IMG/VR virus record: IMGVR_UViG_3300010348_000552
Strand: one strand, 5' to 3'
DNA: 64,000 nucleotides
Origin: an uncultured virus (IMG/VR IMGVR_UViG_3300010348_000552)
Taxonomy: Duplodnaviria; Heunggongvirae; Uroviricota; Caudoviricetes
Shown here: positions 1 through 64,000 of the stretch, in pieces
How positions within the stretch are numbered: the stretch's first letter is position 1
How the letters are laid out: every line of letters starts with the position of its first letter
The notes under the pieces: model-generated
Seen by the model: the letters and a program-made list of their open reading frames with translations, nothing else
What the model was told of the DNA's origin: nothing
Databases searched by the model: none
Translations under genes and position numbers: made by a program

Positions 1-496
1 GGTTCAGGTAGCCGCCGACGCTCAGGCCGTCCGGCAGCGCCTCCAGCCCGGTGCAGCCGCGCAGGTCCAGATCGCCCTTGACGCTCAGGCCGTCCGGCAG
101 CGCCTCCAGCCCGGTGCAGCCGCGCAGGTCCAGATCGCCCTTGACGCTCAGGCCGTCCGGCAGCGCCTCCAGCCCGGTGCAGCCGCTCAGATTCAGGTTT
201 CTGCCGACTTTGCCAGCAGCAAGCGCCTGCACTATCAGGTAGTTACTCAATTCGTTGCGCGTAGGCCAGAGCCGCAGAATTTCCAGGCGCTCGGCCTCGC
301 GCTCTGGCGTCATCTCCTGCCCGTGCGACAGTACGAGATTCGCCTCGCCATTCTGCTCCCACGTCCATCGCCGCGCATCATCGGGCAGCTGCCACAACTG
401 CACCGCCTCGGAGTGTCCTTTCAGATTCGGCGCGGCGAACGCCTGCAACCCCTCGCCATCCACCCAAGTCGTCAGAAACGACAAATACTCGCACAT
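1..496 (-). CDS. Leucine-rich repeat protein, runs off the window edge (not in ORF track)
   Basis: AAGGAG RBS then ATG at 496; reads MCEYLSFLTTW...RNLNLSGCTGLEALPDGLSVKGDLDLRGCTGLEALPDGLSV with no stop before base 1. Confidence 0.85.
   Translation of the reverse strand, partial: MCEYLSFLTTWVDGEGLQAFAAPNLKGHSEAVQLWQLPDDARRWTWEQNGEANLVLSHGQEMTPEREAERLEILRLWPTRNELSNYLIVQALAAGKVGRNLNLSGCTGLEALPDGLSVKGDLDLRGCTGLEALPDGLSVKGDLDLRGCTGLEALPDGLSVGGYLN
17..186. repeat. 63-bp tandem repeat (about 2.7 copies) encoding 21-aa LRR units
   Basis: gacgctcaggccgtcc recurs at 17, 80 and 143. Confidence 0.95.
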
Positions 497-520
497 TTCG
501 AGCTCCTTTCCGCGCGCATA

Positions 521-709
521 TCAAGCGTCTAAGTGTGCCGGGCAATGCACGCAGACCCAGGCCCGCCCGGTCAGGCCCCACCGCTCACGCAGGAGCATAG
601 AGCTCCCGCACACCGGACAGGTTCGCCGCGCCCGTGCCGGTCCCTGCCGAGGGGGCGGGCAGGTCCTGCCCCAATCCAACGGTCTCTTCTGCCGCGACAA
701 TGCTGCCAC
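521..709 (-). CDS. Small C4 zinc-ribbon protein, copy 1
   Basis: AGGAGG 8 nt before GTG at 709; CPVCGSSMLLRERWGLTGRAWVCVHCP. Confidence 0.6.
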   Translation of the reverse strand: MAALSRQKRPLDWGRTCPPPRQGPARARRTCPVCGSSMLLRERWGLTGRAWVCVHCPAHLDA

Positions 710-781
710 AGCGACCACCTCCTGCTATTGTGGGCTTAGCCGCCCGCCACCGGCCTCTCCCCCCAGGCCGGAAGCCGACGG

Positions 782-1021
782 CTAGGCCTGCGCTGCCCAT
801 TGCTCGCAAAGCGCAGCATCCGCCGCGGCGCTGCCCACCTCGTGCAGGTCTATTGGGTCTTCCTGCGCTTCCGCCACTTTCGCCCGCGCCTCACTGATCG
901 CCCAGATAGCCTTGGTGCGCCGCCCGGCACGCGCCTGCGCTATACTGCGAAACTCCTCTAGGTCGTCACGCCCTGGACAAGCGTAGGACGAACCGCCATA
1001 CCACAAACCAAAGACTCGCAT
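782..1021 (-). CDS. Hypothetical protein (MRVFGLWYGGSSY...), copy 1
   Basis: AAGGAG RBS before ATG at 1021. Confidence 0.65.
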   Translation of the reverse strand: MRVFGLWYGGSSYACPGRDDLEEFRSIAQARAGRRTKAIWAISEARAKVAEAQEDPIDLHEVGSAAADAALCEQWAAQA

Positions 1022-1047
1022 ATGTCGAGCTCCTTTCCGCGCGCATA

Positions 1048-1236
1048 TCAAGCGTCTAAGTGTGCCGGGCAATGCACGCAGACCCAGGCCCGCCCGGTCA
1101 GGCCCCACCGCTCACGCAGGAGCATAGAGCTCCCGCACACCGGACAGGTTCGCCGCGCCCGTGCCGGTCCCTGCCGAGGGGGCGGGCAGGTCCTGCCCCA
1201 ATCCAACGGTCTCTTCTGCCGCGACAATGCTGCCAC
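1048..1236 (-). CDS. Small C4 zinc-ribbon protein, copy 2
   Basis: Identical to 521-709. Confidence 0.6.
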   Translation of the reverse strand: MAALSRQKRPLDWGRTCPPPRQGPARARRTCPVCGSSMLLRERWGLTGRAWVCVHCPAHLDA

Positions 1237-1308
1237 AGCGACCACCTCCTGCTATTGTGGGCTTAGCCGCCCGCCACCGGCCTCTCCCCCCAGGCCGGAA
1301 GCCGACGG

Positions 1309-1548
1309 CTAGGCCTGCGCTGCCCATTGCTCGCAAAGCGCAGCATCCGCCGCGGCGCTGCCCACCTCGTGCAGGTCTATTGGGTCTTCCTGCGCTTCCG
1401 CCACTTTCGCCCGCGCCTCACTGATCGCCCAGATAGCCTTGGTGCGCCGCCCGGCACGCGCCTGCGCTATACTGCGAAACTCCTCTAGGTCGTCACGCCC
1501 TGGACAAGCGTAGGACGAACCGCCATACCACAAACCAAAGACTCGCAT
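1309..1548 (-). CDS. Hypothetical protein, copy 2
   Basis: Identical to 782-1021. Confidence 0.65.
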   Translation of the reverse strand: MRVFGLWYGGSSYACPGRDDLEEFRSIAQARAGRRTKAIWAISEARAKVAEAQEDPIDLHEVGSAAADAALCEQWAAQA

Positions 1549-1704
1549 ATGTCGAGCTCCTTTCCGCGCGCATATCAAGCGTCTAAGTGTGCCGGGCAAT
1601 GCACGCAGACCCAGGCCCGCCCGGTCAGGCCCCACCGCTCACGCAGGAGCATAGAGCTCCCGCACGGGGGGCGACCTCGCCCGCGCCCGCTGGGTGCCGC
1701 CTGG

Positions 1705-2334
1705 TCATATCTTGCCAAAATGTGGGACGTATTGGACGGCCTCCGCCAGTGCGCACGTATGGTCTATCACGTGCATGTCGTCCAGGGCGATTATGGCTGA
1801 GGCCAGCGACAATACTGTTGTGACCTCAAAGGCGCCGTAGGCGAATTGCTGGCAGGCCGTGTAGAGCAGCCGCCTCTCCTCCTCCACCAACCGCCCCACA
1901 TCTAGCGGGTCTTGCGACCGTGCACGCTCTTGCCCCGCCGCGATGCGCGCCGCTATCGTCTCGGGCGGTTCGCCTTGCGTCAGGCGCGGCCCTAACAATT
2001 CATCGGCGAGCGGCAGAGACGCCACCAATCGCACCGGATAGGCCGCCGCGCGCCGCCGCCGGCGCCTGGTGTAAGCGGCTATAGTAGCCGCGCTACAATC
2101 ACAGACGTACTGAGCGGCGCGATAACAGCCGCAGGGGCAGAGAGGTTCGGGGCGGATGTCAATGAGGTCCGTTACGAGGTGCAGGGCCTCCGCCAGTTGG
2201 TGCAGACTACCGCGCACGTTGGGACCACAAAGCATCACGTTGCGACCGGCAACCGCCGCCACCTCAAGGCCGCGCAGGACGTGCTCTTGGCCGGCTGTCG
2301 TTGTCAACCAGTGCAAGCGCATTGGGTCGGTCAT
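1705..2334 (-). CDS. Shortened YifB/ComM (Mg-chelatase-like) homolog
   Basis: RGLEVAAVAGRNVMLCGP, LCPCG, ETIAARIAAGQER, LAEAVQY resemble ComM/YifB; no Walker A GKT; AAGGAG RBS. Confidence 0.65.
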   Translation of the reverse strand: MTDPMRLHWLTTTAGQEHVLRGLEVAAVAGRNVMLCGPNVRGSLHQLAEALHLVTDLIDIRPEPLCPCGCYRAAQYVCDCSAATIAAYTRRRRRRAAAYPVRLVASLPLADELLGPRLTQGEPPETIAARIAAGQERARSQDPLDVGRLVEEERRLLYTACQQFAYGAFEVTTVLSLASAIIALDDMHVIDHTCALAEAVQYVPHFGKI

Positions 2335-2383
2335 CAATTTCGTCTCCTTGGTAGCACCGCGCCGCTCCGCAGGCGCGCGCTCA

Positions 2384-2608
2384 TCAGTCATTGACTACGT
2401 AGTGTTCCCCCCTGTAAACGAACGAGAGCACCGTGACCTCCTCTCCATCTGGTCTACCACCGAACAGCAACCACCGAAGACAGGCCGTGGCGTGCGCCGC
2501 GACTGCCGCATCGATGATATCCTCTGTGGGCGTCGTACTCGTCAGTTGTTCCAGTTGGGCGGGGTCGTCGGCCTTCAAGGCCTGGTGGATATCGGTGGTC
2601 GTGGTCAT
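2384..2608 (-). CDS. Hypothetical protein
   Basis: GGAGG RBS; N-terminus resembles that of 2717-3403. Confidence 0.65.
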   Translation of the reverse strand: MTTTTDIHQALKADDPAQLEQLTSTTPTEDIIDAAVAAHATACLRWLLFGGRPDGEEVTVLSFVYRGEHYVVND

Positions 2609-2652
2609 GGTCGTCATCCTCCGCGCGTTGGCGAGCCGCGCCCCTCGGGTTA

Positions 2653-2707
2653 TCCCGCGACCGCCCCGGTGGGGCGGTTTCGCCGCTCGGCGGCTCGTCA
2701 GGCGGGA
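2653..2707 (-). ncRNA. Type I hammerhead ribozyme
   Basis: UCCCGC-CUGACGA-GCCGC(CGA)GCGGC-GAAA-CCGCCCC(ACC)GGGGCGG-UC^GCGGGA: complete core and three stems, intergenic. Confidence 0.92.
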
Positions 2708-2716
2708 GGGTGGTGG

Positions 2717-3403
2717 TCAGTAGACCACCACCACATAGTCCGGTGGGGCCGCCTCGCCGTGGGCGAGGACATAGTCCGCGCCGGGTTGCATGGCCAGCGC
2801 GGCCGCCGCGGCCTCGGCGTAGCTGCGGAAGCCGAGGGGGTCGCCGTCCTCATCGGTGACGATGCGGGGCCGTGGGGCCCCGTAGGTCCCCTCGTAGTAG
2901 GAGGGGACCTCAAGGACGTAGTAGTCGTCTGGGTCTGACTGGCCCGGCCCGGCGCGCCGGACTATGGTGCCCCGGTCCCAGGGGATACCCCAGGACTCGA
3001 GGAGGGCGGGCATGTCCCACCAGGGGACATCCGCGCCGTAAACGCCATAGTCCTCGACGATGTAGACAGCGGCGGAGTCGGGGCCGGGGTCTGTGTCCTG
3101 GCTCCACACCTCTGTCCAGTACTGCCCGATGGCGTCATGGGTAGCGTACACGACCTTGGCGCCGTCGGTGGTGACGGCGCGGAGGATAGACTGGTCCTCG
3201 CCGAGCGCGGCCACCGTGAGGCCGGCCGCCTCGGCGGCATCACGACCAAGGTCGTTGTAAATGTAGTGCAGGCACTCGGCGGCCATTGCGTCCGCCGCCG
3301 CCCGTACCACCTCCGCGTAGTCTATGTTATCGGCGTCCCGCAGTGCATCCACCAGCTGCTGCTTGCCATCGTCGTTGATGGCCTCAATAATGCGCTTGTC
3401 CAT
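2717..3403 (-). CDS. Hypothetical acidic protein
   Basis: 228-aa ORF with GAGGAGG RBS. Confidence 0.8.
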   Translation of the reverse strand: MDKRIIEAINDDGKQQLVDALRDADNIDYAEVVRAAADAMAAECLHYIYNDLGRDAAEAAGLTVAALGEDQSILRAVTTDGAKVVYATHDAIGQYWTEVWSQDTDPGPDSAAVYIVEDYGVYGADVPWWDMPALLESWGIPWDRGTIVRRAGPGQSDPDDYYVLEVPSYYEGTYGAPRPRIVTDEDGDPLGFRSYAEAAAAALAMQPGADYVLAHGEAAPPDYVVVVY

Positions 3404-3435
3404 CTTCGTCCTCCTCTGCGCGTTGCGCTATATCA

Positions 3436-3552
3436 ATATCAAGCGTCTAAGTGTGCCGGGCAATGCACGCAGACCCAGGCCCGCCCGGTCAGGCCCCACC
3501 GCTCACGCAGGAGCATAGAGCTCCCGCACACCGGACAGGTTCGCCGCGCCCG
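3436..3552. repeat. Dispersed 117-bp copy of 518-634
   Basis: atatcaagcgtctaag...cgccgcgcccg identical. Confidence 0.95.
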
Positions 3553-3562
3553 CTGCCTATTC

Positions 3563-3913
3563 TTAGACCGCAATCGGCAACTTTGGCGACTCGCCCCGGT
3601 CAATAGCCGCCCAGAAGTCCGCCCACTCACTGCGCTGATCCTCCGGTTCCTCGCCGGTCCCGTTGCAATAGTGACAGGTGACAACCCCGCGCCGACCGTC
3701 GGCCAGGAACCCGGCTTCCTTGCCCCAACCGTTGCAGGACGGACACTTCGGCTTGCGGCCCATGCCCCACTGACAGGACGGGCAACCTTCGCCCGCCAGG
3801 AACTTCCTCGCTTCCTCCGGCGACAGGGCACAATTCTCGTCACCCCGCGCCGCCGGGTATACTTCGGCCATATCCCAAGGTTCGCCGCACTTCGTGCAAT
3901 AGGTATCGCCCAC
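3563..3913 (-). CDS. Cys-rich protein with DnaJ-like CxxCxGxG motifs
   Basis: AAGGAGG then GTG at 3913; CTKCG, CPSC, CPSCNGWG, CHYCNGTG. Confidence 0.75.
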   Translation of the reverse strand: MGDTYCTKCGEPWDMAEVYPAARGDENCALSPEEARKFLAGEGCPSCQWGMGRKPKCPSCNGWGKEAGFLADGRRGVVTCHYCNGTGEEPEDQRSEWADFWAAIDRGESPKLPIAV

Positions 3914-3936
3914 GAGACTCGCCTCCTTGTTTGCTT

Positions 3937-3992
3937 GCCGCGACCTGCGCTTGCCCCGCGCAGGTTTCTGCCCTTCGGCTTCGTCGGGCGGC
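3937..3992 (-). ncRNA. Variant type I hammerhead ribozyme
   Basis: GCCGC-CCGACGA-AGCC(GAAG)GGCA-GAAA-CCUGCGC(7 nt)GCGCAGG-UC^GCGGC; U4 is C and the base of stem II is an A-A mismatch. Confidence 0.75.
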
Positions 3993-4004
3993 CCGACCTC
4001 GCCG

Positions 4005-4169
4005 CTACCCGTCGCCGCACCCGCAAGCCGCCCGCCACCGATACCAGTCAAATGCCGGATTCTCGCGCTTGCAGAGCTGCCCCACTTTCGAGCATAACTC
4101 CTCCCGCGTTGCCTTGTCGCCCACCGCCGCGATGATCGCCGCCAACTTCACGAAATGCCGCTTGCTCAT
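4005..4169 (-). CDS. Small hypothetical protein (MSKRHFVKLA...NPAFDWYRW)
   Basis: AAGGAGG RBS before ATG at 4169. Confidence 0.75.
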   Translation of the reverse strand: MSKRHFVKLAAIIAAVGDKATREELCSKVGQLCKRENPAFDWYRWRAACGCGDG

Positions 4170-4183
4170 TTTGAGACGCCTCC

Positions 4184-4294
4184 TTATTGCAGGCCCAAGG
4201 CCTGCGCGATTGCCCAGATTAGAGCGTAACTGCCCACGACTGCCCCCACCTCTGCGCCGAAGACCGCTACCACGATAGACCAGTCCCCGAACAT
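4184..4294 (-). CDS. 36-aa hydrophobic peptide (not in ORF track)
   Basis: AGGAGG RBS; MFGDWSIVVAVFGAEVGAVVGSYALIWAIAQALGLQ; fills the gap exactly. Confidence 0.6.
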   Translation of the reverse strand: MFGDWSIVVAVFGAEVGAVVGSYALIWAIAQALGLQ

Positions 4295-4305
4295 GCCCCC
4301 ACCTC

Positions 4306-4833
4306 CTACCGAATGCGTTGCACGGCGACAGTCCACGGGAAGGCCCGCCCTTTTTCCTGCGCCTCGGCCATGTTCGACTCACAGAAGGCGAAGTAACGCA
4401 GACGCTCGGGATCGTCGCCGGTATATTCGGCCCGCTGCTTCCGCTGCTTCGCTTCCTCCTGGTCAAGTGCGGCGAGGTGTTCCTGCCATTCCTTGCGCTC
4501 GGCTTCCTGCGCCTGCAAGACCTCGGCTTCGCAGGTTGCCCAAGAGGGACCGTAGTAGTTCCGTCCCCACCGCTTCGGCTGCAACTCGTAAACCGGACCC
4601 TGCCATTCCTGAATCCCGTTGCAGTGATTCAGTCGGGCAACCTTGTATTCCCGCGCCTTCGCCCCCGGCAGGAGCAACGTGTATTCCCCCGCGCCGAGGT
4701 ACATCCCGTCCCCTTGGTCGCGCTCAACATTCTGCAAGGTGACCAGATACCACTTCGAGTCAAGGACCCGCACCTTCCGAACCGGGCAATAGCCCGGCGC
4801 TGCAAACGACCGAACCGCGTCAAGTCTAGTCAT
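4306..4833 (-). CDS. Hypothetical protein
   Basis: 175-aa ORF, ATGA overlap with upstream ORF. Confidence 0.75.
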   Translation of the reverse strand: MTRLDAVRSFAAPGYCPVRKVRVLDSKWYLVTLQNVERDQGDGMYLGAGEYTLLLPGAKAREYKVARLNHCNGIQEWQGPVYELQPKRWGRNYYGPSWATCEAEVLQAQEAERKEWQEHLAALDQEEAKQRKQRAEYTGDDPERLRYFAFCESNMAEAQEKGRAFPWTVAVQRIR

Positions 4834-4958
4834 TGCCTTCCCACCTTTCCCGCCCGGCGAAGCAGCCGGGCTATAGTGATCTTATTCCGAGCCCACAGGG
4901 CAACGAGTCGGCCCTGCGCTTGGTCTTCCGCAACCGGCGACCCCAGGAGCTGAGACAC
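4830..4958 (-). CDS. Small hypothetical protein
   Basis: AGGAGG then GTG at 4958. Confidence 0.5.
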   Translation of the reverse strand: MSQLLGSPVAEDQAQGRLVALWARNKITIARLLRRAGKVGRQ

Positions 4959-5028
4959 CCCGCCCACCTCCTCGCCGAAACACCTGCCCTTGCCCTCCTC
5001 CCTAGGGCAAGGGCAGAGGTTCCCGCGC

Positions 5029-5238
5029 CTACCCCACGATTCGCGAACCTGGACGCGAAATACACTGAGCATCAATCCCGTCAGACAGGTAAACCGTGTC
5101 CTTGTCTATAGCCGAAATGATCTTCCGCACTTCGCATTGGTGGAATCCGTAGTCGAACAGCCAGTCTTCGCAGGTCTTGCGCGAACCTTCTACCGTTTCC
5201 GGCATCCGCGAAGGGTCCCGCCAGATATAGACCTTCAT
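5029..5238 (-). CDS. Hypothetical protein
   Basis: 69-aa ORF, purine-rich RBS, directly after a hammerhead. Confidence 0.65.
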   Translation of the reverse strand: MKVYIWRDPSRMPETVEGSRKTCEDWLFDYGFHQCEVRKIISAIDKDTVYLSDGIDAQCISRPGSRIVG

Positions 5239-5262
5239 TTCGCTACCCCTTTCCTGTGTTTA

Positions 5263-5313
5263 GCCCACGACCTCCCTAAGGAGGTTTCGTCCTTACGGAC
5301 TCATCAGGTGGGC
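5263..5313 (-). ncRNA. Type I hammerhead ribozyme
   Basis: GCCCAC-CUGAUGA-GUCC(GUAA)GGAC-GAAA-CCUCC(UUAG)GGAGG-UC^GUGGGC: perfect consensus. Confidence 0.95.
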
Positions 5314-5317
5314 CGAG

Positions 5318-5584
5318 CTAGTCCTCCTCGTATTCGCCACTGGCGCAGTGGCAGCCAGGATCGGCGCAGTCGCATTCTGTCACTTCGCAATAGGTCAGGT
5401 CATGCTTGTGGGCGTTCAGGTAGGCAAGGCCGCACTGCCGCAGCTCCTTGGCCACGCGGCCATTCGGCGGAAGGTCAAGCATGAACACCAGAGACTCTTC
5501 GGCTTGCTTCTTGGTGGGGTAGGCTTCGCAGGATTCTGGCAAACACCCCGAAAACCCGTACATAGCAATATAGTGCTTCGCCAT
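5318..5584 (-). CDS. Hypothetical protein, first gene of the leftward operon
   Basis: AGGAGG RBS, ATG at 5584. Confidence 0.75.
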   Translation of the reverse strand: MAKHYIAMYGFSGCLPESCEAYPTKKQAEESLVFMLDLPPNGRVAKELRQCGLAYLNAHKHDLTYCEVTECDCADPGCHCASGEYEED

Positions 5585-5626
5585 AGTAGACACCTCCTAG
5601 AGTGTTCGGCCCTCTGCTATGGTGCC

Positions 5627-5654
5627 ATTATAACACCTGCCCACCACAGGACAA
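5627..5654 (-). promoter_or_regulatory. Sigma70-type promoter of the leftward operon
   Basis: TTGTCC-16 nt-TATAAT with extended -10 TG. Confidence 0.7.
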
Positions 5655-5870
5655 GGCTTTTTTTAGCCCACTAGAGTCCGCCGCCCCCCCACCGGCCCAA
5701 CTAACGCAACCCAGCCAATCCTCACGCGCCCAACAGCCGAATAATAGTAGACTCGAGTCCACCCTATTCAAGCCCCATAGAGACCGCGCACCCAACCCTC
5801 CCAAGGCACCCTTGTACTATCGCCCATAGTAGCCACGGTCCGCTATTATAGAAGGGCTCTAAATAAGCCG

Positions 5871-5932
5871 CCAGCCCCGGCCAACCCCGGCCAACCCCGG
5901 CCAACCCCACCCACCCACCCACCCACCCAACC
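5871..5932. repeat. CCAACCCCGG tandem repeats followed by a (CCCA)n run
   Basis: Directly visible. Confidence 0.85.
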
Positions 5933-6714
5933 ACACCCGAGCTACAACCAGACACCAGACACGACACTACACTAACACTAACAACCCCCAATCCCCACAA
6001 GGTAGGAGCTACGCCACATAACGACACCACCATAGGGATGACTCCGATAGGGAGGGTTACCACCTTCCGCCCTAGCGCCTTCGCTTGTCGCGTGCAAGTT
6101 GGTGGCCGGGATCGGCGCAGGGCCAGGTTGCGACTGGTGGCCGGCTCGCCACCAGTGGCCGCACAGGCACGCCTAAGTTGGCTCGCCACCAGTGGCCGCA
6201 CAGGTCGGCCCGCAGTGATTACATAATTTCAACGTTTGGCGAAAGACCCCACCACACCCCGGCTTGACCCCACCCCGGCAGTGGTGTGTCAGGCCCGTCT
6301 CGTAACAGCTAAGAACCATTTTCCGCAAATGGGTGTGGTTTTGGATTTGGTTGTGGGGAGGTGTTGGGAGGGCTTGATGTTGGTGTGTTTGGTGGTGGTA
6401 GGGTGGGGTTGAGTCCAACGGTTTTTGTTGGACTTGGGGTTGTTTTGGTAAGAATTTCCCTACAGTGGGACACTGGATTTTGAGGGGTTGTGGGTTGACA
6501 GAGTGGGGCTGGTGGACATGGGCGGAGGCGGTGTGGGAGCGGGGTTGGGTTGGGATTTGGTTGGTGGATGGTTGGTGCTATGACGGGCGTGGTGGTATAT
6601 ACCCTGTTTGGAGGATTGCGTCAGTCGTTGGTGGGTGGGTTAGAGTGGCATGGATGTCTGGTTATTGTGGTTAGGGAGTGGTTGTGTGGGTGGCGGCAGT
6701 GGTCCACGTTTGGA

Positions 6715-7023
6715 TTAGGGTTGGCTTTGGGCGGCGTGCAGGAGGCTGGCGTTGGCGATCTGGGCGTAGTGGGGGTCGAGTTGGCAGCCGAGGAAGTGGC
6801 GGTGGTTTTTGCTGGCGGCAAGGCCGGTGGTGCCGGAGCCGGTAAAGTGGTCGAGGACGGTGGCGTTGGTGGTGGCGAGGAAGTCTATTAGGTAGGCGAA
6901 GGGGCGGACGGGCTTGCGTGTCTGGTGACACTGTTTTGCTGGTTCAACAGTTCCCCGTTTGTCATGTTGTGCGGGGTGATGTTGGTAGCCCCTGGTTTCT
7001 CCTCTGTAGGATTGGCGTGGTTG
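6715..7023 (-). pseudogene. C-terminal remnant of an N6/N4 DNA methyltransferase
   Basis: Frame without a start codon reads HQTRKPVRPFAYLIDFLATTNATVLDHFTGSGTTGLAASKNHRHFLGCQLDPHYAQIA (HPTQKP and FxGSG motifs); catalytic motif absent. Confidence 0.75.
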
Positions 7024-7300
7024 TCATTACGCAGCCGTCTCGATCATGGTCAATCACTACCCCCATATAGTCGTGACACTGTAAGCATGTTACTGACAAC
7101 TGGCTGATGCGGAACCGACGCCAGACCCACCGCAGCAGCACCGGGTCCCACTCCCACAGGCCACAGGTGCAGCGGAGCGTCTTGTCCTCGGGGGGGAAGT
7201 AGCCCAGGTCGGGCTTGAGATCGTCGTTGCCCCTCGCACCAGGGTCTTCGTTGGCACGGAGGGCGTCGTCGTAGCGGAAATGGCGTGCGGAGAGTGCCAT
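6962..7300 (-). CDS. Hypothetical protein with CxC/CxxC
   Basis: 112-aa ORF coupled to the upstream stop (TAATG). Confidence 0.55.
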   Translation of the reverse strand: MALSARHFRYDDALRANEDPGARGNDDLKPDLGYFPPEDKTLRCTCGLWEWDPVLLRWVWRRFRISQLSVTCLQCHDYMGVVIDHDRDGCVMTTTPILQRRNQGLPTSPRTT

Positions 7301-7671
7301 TAGCTAGTCATCAGAAGGGACATCTGCTTCGGTCCTTTGCCTTCGATATTTCGGTCTACCCAGTCGCACAATCCCTGGTATTGACCAGACACCGTATGCC
7401 ACCAACCAGTGCCGTCTACACTCTCACAACCTAAGTCTTGGTATCTCCACAGAAGTTCGACCCGGTTGATACGAGTTGCATGTACCCAACCGAATATCCC
7501 AGTCCAATAGGGCAACGTCCTAAGTTTTCCACCATAAAGCGTTAGTGGCATGACTATCCCGTAGAAGTTTGGTTCTTTCTACCACAACTTACCTACCAAT
7601 AGCCTGCCACAGCCAACAATCTCATCGTGCAGTATTACCTCGAAGGCATTGACAGCTTGGTATTCGTTCAT
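7300..7671 (-). pseudogene. Phage protein (WVHATRIN...ESVDGTGW) interrupted by an in-frame TAG at 7579-7581
   Basis: GAGG RBS and ATG at 7671 are in frame with ORF 7300-7551, with one TAG between. Confidence 0.5.
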
Positions 7672-7685
7672 GGCAACCTCAATAG

Positions 7686-7760
7686 TGGTGGACCCGGCTG
7701 GTATCGAACCAGCGGCCTAACGGTTATGAGCCGTCTGTTCTACCCCTGAGCTACAGGTCC
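7686..7760 (-). tRNA. tRNA with CAT anticodon, probably Ile2
   Basis: GGACCTG/CGGGTCC-A-CCA acceptor; GACGG-CTCATAA-CCGTT arm; TTCGATA T-loop; C4-G69 and C5-G68 fit TilS-recognised tRNA-Ile2. Confidence 0.92.
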
Positions 7761-8043
7761 CGGTTTCTGTGGTGGTGGAGGCCAACCGTGACTGTGACTT
7801 CAGGAGTGCCCACAGCTTCCAGCACTCGACCCCGTAGGTGCCTCGGCGGGTTGCTTTGTCGCAGCGGGAGTTGGGATCGTCGCATTGATAGGCACCGATC
7901 TTCTCGGTGGGGCGGGGACAGCCTTCGTCGGTGTAGAAGGGGCACTCTTCGGTATCGGCGAGTGTTTCGGCGAGGTCGTCAATGATGACCTCGGCCAGCT
8001 TCTGTAGTTCGTCGTGGAGTTGGGTCAGTCGTTCGTCAGTCAT
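7717..8043 (-). CDS. Hypothetical Cys-containing protein
   Basis: GGAGG RBS, ATG at 8043, upstream promoter; 3' end overlaps the tRNA. Confidence 0.7.
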   Translation of the reverse strand: MTDERLTQLHDELQKLAEVIIDDLAETLADTEECPFYTDEGCPRPTEKIGAYQCDDPNSRCDKATRRGTYGVECWKLWALLKSQSRLASTTTETGTCSSGVEQTAHNR

Positions 8044-8060
8044 GGTTGGCCTCCGCACTA

Positions 8061-8090
8061 AGGATAGCACTAAGGCCAACTAAGCGTCAA
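8061..8090 (-). promoter_or_regulatory. Promoter carrying CTTAGT repeats
   Basis: TTGACG-18 nt-TATCCT. Confidence 0.6.
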
Positions 8091-8096
8091 CTGGCA

Positions 8097-8133
8097 AAAT
8101 TGCAGGAGCCCCCACTGGTTGAGTGGAGGCTCC
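8097..8133 (-). terminator. Probable intrinsic terminator
   Basis: AGGAGCCTCCACT/AGTGGGGGCTCCT stem then GCAATTTTG. Confidence 0.55.
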
Positions 8134-8136
8134 TAC

Positions 8137-8366
8137 CTTAGCATACGAGACTAGTTGGCTTACTCAGATAACATCGCAGAGGCCTCTGCCACCAACCTGA
8201 GAGTGGTCTCTCGTATGCGGCACTTCGGCTACTTGGGTTACTATAGGTCCCCGTAGGTCGGTGAGAGCTGGGATGGATACCAGTTGACCTTCCAGTAGCC
8301 TAAGCCTGATTGTCAAACCGTGCCAGCGTATAAGATGGAGGTTACCGACTGGCTGGCACGGGTGGC
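8137..8366 (-). ncRNA. Candidate structured RNA trailing the atypical tRNA
   Basis: 10-bp stems CCGTGCCAGC/GCTGGCACGG and GCATACGAGA/TCTCGTATGC plus GGCTAC/GTAGCC; no ORF with RBS. Confidence 0.5.
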
Positions 8367-8370
8367 ATAA

Positions 8371-8460
8371 TGGCGGGCCGGGAGAGATTCGAACTCCCAC
8401 GGGTGTAAGTTACCCTGCGGATTAGTTGTCCGCTGCTTTTACCATTTTCGCCACCGACCC
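8371..8460 (-). tRNA. Atypical long-variable-arm tRNA, Ser-like, anticodon loop CAACTAA
   Basis: GGGTCGG/CCGGCCC-G-CCA; GCGGA/TCCGC stem; GGGTAACTTACACCC variable arm; GGGAG-TTCGAAT-CTCTC T-arm. Confidence 0.85.
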
Positions 8461-8549
8461 GTTGCTGCACCGTGAACTCGGCCAGGGCCTTCCCCATGAG
8501 TGTCGCGGACTGTTACTGAGGGTGGAGGTAGTTGGCTGTTCACACTAAG

Positions 8550-8578
8550 ATAGTAGCAACTACACTAAGACCTGTCAA
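8550..8578 (-). promoter_or_regulatory. Promoter for the tRNA/ncRNA transcript
   Basis: TTGACA-17 nt-TACTAT. Confidence 0.7.
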
Positions 8579-8646
8579 GCGGCAAAACCGCTTTTTTGCT
8601 TGAAAACGTGACGGGAGGTGTGTACAATTCGACGGAGGTGAGACCG

Positions 8647-8830
8647 ATGCAGAAGAATTGTGCCATCTACACGCGAGTTTCGACGGAGGAACAGGCCGCC
8701 GAGGGCGTCTCGTTGGACATGCAGGAACGGTCGTGCCGAGAGGCCGCTGCCAAGTTGGGGTTCACGGTCACTGCCGTCTTCAAGGACGAGGGCATCTCGG
8801 CCTTCAGCCGAAAGCCTCGCCCGGCAGGTC
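8647..8830 (+). pseudogene. Truncated serine recombinase, N-terminal part only
   Basis: GGAGG RBS; AIYTRVSTEEQ...SLDMQ...FKDEGISA...RP, after which similarity is lost. Confidence 0.75.
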
Positions 8831-9138
8831 TTCCGAGGGAGGCAACGGCAGGAGTTGCGGCTGGAGGTAATATAGATGGACTATGCAGGGTGGCGTTCAG
8901 CAGAGTGAAGGTTAGCCTGCATAGTCAAAAGAAAAGGCCCCGTGCTGATACCACGAGGCCTTTCCACGACAGCGGCATGACTACCTTCAGGCTACGTGCT
9001 TTGTCGCCACTGTCGCCACCTGCTGTGCCAGCCGCATGACGGCGACATGGAGGGCGGCGTCACTCATGTTGGCCAGCACGAGGGACGGGAAGTGCTGCTT
9101 CAGGCCCTGTTCCCGACTACGTGCAGGTATATGGTTCA

Positions 9139-9483
9139 TTAGTCAACGTCGTCGCCCACGATCACCGGGAAGGTATTCATCATGCCGACCTGCTTGGTGA
9201 GTTCGAGGAGGGAGAGCCGCAGGGCCTCGGTTTCCGTGGCCTCTAGGTTCTGTGGGCTGATGCTGAGAGAGGCCATCCGGCCCAGTCCACTCACTTCCGT
9301 ACAGAAGACGGTCGTGCTTCGTTCCAGTCCATCGTCGTCCCGGTAGTAGGTCAGGTCACACTGGTAGCCACCCACCATCGGCTGAAATGTGACGTGGGAA
9401 CGGCCCGACGCCGCTGCCCAAGCATAGGCGTCGTTACTCAACACCATCTCTTCCAGTAGGGTCACCAGTTTGCGGTCAAGCAT
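9139..9483 (-). CDS. Hypothetical protein
   Basis: GGAGG RBS; promoter TTGACC-18-TAGAAT upstream. Confidence 0.7.
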   Translation of the reverse strand: MLDRKLVTLLEEMVLSNDAYAWAAASGRSHVTFQPMVGGYQCDLTYYRDDDGLERSTTVFCTEVSGLGRMASLSISPQNLEATETEALRLSLLELTKQVGMMNTFPVIVGDDVD

Positions 9484-9540
9484 GGTTCCACCTCCACCCA
9501 CTATTCTACCAACTAAGCCCTACTTAGGTCAAATGGTTAG

Positions 9541-9569
9541 TTGACTTTTTGAGGATAGGCTGCTATAAT
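9541..9569 (+). promoter_or_regulatory. Sigma70 promoter of the recombinase
   Basis: TTGACT-17 nt-TATAAT. Confidence 0.8.
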
Positions 9570-9605
9570 TTTTAGGCAAACGGTGGATACCTGGAGGTGT
9601 TGACG

Positions 9606-10310
9606 ATGGCCCGACGCAAGGCCAGTTCGGAAAACAAGGCAATCGGCTATGTGCGGGTCTCAACCACACAGCAGGGGGAGAACGGCCACAGCATTGACGG
9701 CCAGATCGAACGCATGAAGCGGCGGTGTGCCGAAGAGGGACTGAAGTTGGTTGATATTGTAGTAGAGGTCGCCTCCAGCACCGCCGAACGGGAACTCTTC
9801 GAGGCCGTGCAGGAACGGATCAGCAATGACGAGGCTCGGTGCTTAGTGGGCTGCAAGATTGACCGGATTGGCCGCAGCCTTATCCACTTGGCTTCGATCT
9901 GCAACTGGGCCGAACGGGAGAAGGCCAGCATCTTCTCCGTGGACGAGGGTTGGCAGATACGTGACGGCAAGATCGTTGACAACATGCTTCCGTTTCGGAT
10001 AGCTATGGCTCAGGTGGAACTGACGAATATTCGGGAACGGACCCGACAGGGCTTGGCAGCGGCCAAGGCCAAGGGCGTGAAGTTGGGCCGCAAGCCGCAG
10101 AACCCAGAGCTGGCGGAGCGGTGCTACCAACTTCGGTTCGGCCAGCGGCTGAAGTGGCAGGAGATCGTTGACCTGCTCAATAAGGAGGGGGTTGTGACGA
10201 AGGGCGGCAGGGCGGTCAACCTGGGGACGTTGTATGGGATGGTCAGTTGGTATGCCCGAGACCGGAAGCTGCCGTTCGAGACGGGACGCATTGCCGAGTG
10301 TGGGGCGTGA
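9606..10310 (+). CDS. Serine recombinase (resolvase/invertase family)
   Basis: GYVRVSTTQQ, KIDRIGRS, IRERTRQGLAAAKAKGVKLGR, C-terminal HTH-like segment. Confidence 0.92.
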   Translation: MARRKASSENKAIGYVRVSTTQQGENGHSIDGQIERMKRRCAEEGLKLVDIVVEVASSTAERELFEAVQERISNDEARCLVGCKIDRIGRSLIHLASICNWAEREKASIFSVDEGWQIRDGKIVDNMLPFRIAMAQVELTNIRERTRQGLAAAKAKGVKLGRKPQNPELAERCYQLRFGQRLKWQEIVDLLNKEGVVTKGGRAVNLGTLYGMVSWYARDRKLPFETGRIAECGA

Positions 10311-10358
10311 CAGTGTTGGACGCGGCCCTAAAGCCAAAGTGCCGGTCGCGGACGCGGG
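10303..10358 (+). ncRNA. 5' part of a tmRNA-like tRNA-like domain
   Basis: GGGCGTG acceptor strand, stemless D-loop ending GAC, helix CGCGGCC/GGTCGCG, then GAC-GCGGG. Confidence 0.75.
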
Positions 10359-11608
10359 TTGATTGACATGAAGGGTATATAGTCGAATGAAGATCGTTCG
10401 CTCATCCAAATGTTCGACGAAGTGGCTGACAGCCGAGAAGCGGTCAGTTCTCCGTCGTGTCTTGGAGGAATACGGGCGGGTCGTCAACATCTTCATCGAC
10501 CATTTCTGGAAACTACCAACCCCGCCGTCCAAGGCGGAACTCCTAAAGCCAATCGTGGACATTCCCGAGACTTGGCTGGCCGCACGGTTCCGAAAGGTGG
10601 CCGCACGGGAGGCTCTGGACATTATCTCGTCCTCCCGCGAGTTGGCCGCCACCAAGCGTAAGGAACTGCTCTCGGCCTCTGCGAGGAAGTTCGACAAAGG
10701 GAAGATAAATCAGAGCAGGAAACTGCGTCTGAGGGCATCCTCTCTCGAAGCGGTCAAACCCACCCATTCGGGCCGCACGATGAGCGTCTCCACGACTATA
10801 GCCAATCTGCGTTACCCCAAGGACACGACCGAGTTCGACGGATGGTTGGAGATCAGGTGCGTAGGCGAAAAGATCGCCATCGATATACCGATCCGTTTCC
10901 ACCGTCACTATCGTAAGTTGAATCTCAGAGGCGAACGCCAGCAGGCTTGCGTTGTCTCCCTCGACTGGGTGCAGTTCCCATTCGAGATAGAGACCGGACC
11001 CAAGCGTGATGGCAATGTCGTCGTCGGGATCGATACCGGAATTAAGAGTCTCGCCACGCTTTCCACCGGGGAGAAGTTCGGCACCGACATCGAGGACATC
11101 ATCGACAGGATCAATCGGTGCAAGCACGGATCGAATGGACAGCAACGGGCGAGACGGGCATTGAGACAACGAATCGACGAGGTCGCACGGGAGATCACGT
11201 CCCGTGATGACATCGACATGGTAGTGGTGGAGAGGCTCACTGGTTTAGGATTCTTCACCAAGGTCAAACGTCGCTTGACCAGAAAGATGCGACGCTCGGT
11301 CGGTGCGTGGCTGTACGGATACTGGTTGAACAAGTTGCGTATGAACACGGAGGACGACCGTGTCGGCTTCCGCTCCGTTCCCGCTTGGAACACCAGCATC
11401 ACCTGCCCACGTTGCGGACACATCGACCGGAGGAACCGCCTGAGTCAGAGTGTCTTCCTGTGCCTTGGGTGTGGCCACCACGGGGATGCTGACGTGATAG
11501 CATCGGAAAACATCGGCGGTCGGTTCCTCTCCGGACCATACGGTGCCGGATGCAAACCACTGATTCTGGGAGTGACGTGAGTCAATTTTCCCAGATTCAG
11601 AGGAACGG
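10359..11608 (+). mobile_element. Non-autonomous tnpB-only element, IS607-like ends
   Basis: Removing it restores GCGGG-TTCGATT-CCCGC; GGTT at both junctions; right end GAACGG; contains only tnpB. Confidence 0.8.
10387..11580 (+). CDS. tnpB: RNA-guided endonuclease TnpB
   Basis: RuvC motifs VGIDTG, VVVERL, DADVIASENI; Zn finger CPRCG...CLGCG. Confidence 0.93.
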   Translation: MKIVRSSKCSTKWLTAEKRSVLRRVLEEYGRVVNIFIDHFWKLPTPPSKAELLKPIVDIPETWLAARFRKVAAREALDIISSSRELAATKRKELLSASARKFDKGKINQSRKLRLRASSLEAVKPTHSGRTMSVSTTIANLRYPKDTTEFDGWLEIRCVGEKIAIDIPIRFHRHYRKLNLRGERQQACVVSLDWVQFPFEIETGPKRDGNVVVGIDTGIKSLATLSTGEKFGTDIEDIIDRINRCKHGSNGQQRARRALRQRIDEVAREITSRDDIDMVVVERLTGLGFFTKVKRRLTRKMRRSVGAWLYGYWLNKLRMNTEDDRVGFRSVPAWNTSITCPRCGHIDRRNRLSQSVFLCLGCGHHGDADVIASENIGGRFLSGPYGAGCKPLILGVT

Positions 11609-11631
11609 TTCGATTCCCGCTACGTCCACCA
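11609..11631 (+). ncRNA. 3' part of the tmRNA-like domain (T-loop, acceptor strand, CCA)
   Basis: TTCGATT-CCCGC-TACGTCC-A-CCA pairs with 10303-10309 and 10354-10358. Confidence 0.8.
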
Positions 11632-11640
11632 GCAAGTAAG

Positions 11641-11665
11641 AGGCCCCGGTGTTAGCCGGGGCCTT
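11641..11665. terminator. Hairpin between convergent units
   Basis: AGGCCCCGG-TGTTAG-CCGGGGCCT. Confidence 0.7.
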
Positions 11666-11669
11666 GTCG

Positions 11670-11942
11670 TTAGGGCTGGTAGGTGGTGAGCAATTGTTTC
11701 ACTTCGGCTATGGCAGCAGTACCCCGTGGTACGGAACGGCCCAGGAGATCGTCCATCCCCACGCCGAGGGCGTCGGCAATCGCCACCGCCGAGTGTAGCT
11801 GGATGCCGGTATGCTTGGCTCCGATGTGTCCGACCTCGGCTCGACGGATGGTCATTATGTCGCAGTCGGCGAGTTCGGCCAGCTTCTCCCGGCTGAGTTT
11901 GTGCTGCTTACGGATTGACCGTAGGTTGCGTAGATAGACCAC
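11670..11942 (-). CDS. XRE-family HTH regulator
   Basis: LRSIRKQHKLSREKLAELADCDIMTIRRAE...IADALGV; AGGAGG then GTG. Confidence 0.88.
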   Translation of the reverse strand: MVYLRNLRSIRKQHKLSREKLAELADCDIMTIRRAEVGHIGAKHTGIQLHSAVAIADALGVGMDDLLGRSVPRGTAAIAEVKQLLTTYQP

Positions 11943-11944
11943 TT

Positions 11945-12139
11945 CTACCTCCTCGCAAAGCGTGTCGCTGCCGCCTTCGCTCCTCGGAGCGTGTTCACTG
12001 TCCCCCAACCGATTATCTGGTATGACGAGACGTCCCAAACGTAGAGGTCATCCTGCTTCTCGACCGTCAGCACATAGCTGTTGTCGAAGGCCAGCCAAGT
12101 CTTGCCGCATACGATCTCTTCCCACTTTACCTTAGGCAT
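11945..12139 (-). CDS. Hypothetical protein, possibly leaderless
   Basis: TTGACA-18-TATCAT ends 6 nt before the ATG. Confidence 0.6.
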   Translation of the reverse strand: MPKVKWEEIVCGKTWLAFDNSYVLTVEKQDDLYVWDVSSYQIIGWGTVNTLRGAKAAATRFARR

Positions 12140-12180
12140 GTATCTATGATAGCACTATGCTGGCAGGACTGTCAACCAGC

Positions 12181-12226
12181 AAAACAAACACAGACACCAC
12201 CGAAAGGGCAATCGGTGGTGTCTGTG
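12181..12226 (-). terminator. Intrinsic terminator
   Basis: 15-bp perfect stem followed by TTTGTTTT. Confidence 0.85.
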
Positions 12227-12409
12227 CGGAGGTGGACCAACAACAACTACAGATGAGACTGTACATCTGAAGGTCTGCTCTATCTCCTTGGCCGTGGCAC
12301 AGAGCAGGCCTTCCACCGAATAGGGGATGATCGCAGGCAACGGTTATGCTTTGCTGTCTGTCCCTGGTTTTATTGCGGCACAACTAACGTGGTTGCCGTT
12401 GCCACCACT
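12181..12409 (-). ncRNA. Candidate structured ncRNA of about 225 nt
   Basis: Bounded by promoter TTGACG-18-TATAGT (12410-12439) and a terminator; several stems; no credible ORF. Confidence 0.6.
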
Positions 12410-12410
12410 A

Positions 12411-13145
12411 CTATACCACTGCGTACCGTCGGGCGTCAAGCGGTCTTTCGGCCAGCATGTCTGCACAGTTCGCAATGATGCGGTAGTTGAGGGTCGCCGT
12501 GATCGGCTGGAAGTGCAGGACGGGATTGCCCTCGGCGTCGGCCCCGATATTGCAGAGGTCGTTCACGCCCTGACCAAGGACCGACTTGAGGCACATCGAG
12601 CAACGGTAGGGCTTTGGCTTGTCGGCGGAAATATCGGCGTTCGCCAACTCGAAGTGCCCCGAGGGATTGATAACGGCCCCGGCCTCCAGCCACAGCAACT
12701 CCCAATCTCTACAGTCAACGGGACGCTTCAACCACTGGGCTGCATGGACAGACGGGCAGTTATCGTAGCGGTCCCCACAGATACAGGTCTCTATCCTGTT
12801 GCAGCGTCTGCCACTGTCTCGGTTTCCAGTCCCCATTGTGCAGTCGAAGCCATTCCACGGCGGCTGCGTACTCTCGATCTCGGTGACCAGCCCCCCCTCT
12901 TTGCTGGAGAAGAAGTCCGCAAAGAACGCCGCCTTGACGCAGCCCGAGTAGTAGTCCCGTTCCACAACATCCTGGGCATAGTCGAGAAGATCGGTGGCCG
13001 ACCGCATGATGTCGTGTTTGTGTGGAAGCCATCGCTTCAGGGCCAACAAGCACTCTTCTTCCCACAACTGGTAGGCTTCCTGCTTGGCCTGGAGGGGCGT
13101 GAGGATACCGTCGAACAACTTCCCGTTGATCTCAGACCAGTTCAC
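12411..13145 (-). CDS. Hypothetical Cys-rich protein
   Basis: GGAGG RBS, GTG overlapping the upstream stop. Confidence 0.75.
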   Translation of the reverse strand: MNWSEINGKLFDGILTPLQAKQEAYQLWEEECLLALKRWLPHKHDIMRSATDLLDYAQDVVERDYYSGCVKAAFFADFFSSKEGGLVTEIESTQPPWNGFDCTMGTGNRDSGRRCNRIETCICGDRYDNCPSVHAAQWLKRPVDCRDWELLWLEAGAVINPSGHFELANADISADKPKPYRCSMCLKSVLGQGVNDLCNIGADAEGNPVLHFQPITATLNYRIIANCADMLAERPLDARRYAVV

Positions 13146-13477
13146 TTGGTCGCCTCCGGTACTTCGTCGAGTTTGTAGTAGGCGGGGATATGCCACTTCC
13201 TGGCCTTGTGGAACTCCAGTCGTGCCCCGTCGCTGTTCTCCCACCCCGGCAGGAGGTAGATGGCGTCACACCGTTTGAGCAGGTCGAGGCACTGTCGCAT
13301 GAAGTCGCGGTAGCACAGCCCGGTCTCTTCATCCCACTTATGCGTCATGGAGTGGGGGCAGATAACGGAGTGGCCGCGCCGCATGAGTTGCTGGCCGACG
13401 AGGGTGGCCTGGAGGACGTTGGCTTCGATCTCAGTGCCGGTCTCGGCGGAGTACGGCCCGGCTATGTAGATGAGCAT
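13142..13477 (-). CDS. DUF4406/DUF1937-like (nucleoside deoxyribosyltransferase fold) protein
   Basis: IYIAGPY, CDAIYLLPGWENSDGARLE. Confidence 0.85.
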   Translation of the reverse strand: MLIYIAGPYSAETGTEIEANVLQATLVGQQLMRRGHSVICPHSMTHKWDEETGLCYRDFMRQCLDLLKRCDAIYLLPGWENSDGARLEFHKARKWHIPAYYKLDEVPEATK

Positions 13478-13617
13478 TGGTCCTCCTCACCGACGATTTT
13501 GATGCCATTAGCCAGACACTGAGCCTTGCGGTCAAAGTCTTCCACCGTGATGTGATGTTTTTCGAGCAGTTCCTTTTGGTGTGGCTCCAACTGCAACTTG
13601 AGTTCGCGGGCCATCAT
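13462..13617 (-). CDS. Small hypothetical protein
   Basis: GGAGG RBS; fills the operon gap. Confidence 0.55.
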   Translation of the reverse strand: MMARELKLQLEPHQKELLEKHHITVEDFDRKAQCLANGIKIVGEEDQCSST

Positions 13618-14198
13618 AGCCTCCCGATGTTCTTGACGGCTTCCTGCTTCCACTTCGGGGCTGTGTCCGGTTCGAGTACCACTCGCCCCAGGGCCGCCAG
13701 TCCCACCGCATCGTACAGGTCCTTGTAGCAGAGCAGGCCCAGGCTGGTGCCCGGCCCCACCACCTTCTCTTCCGGCAGCAGATTGTGGTAGTCAGTCAGC
13801 ACGGCCAGGGCCTTGTCTTCCGGCTTGCCGTTGCCCTTGCCCGTCAGGAACTTCTTCAGGGTCGCGTTCGGCACCGGGTAGATCGTCTGGTACAGGAACT
13901 CATCGTGTTCGAGCCAGCGGATGATATTCCAGTAGAGGGTGCGGAGGTCCATTGCCTCGCCCAGGAGACGGCCCGATGGTTCCTCGATGAAGACCTCGAT
14001 GTTGTCGCAGGCGTCGAGCAGCCCCGAGTTGACGATGGCACTGAGGACGTGGCAGGCAATCCGGTCGCACCGTTCGCCGACGTGTGGTTCGTCCTTGAAG
14101 TGGCCGTCAATCTGTTCGGTATAGGTTTGCCCGGTCGCGGTATCGTAGACACAGACGCCCGTTGACGACAGTGAAGGGTCAATCCCGACTATGAACAT
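13614..14198 (-). CDS. RuvC-like Holliday junction resolvase
   Basis: IVGIDPSLSSTG, VFIEE, TLKKFLTGKGN, DLYDA. Confidence 0.85.
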   Translation of the reverse strand: MFIVGIDPSLSSTGVCVYDTATGQTYTEQIDGHFKDEPHVGERCDRIACHVLSAIVNSGLLDACDNIEVFIEEPSGRLLGEAMDLRTLYWNIIRWLEHDEFLYQTIYPVPNATLKKFLTGKGNGKPEDKALAVLTDYHNLLPEEKVVGPGTSLGLLCYKDLYDAVGLAALGRVVLEPDTAPKWKQEAVKNIGRL

Positions 14199-14297
14199 GC
14201 TATCACCTCGGTACTAAGCGTATCACACTACCAACTTACGGTCAAATGGTGTGTTCGACCAGTTGACTTGGGAGGGCCATCGGCATACCATTAGGAC

Positions 14298-14930
14298 ATG
14301 CCTAACATCGCCCTCCATGCCAAACTATGTTCCGGTAAGTCCCTCACTGCTAAGTTGTTGCAGGAGCGGCACGGCTACCACCTCGTCACCCTGGCGGCAC
14401 CGATCTACTCTGCCGCCCAACTCAGTCGGACCTACCTCCAGTCCGACGCCTTGTTCTCCCTAACCATGCTGGACTTCGTGGCGGGTCTCACCAACAAACG
14501 CTTCGCCCCTCTGATCTTCAAGCAATGGCTATCACTGATTGATTTTCATGAGGCGGAACTGCTGAGTGGCAAGAAGCCTCGGGCCTTCCTTCAGGACTTC
14601 GGCCAACTGGTACGGGACTTCGACGAGAACGCCTTCATTCGGATGGCTTTGGAGAGTGCCGAGGGCCAGTGTGTCTGTGACGATCTACGGCTGCTTGACG
14701 AGGCCTGGGCCTTTCGGGACGCGGGGTGGAGTCTGGTACGGCTGGACCTGCCCGAGGCGGTGCGTCTGGAACGGGTGCGTCGTTTCTACCCCGAGCAGGT
14801 CCACCTGCTGCAACATCGAACGGAGTGTGACCTGGACGACTGGACGGACTGGGACGCGGTGTTGTCTACGGACTGTCCGCTGGAGGAGTTGCCGGGGCGG
14901 GTTGACGCTTTAGTGCAGTCGCTTCGGTGA
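14298..14930 (+). CDS. Deoxynucleoside monophosphate kinase-like protein
   Basis: CSGKS P-loop, LAAPI, RAFLQDFG, DDLRLLDE, HRTE. Confidence 0.8.
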   Translation: MPNIALHAKLCSGKSLTAKLLQERHGYHLVTLAAPIYSAAQLSRTYLQSDALFSLTMLDFVAGLTNKRFAPLIFKQWLSLIDFHEAELLSGKKPRAFLQDFGQLVRDFDENAFIRMALESAEGQCVCDDLRLLDEAWAFRDAGWSLVRLDLPEAVRLERVRRFYPEQVHLLQHRTECDLDDWTDWDAVLSTDCPLEELPGRVDALVQSLR

Positions 14931-15084
14931 AGAAGCGGCGGTCCTTGAACTCGGACTGCTTGCCGAGGTTCCATTCGGTCGTAGGCCGGAGGTAACCCAT
15001 GACACGTGACCAGATTTCGCAGGGCTGACGTTCCTCGTCAGTGAGCGTGATCGTCTTGCCGCCAATGTTATGGCTTATCGGCAT
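14866..15084 (-). CDS. Stand-alone NrdD C-terminal (glycyl-radical) domain protein
   Basis: CEIWSRVMGYLRPTTEWNLGKQSEFKDR. Confidence 0.85.
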   Translation of the reverse strand: MPISHNIGGKTITLTDEERQPCEIWSRVMGYLRPTTEWNLGKQSEFKDRRFFTEATALKRQPAPATPPADSP

Positions 15085-15094
15085 TGCAGCACCC

Positions 15095-16030
15095 CTATAG
15101 TATCGCCAACTCAAGTTGTTTCTCCTGGTAATCAGCATCTGGTTCACCAATGACACTGCCGAGTATTACGACTTCTTCCGTCTCTAGGTGGCTGCCGTTT
15201 GGGCGGGCGTCCATGCCACGCGGTAGTGGTATCACTCGGTAATGAGTACGAAGCGTGTGTTCGTATGGGTGTCGTTTCTCGCCTTTCCCCATGTACTCAG
15301 TCATAATCCAAGCTATGCCACGTTCTTCCAGCCACTCGATGTAGTTCATTAGCTTCGCTACGTGCTGTTCCGTCCAGCATCCCCGGTCATAAGTTTCTGT
15401 CTGAACGATATACGGTGGGTCGAGGAAGCAGAAGGCTTCACGGCCATCATCCACCAGTTCGAGGAAAGCATCAAGACAGTGGAAGCAGTCCGAGAAGACG
15501 CCTGCCTGTGTGTTTGCAGCCAACTGTGCAATGGCATGTAGTTCGTCGCTGCCATAGAGCTTGTTGGGGTCAGGAATGACACGACCTTTACCCCACGTTT
15601 GATTATAGCCTCCAGTGCTGTTGAAGCGAGCAAGGTTATTGGTGCTTTGGTACACTAAACACCACAGCCACGCCGCAGTCTCAATCGCATTGGGGCAGCG
15701 TTGATTGGCTGCATTCCAACCGTCACGCATCTGGTCAAACACAACACGGTCTTCGCTGGCGGCTGCGTATCGTTCGCGGAACTCAGCCATTGTGGCTATG
15801 AGCTGATTGGTTTCAGTCAATAGCCAGTGCCACCAGTTCCGCAACGGAGCATTGGCTTCGGCAATGAAGGTTGGTGCCTGGATGTTCTCTATGAAAGAGA
15901 TAGTAAAGGCCCCCGTACCAAAGAACGGTTCACAGACAATCAGGTCGTCTGGATAGTTCTCTGGAATGTAATGAAGAAGCCGATTCAGTTGTCTGTATTT
16001 GGACCCAGGCCATGACAATATGCGGTTCAT
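15095..16030 (-). CDS. Dam-like DNA adenine methyltransferase
   Basis: WPGSK, EPFFGTGA, RFNSTGGYN, FLDPPY. Confidence 0.9.
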   Translation of the reverse strand: MNRILSWPGSKYRQLNRLLHYIPENYPDDLIVCEPFFGTGAFTISFIENIQAPTFIAEANAPLRNWWHWLLTETNQLIATMAEFRERYAAASEDRVVFDQMRDGWNAANQRCPNAIETAAWLWCLVYQSTNNLARFNSTGGYNQTWGKGRVIPDPNKLYGSDELHAIAQLAANTQAGVFSDCFHCLDAFLELVDDGREAFCFLDPPYIVQTETYDRGCWTEQHVAKLMNYIEWLEERGIAWIMTEYMGKGEKRHPYEHTLRTHYRVIPLPRGMDARPNGSHLETEEVVILGSVIGEPDADYQEKQLELAIL

Positions 16031-16242
16031 TTCCGGTAGCACTCCTCGTCTTCCCAACGGGTCTTGCCGTCCTTCGGCCCGGTCCACGGATCACCGTACC
16101 GCCGCCAGTGCGGTAACTCCCTCTCCGTTACCAACGCCATCCGCACCGCTCGACGGTAGGCACGGTGGGCTAACACTTTGTACCACTTGTCGGAGCCGTT
16201 GCGCCAGCCAGTGAACGGGTGCTTCTTCCTCGACCGAGACAT
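16027..16242 (-). CDS. Small basic hypothetical protein
   Basis: GGAGG RBS; ATGA coupling. Confidence 0.7.
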   Translation of the reverse strand: MSRSRKKHPFTGWRNGSDKWYKVLAHRAYRRAVRMALVTERELPHWRRYGDPWTGPKDGKTRWEDEECYRK

Positions 16243-16323
16243 GCTATCACCCTCCGTTGCAGTCCACTTGCCGCCACTAAGCCTTGGTGCTACCCTCGCC
16301 CTACTTCAGTTGTGTGGTGAACC

Positions 16324-16971
16324 ATGACCAATCGCCAACGTCTCCAGCCGTTCCTCGACCACTTGGCTTCGCTCGAAGACCTAACTGTGGAACTGGTGCC
16401 GGAACGCTTCTTCTACCTCGGCGGTCTGCCCTGTGGTGGCGTCTTCGGGGAAGAGGACATGACCATCCGTGTCGCCACCAAACGTCCTTTTCAAGTGTGG
16501 GCGGGTACACTCGTCCATGAATACTGTCACTACTTGCAGCAGCAGGAACAGACTGATGAGTGGCGGTCGCTGACCTTGAGTGACGGCACTGACATCGGTT
16601 CGATCATCAACTACTGGCTCTGCGGCCATGTGGAACTCACACCGGAGAACCGAGTCCACTATCTACGGGTGGCAGCGGCCCTGGAACTTGACTGTGAACG
16701 ACGGGCCTTGGGCGTGATCGCGGACTGGCGGTTGGGCCTCAATAAGCACACCTATGCGGCAATGGCTAATGCTTACGTGCTGTCGCATGAGGTCGCCCTT
16801 GAACATCGGGTGTGGATCAGGCCAGGGTCGTTCACTCGTCACCTAACTACGCTGAAGTCGTTCTTCCCCGACCATCTTCATGCTTTCGAGTGCTACCACG
16901 ACCGTAAACGGTGGCGGGAGGCATCAGACTTTCTGCGGACGGTCTGTATGGGGCCGGTAGCCAGCGGGTAG
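16324..16971 (+). CDS. Putative zinc metallopeptidase
   Basis: TLVHEYCH plus downstream ELDCE. Confidence 0.7.
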   Translation: MTNRQRLQPFLDHLASLEDLTVELVPERFFYLGGLPCGGVFGEEDMTIRVATKRPFQVWAGTLVHEYCHYLQQQEQTDEWRSLTLSDGTDIGSIINYWLCGHVELTPENRVHYLRVAAALELDCERRALGVIADWRLGLNKHTYAAMANAYVLSHEVALEHRVWIRPGSFTRHLTTLKSFFPDHLHAFECYHDRKRWREASDFLRTVCMGPVASG

Positions 16972-17712
16972 TTTTCGTGAACACTGGCTACATATCGCGG
17001 CGGGTCCCAACTCAAACTCACTAACGGCCTTCTCGCACATAGCATGGTTGAAGTCCCGACCACAGAGGGTCTTCACGTAGTTCGCTGGGGTGCCGAAGTG
17101 GTAATGCCAAGACTGCTTACTGTTCATCCTTAGTAACATGGCCCTATCCTATCACATCACCGCAGTTGGGTCAAAGGGCATGTTGACAAACGGACTAGGC
17201 TGGTGCATAATAGCAATAGTATGCAGTCTTGGAGGCCGCTTACGCAAGCTGGTGCAAGCGGAGTTGGACGACATTATCGGGCTGCTGGGGCACCTAGGCG
17301 GGACGCGGGACGGTTTACCCGAGGGGTTGAACGACGTGCCAGCGGAGATCGTGAACGCCATCCGCCGGGAGATCGAGACGGTGCAGGACTTACACCACCG
17401 GGGGGGGTGATTTCCGAGGCAGACATTACCGCCGTGCGTACCACTACAGTAATGATGGCTCTGCTGATGGGGCGTCGTCTCGGTAAGTTGGAAGCCACGG
17501 TGGGGCCGCTAAGTAAGATCGTGACGATGGCAGACTACACAGCAATCACAGCGGGGTAACTACCGAAAGTGGAACTTGGTAACATTGTTGTTTGGGTCAT
17601 GGCCGGGTATGTAGCAAACGTCCTTTGTGTAGTGGGCCTACGGGTGCGGCCCCTATGGACCATGTTCATACCCGGCCTTTCTTTTCTCCTCGCCTGTCTA
17701 CCCTCGGCCTAA

Positions 17713-18099
17713 CTACAAGTCCAGTCTGATCTTGATACGCCCCTCCAGCAGTGTCTTCACGCAACCATCGGGGAAGTTGGTATGGCCGACCGGGAAGGTG
17801 CATTGCACCTCGTAGGTGTACTCGTCGGTCCACGTCGCCGTAGTAGCTCCTGCTACTCGGACACGGAACTTACCCTGGGAGGCGGTATCGGGGATGATCG
17901 TGGTGCCACTGATTACGGCCACTCCCCCCTTGCTCACATACAGGAGGAGGGTACTGCCGACCAGCGTGAGGTCGGAGTAGGTCGTCGCTGCTTCCGACTT
18001 GATCTTGAAGTGGAAGGCGTCCTCCAGACCATCCCCCTGCTTGATAACGTAGGACTTCTGGTAGGGCAACTTGTTCAGTTCGATGGTAACGGTAGCCAC
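17713..18099 (-). CDS. Probable virion protein (BppU-like)
   Basis: IKQGD, DLTLVGS, YTYEVQ, TLLEGRIKI pattern. Confidence 0.65.
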   Translation of the reverse strand: MATVTIELNKLPYQKSYVIKQGDGLEDAFHFKIKSEAATTYSDLTLVGSTLLLYVSKGGVAVISGTTIIPDTASQGKFRVRVAGATTATWTDEYTYEVQCTFPVGHTNFPDGCVKTLLEGRIKIRLDL

Positions 18100-18110
18100 G
18101 GGGTCACCTC

Positions 18111-18353
18111 TTAGTAGGTCTGGATCGTGTCGCGTCCATAGTCCACGTCTACGGTGCCACGGCCATAGTCGGCCTGCACCGTTTGCCGTTGGTAGTCAAC
18201 CTGCACAGGACTGCGGGTGTAGTCTACGTCAACGAGGCCACGAGTGTAGTCCACCTGGATTACGTCGGCATGGGTATAGTCTACTTCCTTGACGCTGAAG
18301 CCTCGGGTGAGCAGCAGCACACTCTTCAATCCGTGGATGATGATATTGGGCAT
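18111..18353 (-). CDS. Small protein with VxVDY repeats
   Basis: Six roughly 9-aa repeats ending VDY/ADY; TAATG coupling. Confidence 0.65.
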   Translation of the reverse strand: MPNIIIHGLKSVLLLTRGFSVKEVDYTHADVIQVDYTRGLVDVDYTRSPVQVDYQRQTVQADYGRGTVDVDYGRDTIQTY

Positions 18354-19834
18354 TAGATTCGCGTCCTCATGGTCGGTGCCGTCGCACTATCCAACTCGAA
18401 GACGTAGGCGTTGGTGCCGTCCACCCACTTGATCTGCCAGTTCGTCCCGTCCAACTCGTAGTCCCCCGCCGTCCCCGCCCAGACTTCTTCAACGATGGTC
18501 TCCAGCGTCTTCGTATTGCCATCGGGGAAGGTGATACTGGTGCCAAGCAGGGCGGTGATGAGGGCGGTGCGTTCGGCACTGGTCAGGGACATGGCCGCCC
18601 CCGTCGCGGCAGGGGAGGCAGGCAGGTTGTCCGTCTTCGCTTTGATGGCATCTACTACCGTATCTACCGTGGCAAGGTTGGTGGCCGAGGCCGCCGTCTT
18701 GGCCGCGTCATAGTCGGAGGATAGGGTGAAGTTGGCCTTGTCGGTCAGGGACCGGGTGGCACTGGCCCATACATCTGCGGCCAAGGTGCCAAAGGACGAG
18801 AGCGTGCGGGTGGTCGCGGACCAGACCGCCGAGGCCACGTCTGCGGCCAGGGTGCCGAAGCTACTCAGGGTACGGGTGTCGTTCGCCCAGACAGCAGTGG
18901 CAACTGTGGAGGCCGAGGGCACATCCGCTCCCGTGGCGGCATCATAAGCGGCCAGGGCGGCGGTGGCGGCGGCCTGAGCTTCGGCACTGGACAGGTCATT
19001 GAGACCCGCCAAGCCATTGTCCAGCTCGGTCTTCGTCGGTGGGTCGTAGGCGTTCAGGGCGGCGGTGGCGGCGGCCTGAGCCTGGGCACTCGACAGGTTA
19101 TTCAAGGCCGCGACCTGAGAGCTGGTAGCCAGCCCGGCCTGAATCGCAGTGACCGCCGTATCGGCTACGGAGGCGGAGTTGACGGCATCATTGGCCAGGG
19201 TCATCGCACTACCGACGGCTGCCGGGGAGGCGGGTATCCTGTCCGTCTTCAACTTGATCGCGTCCACGTTCCCGTTCACGGTCGCCAGACTGGCAGCCGA
19301 GGCGGCGGTCTTGGCGGCGTCATAGGCAGAGGTCAGGGCATAGTTCGTCTTGTCGTTGTTGGTGCCCACGGTCACGGGGGAAGTGACGGACCCGACGGCC
19401 CCCGTAACGGAGCCGACACTCCCCGTCACATTGCCACTGACACCTGTAACCGTCCCCATGTTGTCGCCTGCCACGGCCCACTTGGTACGGAAACTGTAGG
19501 TTTCATGAGCCATGCCTTGATAGGTGCCCGAGGGCACGGCAAAGGTCATCTCATAATCGGCTTCGTCACTGGCATCGGCAGTGGCTTGGTTCCAGGCATA
19601 GCCATAGGTGCCGTCCCCATTATCCGTCAGGGCCTGCTTATTGGAGGCGTCCAGCAGAGCGTAGGTAGCAATGGTGTCCCAAGTTACGTCCACAAAGTCG
19701 AACCACTTGCCGTCTGAGAGACGACGAATCGCCACCGTGGCTGTCTGCCCGGTGACGGGGTTGTTCCCTACCGTGACCTCATCAATGAGACTAAGAATCA
19801 GGACGGGGCTGGAACCGCTCGGCACTATTATCAT
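18353..19834 (-). CDS. Ala/Thr-rich repetitive virion or fibre-like protein
   Basis: 493 aa; internal repeats TRTLSSFGTLAADV, YDAAKTAASA, VDAIKxKTD; AAGGAG RBS. Confidence 0.75.
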   Translation of the reverse strand: MIIVPSGSSPVLILSLIDEVTVGNNPVTGQTATVAIRRLSDGKWFDFVDVTWDTIATYALLDASNKQALTDNGDGTYGYAWNQATADASDEADYEMTFAVPSGTYQGMAHETYSFRTKWAVAGDNMGTVTGVSGNVTGSVGSVTGAVGSVTSPVTVGTNNDKTNYALTSAYDAAKTAASAASLATVNGNVDAIKLKTDRIPASPAAVGSAMTLANDAVNSASVADTAVTAIQAGLATSSQVAALNNLSSAQAQAAATAALNAYDPPTKTELDNGLAGLNDLSSAEAQAAATAALAAYDAATGADVPSASTVATAVWANDTRTLSSFGTLAADVASAVWSATTRTLSSFGTLAADVWASATRSLTDKANFTLSSDYDAAKTAASATNLATVDTVVDAIKAKTDNLPASPAATGAAMSLTSAERTALITALLGTSITFPDGNTKTLETIVEEVWAGTAGDYELDGTNWQIKWVDGTNAYVFELDSATAPTMRTRI

Positions 19835-19898
19835 GGTCCTACTCCTTGGGTGAACCGTGTACTTGATTCTGTAGTTGGAAGGTCACGCCCTCGGTGAT

Positions 19899-20219
19899 CT
19901 ACTGCAAGGCATAGAGTTCGCCCTTGCTTTTGGGTGCCCGGTGGGCCAACTCCCAACGGGAGTCAGTCGGATCGAGATAGCAGAGATCGCCAAAGGCCAA
20001 GGTCGCCCCCGCCGTACCGGACCGCACCCAACCATTGAACTTGCCATCCGCCGAGAGACCGGCATCGAACTCCAGATAGGAGTTCTCTTCGAGGACGAGA
20101 CCGCCCTGGTAGGTGGCGACGCTATTGATGTCACTCAATGCCCCCGCCGCCAACTCCCGCACCTGCGCCTCGCTGCCCTCCGGCACCGTCACCGTCACCA
20201 CCGTCGTGCTCTGCGCCAC
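19899..20219 (-). CDS. Fibre/decoration-like protein, probably truncated
   Basis: AGATLAFGDLCYL...RWELA then an abrupt end. Confidence 0.45.
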   Translation of the reverse strand: MAQSTTVVTVTVPEGSEAQVRELAAGALSDINSVATYQGGLVLEENSYLEFDAGLSADGKFNGWVRSGTAGATLAFGDLCYLDPTDSRWELAHRAPKSKGELYALQ

Positions 20220-20250
20220 GCCACGCCGCCCGCCCCGAGTGTTGCCGTCT

Positions 20251-21768
20251 CTACAGCGCCCCGACGTAGCCCAGCAGCCAGGGCTGCATGACCGTCAACT
20301 GCTCCGCCGACAGCGCCCCCGCCACCAGCAGCGTCAGCCCACGCTCCCCGGTCATGTAGCCCAGGGCGTTACCGCTGGTAAGATACCACGTCCCCGGCGC
20401 GGTCGTCAGGTTCTCCATCGCCACGTAGCTGCCGCTCGTGTAGTTCGTTGTCGTCACCAGCGCGGCGTTGTGGTAGAGCTTGACGCCGGACGCGGTCGCC
20501 GCGCCGCTGTAGGTCATCGCCAATACCTGCCAGGTCCCCTCCGTCACCGGCACCGCGGAGGTCATTTGGCCGATGTAGCCGCCCGTGCTGTGGTCCCACA
20601 GCCGCGCCGAGAACAGGGAACTGGAGTATCCAAAATCGTACTCGCGGCCCGTCCCGGTATAGGCGTCGTACTTACCCCACACGATGCGCCGCAACGTCGT
20701 GAGCGTATCGGGGCGCACCACTGCCACCACCGAGAACGGGTTGTCCGCGCTCCCGTTGCCGAAGGAGAAGGCATCGGCGTCCGCGACCGACCAGTAGTTA
20801 TTGTCAGCGCTGGCGAGCGTTGCGGCGCGCGCCAGCCCCCACCGCCCCCAGACCGTCGGGGCGCTGTTGTACGTCCCGTGGCGGTCGTTGCCGGACATGT
20901 CGGTCACGGTGTTGCCGCTGAGGCTGCGGTCGAGCCAGAGGCCGATGATGTTGCTGGATCCCAGCAGGCTGCGCAGCTTGCCCACGAGGTCGCCGACGGC
21001 CCAGGCGTGCAGCGCGTCGTCCAGGATGACTGCGCCGCTGCTGCTAGCGGTGAGTTCCTCGACCGCGCCGGTGCCGTTGCTGGTGCGCCCGAGGACGACG
21101 CCGCTGCTACACTGGAGCGACGTGGCGGCGATGGTGCCGCCGTCGCCGCCGCTGTGGTCGTGGCTGTCGCCGTTGGTCACGCCCTTCGCGGCCACCGCAT
21201 AGGTCGCCGGGTCCAGGGACACCAGCGCCTTGTCGGCATTCGTGGCGACCAGAGACGAGGCCGTCAGCCCCGGCACCTCGACAGCCCCACTCGCCCGCAA
21301 CCTAAACCGCAACTCCCCGCCCGCGAAAAAACTGACACTGCCTGGGGCGGTGTTTCCGGTCGGTGCGCCGTCCGCCTCCATAGTGAGCGATGCCGAGTAG
21401 CGCAATGTGCCTCCGGTGTCATAGCTCCCCGCGTACATGCCACAGATGACATCGCCATCTAGCAGGGGCAACGGTAGGGCATAGGTCCCCCGGCGGCGCA
21501 GCCCGGTGAACTTCGGCCAGTAGGTCGGCCCCCAGGTCGCGTTGATGAAGTCGGCGGGCGTCCCGTCCCCGTAGGCCCGCAGGTACTGCGCGTGTATCCG
21601 GCCCGTTGTCGCGGCGACCGGCGTGCCCAGGTTGATGCAGTCCAAGACCTTCAGTGCCTTGCCCGTCGTGTCCGCATACCCCGCCACGTCGCCCGCCACG
21701 GCTGACGCCGGGCCGGTCACGTCACCATTGTTACGCCGTCGCAGATCAGCCAAAAGCCTCACCACCAT
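20251..21768 (-). CDS. Tail-fibre-like protein with C-terminal LamG/concanavalin-A domain
   Basis: GDVTGPAS, GVTNGDSHDHSGGDG, DMSGNDRHG, FSVVAVVRP, WQVLAMTY. Confidence 0.75.
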   Translation of the reverse strand: MVVRLLADLRRRNNGDVTGPASAVAGDVAGYADTTGKALKVLDCINLGTPVAATTGRIHAQYLRAYGDGTPADFINATWGPTYWPKFTGLRRRGTYALPLPLLDGDVICGMYAGSYDTGGTLRYSASLTMEADGAPTGNTAPGSVSFFAGGELRFRLRASGAVEVPGLTASSLVATNADKALVSLDPATYAVAAKGVTNGDSHDHSGGDGGTIAATSLQCSSGVVLGRTSNGTGAVEELTASSSGAVILDDALHAWAVGDLVGKLRSLLGSSNIIGLWLDRSLSGNTVTDMSGNDRHGTYNSAPTVWGRWGLARAATLASADNNYWSVADADAFSFGNGSADNPFSVVAVVRPDTLTTLRRIVWGKYDAYTGTGREYDFGYSSSLFSARLWDHSTGGYIGQMTSAVPVTEGTWQVLAMTYSGAATASGVKLYHNAALVTTTNYTSGSYVAMENLTTAPGTWYLTSGNALGYMTGERGLTLLVAGALSAEQLTVMQPWLLGYVGAL

Positions 21769-21782
21769 ATGGTAGAAATGCC

Positions 21783-21808
21783 GACACCACCCGAAGGTGG
21801 TGTCTTTG
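21783..21808. terminator. Hairpin
   Basis: GACACCACC-CGAA-GGTGGTGTC-TTT. Confidence 0.65.
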
Positions 21809-21844
21809 TATAACGACTAACCTATGGTGTCTACAGCAGAGAAA

Positions 21845-22195
21845 TCAGCCGTAGAGTTTCTCCCGCAACAGGTAATCGGCCAGCATCGCCCGCAGTTTCT
21901 GGTTCTCGGCCTTGAGTTTTCCGATGTCGTCGGTCTCGTTGGCTCCAAACAAGACGGGGGCCTCGCGGTGTTGGGCCACCTCATCCTTGTAGGCGTCAAT
22001 CCACAGATAGAGCAGGTTGGGGGCAATGCCGTTCCTGATGGCAATGCCGGACCATTTGCCGGTGCCAGCCGCCAAGGCTTCGCGGACGATCTGCTTCTTC
22101 TGGTCTTCGGACCATGTTCGCCGCTGCCGCTTGGGCGACTCCTGTTCGACTTTGACTGCTACGTCCTCCGTTACGGTCTTCTCCTTCGTCACCAT
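21845..22195 (-). CDS. IS3 OrfA-like HTH and coiled-coil protein, solitary
   Basis: RRTWSEDQKKQIV, IAPNLLYLW, KLKAENQKLR; promoter TTGACA-17-TATAAC upstream. Confidence 0.75.
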   Translation of the reverse strand: MVTKEKTVTEDVAVKVEQESPKRQRRTWSEDQKKQIVREALAAGTGKWSGIAIRNGIAPNLLYLWIDAYKDEVAQHREAPVLFGANETDDIGKLKAENQKLRAMLADYLLREKLYG

Positions 22196-22342
22196 TTCAC
22201 TCCCTTTCGTTACCCCTCCTTTAGGTCGTCGTTATAGCATTATGTAGTCACATTGTCAATAGTGACAGTGGTGGGACGAGTTGCAGGCCAGTTGACTGCA
22301 TGAAACGGTGTTGCTATGGTCCGTGCCAAAGCGGAGGGCAAC

Positions 22343-22756
22343 ATGGCTGACATTGTACTCGTGACGGGCGTGTTCGATGTGCTGCACCCTGGTCATATCT
22401 CACTCTTGCGGGACGTACATAATCTTTACCCCGACTATGAGTTGGTCGTCGGTATCAACGGTGACCGTCGCACCAAGGAACTCAAGCCCTTTGTCCTGTT
22501 CACGGCAGCGGAACGTAAGACCATTTTGGAAGCACTCGCGGTCGTAGACCGCGTGATCGTGTTTGAGGAAGACGACCCAGCGGCACTCATCGAACGGCTA
22601 CGTCCGAAGATATTCGTCAAGGGTATGGACTGGCATGGTACGCACATGGCCGAAGAGGACATCTGCCGCTACTACGGAGTAGAGATCATGTTCATGGGCA
22701 ACCAAAAGTCCCACTCATCCTCGGAGTTGAAGAGGCGGCTGCATGTTTCTAGCTGA
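22343..22756 (+). CDS. Nucleotidyltransferase, HldE/RfaE domain II-like
   Basis: TGVFDVLHPGH, VVGINGD, FEEDDP, FVKGMDW. Confidence 0.85.
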   Translation: MADIVLVTGVFDVLHPGHISLLRDVHNLYPDYELVVGINGDRRTKELKPFVLFTAAERKTILEALAVVDRVIVFEEDDPAALIERLRPKIFVKGMDWHGTHMAEEDICRYYGVEIMFMGNQKSHSSSELKRRLHVSS

Positions 22757-23111
22757 CGAAGAAGCCATCATTGACCAAATCATCCGTGAGGACGGCCTGA
22801 CCGAAGATGACTGTCTCGCGGGCCTCACGGAACAGCAACGCAAAGTGTGGGTCCGGTATGCCATCCTCGGGGAGACGATCTCGCAGATCAAGGACGAGGT
22901 GTTCTGCAACCGCAAGTATTCGACGGACAGTATGGTACAGTACACGTTAGCCGATGCCCAACTGCGGATTGTCGCCAACATCCTCCAAGACGCCGACCTG
23001 ATGTGTCTCGGCAAGCACCGACCGGGAATGCGGCTGAAGATACAGCAGCTGATTCGGAAAGTGCAGTTGCTGAAGCGGCAGAAGGGGCTGAAGAAGCCGT
23101 GCCTACTGTAA
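22743..23111 (+). CDS. Hypothetical, possibly DNA-binding protein
   Basis: 122-aa ORF in operon; LTEQQRKV segment. Confidence 0.6.
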   Translation: MFLADEEAIIDQIIREDGLTEDDCLAGLTEQQRKVWVRYAILGETISQIKDEVFCNRKYSTDSMVQYTLADAQLRIVANILQDADLMCLGKHRPGMRLKIQQLIRKVQLLKRQKGLKKPCLL

Positions 23112-23656
23112 CCAGTGAACAACTCGACAGCCTCCTCGGCCAGGGCATGAACTTCGCTCAGATTGGGCGGGCGTTGGGCCTGAGCCGGGAGATGGTGCGG
23201 CGGTATGCGGCCAAGTTCGGCCTCACCAAACGGTGTGCCAAGTGCCGGCGTGTGATACCGTCGCGGCAGAAGTTCTGCCCGGCCTGTGGGGAACGGGACC
23301 GCAAGGAACGGGCCAAGCAGGGCAACTTTCGGCCCATCAAGACCTTCGCCAACCGTACCGTCGTCTTGGAGGCCTATGCCTACTTCGCGGCCCGTGGTTT
23401 GGACGTGGTGCTGAACGCCGAGAGTGGCCGCAACGACCCCGAGTTGTGGGTGGACGGTCAGAGTGTGAAGTGCAACCGCATGGTTCCCGTTAGCCAGGGT
23501 TACCAAGTACGGTTGGTTCCCGAGATGGAGGCCGACTTCTGGTATTTGAGTGACGGGCAGACGAAGTTCGTGATCCCGATTGGTGAAATCGAGAAGAAGC
23601 TAACCTATCTGGCTCAGGGCAGCCCACTGCAACAGTGGCGTGTGGCCGATGGATAA
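23099..23656 (+). CDS. HTH and zinc-ribbon protein
   Basis: GMNFAQIGRALGLSREMVRRY; CAKC...FCPAC. Confidence 0.75.
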   Translation: MPTVTSEQLDSLLGQGMNFAQIGRALGLSREMVRRYAAKFGLTKRCAKCRRVIPSRQKFCPACGERDRKERAKQGNFRPIKTFANRTVVLEAYAYFAARGLDVVLNAESGRNDPELWVDGQSVKCNRMVPVSQGYQVRLVPEMEADFWYLSDGQTKFVIPIGEIEKKLTYLAQGSPLQQWRVADG

Positions 23657-24233
23657 GTTGGCCAGTGTGGACGGCAAGTGGCTATTCATGCACGAGGACG
23701 TGGAGGTCCGAGAGCTGATGCTGGAACTCTCGGCTCAGGGCCTGCCCGACCACGAGATTGCCGAGGTGGTGCGGGCCTCGGGCAAGGTCGAGCGGATTAC
23801 GGTTGAGGACGTGAAGGCCTACAAGCGTAACTACATGCAGGACATCACGACCTATGCCGACCGCAACGCCCGCAAACTGCTGGGGAAGATGCCGTTGACG
23901 AAGCGGGCCTATCGGGTGGGCCAACTCGACCGGCTGTTGCAGTTGTTTGCAGACCAGATACCCGTATTGCTGGAGACGAAGCCCGCTGCTGCGGCCACGT
24001 TGATGAGTACCTACCTGAAGGGCCAGCAGCAGATCGCCGTGGACGTGGGGGACTTACAGGCGGCGGCTGACCCCAAGAACCGCTTCATCGAAATGCTGCA
24101 ACGGGCCACGCCCGAACAGCGGGTCGAGATTATGAAGCACCTCAACGAACTGGAGATGCTGGACCGTGAGTTGGGTGGCAAGCCCCGCTTGGAAGCCGTC
24201 GTGGTAGACGCGGAGTTCGAGGTGGATAGTTGA
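23649..24233 (+). CDS. Probable terminase small subunit
   Basis: Helical protein directly upstream of and overlapping TerL. Confidence 0.6.
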   Translation: MDKLASVDGKWLFMHEDVEVRELMLELSAQGLPDHEIAEVVRASGKVERITVEDVKAYKRNYMQDITTYADRNARKLLGKMPLTKRAYRVGQLDRLLQLFADQIPVLLETKPAAAATLMSTYLKGQQQIAVDVGDLQAAADPKNRFIEMLQRATPEQRVEIMKHLNELEMLDRELGGKPRLEAVVVDAEFEVDS

Positions 24234-25837
24234 CGCCACAGCACGAGTGGGACCTCCTAAGACAGATCAGGGAAGCGGTAGAGTTCGAGCGGCTGGAAAG
24301 CATCCGTAACGACCTCTGCCAGTTTGCTGAGTACACGCAGGTTGACGAGAACGGCAAGCCCGTCAAACTCGGTGCCCACCATCGGGAGTGGTTCCAGATC
24401 ATCTGGGAGCAAATCCGTGACGTGGTGGAGAACGAGGCGGGGCACGAACCGCCGCCGCACCGTAACCTCCTCTTGATGGCCCCCCGCAACCACGGCAAGT
24501 CAACCTCGATGGTGACGCTGCTTCAGTTCATCCTCGGTAAGAACCCGAGGCTCAGGGTCAAGTACGTCAGCCGCAACGACAAACTGTCCCTGGACATCGT
24601 GGGTCAGGTCAAGAAGAACATCGAGTTCAATGCCAAGTTGCATGAGGTCTTCCCCCGCCTCAAGAAGGACCCGAACGGTTCGTGGTCTGGTTCGGCCATT
24701 GACGTGGTGAAGGTAACCAAGGAGGGTGAACGGGACGACGCCGACCTGGGCATCAAGGACGCTAACCTGGAGGCCTACGGGATCAGTGCCCCGGCTACCG
24801 GCGGACGGGCCGACCTCATCATCTTTGACGACATCATTGGTGGTCGGGAGGCCATTCAGGAACCGGGTCGCCTAGAGAAAATTTCAATGGCGTTCCGTCG
24901 GGACTGGCTCAACATTGGTGGTAAGCGTCACATCGTCATTGGGACGCCGTGGACACCGGACGACATCCTGGCCGAACTATCGGAAGACGACACTTGGCGG
25001 AAGTGGAAGAAGCCTGCCATCATTGACGGCCACGCCCTGTGGCCCGAGGAACGCCCGATCTCCTGGCTCATGGAACAGAAGAAGCTGATTGGGGAGACGG
25101 CTTTCAACCTCCAGTACATGCTGGAGGGCATCATCCAGAAGCAGTCGTGGTGGACCAGGGCAGTCATTGACCGCTGCAAAGACCCGAAGACGCGGTTCGG
25201 CAAGGTGCCCAGTGACTTCGAGATAGACGGGGTGGTGTTGGGCTTCGACCCGGCCGCCTCCATGATGCGTGACGGGTCCTTCTCCTGTATCTTCGCGCTG
25301 CTCTATGACAAGATGCACCGTAAGGTGGTCTACCGTATCAAGCGGAAGCGTGCCCAACCGATTGAGATGGCCGGGCACCTTATAGATATGCTTCTGGAAA
25401 TAGAGGCCACGTTGACACGAAAGGTGGACCTTGTTACTGTCGAAAACAACGCGACACAGCAGGCGTTCATTGACCTCATCAACCTACTGTGTGAGACGCG
25501 GGGCGTGAACCTACGGGTGCCGATCATGGGGGCCTTCACGGGTTCGCAAAAGTGGAATCCCGAGTTGGGGCTGCCCCGTATGGTAGGTGACTTTGAGAAC
25601 GGTAAGTGGATTATCCCGTGGGGTGACGAGGCGCATCAAGGGCGGCTGGACCCCCTGCATACTTGTGACCTGTGTTCGTGGATCGATGAGATGGAAGGCT
25701 ATCCCCATGACACGCCGACGACGGACATGATTATGTCGTCGTGGTTGGCGAGTTCTTCGATAGACAAGCAGACGATAGGGATACTCCCCACGACTGTCCA
25801 GGTACGCCGGGCCAGCGTGACAAACATCAACTGGTGA
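24230..25837 (+). CDS. terL: Terminase large subunit
   Basis: APRNHGKS, TGGRADLIIFDD, VIGTPW, LWPE, GFDPA, VENNATQ. Confidence 0.93.
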   Translation: MTPQHEWDLLRQIREAVEFERLESIRNDLCQFAEYTQVDENGKPVKLGAHHREWFQIIWEQIRDVVENEAGHEPPPHRNLLLMAPRNHGKSTSMVTLLQFILGKNPRLRVKYVSRNDKLSLDIVGQVKKNIEFNAKLHEVFPRLKKDPNGSWSGSAIDVVKVTKEGERDDADLGIKDANLEAYGISAPATGGRADLIIFDDIIGGREAIQEPGRLEKISMAFRRDWLNIGGKRHIVIGTPWTPDDILAELSEDDTWRKWKKPAIIDGHALWPEERPISWLMEQKKLIGETAFNLQYMLEGIIQKQSWWTRAVIDRCKDPKTRFGKVPSDFEIDGVVLGFDPAASMMRDGSFSCIFALLYDKMHRKVVYRIKRKRAQPIEMAGHLIDMLLEIEATLTRKVDLVTVENNATQQAFIDLINLLCETRGVNLRVPIMGAFTGSQKWNPELGLPRMVGDFENGKWIIPWGDEAHQGRLDPLHTCDLCSWIDEMEGYPHDTPTTDMIMSSWLASSSIDKQTIGILPTTVQVRRASVTNINW

Positions 25838-25842
25838 CGCTA

Positions 25843-27327
25843 ATGGACCTACTCAAGTGGATTGGGCTGAAGAAGCAGGTCGTGCCGCCGACACCAGACC
25901 CGAAGACGGCGGGCTTTCACGGCGACCCGTATGGTTGGTATAACGGCAGCCTCGTGGTGCCGTGGTCGCGGTGCAACGGTCGCAAGAAGCTCGAAGAGGA
26001 CCTCGTGAAGATGGACGAGAACAGCCCAATAATCGCCCGCATGTTGGACAAGACGGCGGACTATGCCACCAGCTTTGACGGGGATGACTTCTTCGGCTTC
26101 AAGGTGGACACGGCTCAGAAGGATGGGGAACAGCCCAGTGCGGTGCAGCGGCAGGCCGTTGAGATCATCAATCAGATGGTGGCACGGACGGAACTGAGTG
26201 GCCGCAAGACCTGGGACGTGACCCGCAGCATGGTCCTGAAGGGCAACGTCTTCGGTGAGGTGGTCATTGACCCCGACTTGACCGGCATCGTGGCGGTCAG
26301 GCAGTTCCGCAGTAGCTGGCAGATCGAGAAGCACCTCGACGATAGTGGCAACCTCAAGTCGGGTGACCCGGCAGTTGCCAAGTCGGACCCGAAGCAGTGG
26401 GACAGTGCGGCTTACACGCAGATTGACGAAACAGGCAAGGTGCTGGCGGCGTTTTGGCCTTACCAGATCGTCCATTGGGCGTTCGGGCCGATGGGTGGGC
26501 GAGAGTATGCCGAGCCAGTTGGTGGGTCGGCAGTCAAGACCTACAAGCGGTTTGAGGCAGGCATTGATTCGTTGGGTGTGGCCCGTATCATTCGGGCCTG
26601 GGATACCAACATCCACGTCATTCCGATGCCTGCGGGCCTCACCCCCGACGAAGTAACCGACAAGATCAGTCAGTACCGGCAGCAGAACGAACGGGACGAG
26701 ATCACGGCCTACGATTCTTCCACGGGTAACTTCGAGTCCACGCCGAGGTATAGCCCGGTGGACGTGGCTCGTGACCTCTATGTACCTGCCTTCTACACAG
26801 CGGAGGGCAAGGTCGTCCCCGGTGACATCCGCAAGTTGCAGCCCTCGACGGCGGCTCTCCAGCACCTCGAAGACTTGGAGATGCAGATTGCTTTGCTGGT
26901 CTGTGCCTTCTGTGTGCCGCAGGAAGTCCTCGGCATTGACATTGGCTCGAAGCCGATGGTGGACAAGACGAAGGAAGAGGGCATGGAGGCCTTCAGCAAG
27001 TATGTGAAGCGGCTCCAGTTCAACCACGCCGAGGGCCTGAAGCAAATCTTCGACCTCGAACTCATCCTGAACGGCATTGACCCCCGGCAGTTGCTCTACA
27101 AGATCATCTACCCGAGGATTAGCCCGCGGTCGGCGGAAGTGGACGCCAAGATACTCGTGTCGAAGGGCCAGACGGCTTCGTACTGGTACAGCATGGGCGT
27201 GCCGCCCGAGTTGATCGGCCCGATGATTGGCCTCGATACCGACGCGGTGAAGCTGTGGCGGACTGAGTTGGAGAAGAAGATCGCGGCCCAGGCGAAGTTG
27301 ACGAAGCCGCAGCCCCCAGTCAAGTAG
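25843..27327 (+). CDS. Portal protein (T4 gp20-like)
   Basis: Follows TerL; GNVFGEVV, QIVHW, ARIIRA, FSKYVKRLQ. Confidence 0.82.
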   Translation: MDLLKWIGLKKQVVPPTPDPKTAGFHGDPYGWYNGSLVVPWSRCNGRKKLEEDLVKMDENSPIIARMLDKTADYATSFDGDDFFGFKVDTAQKDGEQPSAVQRQAVEIINQMVARTELSGRKTWDVTRSMVLKGNVFGEVVIDPDLTGIVAVRQFRSSWQIEKHLDDSGNLKSGDPAVAKSDPKQWDSAAYTQIDETGKVLAAFWPYQIVHWAFGPMGGREYAEPVGGSAVKTYKRFEAGIDSLGVARIIRAWDTNIHVIPMPAGLTPDEVTDKISQYRQQNERDEITAYDSSTGNFESTPRYSPVDVARDLYVPAFYTAEGKVVPGDIRKLQPSTAALQHLEDLEMQIALLVCAFCVPQEVLGIDIGSKPMVDKTKEEGMEAFSKYVKRLQFNHAEGLKQIFDLELILNGIDPRQLLYKIIYPRISPRSAEVDAKILVSKGQTASYWYSMGVPPELIGPMIGLDTDAVKLWRTELEKKIAAQAKLTKPQPPVK

Positions 27328-27335
27328 GAGACCCG

Positions 27336-28748
27336 ATGCCGACACTGCTGCCGAACTTAACTGACGCCCTGCGTGTCCATGACGCGGCCCACACCGAACA
27401 GTCAGCGGAGTTGCACGACACGGCCCTGAAGTTGCTGGCCCTGGCTGGTCAGAAGCATATCTGCGTTGACGCTTTGGATACGGGGCGGGACCAGACGTGG
27501 TTTGACGCCCTGCCGGGCATTGTCTGCCTGGATGCGGAAGCGGTCGCCATTGCGGGGGATAAGGCTCTGGTGGGGACGGAAGACTTTGCCGAGACCGTAT
27601 CCACCCACCTCGCCTGGGCGGGACAAGTCATGCACGACGCGGCCTTCACCTACAAGCGGCGTACCCCGGCCTATGGCCTCTATCTGGTGCGGCAGGAAGA
27701 AGCCGAACAGGTCGAACCCGTCTGTGACTTCAAGTATGGTGAGTATGTCCCCGTCGGCTACCCTCGCAAGCATGGTACGTATCGTTTCCCGGTCGTGGCT
27801 CAAGTCGTGCCGGAAGAGTACCGGATGCTTCAGGTGCATAAGGATGGCGACCGGGTGACCATTTTCGAGCATGACGGTGCCCCGGCCCGTGGCTTGGCGG
27901 CGGTGATTGACAGTTTTGTGGCAATGGACAGCCCCCAACAGGCCATCTTCCTGTGTCTCTATCACGAGGCGGGCGTGGAACTCTTTGACGTGCTGATGGT
28001 AGACGGCGTGGATTTCACGAAGACGCAACTGGCGGACCGCCTGGACTGGATCGCAGGCTTGATGGGGCAGGTAGCGGATTGTGGTTTGTTGGTGCCCACT
28101 TGCCATGCAGTGCAGGATGCCTCCGACCTCCCCAAGATTGAGCCGGGCCGCTACATCGTTCGGCACAAGTACGAGGTCTTGAGTGACCTAATGCGGCCCT
28201 ACTGGTTTGAGTACGAGGTGGGCCGCGTCGGGATTGGGCGGGTGTTGCCGTGGTGTATGCCCACCAAGACTGTCAAGGACGGGTCGGGCTACATTGTGGT
28301 GCCTGACACCGGCCTGCCGCCGATGCAGATACACCGGCAGCACGGGGAGGTCAAAATCTTCGTGGCTCAGGGCGGACGCAATCGGGCCAACTGTATGCCG
28401 CAGGTAGTCGAAATGGCGAAGCGGCTCCCCGAGAACTTCATCATGGAGTGCATGTGGACGGTAGATCGCAAGGGTGTTCCCGTGTCCGTCAAGGCGGTCA
28501 AGTCGGCGTGGTACGACCTGAGTGACTGTGACATTCGCCTCTACCCCTACGACCTCATCATGTGGGGTGACGACGACCTCTCGCAGCAGCCGATGTACGA
28601 GCGAGTGGAGTTGCTGGAGAAGATCGTGGCGGACTGGGCGGGGGCAGAGTTGGGCGTAGCCGACGAGGCCGACAAGGCGTGGCTCTTTGTGGCCGACTCG
28701 GTACGGCCACTGGACGGTAGCAACGAACATATCCTACGGCTGGAGTAA
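27336..28748 (+). CDS. Protein with two degenerate ATP-dependent ligase-like domains
   Basis: LQVHKDGDRVTIF...FDVLMVDGVDF...LADR and MQIHRQHGEVKIF...YDLIMWGDDDL...MYER; no KxDG. Confidence 0.65.
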   Translation: MPTLLPNLTDALRVHDAAHTEQSAELHDTALKLLALAGQKHICVDALDTGRDQTWFDALPGIVCLDAEAVAIAGDKALVGTEDFAETVSTHLAWAGQVMHDAAFTYKRRTPAYGLYLVRQEEAEQVEPVCDFKYGEYVPVGYPRKHGTYRFPVVAQVVPEEYRMLQVHKDGDRVTIFEHDGAPARGLAAVIDSFVAMDSPQQAIFLCLYHEAGVELFDVLMVDGVDFTKTQLADRLDWIAGLMGQVADCGLLVPTCHAVQDASDLPKIEPGRYIVRHKYEVLSDLMRPYWFEYEVGRVGIGRVLPWCMPTKTVKDGSGYIVVPDTGLPPMQIHRQHGEVKIFVAQGGRNRANCMPQVVEMAKRLPENFIMECMWTVDRKGVPVSVKAVKSAWYDLSDCDIRLYPYDLIMWGDDDLSQQPMYERVELLEKIVADWAGAELGVADEADKAWLFVADSVRPLDGSNEHILRLE

Positions 28749-28754
28749 GGACTG

Positions 28755-29123
28755 GTGCCCATGAGACTACTGACGGTTGGACTGAGCGCATTGGTGTTGC
28801 TGCTGGTGTGTTCGGCTTCCTCCCAGGCCGACGTGAGTAAACGGCTTGTCATAAGCGGCGTGAAGGACTTCGCCCCCGGCTCGAGCGTTGGTGCCACCCT
28901 GAGTTGGGAAGCACTCGAAACGGCAAGTGGAAGCGTGTTTCTTGACGTTGGTGGCATACACGACAATGGCAGCAGCACCTTCGGGATGATGCTGGGTGTC
29001 AGTACCGATGCCCCGTTGCCAGTCTTCAAGGAAGCGCTGAGTGCGGAGGCGTGTGTGGGGTTCGGCTATGCCACGGTGGCGAACGAGTGGCTGGCCTATG
29101 TGCGGTATCCGTTAGTGAAGTAA
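28755..29123 (+). CDS. Exported beta-rich protein
   Basis: Signal-peptide-like N-terminus ending SQA; alternating beta pattern. Confidence 0.65.
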   Translation: MPMRLLTVGLSALVLLLVCSASSQADVSKRLVISGVKDFAPGSSVGATLSWEALETASGSVFLDVGGIHDNGSSTFGMMLGVSTDAPLPVFKEALSAEACVGFGYATVANEWLAYVRYPLVK

Positions 29124-29145
29124 GTGGTGGTTGGTGGGCGTGGCG

Positions 29146-29174
29146 GAGGGCCGTCTTTGGGGACGGCCCTCTTT
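29146..29174 (+). terminator. Intrinsic terminator
   Basis: GAGGGCCGTC/GACGGCCCTC then TTT. Confidence 0.7.
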
Positions 29175-29265
29175 GTAGTTTCTCCATAGTTGACAGCATA
29201 CCATAACCACTCTAACGTCTGGTGTGACGCACCCGTATCGGCTGCCTGCACGGGAGGAAACGCCT

Positions 29266-31884
29266 ATGTCTGACGCACTCAATACTGCTACCTTCGCGGT
29301 GGGGCAGCACTTTCCACACCACACGGCGGACGTGGTGAAGCCCACCGAAAACAAGTCGGTGGACCTCGAAAGCCTGAAGACCGCCCTGGCCGATGTGAAC
29401 AAGTCCGGTCTTCCCCAGGCCGAGAGGCTGACGGCCCTGGACCACCTCAAGGCTCACGCCGTCGCACTCGACCTCGCTGACGAGGAGATTGCATCACTCA
29501 TCGGGGACGAACCCACCGCACCGGACTTTATGGCTCAGTTGGGTGACGCCACGACCTTTGGTGAAGCCGAGACGGTCATGCTGGCAATGGCCGAAGCCAA
29601 CGTAGACGAGGCCCTGCTGGACGAGGCCGAAGCTAAGTTGGCCGAACTCGCCGCCGTTGACCGAGAGATGATTGAGGACGAGTTCTCGGGCATCATCGAG
29701 AAGGTGGACAAGGACGAAGACGAGGATGGCCTCTGGCATTTCACGGCTAGGGTGGCCCAGGCCAACACCGTCAACAAGAACAAGCGGCTCTATCCCCGTT
29801 CGGAGTTTGAGCGGAATCTGGCTCGTATGAATCGGATGGCTAAGGCTGGTCGTCTAACCGGACGTGATGGTCACGTCTTTTGGGGCGACGACAAGCCTAG
29901 TGAGATATGTGTACGGTACGATGCCGTTATGCTGCAAGGGGACGACCTCATTATGGAGGGGGTTCTCATCCCGACCCAAGCGGGCGAGAACATCGGCACC
30001 CTATGGGCTAACGGAGTGCAGACCGAATGGTCTATTGTGGGCTATGGTAAGGCAGTAGAACAAACGGACGACAAGGGCAACATCACCCACGTTGTTGTCA
30101 CGGACTACATCATGGACGGGTGTGACCCGGTACGCCGAGGGGCGGCCAGCACTCGCACTCTGAAGCAGAAGAAGTCGCGTGACAGCCTCGAAGTCGAAAG
30201 TGAAGTTGATGAAGCGGTACAGGCTGAAGTTGGAACTAACGAAGAAGTGCCTGTCGCCGAGTCCCTTGCGTCTGTGCCGGAGGTCAGTCACATGGCTGAC
30301 GAAGTTGTGACTCAGAAGGAGCCGCAGGCTCCCGTTGTAGATGTGGAGGCCATCAAGGCAGCGGCTATTGCCGATGCTAAGGAGGTCACGGAGCCGCAGG
30401 CTCCCGTTGTAGATGTGGAGGCCATCAAGGCAGCGGCTATTGCCGATGCTAAGGAGGTCACTAAGAGTATTGTGGCCGACGCTCTGCTTCAGGCGAAGCT
30501 GGAGACGGCCAAGGACGCCGCCCTGGCGAAGCTGGCCGAGGGTGACGAGATGGTGGCTAAGATCGTCGCCAAGCACCTTGCGGACTGTAACACTCCCGAG
30601 AAGGTCGCGGAGACGGTGGCTGAGATTACCCCGCTCGTGGAACGCATGAAGACCCCGAAGCCGGTGGAGACCAGTGGCGTCTTCATCCACGAGGGTCGGG
30701 AACGTGCCCGGTTCATGTTCGCGGGCGAGAAGGTCGTGGACCGCCCCGAGACCATCGGTGGGGTGCGGGACGCGATGCTGGAGGGGCTGGAAGGCCATAA
30801 GGCCGAGGCCATGCGGCAGATTCTCGACAACTACGAGAAGCAGCCGGAACTCAAGCGGTATCTGTACAGCATGACCAAGCGTGGCTACCAGGAGACGGCC
30901 AGCACGACTTCGGCCCTTGGCACCACGATCCCGATGGTCCTGCCGATCATCCGCCAGCTCCTGCCGAAGCTCATCCCCTACGCCCTGGCTGCGGTGCGTC
31001 CGATTGACCGCCCCGAGGCCCGCGTCTACTTCTACGAGCCGAAGTACAAGACCGGCACCAACGGTTCCGGTGCGGACGGCTCGTACATTGACGACAGTTC
31101 GGTCTTCGATACGGCGTGGGACGACCACACCGAGAACGACGCCAAGTCCCAGATCGAGTTCACCTTCACCTACCAGACCGTGACGGCGACGGAGAAGGCT
31201 ATCTACTGGGACTACACCTCGGCTCTCGCTCAGGACATGCAGGCGTACTACAGCATGGACGTGGAGGCCGAGATGATGGCTACGGCCACCAACCTCATCG
31301 CCATGGAACTGAATGGCAAGTTCCTGGAGACGCTGGCGTCCGGTGCGGGCCAGAGCGGTACGTTCAATACCGGCCTGCCTGCCACGGGCTTCCAGAACCT
31401 GAACGACTGGCTGACCTGGGGTCTCTCGCAGTCCCTGAACCGGGCTTCCGGCAACATCGGGAAGAAGATGGGCCAGCGGGCCAACTGGATTATCACCGGC
31501 CCGACTCAGGCCACCCTGTTCGAGGCCAGCAACTCCTACCAGAAGCTGCCCGCCGGGGCCGTGACCGAGTTCGGTACGGGTCTGCGGCAGGTCGGTAGCT
31601 GGTCCAGTCTGTTCGATGTGTACGTCTTCGACTGGGCCGAGACGCTGAGTGGGCTGAAGAACAAGATGCTGATTGGCTACCAGCCTCAGGACTGGAACCA
31701 TGCGGCTGCGGTCTTCTGCCCGTATGTGCCGCTGTACATTAGCCCGGTCTCTTCGAGTGCCGCGACCAACACGATCCAGCACTCGGTTGCCAGCCGCAAC
31801 GCCATGAAGGTGCTTCAGTCCAACGGACTGTACGCCCTGACCATTGGCTCGGATGCGGGCACCGCCCTGACCTACGTTGACTAA
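29266..31884 (+). CDS. Prohead protease-scaffold-major capsid fusion (T4 gp21/gp23-like)
   Basis: NKNKRLYP, SIVGYG, DPV protease motifs; PIIRQLLPKL, VRPIDRP, AVFCPYVPL capsid motifs; GGAGG RBS. Confidence 0.88.
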   Translation: MSDALNTATFAVGQHFPHHTADVVKPTENKSVDLESLKTALADVNKSGLPQAERLTALDHLKAHAVALDLADEEIASLIGDEPTAPDFMAQLGDATTFGEAETVMLAMAEANVDEALLDEAEAKLAELAAVDREMIEDEFSGIIEKVDKDEDEDGLWHFTARVAQANTVNKNKRLYPRSEFERNLARMNRMAKAGRLTGRDGHVFWGDDKPSEICVRYDAVMLQGDDLIMEGVLIPTQAGENIGTLWANGVQTEWSIVGYGKAVEQTDDKGNITHVVVTDYIMDGCDPVRRGAASTRTLKQKKSRDSLEVESEVDEAVQAEVGTNEEVPVAESLASVPEVSHMADEVVTQKEPQAPVVDVEAIKAAAIADAKEVTEPQAPVVDVEAIKAAAIADAKEVTKSIVADALLQAKLETAKDAALAKLAEGDEMVAKIVAKHLADCNTPEKVAETVAEITPLVERMKTPKPVETSGVFIHEGRERARFMFAGEKVVDRPETIGGVRDAMLEGLEGHKAEAMRQILDNYEKQPELKRYLYSMTKRGYQETASTTSALGTTIPMVLPIIRQLLPKLIPYALAAVRPIDRPEARVYFYEPKYKTGTNGSGADGSYIDDSSVFDTAWDDHTENDAKSQIEFTFTYQTVTATEKAIYWDYTSALAQDMQAYYSMDVEAEMMATATNLIAMELNGKFLETLASGAGQSGTFNTGLPATGFQNLNDWLTWGLSQSLNRASGNIGKKMGQRANWIITGPTQATLFEASNSYQKLPAGAVTEFGTGLRQVGSWSSLFDVYVFDWAETLSGLKNKMLIGYQPQDWNHAAAVFCPYVPLYISPVSSSAATNTIQHSVASRNAMKVLQSNGLYALTIGSDAGTALTYVD
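30318..30461. repeat. Exact 72-bp in-frame tandem duplication
   Basis: EPQAPVVDVEAIKAAAIADAKEVT twice. Confidence 0.95.
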
Positions 31885-31905
31885 CCGGCGGGGAGCATAG
31901 GACCA

Positions 31906-31943
31906 GGGGGAGCGGTTTGAGGAAGCCGCTCCCCCGTCTCTTT
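31906..31943 (+). terminator. Terminator after the capsid gene
   Basis: GGGGGAGCGG/CCGCTCCCCC then GTCTCTTT. Confidence 0.7.
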
Positions 31944-31953
31944 AGGAGGGACA

Positions 31954-32955
31954 ATGACCCGGTTTCGCTTGATGGGGCCGCTGGCAAGGTACACAGGCTA
32001 TGCGGTCGGTTTCCGTGGTTTGGTCGGTAGGTTGTTGCAGTGCCCCGAAGTTGATTTCCAGTTGCGTCCTGCCCGTGGCAACGTCCCCCCTGAGACGGAA
32101 GACCACCTGTTGCAGTTGATCGCCAAGAATGGCTTCTACGATAGCCTGGGCGTCGTGGTGGGCTACCCTGACATGGCCGAACATATCTGTACGCGGTCTC
32201 ACGCCCTCTACACGATGTACGAGGCCGACGACATACCGGAGATATGGAAGCCGTTCGTGAACCGGGCCGATGAAGTGTGGGTGCCGAGTGCCTTCTGCCG
32301 AGAGGTCTTCGGCAAGTACAACCCGAGGGTGCGGGTCTGTCCGTGGGGCATAGACGAGACGCTCTACAAGCCTCGCAAGCGTAAGCCGAGGGGAGATTTT
32401 GTCTTCGGAGCCGTGGGGGTGCAGAGTCATCGCAAGGGGACGGATGTGCTGGTGAGTGCTTTCACGACGGCCTTCGGGGAGAGCGACGGCATACGGCTGG
32501 TCATCAAGACGCGGGACACGAAGCAGATGCCCGTCATTAGCAACCGACAGGTGACGGTGATAGACGAGGACTGGCCCGAGGCGAGGCTGGTGGAGTTCTA
32601 CCACGAGATAGACTGCTTGGTGCAACCCTCACGAGGCGAAGGTGTTGGGATGCCTCCCCTGCAAGCGGCCATGAGTGGGACCCCGGCTCTGGTGACGAAC
32701 TGGGGCGGGCCGGTTGACTACATTGACGACAAGGGGATATGGGGTATCCGTATCCGTGGGCTGTCGCAGGCCAAGCACATCAACGCCCTGTATGCCCAGT
32801 GGGCCGAACCCGACCCGTTGCACTTGGCCGAACTAATGCAGTGGGTATACGAGACGAGGCCAAAGGTGAAGGGTGACTATCGGCAGTGGACGTTGGGGAA
32901 CATGGCGGCGTCGTTCGTGGGTTGTGTGCGGGAGGCCGGGAACCGGCTAAGGTGA
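31954..32955 (+). CDS. GT4-type glycosyltransferase
   Basis: VWVPSAF, RKGTDVL, PSRGEGVGMPPLQAAMSG. Confidence 0.9.
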   Translation: MTRFRLMGPLARYTGYAVGFRGLVGRLLQCPEVDFQLRPARGNVPPETEDHLLQLIAKNGFYDSLGVVVGYPDMAEHICTRSHALYTMYEADDIPEIWKPFVNRADEVWVPSAFCREVFGKYNPRVRVCPWGIDETLYKPRKRKPRGDFVFGAVGVQSHRKGTDVLVSAFTTAFGESDGIRLVIKTRDTKQMPVISNRQVTVIDEDWPEARLVEFYHEIDCLVQPSRGEGVGMPPLQAAMSGTPALVTNWGGPVDYIDDKGIWGIRIRGLSQAKHINALYAQWAEPDPLHLAELMQWVYETRPKVKGDYRQWTLGNMAASFVGCVREAGNRLR

Positions 32956-33013
32956 TTGTGGGCCACTTGCATCGAAGACGGTAGTTTGGTAGTGTCAGCG
33001 GGAAAGTTGAGGG

Positions 33014-33715
33014 GTGATGCCTATGGCCGTCGCGGTCAATCCGTTTAGTGAATCAGGAATCATCAGCACCCTGCGGGCCAAGGGTATTCGCACAGCGGAT
33101 ATTACCGACGAGAACCTGCTGCTGGTGATCGAGGACGCCCTCAACGAGTACCTGTTCTATCGGCCTAAGGTGTGCATCACGACCGCTGCCGCGTGCATAA
33201 CCACTGTGGCGGGGACGCCCAACTACAACAAGCCGACGGGGGCCTTGTGGGTCAAGCAGGTCTGCTACAATCCCGACTACCAGGACACCGATTATGAGGC
33301 GATCTGGACACAGATGATGCTGAACCACATGACGGCCAACGACACGACCGAGATGCTGATTGACTATCAGAAGATGGCCATTCTGCATCGGTATTTCGAT
33401 GGTTTTTGGGAAATGCGGAATGACCAGATTTGGCTCATGCCGTGTCCCCAAGGGGCGTACAAGGTCGCCGTCATTTATGCCGACGACCGCACCATTGACG
33501 AACTGGACGAGATCGGTGACTACCGTTTCGCCGAGTTGTGCTACTGGAAGGCCATGCTGTCCGTCGGCGTGACGAAGGTGACCGGGGGCGGCTTTAGGGC
33601 GGGCCAGTACAGCACTTCGGACGCCGTGGGCCGTGAGACCATGCGGTACGCCGAGAAGAACTTGGATAGGGTCCGGTTGCAGATCGCCAATGCCTACATC
33701 GGGGGCCGGTCCTAA
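33014..33715 (+). CDS. Probable head-tail adaptor
   Basis: Position; IEDALNEY and IWLMPCP resemble neck proteins. Confidence 0.6.
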   Translation: MMPMAVAVNPFSESGIISTLRAKGIRTADITDENLLLVIEDALNEYLFYRPKVCITTAAACITTVAGTPNYNKPTGALWVKQVCYNPDYQDTDYEAIWTQMMLNHMTANDTTEMLIDYQKMAILHRYFDGFWEMRNDQIWLMPCPQGAYKVAVIYADDRTIDELDEIGDYRFAELCYWKAMLSVGVTKVTGGGFRAGQYSTSDAVGRETMRYAEKNLDRVRLQIANAYIGGRS

Positions 33716-34050
33716 TGATGGTGCCTACCCCCCACTCGGTATCGTCCACCCGTGTCACGCGGAGTGACGGGGAGACCTATGCTACACCAGTGGCAGTGCT
33801 GACGGAGGAACCCTGCCTGCTGGCTCCGTTCGAGCCGGGCATGGGAACGGACACCTTCATGGGGTCCGTGCCCAGTAGCAAGACGGTACTCTTCATTGGC
33901 TATGACGCGGACGTGAAACTGGGGGACGAGATCACCGACGATGTAACCGGGACGGTCTATGTGGTAGTGGAACCACCTGTCCTCTTTCAGAACCCGACGA
34001 CTTGGGAGAACGACCACCAGCAGGTCATTATGCGGCCTGCCCATCTGTAG
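33715..34050 (+). CDS. Probable head closure protein
   Basis: Position and size; DVKLGDEI...YVVV. Confidence 0.6.
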   Translation: MMVPTPHSVSSTRVTRSDGETYATPVAVLTEEPCLLAPFEPGMGTDTFMGSVPSSKTVLFIGYDADVKLGDEITDDVTGTVYVVVEPPVLFQNPTTWENDHQQVIMRPAHL

Positions 34051-34057
34051 GTGAAGC

Positions 34058-34570
34058 ATGTCAACGTCACTCTCTGACGCCATCAATCAGGTAATCGGTG
34101 TGCCGGGCGGGACCAGTGGTTTCCGATGGGCCGTGAACCACTCGGATACAAGTGCCCCTGGCGTCACGGCTCCGCACCAGTTGACATTGTACCGCAAGGT
34201 GGAAGCCCCGCCGATTCTCTTCATGGACGACGCCACGAATAACTATCCCGGCGTCTTCTTCGAGATCGTAGGGCCGTTCCCCGACACGCAGACACGAGGC
34301 ATACACGGGGAGATGACCTTCACGGTGCGTATCTACATCGTGCAGGCCAATACCAACAGCACGAGGCCGAAGGAAGAAGGCCGGGCGGCAGCTATCGCCT
34401 TGACGGAGAACATCAAGGCCACTGACCGTCTCGCTTTGACGTGGCCCGATAGTGTGGAGTGGTTGGGCCTAGTGGACGATCCCTTTACGCAGCAACTACA
34501 TCTGGCGTTGCGGGACTGGTGTGCGGGCTGCACCATGTTCCGTGTGACGGCCAAGGGGCTAACGTGGTAA
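34058..34570 (+). CDS. Probable tail terminator/completion protein
   Basis: Position; YPGVFF...FTVRIYI. Confidence 0.55.
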   Translation: MSTSLSDAINQVIGVPGGTSGFRWAVNHSDTSAPGVTAPHQLTLYRKVEAPPILFMDDATNNYPGVFFEIVGPFPDTQTRGIHGEMTFTVRIYIVQANTNSTRPKEEGRAAAIALTENIKATDRLALTWPDSVEWLGLVDDPFTQQLHLALRDWCAGCTMFRVTAKGLTW

Positions 34571-35196
34571 CGGTTGACCTGTCCGACTTCGAGCGGCTGG
34601 GGCGTGAGTATCGGCAGCGGGCCGAGAATCTGCGTGCCCAACCACTCGGGGATCAGGGTGGGGCCATTTCGGGAGCTATACGGGCGGCGTTCCTCGGGTC
34701 ACTCATGGAACACGAAGGCGTGACCTTGACGAAGCAGCAGGAATACTACCGCAAGACCAACAGTGGCTACTACGGTTCGGGTTGGCAAGGGCATGACGTG
34801 GCTAAGATCAACCCCCAGGAGTTCATTGACCGGGGCAACGGCGGGATATTGGGCAGTGGCCGCTTCTACGCCGACAGTGCGGTGAGTGTGTCGCCGAACG
34901 AGACGGGAGCCGAACTGGACCTGTACTCGACTGCCATGATGCAGCCCTACCCCTACAATCCCCAGTTTGACCCGACGCGGCGGGGGGACATGACCCAGCA
35001 GGCGTTGATCTACACCCTGCCTGCCAAACCCGTCGCCGAGTACATGCGGACGGGCTGGGTGGACCCGGCCTATCCCAAGCACCACATGAAGCCGCGTCCC
35101 TTTGGCAAGAGACTGGCTATCGCCACTGCCGCAATGGGAACGGTGAGCCGCTTCGTCGGCAAGATCATGCTCTCCGTCGGCTTCAAGCAGAGGTAA
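34564..35196 (+). CDS. Probable neck/tail completion protein
   Basis: Position; MKPRPF motif near the C-terminus. Confidence 0.5.
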   Translation: MVTVDLSDFERLGREYRQRAENLRAQPLGDQGGAISGAIRAAFLGSLMEHEGVTLTKQQEYYRKTNSGYYGSGWQGHDVAKINPQEFIDRGNGGILGSGRFYADSAVSVSPNETGAELDLYSTAMMQPYPYNPQFDPTRRGDMTQQALIYTLPAKPVAEYMRTGWVDPAYPKHHMKPRPFGKRLAIATAAMGTVSRFVGKIMLSVGFKQR

Positions 35197-35198
35197 CC

Positions 35199-35651
35199 AT
35201 GATTCAGGGCATAGACGTGTCGCACTATCAAGGTCACATTGAATGGGTAAGAGTGGCCCAAGCCGGCAGCAAGTTCGTGTACGTGAAGGCCTCGCAGGGG
35301 ACCACGATCCAAGACGCCAAGGCCAGTGAATACATGGACGGGGCCAGAGCAGCGGGGCTGTACGTTGGCCTGTACCACTACTTCACGCCGACGGGTGACG
35401 CCGGGGCACAGTACAAGAACTTCCTCGCCGTAGCGGAGAAGTGCGGGGGCCTGAATGGGATGCTGGTGCCTGCCCTCGACGTGGAGGGGGACAGCCATAA
35501 CACCCTCGGTGACATGACGGGCTTCCCCGGCTGGACGAACTGGAAGCTGTGGCAGTATTCCGACAAGGGCAGTGTCCGTGGTATCAACGGCTATGTTAAC
35601 CTCGACGCCTTCAACGGTGACGAGGACGACCTGAAGAGACTCATCATCTAA
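35199..35651 (+). CDS. GH25 lysozyme, unusually short
   Basis: GIDVSHYQG, YVKASQG, GLYHYF, LDVE, LWQYSDKG. Confidence 0.88.
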   Translation: MIQGIDVSHYQGHIEWVRVAQAGSKFVYVKASQGTTIQDAKASEYMDGARAAGLYVGLYHYFTPTGDAGAQYKNFLAVAEKCGGLNGMLVPALDVEGDSHNTLGDMTGFPGWTNWKLWQYSDKGSVRGINGYVNLDAFNGDEDDLKRLII

Positions 35652-35660
35652 GGAGTGGCA

Positions 35661-36758
35661 ATGTCTGTCCCCCACCGTCAGTTGTACCGCGTCGTCTTCT
35701 CACAGGAGTTGGCCGTTGGTGCCGTCCGCAGTGGGGTCGTGGCTGGCTATCGCCTGCTGTACCACGGCCTCCCCTACGTGTTGACCAAGAAGTATCTGGA
35801 CAAGATGATGGAGACCGATGAACAGGCCGTGGCCGAACCCCTGCCCGATAGACCGTTGACGGAGACCTCGCAGTCGTTGCTGGTCTTCTTCCCCGGCGGG
35901 ATCGGGGACGTGATTGCCCTCAAGGCGGTGCTGGAAGACCTGCACCAACTACGACCTTGGCTCAATATCACCGTGGCATCAACTGTCGCTGACCAATGGA
36001 TAATTGGTGACGTAGCAACCGTGCTTGACTATCCAGTTACGGAGACGGTGGCTAAGGGCTTCGATGCTTGGGTGAACGTCGCGGAGATGGACTTTTCTTC
36101 GGTGGGCCGGGAACTCGTTGAAACCTTCGCCCAGTACGTCGGCATACCCTGTCCTGACCACGCCCCCAATATTGAACCGTACTACGGTTACATAGAGGCA
36201 ATGGAACACTATATCCGCAACTGGGATAAGCCTCGCGTCGGTATTCACTTGGCGTCGGCTTCCCACTGGCGGTCAATCCCCAACTTCGTCGGGTTGTACG
36301 TAGCAATGGAAATGGCCGACCGGGGCTACGATGTCTACCTGCTCGGGGGGCCGGAAGACCGCATTGTCTTCACCGATAATGAAGAACACTCAGACCCGCC
36401 AGACAACATCTACGACATGACACAGGTATTGGGGCCACTGGAATACTACCTCGGCTTCCTACCTTCTCTGGACGTGCTGCTGACCTGTGATTCGGGGCCG
36501 ATGCACATGGCCGGGGCTATGAACATTCCCACCTTGGCTCTGTTTGGCATGACTAACGGTGAGAAGCGGACTGGCTACTATCCCTCGGTTCGCTATATCC
36601 AGAGTGACATGGAGTGTAGCCCTTGTGAACGGATTGCTGAGGTTGCCCCCTGTGACGGGCAGTGGTGTGAAGCCCTGGCCCGCATGAACCCGCTGTACAT
36701 TGCCGACCAACTGGAGGAAGTCTACCGTGAAAACCATGACGCTGACTGTCTCGCATAA
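35661..36758 (+). CDS. GT9 heptosyltransferase-like protein
   Basis: GGIGDVI; LLTCDSGPMHMAGAMNIPTLALFG; CSPC. Confidence 0.88.
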   Translation: MSVPHRQLYRVVFSQELAVGAVRSGVVAGYRLLYHGLPYVLTKKYLDKMMETDEQAVAEPLPDRPLTETSQSLLVFFPGGIGDVIALKAVLEDLHQLRPWLNITVASTVADQWIIGDVATVLDYPVTETVAKGFDAWVNVAEMDFSSVGRELVETFAQYVGIPCPDHAPNIEPYYGYIEAMEHYIRNWDKPRVGIHLASASHWRSIPNFVGLYVAMEMADRGYDVYLLGGPEDRIVFTDNEEHSDPPDNIYDMTQVLGPLEYYLGFLPSLDVLLTCDSGPMHMAGAMNIPTLALFGMTNGEKRTGYYPSVRYIQSDMECSPCERIAEVAPCDGQWCEALARMNPLYIADQLEEVYRENHDADCLA

Positions 36759-36915
36759 GCCGAACGCCAAAGAGGAGAAGGAACTCCGCCGCCTCATGCG
36801 TACCGAACAGTTGGGACAGTTTGTGGTCCGCATTAGGAACGGTGACAGCACCGAGGACATGGTACTGGAACTCAAGAAGCAGGACGCGGAGGGACGTGAA
36901 CTCCTACAAGGGTAG
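36736..36915 (+). CDS. Small hypothetical protein
   Basis: Fills the operon gap. Confidence 0.45.
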   Translation: MTLTVSHKPNAKEEKELRRLMRTEQLGQFVVRIRNGDSTEDMVLELKKQDAEGRELLQG

Positions 36916-36917
36916 CC

Positions 36918-37187
36918 ATGACTATCACAGAACCAGAGTTCATCATTCATGCCACGGTCGCTAAAGGTGATAAGTGTGTCCGCTGTTGGATGAGAGACGA
37001 ATCTGTGGGCCAACATCCAGACCATCCTGAGTTGTGTGGACGCTGCACAATGAATGTCCGTGCTGGCATACGTCGCAATCTATGGCCCGATGTTGAGGTC
37101 ACGGAACTGCAACGGTGGTGGGCTTGGAATGGTGACAAGTCATTCGGTATCACATATCCAGGTTCGCCCTATGAGGCTCAGAAGTAG
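36918..37187 (+). CDS. Protein with an IleRS-type C-terminal zinc finger
   Basis: AKGDKCVRCW...VGQHPDHPELCGRCTMNV. Confidence 0.8.
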   Translation: MTITEPEFIIHATVAKGDKCVRCWMRDESVGQHPDHPELCGRCTMNVRAGIRRNLWPDVEVTELQRWWAWNGDKSFGITYPGSPYEAQK

Positions 37188-37189
37188 CT

Positions 37190-38011
37190 ATGCAAAACGC
37201 CCTCCTCTACCTACTCTACAACTCCGAAACTCAGATCAGGCGTAACTGGTCAAGCCTCCTTCAAGTCAAGCATCCCCTGACCATGCGGGTGATTGACAAC
37301 GCCTCAACTGATGGCGGGGCGGCCCTGCTGGAACAGGCCGGGGCCATCGTCCACCGCAACCCCGTCAACACCTACTTCACTCGTGCCATCAACGACGGAC
37401 TCCGTTCCCTCATGGACAAGGACTGGGACTGGTGCTTCATCGTCAACCCTGATATTGAGTGTCCGGTGGGTTGGGACGCCCTAATGGTAGACCAGTTGAC
37501 GGCATGTGAGGATGTTGGCATAGTCGGGGCACGTTTGGTGAACTACTATGGTAGTGTGGTTCACGCTGGTGGGCTGGTAGCTGAACCGCAGGTTCTTTTC
37601 TGGACCAGTCATTTCCCGCTACGGGAGACTTGGGGCACTCTACAACAGGAAGCGGTCTGTGTGACTCACTTCCGGCATCGACTCGTAGAGTGTAAAGCGG
37701 TAGTACCGTGTGCTTGGGTCACATTTGGTGCCGTCGCTCTCCGGCGGAAGATGCTGGAACAGATCGGCCTCCTAGACGAGACATGGGTACTCTATCGTTC
37801 CGACGCAGAACTCTGTATGCGGGCTTGGGCCGCTGGTTGGAAGGTCATGTACAACGGAGCAGTCACTTTCCGGCACGAGGATGGTGCCAACGTCAGGAAG
37901 GCTGGCTCTGCTGTCCACGAAGTTGCTAAGAATGACCTACGGCGGTTCTCCCTTACGGAGGAACAACGATGGCTTCAATCACTGGGCGGCAGACCGCCCT
38001 GGAGGACGTAA
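37190..38011 (+). CDS. GT2 glycosyltransferase
   Basis: IDNASTDG, VNPD, IGLLDE, DAELCMRA. Confidence 0.9.
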   Translation: MQNALLYLLYNSETQIRRNWSSLLQVKHPLTMRVIDNASTDGGAALLEQAGAIVHRNPVNTYFTRAINDGLRSLMDKDWDWCFIVNPDIECPVGWDALMVDQLTACEDVGIVGARLVNYYGSVVHAGGLVAEPQVLFWTSHFPLRETWGTLQQEAVCVTHFRHRLVECKAVVPCAWVTFGAVALRRKMLEQIGLLDETWVLYRSDAELCMRAWAAGWKVMYNGAVTFRHEDGANVRKAGSAVHEVAKNDLRRFSLTEEQRWLQSLGGRPPWRT

Positions 38012-38358
38012 CTGTACTGTCGGTTGACGGTAAGGATGTGGTTGCACTCTTCCGCAATGCGACCTTTGAGGTGACTTCGGAAGAGATTGACGTGACGGCG
38101 TTGCGTGACACCTGGAAGAAGCGGGAGTTCGGTATTCTCGACTGGCGTATGACCTGCACGAACTTGGTCCACACCAGTCCGAAGTATCTGGCTTCGATCA
38201 TCAGCGGTGGGACCATCGTTGTCTCGTTCGCTTCAACCGGCTTCACCTTCCTGGGCACGGGCATGATTACGGGCGTGCCTCTCAACATTGACAATCCGAT
38301 GACTGAGGAAGTCACGATTCTGTCGGCGGGAGACGCCCCCACGGTGACGTTTGTGTAA
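37969..38358 (+). CDS. Probable tail tube protein
   Basis: GGAGG RBS; EEIDVTALRDTWK, FLGTGMIT; precedes the chaperones. Confidence 0.75.
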   Translation: MASITGRQTALEDVTVLSVDGKDVVALFRNATFEVTSEEIDVTALRDTWKKREFGILDWRMTCTNLVHTSPKYLASIISGGTIVVSFASTGFTFLGTGMITGVPLNIDNPMTEEVTILSAGDAPTVTFV

Positions 38359-38427
38359 CCCCTGAGGCGGGGGTGGCCTTGCGGTTGCCCCCGCCTTTCC
38401 CCACCTTTCCTTCTGGAGGAGATTATC

Positions 38428-38874
38428 GTGTCGGATGAGAGCAAGCAGGAAGCAGTAGTACAGGATACTACCGAAGTGGAGCGTGAGGTAATCGAACAGA
38501 TGGCGGTGGCTTCGCTGGAGCAGTTGAAGTCGCTGCCGATTATCCGCAAGCAGAAGGCGGTGCCGTTCGAGATACCGGGGACGGGCATGGTCGTGAAGAT
38601 CGCCCCGACCACGGCCTCGGCGGAGTTCAAGGCTTCGGTCCAGCAGTTGCGGGCCATTACGGTCGAGAACGACGAGGAGAAGGAAGCCATCCGTCAGGTA
38701 ATCGCCCGAGGGCTGCTGAAGGCCTGTGTGGTGGAACCGGAACTGGACGACGAGGCTCTGGACGCCCTTCAGGACTACAACGCCTCGGCTCTGACGGCGT
38801 TGCTCAATCGCTGCCATGAGATTAGCCACCTGGAGAACGTGTCGGACACGACCGTCGCGGAGTCTTTTTCCTAA
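38428..38874 (+). CDS. Tail assembly chaperone
   Basis: Between tube and tape measure; ACVVEPEL; ends TCT TTT TCC TAA. Confidence 0.75.
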   Translation: MSDESKQEAVVQDTTEVEREVIEQMAVASLEQLKSLPIIRKQKAVPFEIPGTGMVVKIAPTTASAEFKASVQQLRAITVENDEEKEAIRQVIARGLLKACVVEPELDDEALDALQDYNASALTALLNRCHEISHLENVSDTTVAESFS

Positions 38875-39278
38875 GGCAACCAGTCTACTACGAGGTGTTG
38901 GACGCCTGTGTCGAACACCTGGGCCGGTTGCCATCGCAGCTCAATCTCAGTGACGACGCTCTGTTTGAGTTGTTGACCTACCATCGTATCAAGCGTCGGT
39001 CGCAGAGTGTCTGCAAAGAGTGCCTGGAGAAGTTGCAGGACGCGGAGAAGACGTGCTTTGTCTGTGAACGCACCTACACGGAGAAGCGGGGTCCGGTCAG
39101 CAATAAGCAAGAGGCCGACCCCCTACTGCTGGACATGATGAGGCACTTGGCACAACACGGTTCCGGTAAGCCTGCCTCGACCAAGCATGCCAAGGACGCG
39201 ACCGTGGAGGAGAGTGAGGCATTCGAGAGGGCCTTCTTAGAGAAGCTGAAGCGGCAGGGCGTGAAGTTGCTCGATTAG
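38865..39278 (+). CDS. Second chaperone ORF, likely -1 frameshift extension
   Basis: The -1 frame is open from the T5 run at 38865-38869 to 39278. Confidence 0.6.
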   Translation, partial: FFLRQPVYYEVLDACVEHLGRLPSQLNLSDDALFELLTYHRIKRRSQSVCKECLEKLQDAEKTCFVCERTYTEKRGPVSNKQEADPLLLDMMRHLAQHGSGKPASTKHAKDATVEESEAFERAFLEKLKRQGVKLLD

Positions 39279-39291
39279 GTGGTGATGTGAC

Positions 39292-42200
39292 GTGCCGATG
39301 GAAGATCAAGTCATTGTCAAGTTCCTAGCGGATATGTCCGGTCTCCGTGGTGCAATCAATACCATCGGCGGGCAACTAAGTAATATCGGCAGTGGGGGCC
39401 AGCAGACGCAGCGGGCGGCGGCGGGCATTGCCACCGTCACTCGCAACACGCGGCAACTGACTGGGGTAGTGTCGCAGAACAACCGGCAACTGGACACATC
39501 TGCCGGTCTGATGAAGGAACTTCAGATACAGACGGGCGGGGTGTCGTCGTCGTTCCGCCAAGCCTCGCGTTCGCTCCAGACCTCAATCCCCTGGTTGGAC
39601 AAGTTCGCCATTCAGACTGACCGGGCCTCAATGGTCATGTGGAAGTTCAGCATGGGGGCTATCGGCCTGCGTGACTTGGCTATGACCACGGGCACGGTCG
39701 CGGCGGGCCTCATTATGGCCACGAAGGCAATGGCCACGTCCGTCTCGTTGGTGGATCGCGTCAAGCGGCAGTTCGCGGCCATCTACCAGTCGGCGGAAAT
39801 CGGCGGCAAGATGGTAGACCAGTTGGTCGGTGACGCGGTGAAAATCCGTTACTCCGTCAACGAAGTGCTGGACGCCGGGCGATTGCTCTCTCTGGAGGGC
39901 TTTGACCCTCGCAAGTTGATCTTCGACATGGCCGACTTGGCCGCAGGCGTCAATCAGGAAGGCATTACGATTGTCAACGCCACACGGGCCTTCGTGGACG
40001 CCACCAATGGTCAGTTCCGTCGGTTGAAGGAGACCTTCCAGGTCACTCGTGAGGACGCTATGCAGTTCGCCCCCGACGCATTTGCGGGGCCGAATGGACA
40101 GATCACCAATCAGGCCAAGGCGACGGAAGCCATCATTCGTGCCATACGGGCGAAGTACCGAGGGCAAAACGCCGCCACGATGCAGACCATTCAAGGTCAG
40201 GCCTCCAACTTGGGTGACGCTATCGTGCGGGCCTTGGCGAAGACGGATGCGGCCATCAAGCCGATTCTCATGGGCTGGATGGATTACGGGATGCAGTTCT
40301 TTGACAAACTGGGGGCGTTTGCGGAGACGGGGTTGGGCAAGGCGACGGCCTCGACGATTGTGTGGGGGGCCGCTCTAATGACGGCGGTGTCGGCCCTGGC
40401 GTTGCTGGCGGGCGGCATGATGACCATGATGGGTCTGTTCGCGGCCTATCGGGTCTTCACCCAGACCCGCCAAGACGGCGTAATGAACATCATCAAGGCC
40501 GAGTTGGAACTCATGGCAGTCCAGAAGGAGATTGCCGAGTACGACGCCATCCGTTCCTCCAAGGACATTGCGTCCATGAAGCTGAAGTTGGACCTGGCCA
40601 AGGCCATCTATGCCGAGGAGCAGAAGCGGCTTTCGGGGATGGGGGTGCCGCTGTCGCAGGCGGCGATAAAGTTGATTGGGGGGCGTAGTGAGGCGGAGTT
40701 GACCCAGGCCCGCAAGATTGCTCAGGCCAAGGTTGACGCCGTGGTCAAGCCGCGTGAACTACTGGGCATGAACGATAGCCTGAAGGCGATACAGGAAGAG
40801 ATCGCGGCCATCGAGGCGACTTCCTTGGGTACGCAGTCGGAACGCTATGCCGTGTTGAAGGAACAGGAGTTGGTGCTGCTGCGGCAGACGGCGTTGCTCC
40901 AGGCTCAGGTGGACGACGCCAAGAGCATTGCAGCGGGCGGGGCGGGTGGGCGTACCGAGGCGGTGATGGCGTCTCAGCAACAGGAAGACGCGGCGGTGCT
41001 GGCGGCTCGGGCGGCTGACGAGGAACGGTTGGCGACGCAACTGCAAACCGAACAGAGCCAACTGTCGGCCAACGTCACCGAACTGCGGGCACGACAGGAG
41101 TTGCTGGCGGCGGAGGCTATTGCGGCCAAGACCGCCGCCATCGAAGCCGACACACTGGCTATTGCGGCCAACAACGCGGCCCAAGCCGCTGCCGCTGCCT
41201 TCGCCGACAAACAGCGGATTGTCAAGACGCTGGCGACGCCGCAGCAGGTGGACCTGTACCGGACCCGCACCGCAATCAAGGAACTCGAACTCGACAACAT
41301 GCGGTCGGCTGCTAAGAAGGCAATGGAGAAGGGCGATGTTTCGCCCGACGCGGCCACATTGGCGAACCTACGGATAGCATATCTGGAGGAAGAGGTCAAT
41401 CAGCGGAAGCGGCGTCTACCCGAGATGGAATCGCAGGCGGCTATCCTCGCGGATTCGGAACGTGAGTTGGGGGTATTGGATGAACAGAAGCGGTTGACGC
41501 AGGATGCCGCCAGGGCGGCGTCTGAAAACGCCTCAGTCAAAGCGGCAGCGGCCCGGCAGGCGATGCGGGACAGCGTGGCCGTGAGCCGTGAGTTGCGTAA
41601 CCAGGAGCAGTTGCTGGACCGGGTGACGGCGGCCTACGAAAAGCAGGCTATCGTGGCAGGCAATGCTCAGGCCGAAGCGGCGGCGGCGGCAGCCGTAGTG
41701 ACGACGGCGGACACCGAGACGACGGCAGTGGCACAGGTGCAGGTCGCCTCCACAGATGCTCAGATTGTGCGGCTGAAGGCAATGGAGGCGAAGACCCAGG
41801 CCGAAATACTGGCCTTGGGGGACATGAACACGGTAGCGGAACAGCGGCAGTTGGCGGTCATACAGGAACGGATTGCGGCCCGAGAGGCGGAACTGGCAGT
41901 GTTAGAGGCAACTCGGGTGGCCAACGTGGGCGGCGGGGCGGCTCTGGCGGGTGGCCGGGCAGCTAACTTCAAGGGCGGCTTCGGCAAGGGGTTTGTGGGC
42001 GTGTTCGGTGGCCTCGGTGACTTGGTGATGATGGTGGTGTCGCCCCTCAAGGCGGCGTTCTCGGGTCTGATTGGAGCCATCTCAAGTGCGGGTGGTTTTA
42101 TGGCGGTCCTGGGCATGGTGACGGGTGGCTTGGCGGCGGTGGCCGTGGCAGCGGGGGTGCTGATCGGGGCCTGGAAGTTGTTGATCGAACCCGCCAATAA

Positions 42201-44316
42201 GGCACAGCAGGGTCTCGACCGGGCGGCCAAGTCGGCAGGGAGTTTCGCGGAGAAGATGAACCGGGCCACGGCCATGTTGGGTCTTCCGCCATCGGCTGCT
42301 GCCGGGGCCGAAGAGAGTAAGAAGTTTCTGGAAGATCTGTCTAAGTACGGCAAAGAGGTGTCGAACTACCAATTGGGGGAGGCCATCAGGCCCGTTGATT
42401 TCGCCAAGAACAAACTTGGCATGGATGACGAGGCAGCGGCCAACTTTGCCCGTCGCTTCTGGGAGTTGTGGGACGCCGACATGAGGCGGACGGTCGCTGA
42501 CTATGGTAAGTCGGGCGTGGGCAAGACGATCTCGCAGATTGTGTCTGACGCGGGCGGCTGGAAAAATGTCACGCCGGAACAGATGAAGCAGATCGAAAAG
42601 GCAATGACTGGTGGGACGTTTGGTATTGCCGTTGGCACGGGAAGTGCCGCCGAGTGGCGGGGCCGTCTCGGTAGGATGGGGGCCACCGTCAACGCCGAAC
42701 AGCAGGGTCTGCCGTCAACGCAGTTGCTACGCCAGCAGGCCGAGGCCGTCAACGCCGAGGTGGAGAAGATCAGGGCCTTGGCAACGGGTGGGGACGAAGC
42801 GGGCCTGAAGTCGCAGTATGGCTTCGGGTCGCTGGCTGCCGCCCAGGAGTTCCTGAAGACCATTGACGAGAGTACCGACAAGGTGGGCGTCTTCAACGAG
42901 GAAATCCAGAACTCCTACCAGACCTACAAGGACATGGGCGTGGACATCAAGTCGGCTAACGACTACCTCGACGAACAGAATGAGACGCTGCTGTCGGACG
43001 CCCAGATCAATGCGGAGTTGGCGAAGCAGGCGAACACGGCGCGGATTGCCTACGAGGGAATGCTGGCAACGAGTCAGGCTTTGTTGAATGTAGACGTGAA
43101 GGGCCGGGCCGAACGGGAGAAGGACTTGGCTGTGGCTAAGCAACGGCTGGCGGCGGCAGAAGCCCAATATAAGTACGCCGATGCCGTCAGGCGGCTCGGT
43201 GCTAACCAGAACGCCGAGGCGTTGCTTGATGCGTCGGGAATGGGCAATATGGGGGCCATTTTCGGGCAAGAAATCGCTACTGGTGAATGGGTAGCGGCTT
43301 TGGCGGAGACGGACCCGAAGAAGCGTCGGGAACGGGTCCAGAACGCCTTCAAGACCTCACGGTCGCGTCGTGAGGATGAAACGAAGCAGGCCTTGGATTT
43401 CTACGCCCCTGGTCCCAATGCTGGTGCCCAGGAACAAGCCGCCTATGAACGCTACCGGGCCACCAAGGAACGGGAACGGATGGCCAAGGCCGTCTCTGAC
43501 TACAACGTGGCGATCCAGCATGGCAACCTGACGCCGGAACAGCAGCAGCGGGCACAGACGCAGATTGCCACGGAACAGCGGGCGTCGGAACGGAGGGCAG
43601 CGGAGGCGGAGAAGCGTGCCCGAGAGATCGAGGCCGAGGACAAGTTGAAGCGGATGCAGTCGGCCCGTGACTATGCAACCACGTTGGGTGCCTCGCCGCA
43701 GCAACTGGCGACACTTGACGCTCAGATACTGGCAACGAAGTTGGCGGAAGCCAAGGCCAACAACGACATCGCCGAGCAGATGGCCCTGCAAGTGCAGTAC
43801 GCCCAACTCCAGAAGACGTTACAGGACGACCTTCTCGGCACCGAGGAGGCCAAACTCTCCTACATGGAGACGCAGGCTTCGCAGGGGCTGATTAGTGACG
43901 AGGCGGTGCGGGCCGAGAAGCAGCGGATGGCCCAACTCTACCAGGAACGGGCCAAGCAGGCGGCTTACGGGTCGGCGGAATACTACCAGTACATGCAGAA
44001 GGCCTTGCAGATGCTCGGTGGTGAAACCGAGGACAAGTGGGACACGATCATCGGCAAGATCATCGGTGCCCCGCAGTCCATGCTGAATAGCGTCCTGTCG
44101 GAGGGGTGGATTTCCCGGCAGTTTGGGGACGCAGCCAATCGCTTCGGGTTGAGCCAGGGTATTCAGGCCGACATTGTGAGCCAGCGGAACTCCGAGATGA
44201 CCATTCGGCTGACTTGGGAAGGAATCAACGCCATCGATTCTAAGTTGAACTCGGCGGTGCAGACGGGCATAAACGGCTTCGTGCGGGACTTCAAGGCCGC
44301 ACTGTCGGGAGCATAA
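39292..44316 (+). CDS. Tape measure protein
   Basis: 1674 aa, Ala-rich helical; TIQGQASNLGD; position. Confidence 0.9.
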   Translation: MPMEDQVIVKFLADMSGLRGAINTIGGQLSNIGSGGQQTQRAAAGIATVTRNTRQLTGVVSQNNRQLDTSAGLMKELQIQTGGVSSSFRQASRSLQTSIPWLDKFAIQTDRASMVMWKFSMGAIGLRDLAMTTGTVAAGLIMATKAMATSVSLVDRVKRQFAAIYQSAEIGGKMVDQLVGDAVKIRYSVNEVLDAGRLLSLEGFDPRKLIFDMADLAAGVNQEGITIVNATRAFVDATNGQFRRLKETFQVTREDAMQFAPDAFAGPNGQITNQAKATEAIIRAIRAKYRGQNAATMQTIQGQASNLGDAIVRALAKTDAAIKPILMGWMDYGMQFFDKLGAFAETGLGKATASTIVWGAALMTAVSALALLAGGMMTMMGLFAAYRVFTQTRQDGVMNIIKAELELMAVQKEIAEYDAIRSSKDIASMKLKLDLAKAIYAEEQKRLSGMGVPLSQAAIKLIGGRSEAELTQARKIAQAKVDAVVKPRELLGMNDSLKAIQEEIAAIEATSLGTQSERYAVLKEQELVLLRQTALLQAQVDDAKSIAAGGAGGRTEAVMASQQQEDAAVLAARAADEERLATQLQTEQSQLSANVTELRARQELLAAEAIAAKTAAIEADTLAIAANNAAQAAAAAFADKQRIVKTLATPQQVDLYRTRTAIKELELDNMRSAAKKAMEKGDVSPDAATLANLRIAYLEEEVNQRKRRLPEMESQAAILADSERELGVLDEQKRLTQDAARAASENASVKAAAARQAMRDSVAVSRELRNQEQLLDRVTAAYEKQAIVAGNAQAEAAAAAAVVTTADTETTAVAQVQVASTDAQIVRLKAMEAKTQAEILALGDMNTVAEQRQLAVIQERIAAREAELAVLEATRVANVGGGAALAGGRAANFKGGFGKGFVGVFGGLGDLVMMVVSPLKAAFSGLIGAISSAGGFMAVLGMVTGGLAAVAVAAGVLIGAWKLLIEPANKAQQGLDRAAKSAGSFAEKMNRATAMLGLPPSAAAGAEESKKFLEDLSKYGKEVSNYQLGEAIRPVDFAKNKLGMDDEAAANFARRFWELWDADMRRTVADYGKSGVGKTISQIVSDAGGWKNVTPEQMKQIEKAMTGGTFGIAVGTGSAAEWRGRLGRMGATVNAEQQGLPSTQLLRQQAEAVNAEVEKIRALATGGDEAGLKSQYGFGSLAAAQEFLKTIDESTDKVGVFNEEIQNSYQTYKDMGVDIKSANDYLDEQNETLLSDAQINAELAKQANTARIAYEGMLATSQALLNVDVKGRAEREKDLAVAKQRLAAAEAQYKYADAVRRLGANQNAEALLDASGMGNMGAIFGQEIATGEWVAALAETDPKKRRERVQNAFKTSRSRREDETKQALDFYAPGPNAGAQEQAAYERYRATKERERMAKAVSDYNVAIQHGNLTPEQQQRAQTQIATEQRASERRAAEAEKRAREIEAEDKLKRMQSARDYATTLGASPQQLATLDAQILATKLAEAKANNDIAEQMALQVQYAQLQKTLQDDLLGTEEAKLSYMETQASQGLISDEAVRAEKQRMAQLYQERAKQAAYGSAEYYQYMQKALQMLGGETEDKWDTIIGKIIGAPQSMLNSVLSEGWISRQFGDAANRFGLSQGIQADIVSQRNSEMTIRLTWEGINAIDSKLNSAVQTGINGFVRDFKAALSGA

Positions 44317-46584
44317 ATGGCTAAGGCAGCAATCGCGGCAACCGTCAAGATACCTTCGGCCCAGATCGCCCGGCAGGCCGAGGCCTTCTGTTCGACCCCG
44401 GCCAAGTGGGCACGGGGCTGGACCCTCAACGACTGTGAGTGTGACCCCCGCAGCGGGTCCGTCTACCTCAAACCAGTCTGGTCACCGGCCACCTATCCCT
44501 ATGGGAAGAACGACTACCAGACCTTCCCGGTGGACAAGTCGCTGTGGATTGAGTCGGGCGGGGCCTTGGGCCGGGGGGACAAGGCAATCGGTTGGGCGGG
44601 CAACAGCACCAACGCGGCGTCAACGCCGTGGTCGGCTTTCCTGACCAGTGGCAACGCCATTGGTCGCTGCCGGGGCGTCGTGCTGAGTTTCCTGTGGTAT
44701 CGGCCTGCCGACGCCACCTACCCTTTGCTCCACCTGTATCCGCGTCTGGACCCGACCCGCTACAGTGACGTGGGCAGCATCCGTTACTACTTCGTGCCGC
44801 TGCGGCTGACGATTGACGAGCAGATGATGCTGACGGTCTACGAGTATCCCTACGATACCTATGAGCAGTTCACGGCAGCCCCTATAAACTGCTTCCAGAA
44901 ACAGGGTTCGTACCCGTTGGTGGTGTCACCTGAGGACTTGGCCGCCAAGTGGCATAGCGTCACCATAATGTCAATGTCAGATGATGATTTGCTGGTCACT
45001 TCGGACATTCTGCGTGACGGCGGTTTCCTCTATCGCAGTGCCCTTGACCGCAACAACATCTTCACGATGCCGGAAGGCGTCGCGGGGATACAGAGCAACG
45101 TCGGGGGCTTGTCGCAGGTGCAGGTCACGCCCTTGCAGACGGCGGCCACGGGGACGTTGAAGAGTACCACTTTGTCCAAGTCGGGCACCGATGCCGTCTA
45201 CCCGGCCCTGAAGGTGTTCGGGTGGGACCCGGCAATGATTGCTACCGACCGGGGCTTCCTAACTAACCAGACGATTGCTTCGGGGGCCACGGGGACGGGG
45301 GGCTTCAAGTACAACATCTACGCGGTGACTAAGGACATTCTCGGCCAGGATGTAGAGACCCTGGTGGACCCCACCGCCCCAACGGAGTTTAAGGACTTCA
45401 AGGTCGAGTTGATCCTGACGCCGACCAGTAACGTGTCACCCGTGGTCAATGACTTGGTAGTGGACTTCGCCCAGGACACGGCCACGGTAGTAGACACCGG
45501 GACGGATGTGGCCGCTGACATTGTGGAGATTACGGGGCAGTCGTCAAACGACGGCAGTGTCCGTTTCAACATGCGGCTGCGGAACCAAGACGGTATCTAC
45601 AACACCATCGCTGAACGCATGAACAACCAGATTGACCTCGATGTGGAGGACCAGCACTTCGCTACTTTGTACACGCTCAACCCCGGCTATGACTGGTGGA
45701 AGACCCCCACGGAGGGGGCCTTGGAGTTGCAGTGGGAGTGCGGGGACGGCATGGTCTACCTGGAACGGGAACTCTGTGCCAGGATGCCTGCCTACGACGG
45801 GATGCTGCTGAGTGACGCCCTGACTGACTTCATGGGGCGGTTGGGTTACGAAGCGGCTCGGCTCGACATTGAGGCTACCACCGTCAGGCTCCCGAAGAAG
45901 AAGGCGAACGAGAAGCCACAGTTCAAGCCCGAGGACGGGACGCCTGCTGTGGACGTAATCAAGAAGTGGAAAGAGTGGTTCGCGGGGACGTTCACCTGTC
46001 GGTTTACGGCGGAAGACAAGTTTGAGTTCAAGTCCATCCCCCTTGATGGGGATGGCTTCGAGAACCCGACCATCTCGCGTATCTACTATGCCGACAGTGA
46101 CTCGAAGCCCACTGCCGATGACCATGTGGTCTATCGTGACGCCCAGGTCGAGTTGCTGATGGACCAGTATTACAACGAGATTTGGGTGGTGGGGGAAGAC
46201 CCGAGAAACAATCAGCCGCTCATCGCGGTCTGGCAGGACAAGGACAGCCAGACCAACAAAGACTCCCCTCGCTACGTGGGCCGCAGGCTGCTGATGATCG
46301 TGCTGACGCGGTGTAACACGCAGGAAGCCGTGGCAGGGATATGCACGCGGCTATCTACCTTCTACGGGGACTGGGGTGTGCGGCTGACCTTCAACACGCG
46401 GCTGGATACGCAGCTCAAGAAGGACGATTTCATCGAGGTTAGCGGCGTGGCGGCGGTCTGGCGGGTCACTGATATTGACTATGGACTGACGTTGCAGGCC
46501 ATGACCAATAGTGCCATCAACAGCACGACGCCGCCGATCCGTGGCATGAAGGTAACGGCAATCCAGTGGCCGGTCCTGTGGTAA
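44317..46584 (+). CDS. Probable tail tip/hub protein
   Basis: Follows tape measure; YNEIWVVG, DDFIEV...WRVTDI. Confidence 0.7.
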   Translation: MAKAAIAATVKIPSAQIARQAEAFCSTPAKWARGWTLNDCECDPRSGSVYLKPVWSPATYPYGKNDYQTFPVDKSLWIESGGALGRGDKAIGWAGNSTNAASTPWSAFLTSGNAIGRCRGVVLSFLWYRPADATYPLLHLYPRLDPTRYSDVGSIRYYFVPLRLTIDEQMMLTVYEYPYDTYEQFTAAPINCFQKQGSYPLVVSPEDLAAKWHSVTIMSMSDDDLLVTSDILRDGGFLYRSALDRNNIFTMPEGVAGIQSNVGGLSQVQVTPLQTAATGTLKSTTLSKSGTDAVYPALKVFGWDPAMIATDRGFLTNQTIASGATGTGGFKYNIYAVTKDILGQDVETLVDPTAPTEFKDFKVELILTPTSNVSPVVNDLVVDFAQDTATVVDTGTDVAADIVEITGQSSNDGSVRFNMRLRNQDGIYNTIAERMNNQIDLDVEDQHFATLYTLNPGYDWWKTPTEGALELQWECGDGMVYLERELCARMPAYDGMLLSDALTDFMGRLGYEAARLDIEATTVRLPKKKANEKPQFKPEDGTPAVDVIKKWKEWFAGTFTCRFTAEDKFEFKSIPLDGDGFENPTISRIYYADSDSKPTADDHVVYRDAQVELLMDQYYNEIWVVGEDPRNNQPLIAVWQDKDSQTNKDSPRYVGRRLLMIVLTRCNTQEAVAGICTRLSTFYGDWGVRLTFNTRLDTQLKKDDFIEVSGVAAVWRVTDIDYGLTLQAMTNSAINSTTPPIRGMKVTAIQWPVLW

Positions 46585-46695
46585 CAGCAGGGGCCTCCCT
46601 GCGTGGAGGGAAGCCACAGAGAGACGAGGGCGGTAGCCCCTCTCGCCTTCTATTATAGCACAATCAGCCACTCGGTCAACCGAGTTTTGGGGTGC

Positions 46696-48162
46696 ATGAT
46701 GCTCGACGCCCATGTCATTTCTGACCTCAGCCGTGCCCTGCGGGAGAGTCGCATCCGTAGTATCTACGGGGCGAAGGTTGACGCCGACAATGTGTTCTCG
46801 AAGTCGGAAGAGATCATGGCCGTGGCCGAAAGGGCCGTGGCAGGTGGGGTGTCGGTGGCCATTGCCGAGAGCCACACTTGGTCCATCGTCGAACCGGCTT
46901 CCCCCCTTCAGGACCGCTGCACGGACATCGCTCACTACCACTTTGACGAAGCCACCGGCACGACGGTTGACGACACCTCGCAGAACGGTAACGACCTCAC
47001 CTTGACGGGTTGCACCTGGGGGACCGGGAAATGGGGGGCGTGTCTGACCCTCAACGGCACCAGTGACTATGCCTCGGTGACGGCCTTGTCGGCGGAACCA
47101 CTCAGGAACTACCTCTATGTTTCGGCCTGGGTCAACCCCTCTTCGGTAACGGGGACACGACCTATCTGCAAACTTACCAATCGGGTCCTGCTCTATCTCG
47201 ACGCGGGGATGCTGAAGTGCCAGATCATTGACGGCGTGACGACCTACACCGTGTCCTCGGGCCGCAACCTCACGGCGGGGACGTGGCAGTTCGTGACATT
47301 GCAGTTTCTGGACGGACAGGTGTTCCTCGGGGTCGGGGACTTGGTGTACAAGACCACGATTGCCTGCACGACCTATGCGTCGGAGTTCCCGGCAGAGGGG
47401 CTGGCCTTGACCGTCGGCTATGACGGCACCAACTTCTTTGCGGGCGACATCGATGAGTTGGTGGTGGACGCTAGTGTGCGGGTCATGGACGACGTGCCCC
47501 CCGTCAGCCGGATCATGGGTAGCAACGATGTCATTATGTGGCCCTTCAAGGAAAACTCAGGGACCAGCGTGGCCTCCCCTCGGCTGTTGGGCGACACCTT
47601 GACCCTGAGTGGCGGGACTTGGGTGGCCGGGCAGACGCGGTATGCCGTGCAGTTTGACGGGTTCGATGACTATGGCTACTGCATTCCGGTCGCGGAGACG
47701 TTCACGGGTCGCACCCTCAGTGTGGAAGTGGGCGTGAAGTTCGCGGCCAACGATGTGACCGTACCCATACTAACGCAGGCCGGTGGACTCAACCTGAGTT
47801 ACGACGGGGCGGGGGGCATTGTCGCGGCCTTAGGGGGGGTAACCAACCCCAGTACAGTTATTGGCCAGTTGACACCAACCGTCGGGGCTTGGTACAATCT
47901 CTGTATCGTCTACGGTGACGGCTACAAAGAGTTATGGGTGAATGGGCAGAAGTTTGGTGAGATCGCCTGTACGGGGACCGCCGTGATGCCTGCCGTACCA
48001 CTCTACCTTGCCAAGTCGGGCACCACTTACGGTGCCATTACCGTAGATCGTGTCCGAGTCTATCGGGCACGGCTGAAGCCCTACTATCGGGGTTGTCGCT
48101 ACTTCATGCCCGGTGAGAATGGCTTCACAGCTCTCGACGATTGGATAATCTATCCGGCATGA
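46696..48162 (+). CDS. Tandem LamG-domain virion protein
   Basis: HYHFDEATGTTVDDTSQNGN, VSAWVNP, FAGDIDEL; second repeat WPFKENSGT. Confidence 0.85.
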   Translation: MMLDAHVISDLSRALRESRIRSIYGAKVDADNVFSKSEEIMAVAERAVAGGVSVAIAESHTWSIVEPASPLQDRCTDIAHYHFDEATGTTVDDTSQNGNDLTLTGCTWGTGKWGACLTLNGTSDYASVTALSAEPLRNYLYVSAWVNPSSVTGTRPICKLTNRVLLYLDAGMLKCQIIDGVTTYTVSSGRNLTAGTWQFVTLQFLDGQVFLGVGDLVYKTTIACTTYASEFPAEGLALTVGYDGTNFFAGDIDELVVDASVRVMDDVPPVSRIMGSNDVIMWPFKENSGTSVASPRLLGDTLTLSGGTWVAGQTRYAVQFDGFDDYGYCIPVAETFTGRTLSVEVGVKFAANDVTVPILTQAGGLNLSYDGAGGIVAALGGVTNPSTVIGQLTPTVGAWYNLCIVYGDGYKELWVNGQKFGEIACTGTAVMPAVPLYLAKSGTTYGAITVDRVRVYRARLKPYYRGCRYFMPGENGFTALDDWIIYPA

Positions 48163-48608
48163 AAATCCTAAAGAAGTCCGTCCAGTTGTACTGCGTCCCC
48201 GAGTGCTTGGTCCCGGTTGACGCTCTCGTGGCCCCCGGTTCGGTCTCGATTCCCCAAGGGCTATTGCCATGCGTTGTCACCCGTAGTGATAGCAACTGCT
48301 ACGACAAACTCATGGTCCTGATGAAGTGGTTTGTTGAACACCTCGAAGTGGTTGACGGCTACCTCGTGGCCAGTGCGGCGTTGCCTGCCCTCTCGCTCAA
48401 TGACGAGTTGTGGGGTGACGCCCTGTACCTGCTGAAGCAGGCCCTCGCCCCCTACGAGTTTGTGTCGGGGCCAGTCTTCGTTAGACAGTCTGGTGGCCGC
48501 ACTGGACAGTTCGCGGTGGCCGACCTCTATGTGCGGCTGCTCAATGGTAGCACGACTATCCCCCATGTCAGTTTCCATCTGGTACGACAAGAAGGAGCCG
48601 ACGAATGA
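48159..48608 (+). CDS. Hypothetical protein
   Basis: ATGA coupling on both sides. Confidence 0.65.
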   Translation: MKILKKSVQLYCVPECLVPVDALVAPGSVSIPQGLLPCVVTRSDSNCYDKLMVLMKWFVEHLEVVDGYLVASAALPALSLNDELWGDALYLLKQALAPYEFVSGPVFVRQSGGRTGQFAVADLYVRLLNGSTTIPHVSFHLVRQEGADE

Positions 48609-49483
48609 AGGTAGCCGTCATTGGCGACCTGATGTTGGATTTGGAGTTCGGCAACGCCGCTGCCAACGGTGACTGCCCCGAACGAACGGGCCTGCCCGTC
48701 TACAAGTCGAGCAACGTGGTCGTAGCTGCCGGGGGGGCGGGGAACGCCGCCAATATCCTGCGGGAGTTGAAGGCCACCGTCCACCTCTACTGTGACGGCC
48801 CTGGCCGGGGGGACCGCCACTGGATCGCCGAGTTGACCAAGCAGGTGTGCCGGGCCAACCGTATCTGCTGGTCCAACGAAGGCTTCATTTCGCTCAAGGT
48901 ACGAGGGATTGACCGGGCTAATCAGGTCATTTCCCGATTGGATTGTGACACGAACACGGAACGGAAGCACGTATTTGCCGCTCTCGAAGCCTTGCTGGAC
49001 GAAGTACGGGAGGGCAAGTGGGATGCCGTGCTGGTCTCGGACTATCGCAAGGGCTGTCTTGGCAAACAGAACGAGGTGGTCGTCAGTGAGATATTGAAGG
49101 CGGCCAGTTGTAGTGTGGTTGACCTCAAGGGGCAGGACTATGCACTATATGCCCACGCCACGGCAATCACGCCGAACCAACCGGATAGCATGAGGATATT
49201 CGGGACGGACGACCCGTGTGAGATCAGACGGTTGGTCGGCTGCAAGGTCGTCTACGTGACCCGTGGTAAAGATAGCGTCCTCATGGGTTGTGACCAGGGC
49301 ATGACTGAAATCTCCGTTGAAGACAACATCCCCAACGTGTACTGCGTGGGTGCCGGGGATGCTTTCGCAGCCGGTGTGACAATGGCCTTGGGGCAGGGCC
49401 GGTCTTACATCGAAGCGGGCGTGTGTGGCGTGAAGGTGGCCCAAGCCTATATCGCCAAGCCGAGGAAGAGTTCGCTCCGATGA
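48605..49483 (+). CDS. PfkB-family sugar kinase, HldE/RfaE domain I-like
   Basis: VIGDLMLD, GGAGNAA, SDYRKG, ITPN, VGAGDAF. Confidence 0.88.
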   Translation: MKVAVIGDLMLDLEFGNAAANGDCPERTGLPVYKSSNVVVAAGGAGNAANILRELKATVHLYCDGPGRGDRHWIAELTKQVCRANRICWSNEGFISLKVRGIDRANQVISRLDCDTNTERKHVFAALEALLDEVREGKWDAVLVSDYRKGCLGKQNEVVVSEILKAASCSVVDLKGQDYALYAHATAITPNQPDSMRIFGTDDPCEIRRLVGCKVVYVTRGKDSVLMGCDQGMTEISVEDNIPNVYCVGAGDAFAAGVTMALGQGRSYIEAGVCGVKVAQAYIAKPRKSSLR

Positions 49484-49498
49484 TAGTGTCAAGGTTGG

Positions 49499-49897
49499 GT
49501 GTTTGCCATGCGGAGATTCATCGTCCTGAGAGTTGCCACGGCCATCGTTTGCTGGTTAATGCTGACGGTAATTGTGTATGCCCAAACGAAAACTGCGTTT
49601 TTGGAAAGTGACAGCAAACAGGTTATCGGTTCGGACACTACTCTCTTCTCCTGGGGAGCCGTGGTACTACTCGGGGCGATCATTGTCAGTGCCATAACGG
49701 CAATCTCGGCCAGCAAGTCGCATATCGCCGACGAGAGTATCCACCACCAGGGAGAGAAGTTGGCTGAGAAGTACGCTGCTAAGTCGGACTGTATCATCAA
49801 GCACGGCGAGGTCAAGCAGGACTTCAACCGTGTCCACGAACGGTTGGACAAAATCTCGGAAGCCCTGGCTCGTATCGAGGGCAAACTGGCGAACTAA
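49499..49897 (+). CDS. Membrane protein with C-terminal coiled coil, possibly lysis-related
   Basis: Hydrophobic segments; RLDKISEALARIEGKL. Confidence 0.55.
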   Translation: MFAMRRFIVLRVATAIVCWLMLTVIVYAQTKTAFLESDSKQVIGSDTTLFSWGAVVLLGAIIVSAITAISASKSHIADESIHHQGEKLAEKYAAKSDCIIKHGEVKQDFNRVHERLDKISEALARIEGKLAN

Positions 49898-49908
49898 CGG
49901 AGGGTGTT

Positions 49909-50259
49909 ATGGACTGGATGCCGGTGCTGCATAACATCTGGGCAGACTTTGTAGTTCCCTTCTTCATTCAGTATGTGGTTCCGGCGGCGGGCACGGTGGC
50001 GGCGGCTCTGGTTATCATGCTGCTGAATACGGTGCTGGCGTGGGCCAAGGCTCGGGTTGCCATGATCGAGAGTGACATCCTACGGGACGCCATCATGCGT
50101 CTGGTGGAAGCAGCCGAGAAGAAGTACACGCAGCCGCAGTCGGGAACGAGTAAGTACGCCTGGGTGGCTCAGAAGGCTAAAGAACTCTACGGGATCGAGT
50201 TGGATGAACACGAGATCGAGGCGTCGGTCTATGCTTTGGGCAAGGTGAAAGGTAGTTAG
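49909..50259 (+). CDS. Probable holin (LL-H-like)
   Basis: TM segment; LVEAAE...GTSKY...IEASV. Confidence 0.75.
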   Translation: MDWMPVLHNIWADFVVPFFIQYVVPAAGTVAAALVIMLLNTVLAWAKARVAMIESDILRDAIMRLVEAAEKKYTQPQSGTSKYAWVAQKAKELYGIELDEHEIEASVYALGKVKGS

Positions 50260-50337
50260 CGGGGTCAAGTAAGTGTAGGAAACACACCTCTTTTGTGCTA
50301 TAATGTAGGGCAATAGCATAAGGGAGGTGTTTTCGTA

Positions 50338-53300
50338 ATGGTCCGTTTTCGTGTGAACAAGGCGTTAGTAGTTGTACTGGCGTTAGTCACCGGATTTGTC
50401 CTGGAGTTGGGGCGGGAGTATGGGGCGTTCGACGGACTGGGCGAGCGTGTCGGCGCGGTGAACGCGGCGGCGCGGGAGAAGGCCTGGCGGGCGCTGGTGG
50501 GGGAACCGGCGAAGAACGGGCCGACGTGGAAGGGCTACAAGGTCAAGCCGATGGCAAAGTGCAAACTAACAACCGGGGACTATAGCGGATCCGCTACGTT
50601 AGAGTTGCGGGTATGGGACTCGCAGACACCTCTTCAGCAGGGGTACTTTTATGGACTTGGTGGCACCTTTCACTGGATGTACATTGGTATCTATGACGGT
50701 TGCTACCGCTACTACTTTTATCTCGGCGACGAACCGCACATGCCAGACGACTTCGCCATTGTCAACGTTCCGATACCACAATCCGGTGAAGAGGCAGTCT
50801 ATTCATGGGTATGGCGTTGGCAATGTGGTGGTGCCTACCTCGAAGAGACGGTTTCTGGTGTGCCAATCGGTGAGAAGGGAGTAACTCACGCAAAGGAAGT
50901 AGCCGTTACAGAACAATGGGTAATACCTGAAGGGTCGGCCGCTTCCTCCACTGTAGTTGGTGACCTCGGCGTTTCAATGAGCATGGCTTCTTCAGTGGGC
51001 GCTCCCGTGACTTCATTCGGGATGACCTTTAGCGACATCGCTCTGACCGCGCCCGGCGACTTCCCCGTTGAAGACCGCACCTACATCGCCATTCGGGACA
51101 TCAAGTTCTGCGATGTACCTATAGACACCACCTCGTATCCTACGCAGACCATGACCGGGGAGGCAGCCGAGAACTCCTGGGTCCGCAGCGACGGCAGCAG
51201 TGGGTTTGAGTTTTACTGGCGTAATGTGCCCACGACTATCGGTGCAGACATCTGGACTGGCGTGACCGTATACGCCCCCTACCAGTTCGACTTCTCCCGC
51301 CTCGTCTTCAAGTGGATGGACGGGACGGACATTCCCGATAGCGTCTATGTCTACTGCACCGGCCTGCGCAAACTCATTGACGGGGTAGACCCCGGAGGCT
51401 TCGCGGGGGACTGGCATGGGACCATTGCGGAACTCAAGGCGCATGGTCTTTGGACGCAGAAGTATGGGCTGCACTCGTGGGACACTTGGGACGCGGACAT
51501 GCTGCCCACTGTGCAGGTGTACCTTGACCTTACCAGCGCGGAGGCAGCGGGCATCGAAATCCGCGGCCCCGCTGGTAAGTACAAGGTAGAGGGTGCGGGC
51601 TACGGCGTCACCGGCACGGAAAATGCGCCGATCCCCGGCCCGGTAGACGGGTACTACGCGGCGGGCGGAACCTGGAATGGGAACCCCTCGTACACCAATG
51701 GTCATTACTGGATGTATTGCCTCGGTGAGGAAGACGGTTCGTGGGGTATCGGTCCTTGGGCGGGTGCGGTCCCGTACTACATACAGGACCTGTCAGGTCC
51801 ACCGGGCGTCTATGTCGTCAACCTCTGGGATAAAGAAAGCAACCCTACTGGCTACAAGGACATGCTGGTTGGTTCCACCGAGGACCCCGAAGACGACGAA
51901 TACGATACCACGACTGAGGGCCAGAGAATCTTCTCTGGCTTTTCGGGCTACGGTATCGGCCCAGTCGTCACCGAGGAGAGCGGGAACGCGATCACCGTTG
52001 ACAGCCAGTGCCGCACTCCGGCGTTCACTCACAATGCCACAGTCATCTTTGACCATTACCCTCTTTCCTCTCCTGACCGTGAGACTAACCCGTACATGAC
52101 GGACATCGTTTCAGTCTCAGTGGACGACGACAAAGGCATCTACGGGGAGGCACATACCCATGCCGATTGGGTAGCCGAGGGTGCGGCCACGGTTCCAGAT
52201 GTGAACGGGTACTTCACAGTTGGAAATGGTGGCGGTAGCATCACCCTCACGCTGAAGTGCAACTACCGTGACCGACAGGAGAAGGTGGGTGGCGTTGACG
52301 AAATTCCGGTGCCCACCGCCTACCTGTACCGCCGCCACGACAGCCAACTCGGCAGCGGTGCGACACCAGAGGAACACGAAGCGGTGTGGGACTGGCGTGC
52401 CCGCTACCTCAAGAACAGACTCGTCTTCCCCTCCTATCCGGCGACACTGGGCGTCACGATCCGCTACTACATGGACCTGCTGGGGTGCGGTGATAACCAC
52501 TTCACCGATAGTACGAGGCAGACGGAGTATTCCTATTCGGCTGGAGACCTGTTCACCCTGGAACGGTCGCTGCCGGTTACCTACTATGTGACCTCGGCTG
52601 GAGAAAAAGTCGCAGAGTCACTCTGCGATCTATACGACGAACAGAATGGCGGGCAGCCAGTCGCAATGGCTGAAAGTCTTACCCTGCACTTCGATACAGC
52701 GGGTCGGTATCGCCTTTGGGAACCGGAACTTGTCAGTGATAAGGGCGACCGGCAGGAAGTAACCACAACCGCGCCCTTCTATCGGGTTGCGCCGACAACG
52801 CCGGGCACATCCATCAAGATTGACGAGTCATGGCGGTATGCCCAAGGCGTCGTTTCTGCTCATCATAACGGCTTCTGCAACATGGCCCTCTTCGTCCCCG
52901 ATAACGCGAGACCATGCACCGTCGAACGGTGCTTCGATACAATCAACGTCCTTATTGGAGCTAAGACCGGACTGGACATGAGTTCGTCCTATTCCCTTGG
53001 GGGATGGCCGATCACCAACAGCGGAGAGGCCTGGACACTCTCCCATTCCCAAGCCAACGAAAACTACCACATGGTTGACGAAGACGGGGAACGTCTAACC
53101 ACCCTTTGTGTGCGTGACATCGTCCCCCAGATGGGCGGAGACGACATTGCAGCAGTAGCGGTTAGGTGCTTCTCCGTGACATGTGTGCGGGGCCTACGCT
53201 ACAACTTCCACGGCACATACTATGCCCAAGGCCGGGCACACGGGATGGGGCTAAAGTCCTCGCTGCCCAACGATTTCCCCAGGACACGCAGCCGTGCCTT

Positions 53301-54111
53301 GGGCAAACTCTATCGGGAACACATTGACGCTGACCCCGAGAACTGGCAGACGGTACAGTCAATCGCTTCCGACGAACACGGTCATTGGGAAAGCGCGGCC
53401 TACGGGATCAGTGATACGGACGCCGACCGGACCATTTGGGAATGGAAGACCAACAAGGAAGAGATCGGTAGGTTCGCCACTCGTGAATGGGCGTTGGGGG
53501 AAGCGTACCCAGTTGGCTCAGGTCGCATTTTCGTGGTGGAACACGCCGCCAATATCATCTACGTGCTGGAACACGTCCCCGGTGAGGGGATACGTCACAT
53601 CTACACCAGCAACGCCTCGCAGTGGTATGAAGATGCCATATCGAAGGCTCCCTATGCCCTGCCGAAGCAGGACGTAGCCGACGCCGATACGGACGGGTCA
53701 CAGTCGGGCTACGTGGACAAGCAGGGCAAGTTCTACCTCTACCATCTCAAGGGTGGGGACCTGAAGAAACTCATCAGCACTAACTGGGGTAACACCTGGG
53801 GGACGGAGGCAACCGTGATCTCGGGACATGACTTGGCGTGGTCTACAGAGGTTTACGATGAGGGCATCCAGTATGCCCTCGCCATTACCAACAGCGGGTC
53901 GTTACGGTGCTATCGTAGCAGTACGCACTTTGCCGAGGCGACGTGGACGCAGAATACGAACTGGTGGGAGATCGCTACGGGGATTGACACTGACGGGGCA
54001 CCGGGGGGCTACTTCAAGCATGGCTGGCTCTACTGCTACGCCTTCTCGGGTGGGAGCCGGGTCTGCTATAAGTCACAAAACTACGGCCAGACGTGGACCC
54101 TCGTGAGTTAG
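50338..54111 (+). CDS. Large beta-rich protein, probably virion-associated
   Basis: 1257 aa; Asp-box-like STNWGNTW and SQNYGQTW; TGnTATAAT and GGAGG upstream. Confidence 0.75.
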   Translation: MVRFRVNKALVVVLALVTGFVLELGREYGAFDGLGERVGAVNAAAREKAWRALVGEPAKNGPTWKGYKVKPMAKCKLTTGDYSGSATLELRVWDSQTPLQQGYFYGLGGTFHWMYIGIYDGCYRYYFYLGDEPHMPDDFAIVNVPIPQSGEEAVYSWVWRWQCGGAYLEETVSGVPIGEKGVTHAKEVAVTEQWVIPEGSAASSTVVGDLGVSMSMASSVGAPVTSFGMTFSDIALTAPGDFPVEDRTYIAIRDIKFCDVPIDTTSYPTQTMTGEAAENSWVRSDGSSGFEFYWRNVPTTIGADIWTGVTVYAPYQFDFSRLVFKWMDGTDIPDSVYVYCTGLRKLIDGVDPGGFAGDWHGTIAELKAHGLWTQKYGLHSWDTWDADMLPTVQVYLDLTSAEAAGIEIRGPAGKYKVEGAGYGVTGTENAPIPGPVDGYYAAGGTWNGNPSYTNGHYWMYCLGEEDGSWGIGPWAGAVPYYIQDLSGPPGVYVVNLWDKESNPTGYKDMLVGSTEDPEDDEYDTTTEGQRIFSGFSGYGIGPVVTEESGNAITVDSQCRTPAFTHNATVIFDHYPLSSPDRETNPYMTDIVSVSVDDDKGIYGEAHTHADWVAEGAATVPDVNGYFTVGNGGGSITLTLKCNYRDRQEKVGGVDEIPVPTAYLYRRHDSQLGSGATPEEHEAVWDWRARYLKNRLVFPSYPATLGVTIRYYMDLLGCGDNHFTDSTRQTEYSYSAGDLFTLERSLPVTYYVTSAGEKVAESLCDLYDEQNGGQPVAMAESLTLHFDTAGRYRLWEPELVSDKGDRQEVTTTAPFYRVAPTTPGTSIKIDESWRYAQGVVSAHHNGFCNMALFVPDNARPCTVERCFDTINVLIGAKTGLDMSSSYSLGGWPITNSGEAWTLSHSQANENYHMVDEDGERLTTLCVRDIVPQMGGDDIAAVAVRCFSVTCVRGLRYNFHGTYYAQGRAHGMGLKSSLPNDFPRTRSRALGKLYREHIDADPENWQTVQSIASDEHGHWESAAYGISDTDADRTIWEWKTNKEEIGRFATREWALGEAYPVGSGRIFVVEHAANIIYVLEHVPGEGIRHIYTSNASQWYEDAISKAPYALPKQDVADADTDGSQSGYVDKQGKFYLYHLKGGDLKKLISTNWGNTWGTEATVISGHDLAWSTEVYDEGIQYALAITNSGSLRCYRSSTHFAEATWTQNTNWWEIATGIDTDGAPGGYFKHGWLYCYAFSGGSRVCYKSQNYGQTWTLVS

Positions 54112-54188
54112 CCCCGCGTATTCCTCCACTTGACGGCAACGGTAGTTGGGTGTCATACTAAGCAACACACTAAGGTAGGTGTTGCCCG

Positions 54189-54959
54189 ATGGCACTCATT
54201 GGTCACGTTGACGTGCTTGCTCCCCAGTCGCTATCGGGGGACTCCCCTTCGACCGCCAGAACCAAGATAAACAACAACTTCACCCTCGGTAAGACGGAAA
54301 GCCAGAAGATCGAGGAACGAATCGAACATAGCTTCTCCTCCCTGCATGGGGAGGGGCTGTTGACCGTGCCGACCGCCACCTACTCGGCGGACAGTCTACA
54401 GGTCACCTTTGGGGCGTTTACCTGCCTACTCGGCGTCTACATCGCCTATGCTGGTGGGCAGGCGACCCTGCTGGCTAACCAGACCGGAGCCTCGCTGTAC
54501 TTCTGCCAGGATGGCACCTTCGCCACGACCCTCCCTACCACCAAGACCTACTTTGCCATTGGCACGTATACCACGGACGGCACCGGCTGCACGGCGTTCA
54601 CGGTGGCGGGAAAGTTGCTTCTCCCGATCCTCACCACGATTAGTGGAACGGTGGCCGGTATCTATGTCCCTGACGACACCGATATTGCCGATGGCTACGT
54701 GGACCATTCGGCCACGGCTACGATTGCGGTTGATGGTGTCCTCAAGTTGACCGTGACCCCTTCCAGTGCTTTCTACGTAGAAGAGTTGTATCCCGGCGGG
54801 GTCTTGGACGCCGGCTCGGACACCCAGTACGCCCCGCCCCGGCAACGGACGAACGAGGGCTTCCACTACCGGATCACCCGTCGGGCGGGTTATGCATGTG
54901 AGTCCTGCCCGACCTGCACACTCACCTATTCTCGCACGGGTCTCGTTCTCGCCTCCTAA
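54189..54959 (+). CDS. Probable virion protein
   Basis: GDSPSTARTKINNNF resembles fibre N-termini. Confidence 0.6.
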   Translation: MALIGHVDVLAPQSLSGDSPSTARTKINNNFTLGKTESQKIEERIEHSFSSLHGEGLLTVPTATYSADSLQVTFGAFTCLLGVYIAYAGGQATLLANQTGASLYFCQDGTFATTLPTTKTYFAIGTYTTDGTGCTAFTVAGKLLLPILTTISGTVAGIYVPDDTDIADGYVDHSATATIAVDGVLKLTVTPSSAFYVEELYPGGVLDAGSDTQYAPPRQRTNEGFHYRITRRAGYACESCPTCTLTYSRTGLVLAS

Positions 54960-54961
54960 CC

Positions 54962-55906
54962 ATGACTGTTGAAGACTACCTTCGCACTCTTGACGACCCG
55001 CAGGCCGCTATCTCCTACCCGTTGCAGTCGCTCTATGAATCCGATAGCGGCCATGTGGTCATGGGTCTCAACCCGGAGGTGCAGCAGCGGGTCCGTGCCG
55101 GGGAGTTGATGGTTGAACCGTTGCAGGTGGTACGCAGGCCGGGGTTGGGAGACAAGGTGTTCGCCATCGCCGCCTGCCATGAATATCTGGCCCAGCACCC
55201 TGAGTCCGACCTCACTTTCTCTGGCTACGATACCGACACTTGGCTCAAGTACCTACCGTGGCTGAAGACGGGTCTCAACATGAAGGCGAACACCGTGGTC
55301 AACCTCGACAACACGCCCTGTAACGGCGGTGACCGCACACAACTCATGGGGCAGATATTGGGGGTCGAGGTGACCAGTATCGAGTTCCCAATCAAGGTCC
55401 CGAAGCGTAACCTGGGCCTGCCCAGTCGCTACTACGTCTTCGTCCCCTTCGCCAATCAGAACGGTCCTCGGTCGCTGCCACTGGAGACGACGCTGGAAGT
55501 CCTGAGACGATCCCCGTTGCCGTTGGTCTTCACGGACGCCAAGTCCTACGAGTTTGAGTTGGGGCACGGAGTTGTCAACCGTTCGGGCCTGGGCATGGAC
55601 GAGTTGCTGGCCCTGGTTGCGGGCAGTGCCGGGGTAATCGCCTGTGATACGGGGGTGCCGTGGTTGGCCGCCGCAATGGGCAAGCCTGCTATGGTGTTCT
55701 TCAGCCACGTCCGTTCGTGGGAACGCACCAATACCTGCCAGCATGTCCTCGCGGTTGATAGTCCTGCCGACTGTGCCAAGAACTGTGGGGACCATGTAGG
55801 TTCGCGGCCTGCCTGTCGTTGGCGGGATGGCGTACCATCCTGCACCCGGTACTACACACCAGAACTCGTTCGGCACTACATGCGTGAGTTCGGAGGCCTA
55901 ACGTGA
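54962..55906 (+). CDS. GT9-like glycosyltransferase
   Basis: GLGD; VIACDTGVPWLAAAMGKPAMVFF. Confidence 0.82.
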   Translation: MTVEDYLRTLDDPQAAISYPLQSLYESDSGHVVMGLNPEVQQRVRAGELMVEPLQVVRRPGLGDKVFAIAACHEYLAQHPESDLTFSGYDTDTWLKYLPWLKTGLNMKANTVVNLDNTPCNGGDRTQLMGQILGVEVTSIEFPIKVPKRNLGLPSRYYVFVPFANQNGPRSLPLETTLEVLRRSPLPLVFTDAKSYEFELGHGVVNRSGLGMDELLALVAGSAGVIACDTGVPWLAAAMGKPAMVFFSHVRSWERTNTCQHVLAVDSPADCAKNCGDHVGSRPACRWRDGVPSCTRYYTPELVRHYMREFGGLT

Positions 55907-58044
55907 TAGCGGATGATTTTCGGCACCTGAGCCAATATTGTCAGGGTATTGGGGTGGAGTTCGGAGAAGACGATGGCCACATCTCCTCGGGCCTACAGGT
56001 GCGTAACTGCCGCCGCAGAATCCCTCACGTCTCGGTCTGCGTGTCCAGTCCCGACGCCGTCAAGGTGGACGCCGAGAGCCAGGACTTCGTGGCTTGTATC
56101 CACTACCTCGAACACTACCAATCGCCGAAGGAAATCTTGGCCTACTGGTGGTCGTTGCTACGTATCGGCGGGCACATGGTTATGGTCCTGCCCGAGGCCG
56201 GGCGTTACCCACACGTCGGCCAGCCCGAGTGTAACCCCGACCACAAGGTAGACTACAACCTCGGCACCTTCGTCATGCGGCTGGCCAGTTGCGGTTTTGT
56301 CTTCGAGGTCGTCGAGAAGGGCTTCGTTGGGTCCAGTTTCTTCATCGTCGTGAAGAAGACCGCCAATGCCAGTGTTGTTGACGACTGTGACGCCCAGGAG
56401 ATTGTGGTTGAAGGCCGTTCCTTCGCGTCCCCGCCGATCAAGTGTAAGTACAGCGTCGTGATCCCCTTCTACAACCATGTCGTGACTACGCAGACCTGTG
56501 TGGACCAGTTATTCGCGGTCGCCAAGCCCGATGAAGTCATTCTCGTGGACGACGGTTCGACCTACCGTTATCCCAAGGACGACCGAGTACGGATTGTCCG
56601 CTTCAACCGCAACAGTGGTTTTCCGATGGCCGTCAACCGTGGCGTCTCGGAAGCCCGGCATGAGTTTGTGGTCCTACTCAACAACGACGTGAAGCTGCAC
56701 CCCGGCTGCATGGAGAAACTGCTTCACGCCCTCCGTGACCCTGCCGTTGCCATCGCGGGCCAGGGGGGCGGCAAACTCAACGCGGACTATGTGTACGTGG
56801 GGCAGGACCTGCTCGACCCCGACTATATCGAGATGTTCTGCTGTGCCTTCCGCAAGTCAATGTGGGAACGGGTCGGCTCCCTAGATACCGACTTCGGGCT
56901 GGGCTACTGTGAGGATAGTGACTGGGGCCTCAGGGCACGACGCCTGGGCTTCAAGTTGGTCGCCATCCCCGGCCTGTGTAAGCACGAGGAGAGTAAGACC
57001 TTCGGCAAGAGTGAAGAGATCAAGGCCCACATCGAACGCAACCGCCAGAAACTCGTTGCCAAGCATCACCGGGGGAAGGCCTTGTGGGTGATGGCCTCCT
57101 TGGGCTGCAACGGCGGGTCAAAGGTCGTGCAGAAGCTGGCCGGGGCCATGCTCGACGCCGGTTGGCAAGTGGACGTGTGTTCCTTCACGGAATGGGCCAC
57201 TGCTGCTAAGGGTTGGGAACGGTTCGGCCATAAGACGACGGCAGAGGTAGACGACAAATACGACGTGGCCTTCAGCACCTTCCACTCGACGATGCCCTTT
57301 GTGGCGGGGTTGCGGTGCCAGCAGAAGATTGCCCTGATCCAGTCCGACGAACCCGAGTGGGGACCGGACGCGGTGGCTAAGACCAACTTCCTGCTGCCGG
57401 GCTTCAAGCACATCATCATTGCCGACCACATGCGGGAGTTCAAGCAGAAGTACGGCATGAAGATCATCGGCCAGCTTGACAACGGCGTGGACAATCTCAC
57501 CTTCACGCCCAAGTGGGTCTTCGATAGGTCGTGGCCGCACTCGCTCATGTTGATTCGGAAGGGCAGCATGGTCTGGTACGACGGCCAGCAATACGCCGAA
57601 GAGGCCGTGCTGGAGTTGGCAAAGCGGTATCACGATCTCAGTGTGACGGTGTTGGGGGGGACGAAGCCCCAGTGGCCCTGTGAGGTGAACCACGTTCGGA
57701 CCTACGATGAGGACGAAATCTGTGACCTCTACAACAGTGTCTCGTGCGTGGTCGTGCCGTCCCTGATTGAGGGTTCGAGCCTCGTGCCCTTGGAGGCAAT
57801 GGCCAGTGGTTGTCCGGTCGTCTCAACCGCCGTGGGGATGCACTATGCCACCGACGGGGTGAACTACCTGAGCGTCCCCTACAAGGACAGCAAGGCCATT
57901 GTCGAAGCGGTTAGCCGGGTGTTCGACGATGAGAAACTGCGGTGGCAACTCTACCGGGAGGGGCTGCGGCTTTCACATAGTAGGACGTGGGAGCGGGAGC
58001 AGGAACAGTTCATGGCAATCCTCGGCAAGGAGCTTCGGCAGTGA
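55903..58044 (+). CDS. Methyltransferase-GT2-GT4 fusion
   Basis: HYLEHY...LRIGG; VVIPFYN, VDDGST, LLNND, EDSDW; PSLIEG...LEAMASG. Confidence 0.88.
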   Translation: MIADDFRHLSQYCQGIGVEFGEDDGHISSGLQVRNCRRRIPHVSVCVSSPDAVKVDAESQDFVACIHYLEHYQSPKEILAYWWSLLRIGGHMVMVLPEAGRYPHVGQPECNPDHKVDYNLGTFVMRLASCGFVFEVVEKGFVGSSFFIVVKKTANASVVDDCDAQEIVVEGRSFASPPIKCKYSVVIPFYNHVVTTQTCVDQLFAVAKPDEVILVDDGSTYRYPKDDRVRIVRFNRNSGFPMAVNRGVSEARHEFVVLLNNDVKLHPGCMEKLLHALRDPAVAIAGQGGGKLNADYVYVGQDLLDPDYIEMFCCAFRKSMWERVGSLDTDFGLGYCEDSDWGLRARRLGFKLVAIPGLCKHEESKTFGKSEEIKAHIERNRQKLVAKHHRGKALWVMASLGCNGGSKVVQKLAGAMLDAGWQVDVCSFTEWATAAKGWERFGHKTTAEVDDKYDVAFSTFHSTMPFVAGLRCQQKIALIQSDEPEWGPDAVAKTNFLLPGFKHIIIADHMREFKQKYGMKIIGQLDNGVDNLTFTPKWVFDRSWPHSLMLIRKGSMVWYDGQQYAEEAVLELAKRYHDLSVTVLGGTKPQWPCEVNHVRTYDEDEICDLYNSVSCVVVPSLIEGSSLVPLEAMASGCPVVSTAVGMHYATDGVNYLSVPYKDSKAIVEAVSRVFDDEKLRWQLYREGLRLSHSRTWEREQEQFMAILGKELRQ

Positions 58045-58508
58045 AACTCGACATTGGCTACGGGGCGGGTAAAGCCGAAGGCTTCGTCGGCATAGACATT
58101 CGTGACCTGCCCGGTGTGGACATCGTAGCGGACATAACCAAGGGCGTTGACCTACCAGACGGTTGTGCTGAGGAAGTGCTTCTCTCGCATGTCATGGAAC
58201 ACATTGTCGAGTGTGACAAGGCCATCTAGGAGATCAATCGGCTCTGCCAGCCGGGGGCACTTATCACCATCATTGTTCCCGACGTGCAGCACGAAGCCTA
58301 TCACGTCCCCACGCACTGCAAGCCGTGGAGTCGCTACTTGTTCAAGCACCACCTCGCCTTGTGGGAGTTGGTATGTATCGAGGAAGTAGTTGATGAGGAG
58401 ACGTTGGCCGTTGCCAGGAAGTATCTGCCCCACATAACAGCACCGGATGCCATGCTACTATTTTGGAACTGCCGAAAGGAACTGAGGGTCGCATGCCGAC
58501 GCCGCTAA
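58041..58508 (+). pseudogene. Class I SAM methyltransferase with in-frame TAG at 58227-58229
   Basis: KLDIGYG...SHVMEH...AI*EINRLCQPGA...PTH; both halves are in one frame. Confidence 0.75.
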
Positions 58509-59626
58509 AGGTCCTTGCCGTCGTGCCGGATGGTAACGTCATGGATCGGCTCCGTATCTACTCGCAGTGGAACGTGGACCTCGAATGGCACCTAATCATG
58601 GTGCGGCCCGACGCGGCCCTCGAACCGACGGATTGGGTGGAACGGGTGCATCATCTTCAGATTGAAGATCGGTCGCTGCTGGATAGCGTCCCCGAGGCGT
58701 TCCCCGACCTTGAACACTGTCAGTACGAACGGGCTTGCCACGCCATCCGTGACCCCTTCGTGGTGAAGTGGCCGCTCTATGACCACGAGGCCATCGAGAA
58801 CGGTATCCTGCGTCTCAGGAACAAGTTGATGGCAATGGGACCAGCCGATCTAATCGTAACCTGGGGGGAACGGTGCTGGTATAACGAAGTGGCTATCGCC
58901 TTCGCCCAAGAAGTCGGCGTCCCGGTCTGTAGGTTGGAACGGGCGACGTTCCCTGGAACCATCGTGGCCGACGGCACGGGCTTGGAACAGGGACGCACCG
59001 ACCTACCCTCCTGCCATCGTGTCTCCGAGATGGAAGCCTTCCCCTACGAGCAACTGGAAACATGGTTGAGCATAGCGGTCTGGCAGAGCGTTGAACAGCA
59101 GCAACGCACTACCCGTGGCATGGTGGAAGTCTACACTGACAATCGCCCCACGGTCTTCGTCCCCCTCCAGGTGCCGTTTGACACCAACATCGTCTTCCGT
59201 TCCGAGGGCTTTGGCAACTTCGAACTGCTGGAGTATGTGGCGGCCAAGTACAAGGATTGTCGGGTACTTGTGAAGGTCCACCCTGGAGACGCATACTCCA
59301 ATAGTCAACACGTCGCCGCCTACTGTGCCGACAAGGGTTGGGAGTTGCTGCCCTATAGTTCACAAGCCTTGATTGCGGCCTCGGACTTAGTGGTGAGCAT
59401 CAATAGTCAGTGTATCATCGAGGCCTGGATGCACGCCGTAGACGTGGACATTATCGGCAAGCCCGCCTTCGACCTGCCGGAAGAACCGGACAAGCAAGCC
59501 CTACTCTACACCCTCCGTTTCGCGTACTACATTGAGCCGTGGCAACTGACCACAAGACTGTCGCAGATCAGGGAGTCCTATGTCGATACAGAATCGTTGG
59601 GGCGGGGAACGGATTTCGTTGGCTAA
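58493..59626 (+). CDS. KpsS/KpsC-like capsule polysaccharide protein
   Basis: FVPLQVPFDTNI, VKVHP, VVSINS...EA. Confidence 0.75.
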   Translation: MPTPLKVLAVVPDGNVMDRLRIYSQWNVDLEWHLIMVRPDAALEPTDWVERVHHLQIEDRSLLDSVPEAFPDLEHCQYERACHAIRDPFVVKWPLYDHEAIENGILRLRNKLMAMGPADLIVTWGERCWYNEVAIAFAQEVGVPVCRLERATFPGTIVADGTGLEQGRTDLPSCHRVSEMEAFPYEQLETWLSIAVWQSVEQQQRTTRGMVEVYTDNRPTVFVPLQVPFDTNIVFRSEGFGNFELLEYVAAKYKDCRVLVKVHPGDAYSNSQHVAAYCADKGWELLPYSSQALIAASDLVVSINSQCIIEAWMHAVDVDIIGKPAFDLPEEPDKQALLYTLRFAYYIEPWQLTTRLSQIRESYVDTESLGRGTDFVG

Positions 59627-60200
59627 CGACACGCCCACGAACATAATCCAGGTCCACCTGAGCCGCTACGTGTGGGCCATGCACTACTGCACCGGCAAGC
59701 GGGTACTCGATGCCGGGTGCGGGATTGGCTACGGGTCATGGCTACTGGGTACGGTGGCAGCGGAGGTTGTCGGGATTGATAGCAGTGACGCGGCTCTCGC
59801 TGCCGCCAAGTCGGCCTTCGATGGTCTCTTCATCTGCTTGCCAATCGAGGAGGCCCCGGCTCAGATCACTACCCCTTTCGAGACCATCGTGGCCTTCGAG
59901 GTCGTGGAACACTTGACGGACATGCAGCAGGGGTTGACGGCCTTGAAGTCCATGCTGGCCCCCGATGGCGTGGCGGTCATTAGCCTGCCCTTGCACCACC
60001 CCTCCGAGTTCCACCATCGGCGTGACATGGCCTATGAAGACTGGGTAGGCGTCGTCTCCGAACAGTTCGTCATACGGGACACCTTCTGGCAGGGGCTGGA
60101 AGAATATCAAAGACAGGACGGCAACGTGAACATCCGTCGGTTGGTTGACGGGACGCCCAACACGGGCATCGTCATCTTTGAGGTGGCGGCCAGTGAGTGA
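59580..60200 (+). CDS. Class I SAM methyltransferase
   Basis: HLSRY, VLDAGCGIGYG, FEVVEH. Confidence 0.9.
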   Translation: MSIQNRWGGERISLANDTPTNIIQVHLSRYVWAMHYCTGKRVLDAGCGIGYGSWLLGTVAAEVVGIDSSDAALAAAKSAFDGLFICLPIEEAPAQITTPFETIVAFEVVEHLTDMQQGLTALKSMLAPDGVAVISLPLHHPSEFHHRRDMAYEDWVGVVSEQFVIRDTFWQGLEEYQRQDGNVNIRRLVDGTPNTGIVIFEVAASE

Positions 60201-61212
60201 GTTTCGGTTCTGCCTCTGGCTACCGTTTCAAGTCGAGAGACTGGATGTACGGTGGTTGGCCGAGATTGGTATCTATGGCATAATGGGGCCGACTGAAGTT
60301 CTCACGGCCACGTTCGCGGACCTGCTGCATAGTTACGGGCTGCGTGTCTTCCCACAGTGGCCGGAATGGGAACGTCTTGGTCTTTCCGGTCCTGCGGAAG
60401 CCTTCCGCAATCACTTGGGATTGATGGCTGCTAATGAAGTCGGCCCCTTGGGCAGCCCCTCGTACTGGCACCCGTTTGCCAACGAACTCGCGTCCCTATT
60501 ACTCGACGACCTCGAAGCTAGCCGACCGGACGGGTTACTCATCATCCCCCGTTACAGTGACAACCCCTTCCCTAAGCATTGGGAGAGGGTTGATGAGGAT
60601 AACTTTCTCAACAATGCTCAGTTCTACAGTTTTGACCAGTGGGCGGTAGCGGATTGGGCACGACACAGTGACGAACCGATGCCCACTCATGCCAGTGTGA
60701 CGCTGGACAATAGCCTTGGCACCAGCCATGACTTCTACCGCTGGTATCAAGGGGCGTGGCAGCGTCGTATCGAGGAGCTTACGGCAGCGGCTCTGGCGGC
60801 GGGCCATCGCGAGTTGTATACTTGGTATGCGCCCCTACCTGCCTTGACCTGTGAGAACATCGCCCTCGGTTCCTATAACTCCGCCTGGGTCTACGACAAG
60901 TGGGTGCGACAAGTGACGAACCAAGGAGGGCATCCCACGATCCTTGCCACTTGTCTGTTTGCGTCATGGTTGCCAATGCGGTCCACAGCCATTGCAATGA
61001 CACTGGACTTAGTTGAGAAGCACGGTTGGGACATGATGGCCGGGGCGGAGATTTGTAATAGCACGGATGGTGTCCTGATTGGCTTACTAAACAACGGGTT
61101 CTTTGGCAAGCGTAACGGACTATCATTGTTCGGGTCGGGCCGGTACTTCTTCGACCCAGTAAACCGCAGACCACTTACGGAGTTGGTGAGGAGGTTAGTT
61201 GATGCAGAATAA
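60193..61212 (+). CDS. Hypothetical protein
   Basis: About 339 aa, overlap-coupled in operon. Confidence 0.7.
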   Translation: MSEFRFCLWLPFQVERLDVRWLAEIGIYGIMGPTEVLTATFADLLHSYGLRVFPQWPEWERLGLSGPAEAFRNHLGLMAANEVGPLGSPSYWHPFANELASLLLDDLEASRPDGLLIIPRYSDNPFPKHWERVDEDNFLNNAQFYSFDQWAVADWARHSDEPMPTHASVTLDNSLGTSHDFYRWYQGAWQRRIEELTAAALAAGHRELYTWYAPLPALTCENIALGSYNSAWVYDKWVRQVTNQGGHPTILATCLFASWLPMRSTAIAMTLDLVEKHGWDMMAGAEICNSTDGVLIGLLNNGFFGKRNGLSLFGSGRYFFDPVNRRPLTELVRRLVDAE

Positions 61213-61843
61213 TGACGGCTACAACGGCGCATCCTTTGTCGGCCACCCCTATTCCACACCGTTAGCAACTAAGGACGTGCTGCACAAAAACTCCATGCTC
61301 TATCGTCGCAGTGTGTTGGGACACGTTGACGAGGGGGGAATGGGTGACCGGATCGGCGTGGGTCACGGTGACTTATTGATGCTGGAGTTGGTGCTGGCAA
61401 CCAACCCCGCAATCAGCAACTTGGTCGAGTTGGGGACGTGGTATGGCTACACCTCACTCTACCTGGGGATGGCGGCACGGCTGCGTGGTGGTGCCCTCTC
61501 GACCTTTGACATTGTTGACTTGCGGCCCGACGACGTGAAGGCCGCTTGGCTACCAGAGATGTTCTTCTTCGGCGGGGACCTCTTCAGTGAGACTTTCAAG
61601 GACGCCTCGGACTTAGCTTCTCTACCCAACACCTTCCTCTTTGTAGACAACGGTGACAAGCCGCATGAACTGGCTCTCTTCCACTCCTGTCTGAAGCCCG
61701 GTTCGATTGTTGCGGTACACGACTGGGAGGATGAGATCGGCCCTGCCGATGTCTCCTGTCTGAAGACGGAAGCGTTTGAGCCGATACTGCACGATGCGGC
61801 CCGTCTGTTGCACTCTTCCGTTAGGGCCTGGAGGAAGCGATGA
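61202..61843 (+). CDS. Class I SAM methyltransferase
   Basis: VELGTWYGYTS, FVDNG, LKPGSIVAVHD. Confidence 0.82.
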   Translation: MQNNDGYNGASFVGHPYSTPLATKDVLHKNSMLYRRSVLGHVDEGGMGDRIGVGHGDLLMLELVLATNPAISNLVELGTWYGYTSLYLGMAARLRGGALSTFDIVDLRPDDVKAAWLPEMFFFGGDLFSETFKDASDLASLPNTFLFVDNGDKPHELALFHSCLKPGSIVAVHDWEDEIGPADVSCLKTEAFEPILHDAARLLHSSVRAWRKR

Positions 61844-62775
61844 AAGACCGCCATCTACGCTTCTGTGTTTCACTGACTGGTATCGAAGACGGGGGCCTAC
61901 ACGTTGGCAACCTCATGGTCTTGCTCACGAACGTCGCCCTAGCCCGGCGGTACGGCTATGGGTTGTTGGTCCGCTATGGCTGGCAGTGGGTGGACTACTT
62001 CAAGTATTGGGGGGGGCGACTCCCCGGCCTGAACGTGCTGAGAGACAACCTGGACTACTTCGACATTCGGGAAGACATTCTGGTGGACGAGGCCATACGT
62101 CTGCCGCACTACATCGAAGACTGCCTTGCGTTGTCAAACATGGGGTTGCTGGAACAAGACGAGAGCGTGAAGATCGAGGCGAACTTCGATGCCTACTTGG
62201 CCGAGTATCTACCCGGCCTTGACCCCCACTGCGACTTCGTTGACTGGTTGCTTGATACCTACCGTCGCCTCGGCATAACCTCGCCGCTGTTCGTGCCCTA
62301 CCGTAACGGTCTCTACCCCGACCGTTGCCAGGGGATACTTAGGACCACTGCCACCGATGGCACGATTTTGTATTGTGGGGTGCGTGAAGCGGCCTGCAAC
62401 GTACTCGACGACTTGTGCTATGACATCGCTGCCGTGGTACGCGGGCTTGATATAGGGACGACGTATCTACCACTGGAATACGCCCTGTACTGGCGTCTCG
62501 GTAGAAACCCCCCGCTCTCCTGTCATTTGCCCGAAATACGCTCTCGCGGGGAAAAGATGTCGAAGCAGTCGGGCAACGCCAATGGCTATCGGTTACTTGA
62601 TTTACGGGAACGGTTTGACGCGGATGATCTGGCCCGCCACTTAGTCGGGTTGTGTATGGACATTCCCGCCGACCTCAACACCTTTGCTGATGTATGCCAG
62701 CATATCGAGTGGGCTTGGCTCAAGCCTCTCGCCCATATTGACATCGAGGAGACAGTATTCGCATGTCAGAGTTGA
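61840..62775 (+). CDS. GluRS/GluQ-like HIGH-superfamily protein
   Basis: LHVGN, VVRGLD, HLPEI...GEKMSKQ. Confidence 0.75.
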   Translation: MKDRHLRFCVSLTGIEDGGLHVGNLMVLLTNVALARRYGYGLLVRYGWQWVDYFKYWGGRLPGLNVLRDNLDYFDIREDILVDEAIRLPHYIEDCLALSNMGLLEQDESVKIEANFDAYLAEYLPGLDPHCDFVDWLLDTYRRLGITSPLFVPYRNGLYPDRCQGILRTTATDGTILYCGVREAACNVLDDLCYDIAAVVRGLDIGTTYLPLEYALYWRLGRNPPLSCHLPEIRSRGEKMSKQSGNANGYRLLDLRERFDADDLARHLVGLCMDIPADLNTFADVCQHIEWAWLKPLAHIDIEETVFACQS

Positions 62776-63716
62776 AGATCAGGTGGCGGCTGCACCGTGA
62801 CGACGAAAAGGAACCGACCACGCGGCAGCGTGGCGTCAACGTCTATCGCCAGTTGCAGCAACTCGGGTTTGACGCGGACAAGTGGGACGGTCGGGAAGCC
62901 GCCGACATCATTGTGTTGCAGTATTCCATGCGGCTGCTGGACGAGGCTTTGGCAACCGGGGCCACGGTCGTTGCCGACATCAACGACCAAGTGTTCGCCA
63001 AGCATCATGCCTACCACCAGGAGACGATGGCGGGGTTGGCTCGGGTACACGCGGTTGTGGCGGGTTCCCCCCGTCTCGGTCAGAACCTCCAGCGGCTACA
63101 CCCCACGGTGCGGGTCATCGAAGAGGCGGTTGACGGACGGTACTTGGCGGTCGAGAGGAAGAAGCACCAGGGCCTCAACGTCGTCTGGATGGGGATGCAC
63201 GACAACATCATGTACTTCCGTGAGATTGATCCGGCCCTTGAAGAGTTGGCGAAGAAGCACGACTTCACCGTTCACTTCGTATGCCCGCCGAATGATGGGT
63301 TCGGGAAGTCTAACGCCGATAAGGTCAAGACCAAACCCTACCCCGCTCAGTTTCATGCCTGGACGATGGACGACCTACTGGAACAAATGGCTGTGGCCGA
63401 CCTTGCCGTGGTGCCACTTTTTCAGCAGGAATGGACGTGGTGTAAGTGTGCCAATAAGATGCTGTCCTTCATGGCAGCGGGCCTGCCAGTGGTGGCGTCA
63501 CGGGTGCCCTCCTATGTGGCGGTGGCCGAACCGGGGACGGATTCCTTCCTGGCCTACAGTCCCGAAGAGTGGTACGCCGCCCTGGACCAGTTGTTCAGTG
63601 ACAGTGGCTTGCGGTCGAGGATTGGCAAGCGGGCACGGCTGAAGGCCCGGCAGTACAGCATCGAACGGATTGCCGACCAGTGGGTTGACTACTTTCGCCA
63701 AGTTGGTCCGAAGTAG
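62763..63716 (+). CDS. GT4-type glycosyltransferase
   Basis: VVWMG, CKCANKMLSFMAAGLPVVAS. Confidence 0.88.
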   Translation: MSELKIRWRLHRDDEKEPTTRQRGVNVYRQLQQLGFDADKWDGREAADIIVLQYSMRLLDEALATGATVVADINDQVFAKHHAYHQETMAGLARVHAVVAGSPRLGQNLQRLHPTVRVIEEAVDGRYLAVERKKHQGLNVVWMGMHDNIMYFREIDPALEELAKKHDFTVHFVCPPNDGFGKSNADKVKTKPYPAQFHAWTMDDLLEQMAVADLAVVPLFQQEWTWCKCANKMLSFMAAGLPVVASRVPSYVAVAEPGTDSFLAYSPEEWYAALDQLFSDSGLRSRIGKRARLKARQYSIERIADQWVDYFRQVGPK

Positions 63717-63778
63717 GCCGTTTGACAGGGGGGATAGTGCGGTGCTACCATACTAACACCACACTAAAGGAGTGGGCC

Positions 63779-64000
63779 ATGATTGTCGTGATTGGTAGCA
63801 CCGGACAGTTGGGGACGGAGTTGGTGAAGGCCTGTGAACGGTTTGGCATAGGGTGTGTCGGCCTGAGCCACGATGAGATTGACGTGACCAGTATCCATGT
63901 CAGCCGGTTCCGAGAGATACACGACAAGCATCCGTCGGAAAGCATCGCCGTAATCAACACGGCGGCCTACCACGACCTGAACAAGTGTGAGGAACACCCC
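63779..64000 (+). CDS. rfbD: dTDP-4-dehydrorhamnose reductase-like protein, partial
   Basis: AAGGAG RBS; MIVVIGSTGQLGTEL...INTAAYHDLNKCEEHP. Confidence 0.85.
   Translation, partial: MIVVIGSTGQLGTELVKACERFGIGCVGLSHDEIDVTSIHVSRFREIHDKHPSESIAVINTAAYHDLNKCEEHP

Follow-up and report, generated by a model that had tools for sequence, protein, structure and literature searches.

Two short sequences in DNA from a sludge phage, at positions 10303-10358 and 11609-11631 of the 64,000-nt stretch analyzed here (the window), raise the question of whether they belong to a single small RNA gene, what RNA that gene specified, and how its parts came to be separated. We conclude that together they make up a phage gene for a mini-tmRNA without a message, which was split by a TnpB element, and we place the probability of this reading at roughly 0.8. 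The features on which the argument draws are collected in Table 1.

Table 1. Positions of the split RNA gene, the inserted element, and neighboring features in the window
Feature	Position	Strand	Basis or remark
Probable mini-tmRNA gene, 5' part	10303..10358	+	sequence, segment parse, model R1
Acceptor, 5' strand	10303-10309	+	segment parse
D-loop analogue	10310-10318	+	segment parse
GAC	10319-10321	+	segment parse
Helix P2a, 5' strand	10322-10327	+	segment parse
16-nt loop	10328-10343	+	segment parse
Helix P2a, 3' strand	10344-10349	+	segment parse
GGAC	10350-10353	+	segment parse
T-stem, 5' strand	10354-10358	+	segment parse
Probable mini-tmRNA gene, 3' part	11609..11631	+	model R1, Rfam RF00023
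T-loop	11609-11615	+	
T-stem, 3' strand	11616-11620	+	
Acceptor, 3' strand	11621-11627	+	
A73	11628	+	
CCA	11629-11631	+	
Polymorphic base	10314	+	T in window, G in uninterrupted alleles (X2, X3)
Six letters absent from uninterrupted alleles	10351..10356	+	family-model positions 51-56
Solo IS607-family TnpB element	10359..11608	+	1250 nt, no own transposase gene
TnpB ORF, 397 aa	10387..11580	+	Pfam Cas12f1-like_TNB (E = 2.4e-12), OrfB_IS605
Resolvase/invertase-type serine recombinase ORF, 237 aa	9597..10310	+	Pfam Resolvase, residues 15-161 (E = 1.2e-26)
GC-rich 8-bp hairpin with T-rich tail	11642..11671	+	11 nt past CCA

Structure of the rejoined RNA

The letters reported for the two parts in a first-pass annotation of this locus were correct when checked against the sequence. 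After the parts were joined by script, the minimum free energy (MFE) fold of the 79-mer was the structure that the annotation had drawn, at -32.2 kcal/mol. This fold contains the claimed acceptor with G3:U70 and A73, in the form of a 7-bp stem (G-C, G-C, G-U, C-G, G-C, U-A, and G-U) and an encoded CCA. On the 3' side of the acceptor, 9 unpaired letters run into GAC and are followed by a helix of 6-7 bp, P2a, which closes a 16-nt loop and leads into GGAC. The T-arm, with a 5-bp stem and the 7-nt loop TTCGATT, which agrees with the UUCGAnU of TLD-only tmRNAs, forms across the joint. The message was said to be missing, and indeed P2a carries the 16-nt loop instead of pseudoknots and a tag frame. 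The z-score of the 79-mer against dinucleotide shuffles was only -1.0, so thermodynamics alone says little about this RNA.

We also asked how often such a fit would arise by chance, taking as a fit a 5-bp T-stem that abuts the joint together with a 7-bp acceptor 25-70 nt upstream. When the 130 nt upstream were shuffled 200,000 times, 165 of the shuffled sequences gave both the T-stem and the acceptor, as did 22 of ~128,000 window positions. A chance fit of the two pieces is thus unlikely, at about 1 in 1,000.

Matches to tmRNA models

For the identity of the RNA, we built a covariance model, R1, from mini-tmRNAs of uncultured phages. The published “TLD-only” tmRNA of mycobacteriophage DS6A was outside the seed and scored 62.2 bits. 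In support of the proposed mini-tmRNA identity, the pieces match R1 end to end and in register. The left piece (10302-10358) covers model positions 1-58 with a 3' cut at 10358 (27.4 bits, E = 1.4e-6), and the right piece (11609-11628) covers positions 59-78 with a 5' cut (15.3 bits, E = 8e-4); the covariance evidence is the sum of these two truncated matches, and the E-values are rough. The two ranges are consecutive (58 is followed by 59), so the pieces join without gap or overlap at the ends of the element. The sole further R1 match in the whole window was a tRNA-Met (19 bits). With a sequence-only family HMM, the script-joined 79-form reached 30.6 bits (E = 2e-8) vs. 4.1 bits for the tRNA-Met. 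The sequences behind both R1 and the HMM were fished by a motif in which GGGG, GAC, GGAC, and the T-arm were set in advance, and the scores therefore partly reflect that selection.

Rfam models gave a similar picture for the 3' piece, which aligned to positions 349-374 of the tmRNA model RF00023 (10.8 bits, E = 0.005) and had its best clan match in tmRNA rather than tRNA. Neither piece matched a tRNA model in Rfam. The 5' piece had no match in Rfam, and the same test also misses the 5' half of the DS6A gene, making this result uninformative. The same is true of ARAGORN, which at its default threshold found nothing in either rejoined form (79 or 73 nt) and missed DS6A too.

The pieces might instead be the remains of an ordinary tRNA gene, for example a tRNA-Ala in the phage's tRNA region. 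Such a relic would account for the T-arm, the acceptor stem with G3:U70, and A73, and two real tRNA genes do lie 2-2.6 kb away. With a lowered threshold, ARAGORN also proposed an unusual cloverleaf of 92 nt that begins at 10284. However, we set this cloverleaf aside for its acceptor mismatch, weak D-stem, and 8-nt anticodon loop. The rejoined gene has no anticodon arm, ARAGORN's default search is silent, the family HMM separates it widely from the phage's own tRNA, and the clan match of the 3' piece is to tmRNA. Moreover, a column-wise comparison with the mini-tmRNA family shows agreement in GAC, P2a, the loop motif, and GGAC. We therefore regard a tRNA relic as very unlikely.

A family of phage mini-tmRNAs

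The first-pass annotation had assumed that an RNA of this kind would be new. In fact, the kind had already been published for DS6A (PMC4131195; PMC11915505), and it is frequent in IMG/VR. Among the literature listings and abstracts searched, none surveys TLD-only tmRNAs in phages other than DS6A. A search of IMG/VR with a motif derived from the Rfam tmRNA consensus returned 80 loci, 61 of which had at least 6 of the 7 acceptor pairs and reduced to 53 unique sequences. All 53 carry G3:U70 and A73 at a length of 68-86 nt, and 27 encode CCA. In 41 of the 53, a P2a stem with 3 or more pairs directly follows GAC and precedes GGAC; the inner segments within P2a span 7-34 nt across the family.

Pairing in this family is maintained through sequence change. 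Compensatory changes were seen at 10 of 19 pairs in an 11-sequence alignment, and changes on both sides at 15 of 19 pairs in an alignment of 73 distinct rows. Across these 73 rows, 94.5% of pairing cells were paired, vs. 73.4% in shuffles, and none of 500 shuffles reached the observed score. All 20 family members tested against RF00023 scored above its gathering score of 47 (54.6-79.5 bits).

The window's 79-form parses in the same way as these members, with 6 consecutive P2a pairs directly after GAC, then GGAC, and a loop motif like those of loci L046, L050, and L083. The length of its D-loop analogue (9 nt) and the closing GAC also fit the family, but the analogue reads G-T-G where the family has GG. 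The gene departs from the family as well in beginning with GGGC instead of GGGG.

The inserted TnpB element

As the first-pass annotation had claimed, the gene is interrupted, and right-end homology together with GG-bounded ends identifies the interruption as a 1250-nt element inserted at the T-stem/T-loop boundary. Homology with the related elements L012-L014 stops at GAACGG, which forms the right end in all four copies. The left end starts immediately after GG in the window, in L012/L015, in L013, and in L014. We found no inverted repeats and no target duplication at the element. These boundaries match the rule for the IS607 family, whose elements end in GG and insert in or just after GG (PMC13565253).

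The only ORF that we assign to the element encodes a TnpB 52-55% identical to the TnpB proteins of L012-L014. Residues D216, E282, and D369 and a CxxC...CxxC motif are invariant in an alignment of this protein with the three relatives. The three acidic residues probably form the RuvC catalytic triad, and the cysteine motif fits a zinc ribbon. The relatives carry a serine TnpA with a MerR-HTH in addition to TnpB, with TnpA split in L013. By contrast, no IS607-type TnpA was found in the element, in the 64,000-nt window, or in G001, a fragment of a near-identical phage that does not include the RNA gene region. The best tblastn match to TnpA in the window was a truncated resolvase ORF (E = 0.005). 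Lacking a TnpA of its own, the element is non-autonomous. A second copy of its ends was absent from the window, and a TnpB search of bacterial genomes returned a single irrelevant 26-residue match.

Two other classes of element were considered. A group I intron or IStron was rejected because no group I intron in the window matched Rfam at gathering score and only 28 nt separate the left end from the TnpB start. An IS605-type element, with insertion after a TTGAT motif, was dropped because the relatives have a serine TnpA and GG-bounded ends. The literature listings and abstracts searched describe no tmRNA-type gene that carries a transposon.

Uninterrupted alleles and a six-letter difference

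The first-pass annotation predicted that related phages would carry the intact gene. Uninterrupted alleles do exist, in one contig each from the public metagenome runs X2 and X3, which belong to different studies (2016 and 2025). However, they measure 73 nt rather than 79 nt. Their joint runs from 10350 to 11607 and skips 1256 nt, so that six letters are missing, among them the GAC linker. No intact allele of the full family design was found. A further run, X4, covered only the flanks and no joint. The split allele had a depth of 17 in run X1, and identical copies occur in L016 and L017.

The missing letters correspond to the GGAC linker region that the family model expects, and without them, the 73-nt alleles scored 22.9-23.8 bits in the family HMM vs. 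30.6 bits for the 79-form. The succession of P2a, GGAC, and T-stem is not present in these natural alleles, and their MFE fold differs from the tmRNA-like fold. The letters of the D-loop analogue can instead pair into a D-arm-like hairpin, a point in favor of the tRNA relic weighed above. The base at 10314 also differs between the alleles; the G of the uninterrupted form restores the GG of the D-loop analogue and adds 0.9 bit in the family HMM.

These alleles raise the alternative that the 73-nt form is native and that the six letters and the GGAC linker arrived with a 1256-nt insert whose left end mimics a T-arm. The only uninterrupted alleles observed are of this length, and a single 1256-nt event is simpler than two, an insertion and an independent 6-nt change. 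Yet the left ends of four relatives start after GG with T(T/A)(G/C)..TAAC, which aligns at 10359 and not at 10351. A native 73-nt form would also require three letters of the P2a 3' strand to double as T-stem and the 6-bp complement of the 5' strand to be a coincidence; the 73-nt form lacks model positions 51-56 and scores ~7 bits lower. Finally, the six letters lie within a 5-nt direct repeat (CGCGG-A-CGCGG), anywhere within which the deletion can be placed, so slippage could easily have removed them. A native 73-nt gene is thus unlikely, and we favor a 79-nt gene of the family design that was split by the element and separately shortened in the uninterrupted alleles.

Genomic neighborhood and distribution

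The RNA gene starts 8 bases before the end of a serine recombinase ORF, which PHROG calls a DNA invertase. We rejected this protein as the element's TnpA because its catalytic domain is N-terminal, vs. MerR-HTH-first in the TnpA of the relatives. The attachment sites of phages often include the 3' end of a tRNA or tmRNA gene (PMC11915505). Such ends being frequent in phages and a serine recombinase gene ending on the RNA's first bases, the 3' piece could be a captured host tRNA or tmRNA gene end, left as an attachment-site remnant beside the recombinase, whose fit to the 5' piece is incidental. Against this, a search of the genomes of 185,579 species of bacteria and archaea did not find the 22-mer from T-loop to discriminator, positions 1-58 of the family model are matched by the 5' piece on its own, and the chance of such a fit is about a thousandth. 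In addition, the recombinase is of the small invertase type and not an integrase. Of the alternatives to a split mini-tmRNA gene, we consider capture the least probable, with hardly any weight.

A promoter-like site lies at 9541-9569 (11 of 12 matches). Downstream of the RNA gene, the GC-rich hairpin in Table 1 is likely, judging from its sequence, a terminator shared with a converging HTH gene at 11670-12038 on the minus strand; several hairpin models match it, and a simple terminator scan does not list it. Among the 62 ORFs of the window, none had a Pfam match to SmpB.

Close relatives of the locus are scarce in the collections searched. Neither the locus nor 24 kb of the window had a near match among GenBank phages, and no relatives of the recombinase and a 283-aa neighbor were found in IMG/VR. 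A 17-mer across the left joint had three chance matches, all within coding DNA. A 25-mer of the 3' piece was absent from IMG/VR, and in JGI metagenomes, it occurred in only two contigs, both 100% identical to the window including the element.

Proposed function and fate of the gene

The architecture of the RNA suggests how an intact copy might act. The enzymes of tRNA processing would release it, AlaRS would charge it, and SmpB would bind it. Lacking a message on which translation could resume, such an RNA would be a competitor of host tmRNA and lower the level of tagging, and it may thereby inhibit trans-translation. More broadly, phage mini-tmRNA genes probably tune or block host ribosome rescue and protein tagging during infection. 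As an RNA gene, the split copy in the window has most likely lost its function. Because the phage persists with a broken gene, the RNA appears dispensable at least in the short term.

The position of the element also suggests how it may be maintained. The guide of the TnpB RNA would be the stretch just past the right end (11609-11631), which runs from the T-loop to the acceptor strand of the interrupted gene. TnpB would then cut uninterrupted alleles, which retain both GGG and target, and repair would copy the element in or keep it in place (homing). A bolder and, in our view, improbable reading is that the element is an active RNA-guided homing drive on mini-tmRNA genes, recognizing this target with GGG before it and spreading in co-infections by cutting uninterrupted alleles and perhaps related ssrA-type targets. 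The first 12 letters of the presumed target are common to many phage mini-tmRNAs and bacterial tmRNA genes. If such a drive operates, the split and 6-nt-deleted alleles, found in a like habitat, would represent two outcomes of a conflict over an anti-tagging RNA.

This case adds to a little-noticed class of phage genes in which tmRNA is reduced to its SmpB-binding, alanine-accepting head. What is new here is that, for one phage and from public data, such a gene can be seen in two states, one interrupted by an RNA-guided transposon and one continuous but lacking six letters. This pair of alleles offers a natural test bed for asking whether mini-tmRNAs are dispensable and whether homing into a conserved RNA gene allows solo TnpB elements to persist in phages. 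Split genes of this type escape tRNA, tmRNA, and Rfam annotation.

Comparison with known systems

The closest known system is the “TLD-only,” or CDS-less, tmRNA of phage DS6A (JN698994, 28478-28560), which was described by Hudson, Lau & Williams in 2014 and is reported to inhibit host tmRNA, perhaps via SmpB titration (PMC4131195; PMC11915505). The two RNAs share a G3:U70 acceptor, a D-loop analogue that ends in GAC and is unpaired in the MFE fold of the 79-mer, a short P2a closing a loop of 16-20 nt, a T-arm, and the absence of a tag frame. By contrast, the DS6A gene is uninterrupted, has the linker GGCAC, ends in CUA rather than CCA, and scores 34.7-43.2 bits against Rfam tmRNA models, below the gathering score. 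DS6A and its host are unrelated to the window phage, and beyond the shared motifs there is no meaningful sequence identity.

CDS-less tmRNAs of about 65 bp are also reported from some mitochondria and from Mallomonadaceae plastids (PMC11915505). These are likewise reduced to the tRNA-like domain, but they are vertically inherited together with SmpB, whereas the window gene is a viral accessory gene. The resemblance to tRNA-Ala extends to G3:U70, A73, a canonical T-arm, and the CCA end, and stops at the D-stem and anticodon arm, which the window gene does not have.

The element itself has two points of comparison. A tmRNA-type gene with an insertion in the T-loop is known and similarly carries a mobile element in the T-loop region. 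However, the window element is a DNA transposon with TnpB, without a ribozyme and with nothing to suggest removal at the RNA level, and it lies at the stem/loop boundary instead of at the reported loop subsites 2, 3, 7, or 8. With the IS607 family, it shares the GG end, insertion after GG in a G-rich flank, and a Cas12f1-like TnpB (PMC13565253), and its own relatives carry the serine TnpA. Compared with IS607 elements and their restorative homing by TnpB and omega RNA (PMC13565253), the window element is TnpA-less, phage-borne, and targeted to a small RNA gene.

The two pieces and the element between them

The first-pass annotation had claimed a 79-nt mini-tmRNA split into two distant pieces (see the table). 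Its letters for both pieces were correct when read from the sequence, and its structure is the minimum-free-energy fold of the script-joined 79-mer. In this fold, a 7-bp acceptor stem with G3:U70, A73 and an encoded CCA is followed by nine unpaired letters, GAC and a helix closing a 16-nt loop, and then by GGAC and a canonical T-arm. Unlike the folding energy, which is unremarkable (z-score -1.0), the fit of the two pieces is remarkable: a T-stem at the joint with a 7-bp acceptor upstream turned up in 165 of 200,000 shuffles, and at 22 of ~128,000 positions of the window.

Positions of features in the window
Feature	Coordinates	Strand	Description
Tandem repeat	17-190		63-nt unit, 2.8 copies, 99% match
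Second phage tRNA	8371-8460	-	Long variable arm; tRNA-Ser, anticodon ACT (ARAGORN)
147-aa ORF	8596-9039	+	First third of a serine-recombinase catalytic domain (Pfam Resolvase positions 2-51)
5' piece	10303-10358
Element	10359-11608
TnpB ORF	10387-11580		Pfam Cas12f1-like_TNB and OrfB_IS605
Insertion in TnpB	10648-10731		~28 residues (~88-115), missing from three IMG/VR relatives
3' piece	11609-11631
Sugar-pathway genes	22316-22756, 31954-32955, 35655-38011, 48605-49483, 55903-63716		Cytidylyltransferase-like heptose enzyme, GT9 heptosyltransferase, GT2 and GT1 glycosyltransferases, PfkB kinase, capsule-synthesis-like protein, several methyltransferases

The TnpB encoded between the pieces is ~50% identical to proteins from four IMG/VR loci. 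D216, E282 and D369, which we take to be the RuvC triad, are conserved with these relatives in the alignment. All three relatives whose upstream sequence was read carry a serine transposase whose catalytic domain follows a MerR-type helix-turn-helix, and are therefore IS607-family elements. According to a review (PMC13565253), members of this family have GG at their end, enter DNA within or directly after a GG, cause no duplications and leave no scar on excision. Across the four right ends compared, homology stops at GAACGG, beyond which the flanks diverge; the relatives' left ends begin immediately after GG (with an unrelated flank in L014), and the window aligns with these starts from 10359. 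Together with the GG rule, these boundaries place the element exactly between the pieces, so that scarless removal yields the 79-mer of the first-pass annotation.

The element has no transposase gene of its own. A relative's TnpA gave no convincing tblastn match in the window and no match in G001, the record of a near-identical phage fragment without the split-gene region. A 237-aa recombinase upstream of the pieces was ruled out as the element's transposase by its resolvase/invertase domain order. Separately, the 147-aa ORF is likely a recombinase remnant, ~550 nt upstream of this intact invertase-type recombinase.

A family of mini-tmRNAs in phage metagenomes

A motif taken from the Rfam tmRNA consensus line, restricted to short spacing, matched at least 80 IMG/VR loci (L024-L103). 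Among the matches listed, 61 of 80 formed at least six of seven acceptor pairs; these represent 53 distinct sequences. Every one of the 53 listed carried G3:U70 and A73, neither of which the motif required; they were tag-less and 68-86 nt long, and ARAGORN called none. In 41 of the 53 listed, helix 2a (P2a) of 3-9 bp lay between GAC and GGAC, with widely variable letters. The consensus structure comprises acceptor stem, P2a and T-arm. Compensatory pairs numbered 10 of 19 in an 11-sequence alignment; across 73 distinct rows, which were fitted to the model and included some non-members, 15 of 19 pairs changed on both sides and 94.5% of cells paired vs. 73.4% in shuffles. All 20 members tested scored 54.6-79.5 bits with the Rfam tmRNA model, above its gathering score, and six of these 20 loci had tRNA genes within 300 nt. 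Adjoining one mini-tmRNA (L036:37-164), we also observed two weak matches to YrlA (RF02553), a tRNA-like Y RNA, at 37.9 and 40.5 bits, under the gathering score of 69.

The joined 79-nt form parses into segments identically to the family, with a loop similar to the ones in L046, L050 and L083. R1, a covariance model built from 11 members, scored other members at 53-77 bits and matched 10302-10358 at model positions 1-58 (27.4 bits) and 11609-11628 at positions 59-78 (15.3 bits); beyond these, it matched only tRNA-Met in the uncut window (19 bits). R1 assigns an extra G at 10302 to position 1, and base pairing sets the 5' end at 10303. An HMM built on sequence alone from 41 members gave the 79-nt form 30.6 bits (E 2e-8) and tRNA-Met 4.1 bits, although R1 and HMM scores are partly built in, as the motif fixes GGGG, GAC, GGAC and the T-arm and leaves free the D-loop analogue, P2a complementarity and loop motif.

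Rfam and ARAGORN found two ordinary tRNAs in the window and nothing else of tRNA or tmRNA type. The second of these scored 40.8 bits with Rfam tRNA, yet was absent from the first gathering-score scan. The 3' piece alone had its best tRNA-clan match at tmRNA positions 349-374 (10.8 bits, E 0.005), and the 5' piece alone had no Rfam match. The negatives for the 5' piece and from ARAGORN are uninformative because the gene of mycobacteriophage DS6A, described as a "TLD only" tmRNA (PMC4131195, PMC11915505), fails the same tests: ARAGORN missed it and its 5' half alone had no Rfam match. Once located in its genome, the whole DS6A gene scored 43.2 and 34.7 bits with RF00023, under the gathering score.

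Natural uninterrupted alleles

We mapped contigs of four public metagenome runs onto 9900-12000. Contigs of run X1, the likely source of the window, contained the element. By contrast, one contig in X2 (2016) and one in X3 (2025, a different study) linked 10350 straight to 11607, the shorter side of the joint measuring 216 and 189 letters, respectively. Uninterrupted alleles therefore exist, as the first-pass annotation had predicted, but they skip 1256 letters rather than 1250 and so are 73 nt long, not 79. Both carry G at 10314, where the window has T. Among JGI contigs, two that contain the 3' piece matched the window at 100% identity and likewise carried the element.

The 73-nt alleles lack six letters inside a CGCGG-A-CGCGG direct repeat, among them the linker that precedes the T-stem. 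When the pieces were trimmed to the natural joint, R1 matched them at positions 1-50 and 57-78, which leaves the natural alleles six family positions short. In their best fold, P2a gives way to another hairpin, and the HMM gives the 73-nt form 22.9 bits (23.8 with G at 10314). We take the 79-nt form as the state that the element entered and the 73-nt form as a slippage deletion. A single event of 1256 nt would account for the difference more economically and is kept as a rival, which we consider unlikely. Whichever origin holds, the full family design was intact in none of the sampled alleles. Because of this, and because the phage thrives with a broken gene, our results suggest that the RNA is dispensable or undergoing loss in this lineage.

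Phage background

The window (59.5% G+C) represents a novel tailed phage with a terminase, a head protease-capsid fusion and many sugar-modifying enzymes; no near relative was found among the GenBank phages searched. Public runs containing it were mostly from activated sludge. Its sugar-pathway genes are unusually numerous. The first 208 nt align at nine overlapping sites in the terminal part of G001 (59812-61153), indicating a longer repeat array at this genome position.

Proposed function and comparison with known systems

On the model of tmRNA and of the molecule reported for DS6A, we propose that the RNA would be excised by tRNA-processing enzymes, charged by AlaRS and bound by SmpB, and would compete with host tmRNA while adding no tag. 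No SmpB was found among 62 window ORFs. Under the published IS607/TnpB scheme (PMC13565253), the element's guide RNA would continue from its right end into the sequence between T-loop and acceptor, with the GGG that precedes the joint acting as a G-rich TAM. TnpB could thus cut uninterrupted forms and drive homing, because both the 79- and 73-nt forms keep the GGG and the guide-matching stretch.

This kind of RNA is not new, having been published for DS6A, and R1, which matches both window pieces, gives the DS6A gene 62.2 bits. A molecule similar to that of DS6A is reported to inhibit tmRNA, possibly through titration of SmpB (PMC4131195, PMC11915505). It is well known that tmRNA T-loops can host group I introns (PMC11915505); in the literature listings searched, no TnpB or IS607 element was described inside a tmRNA-type gene. 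To this known kind of RNA, the present gene adds an unusual, well-bounded transposon interruption and a natural allele series.
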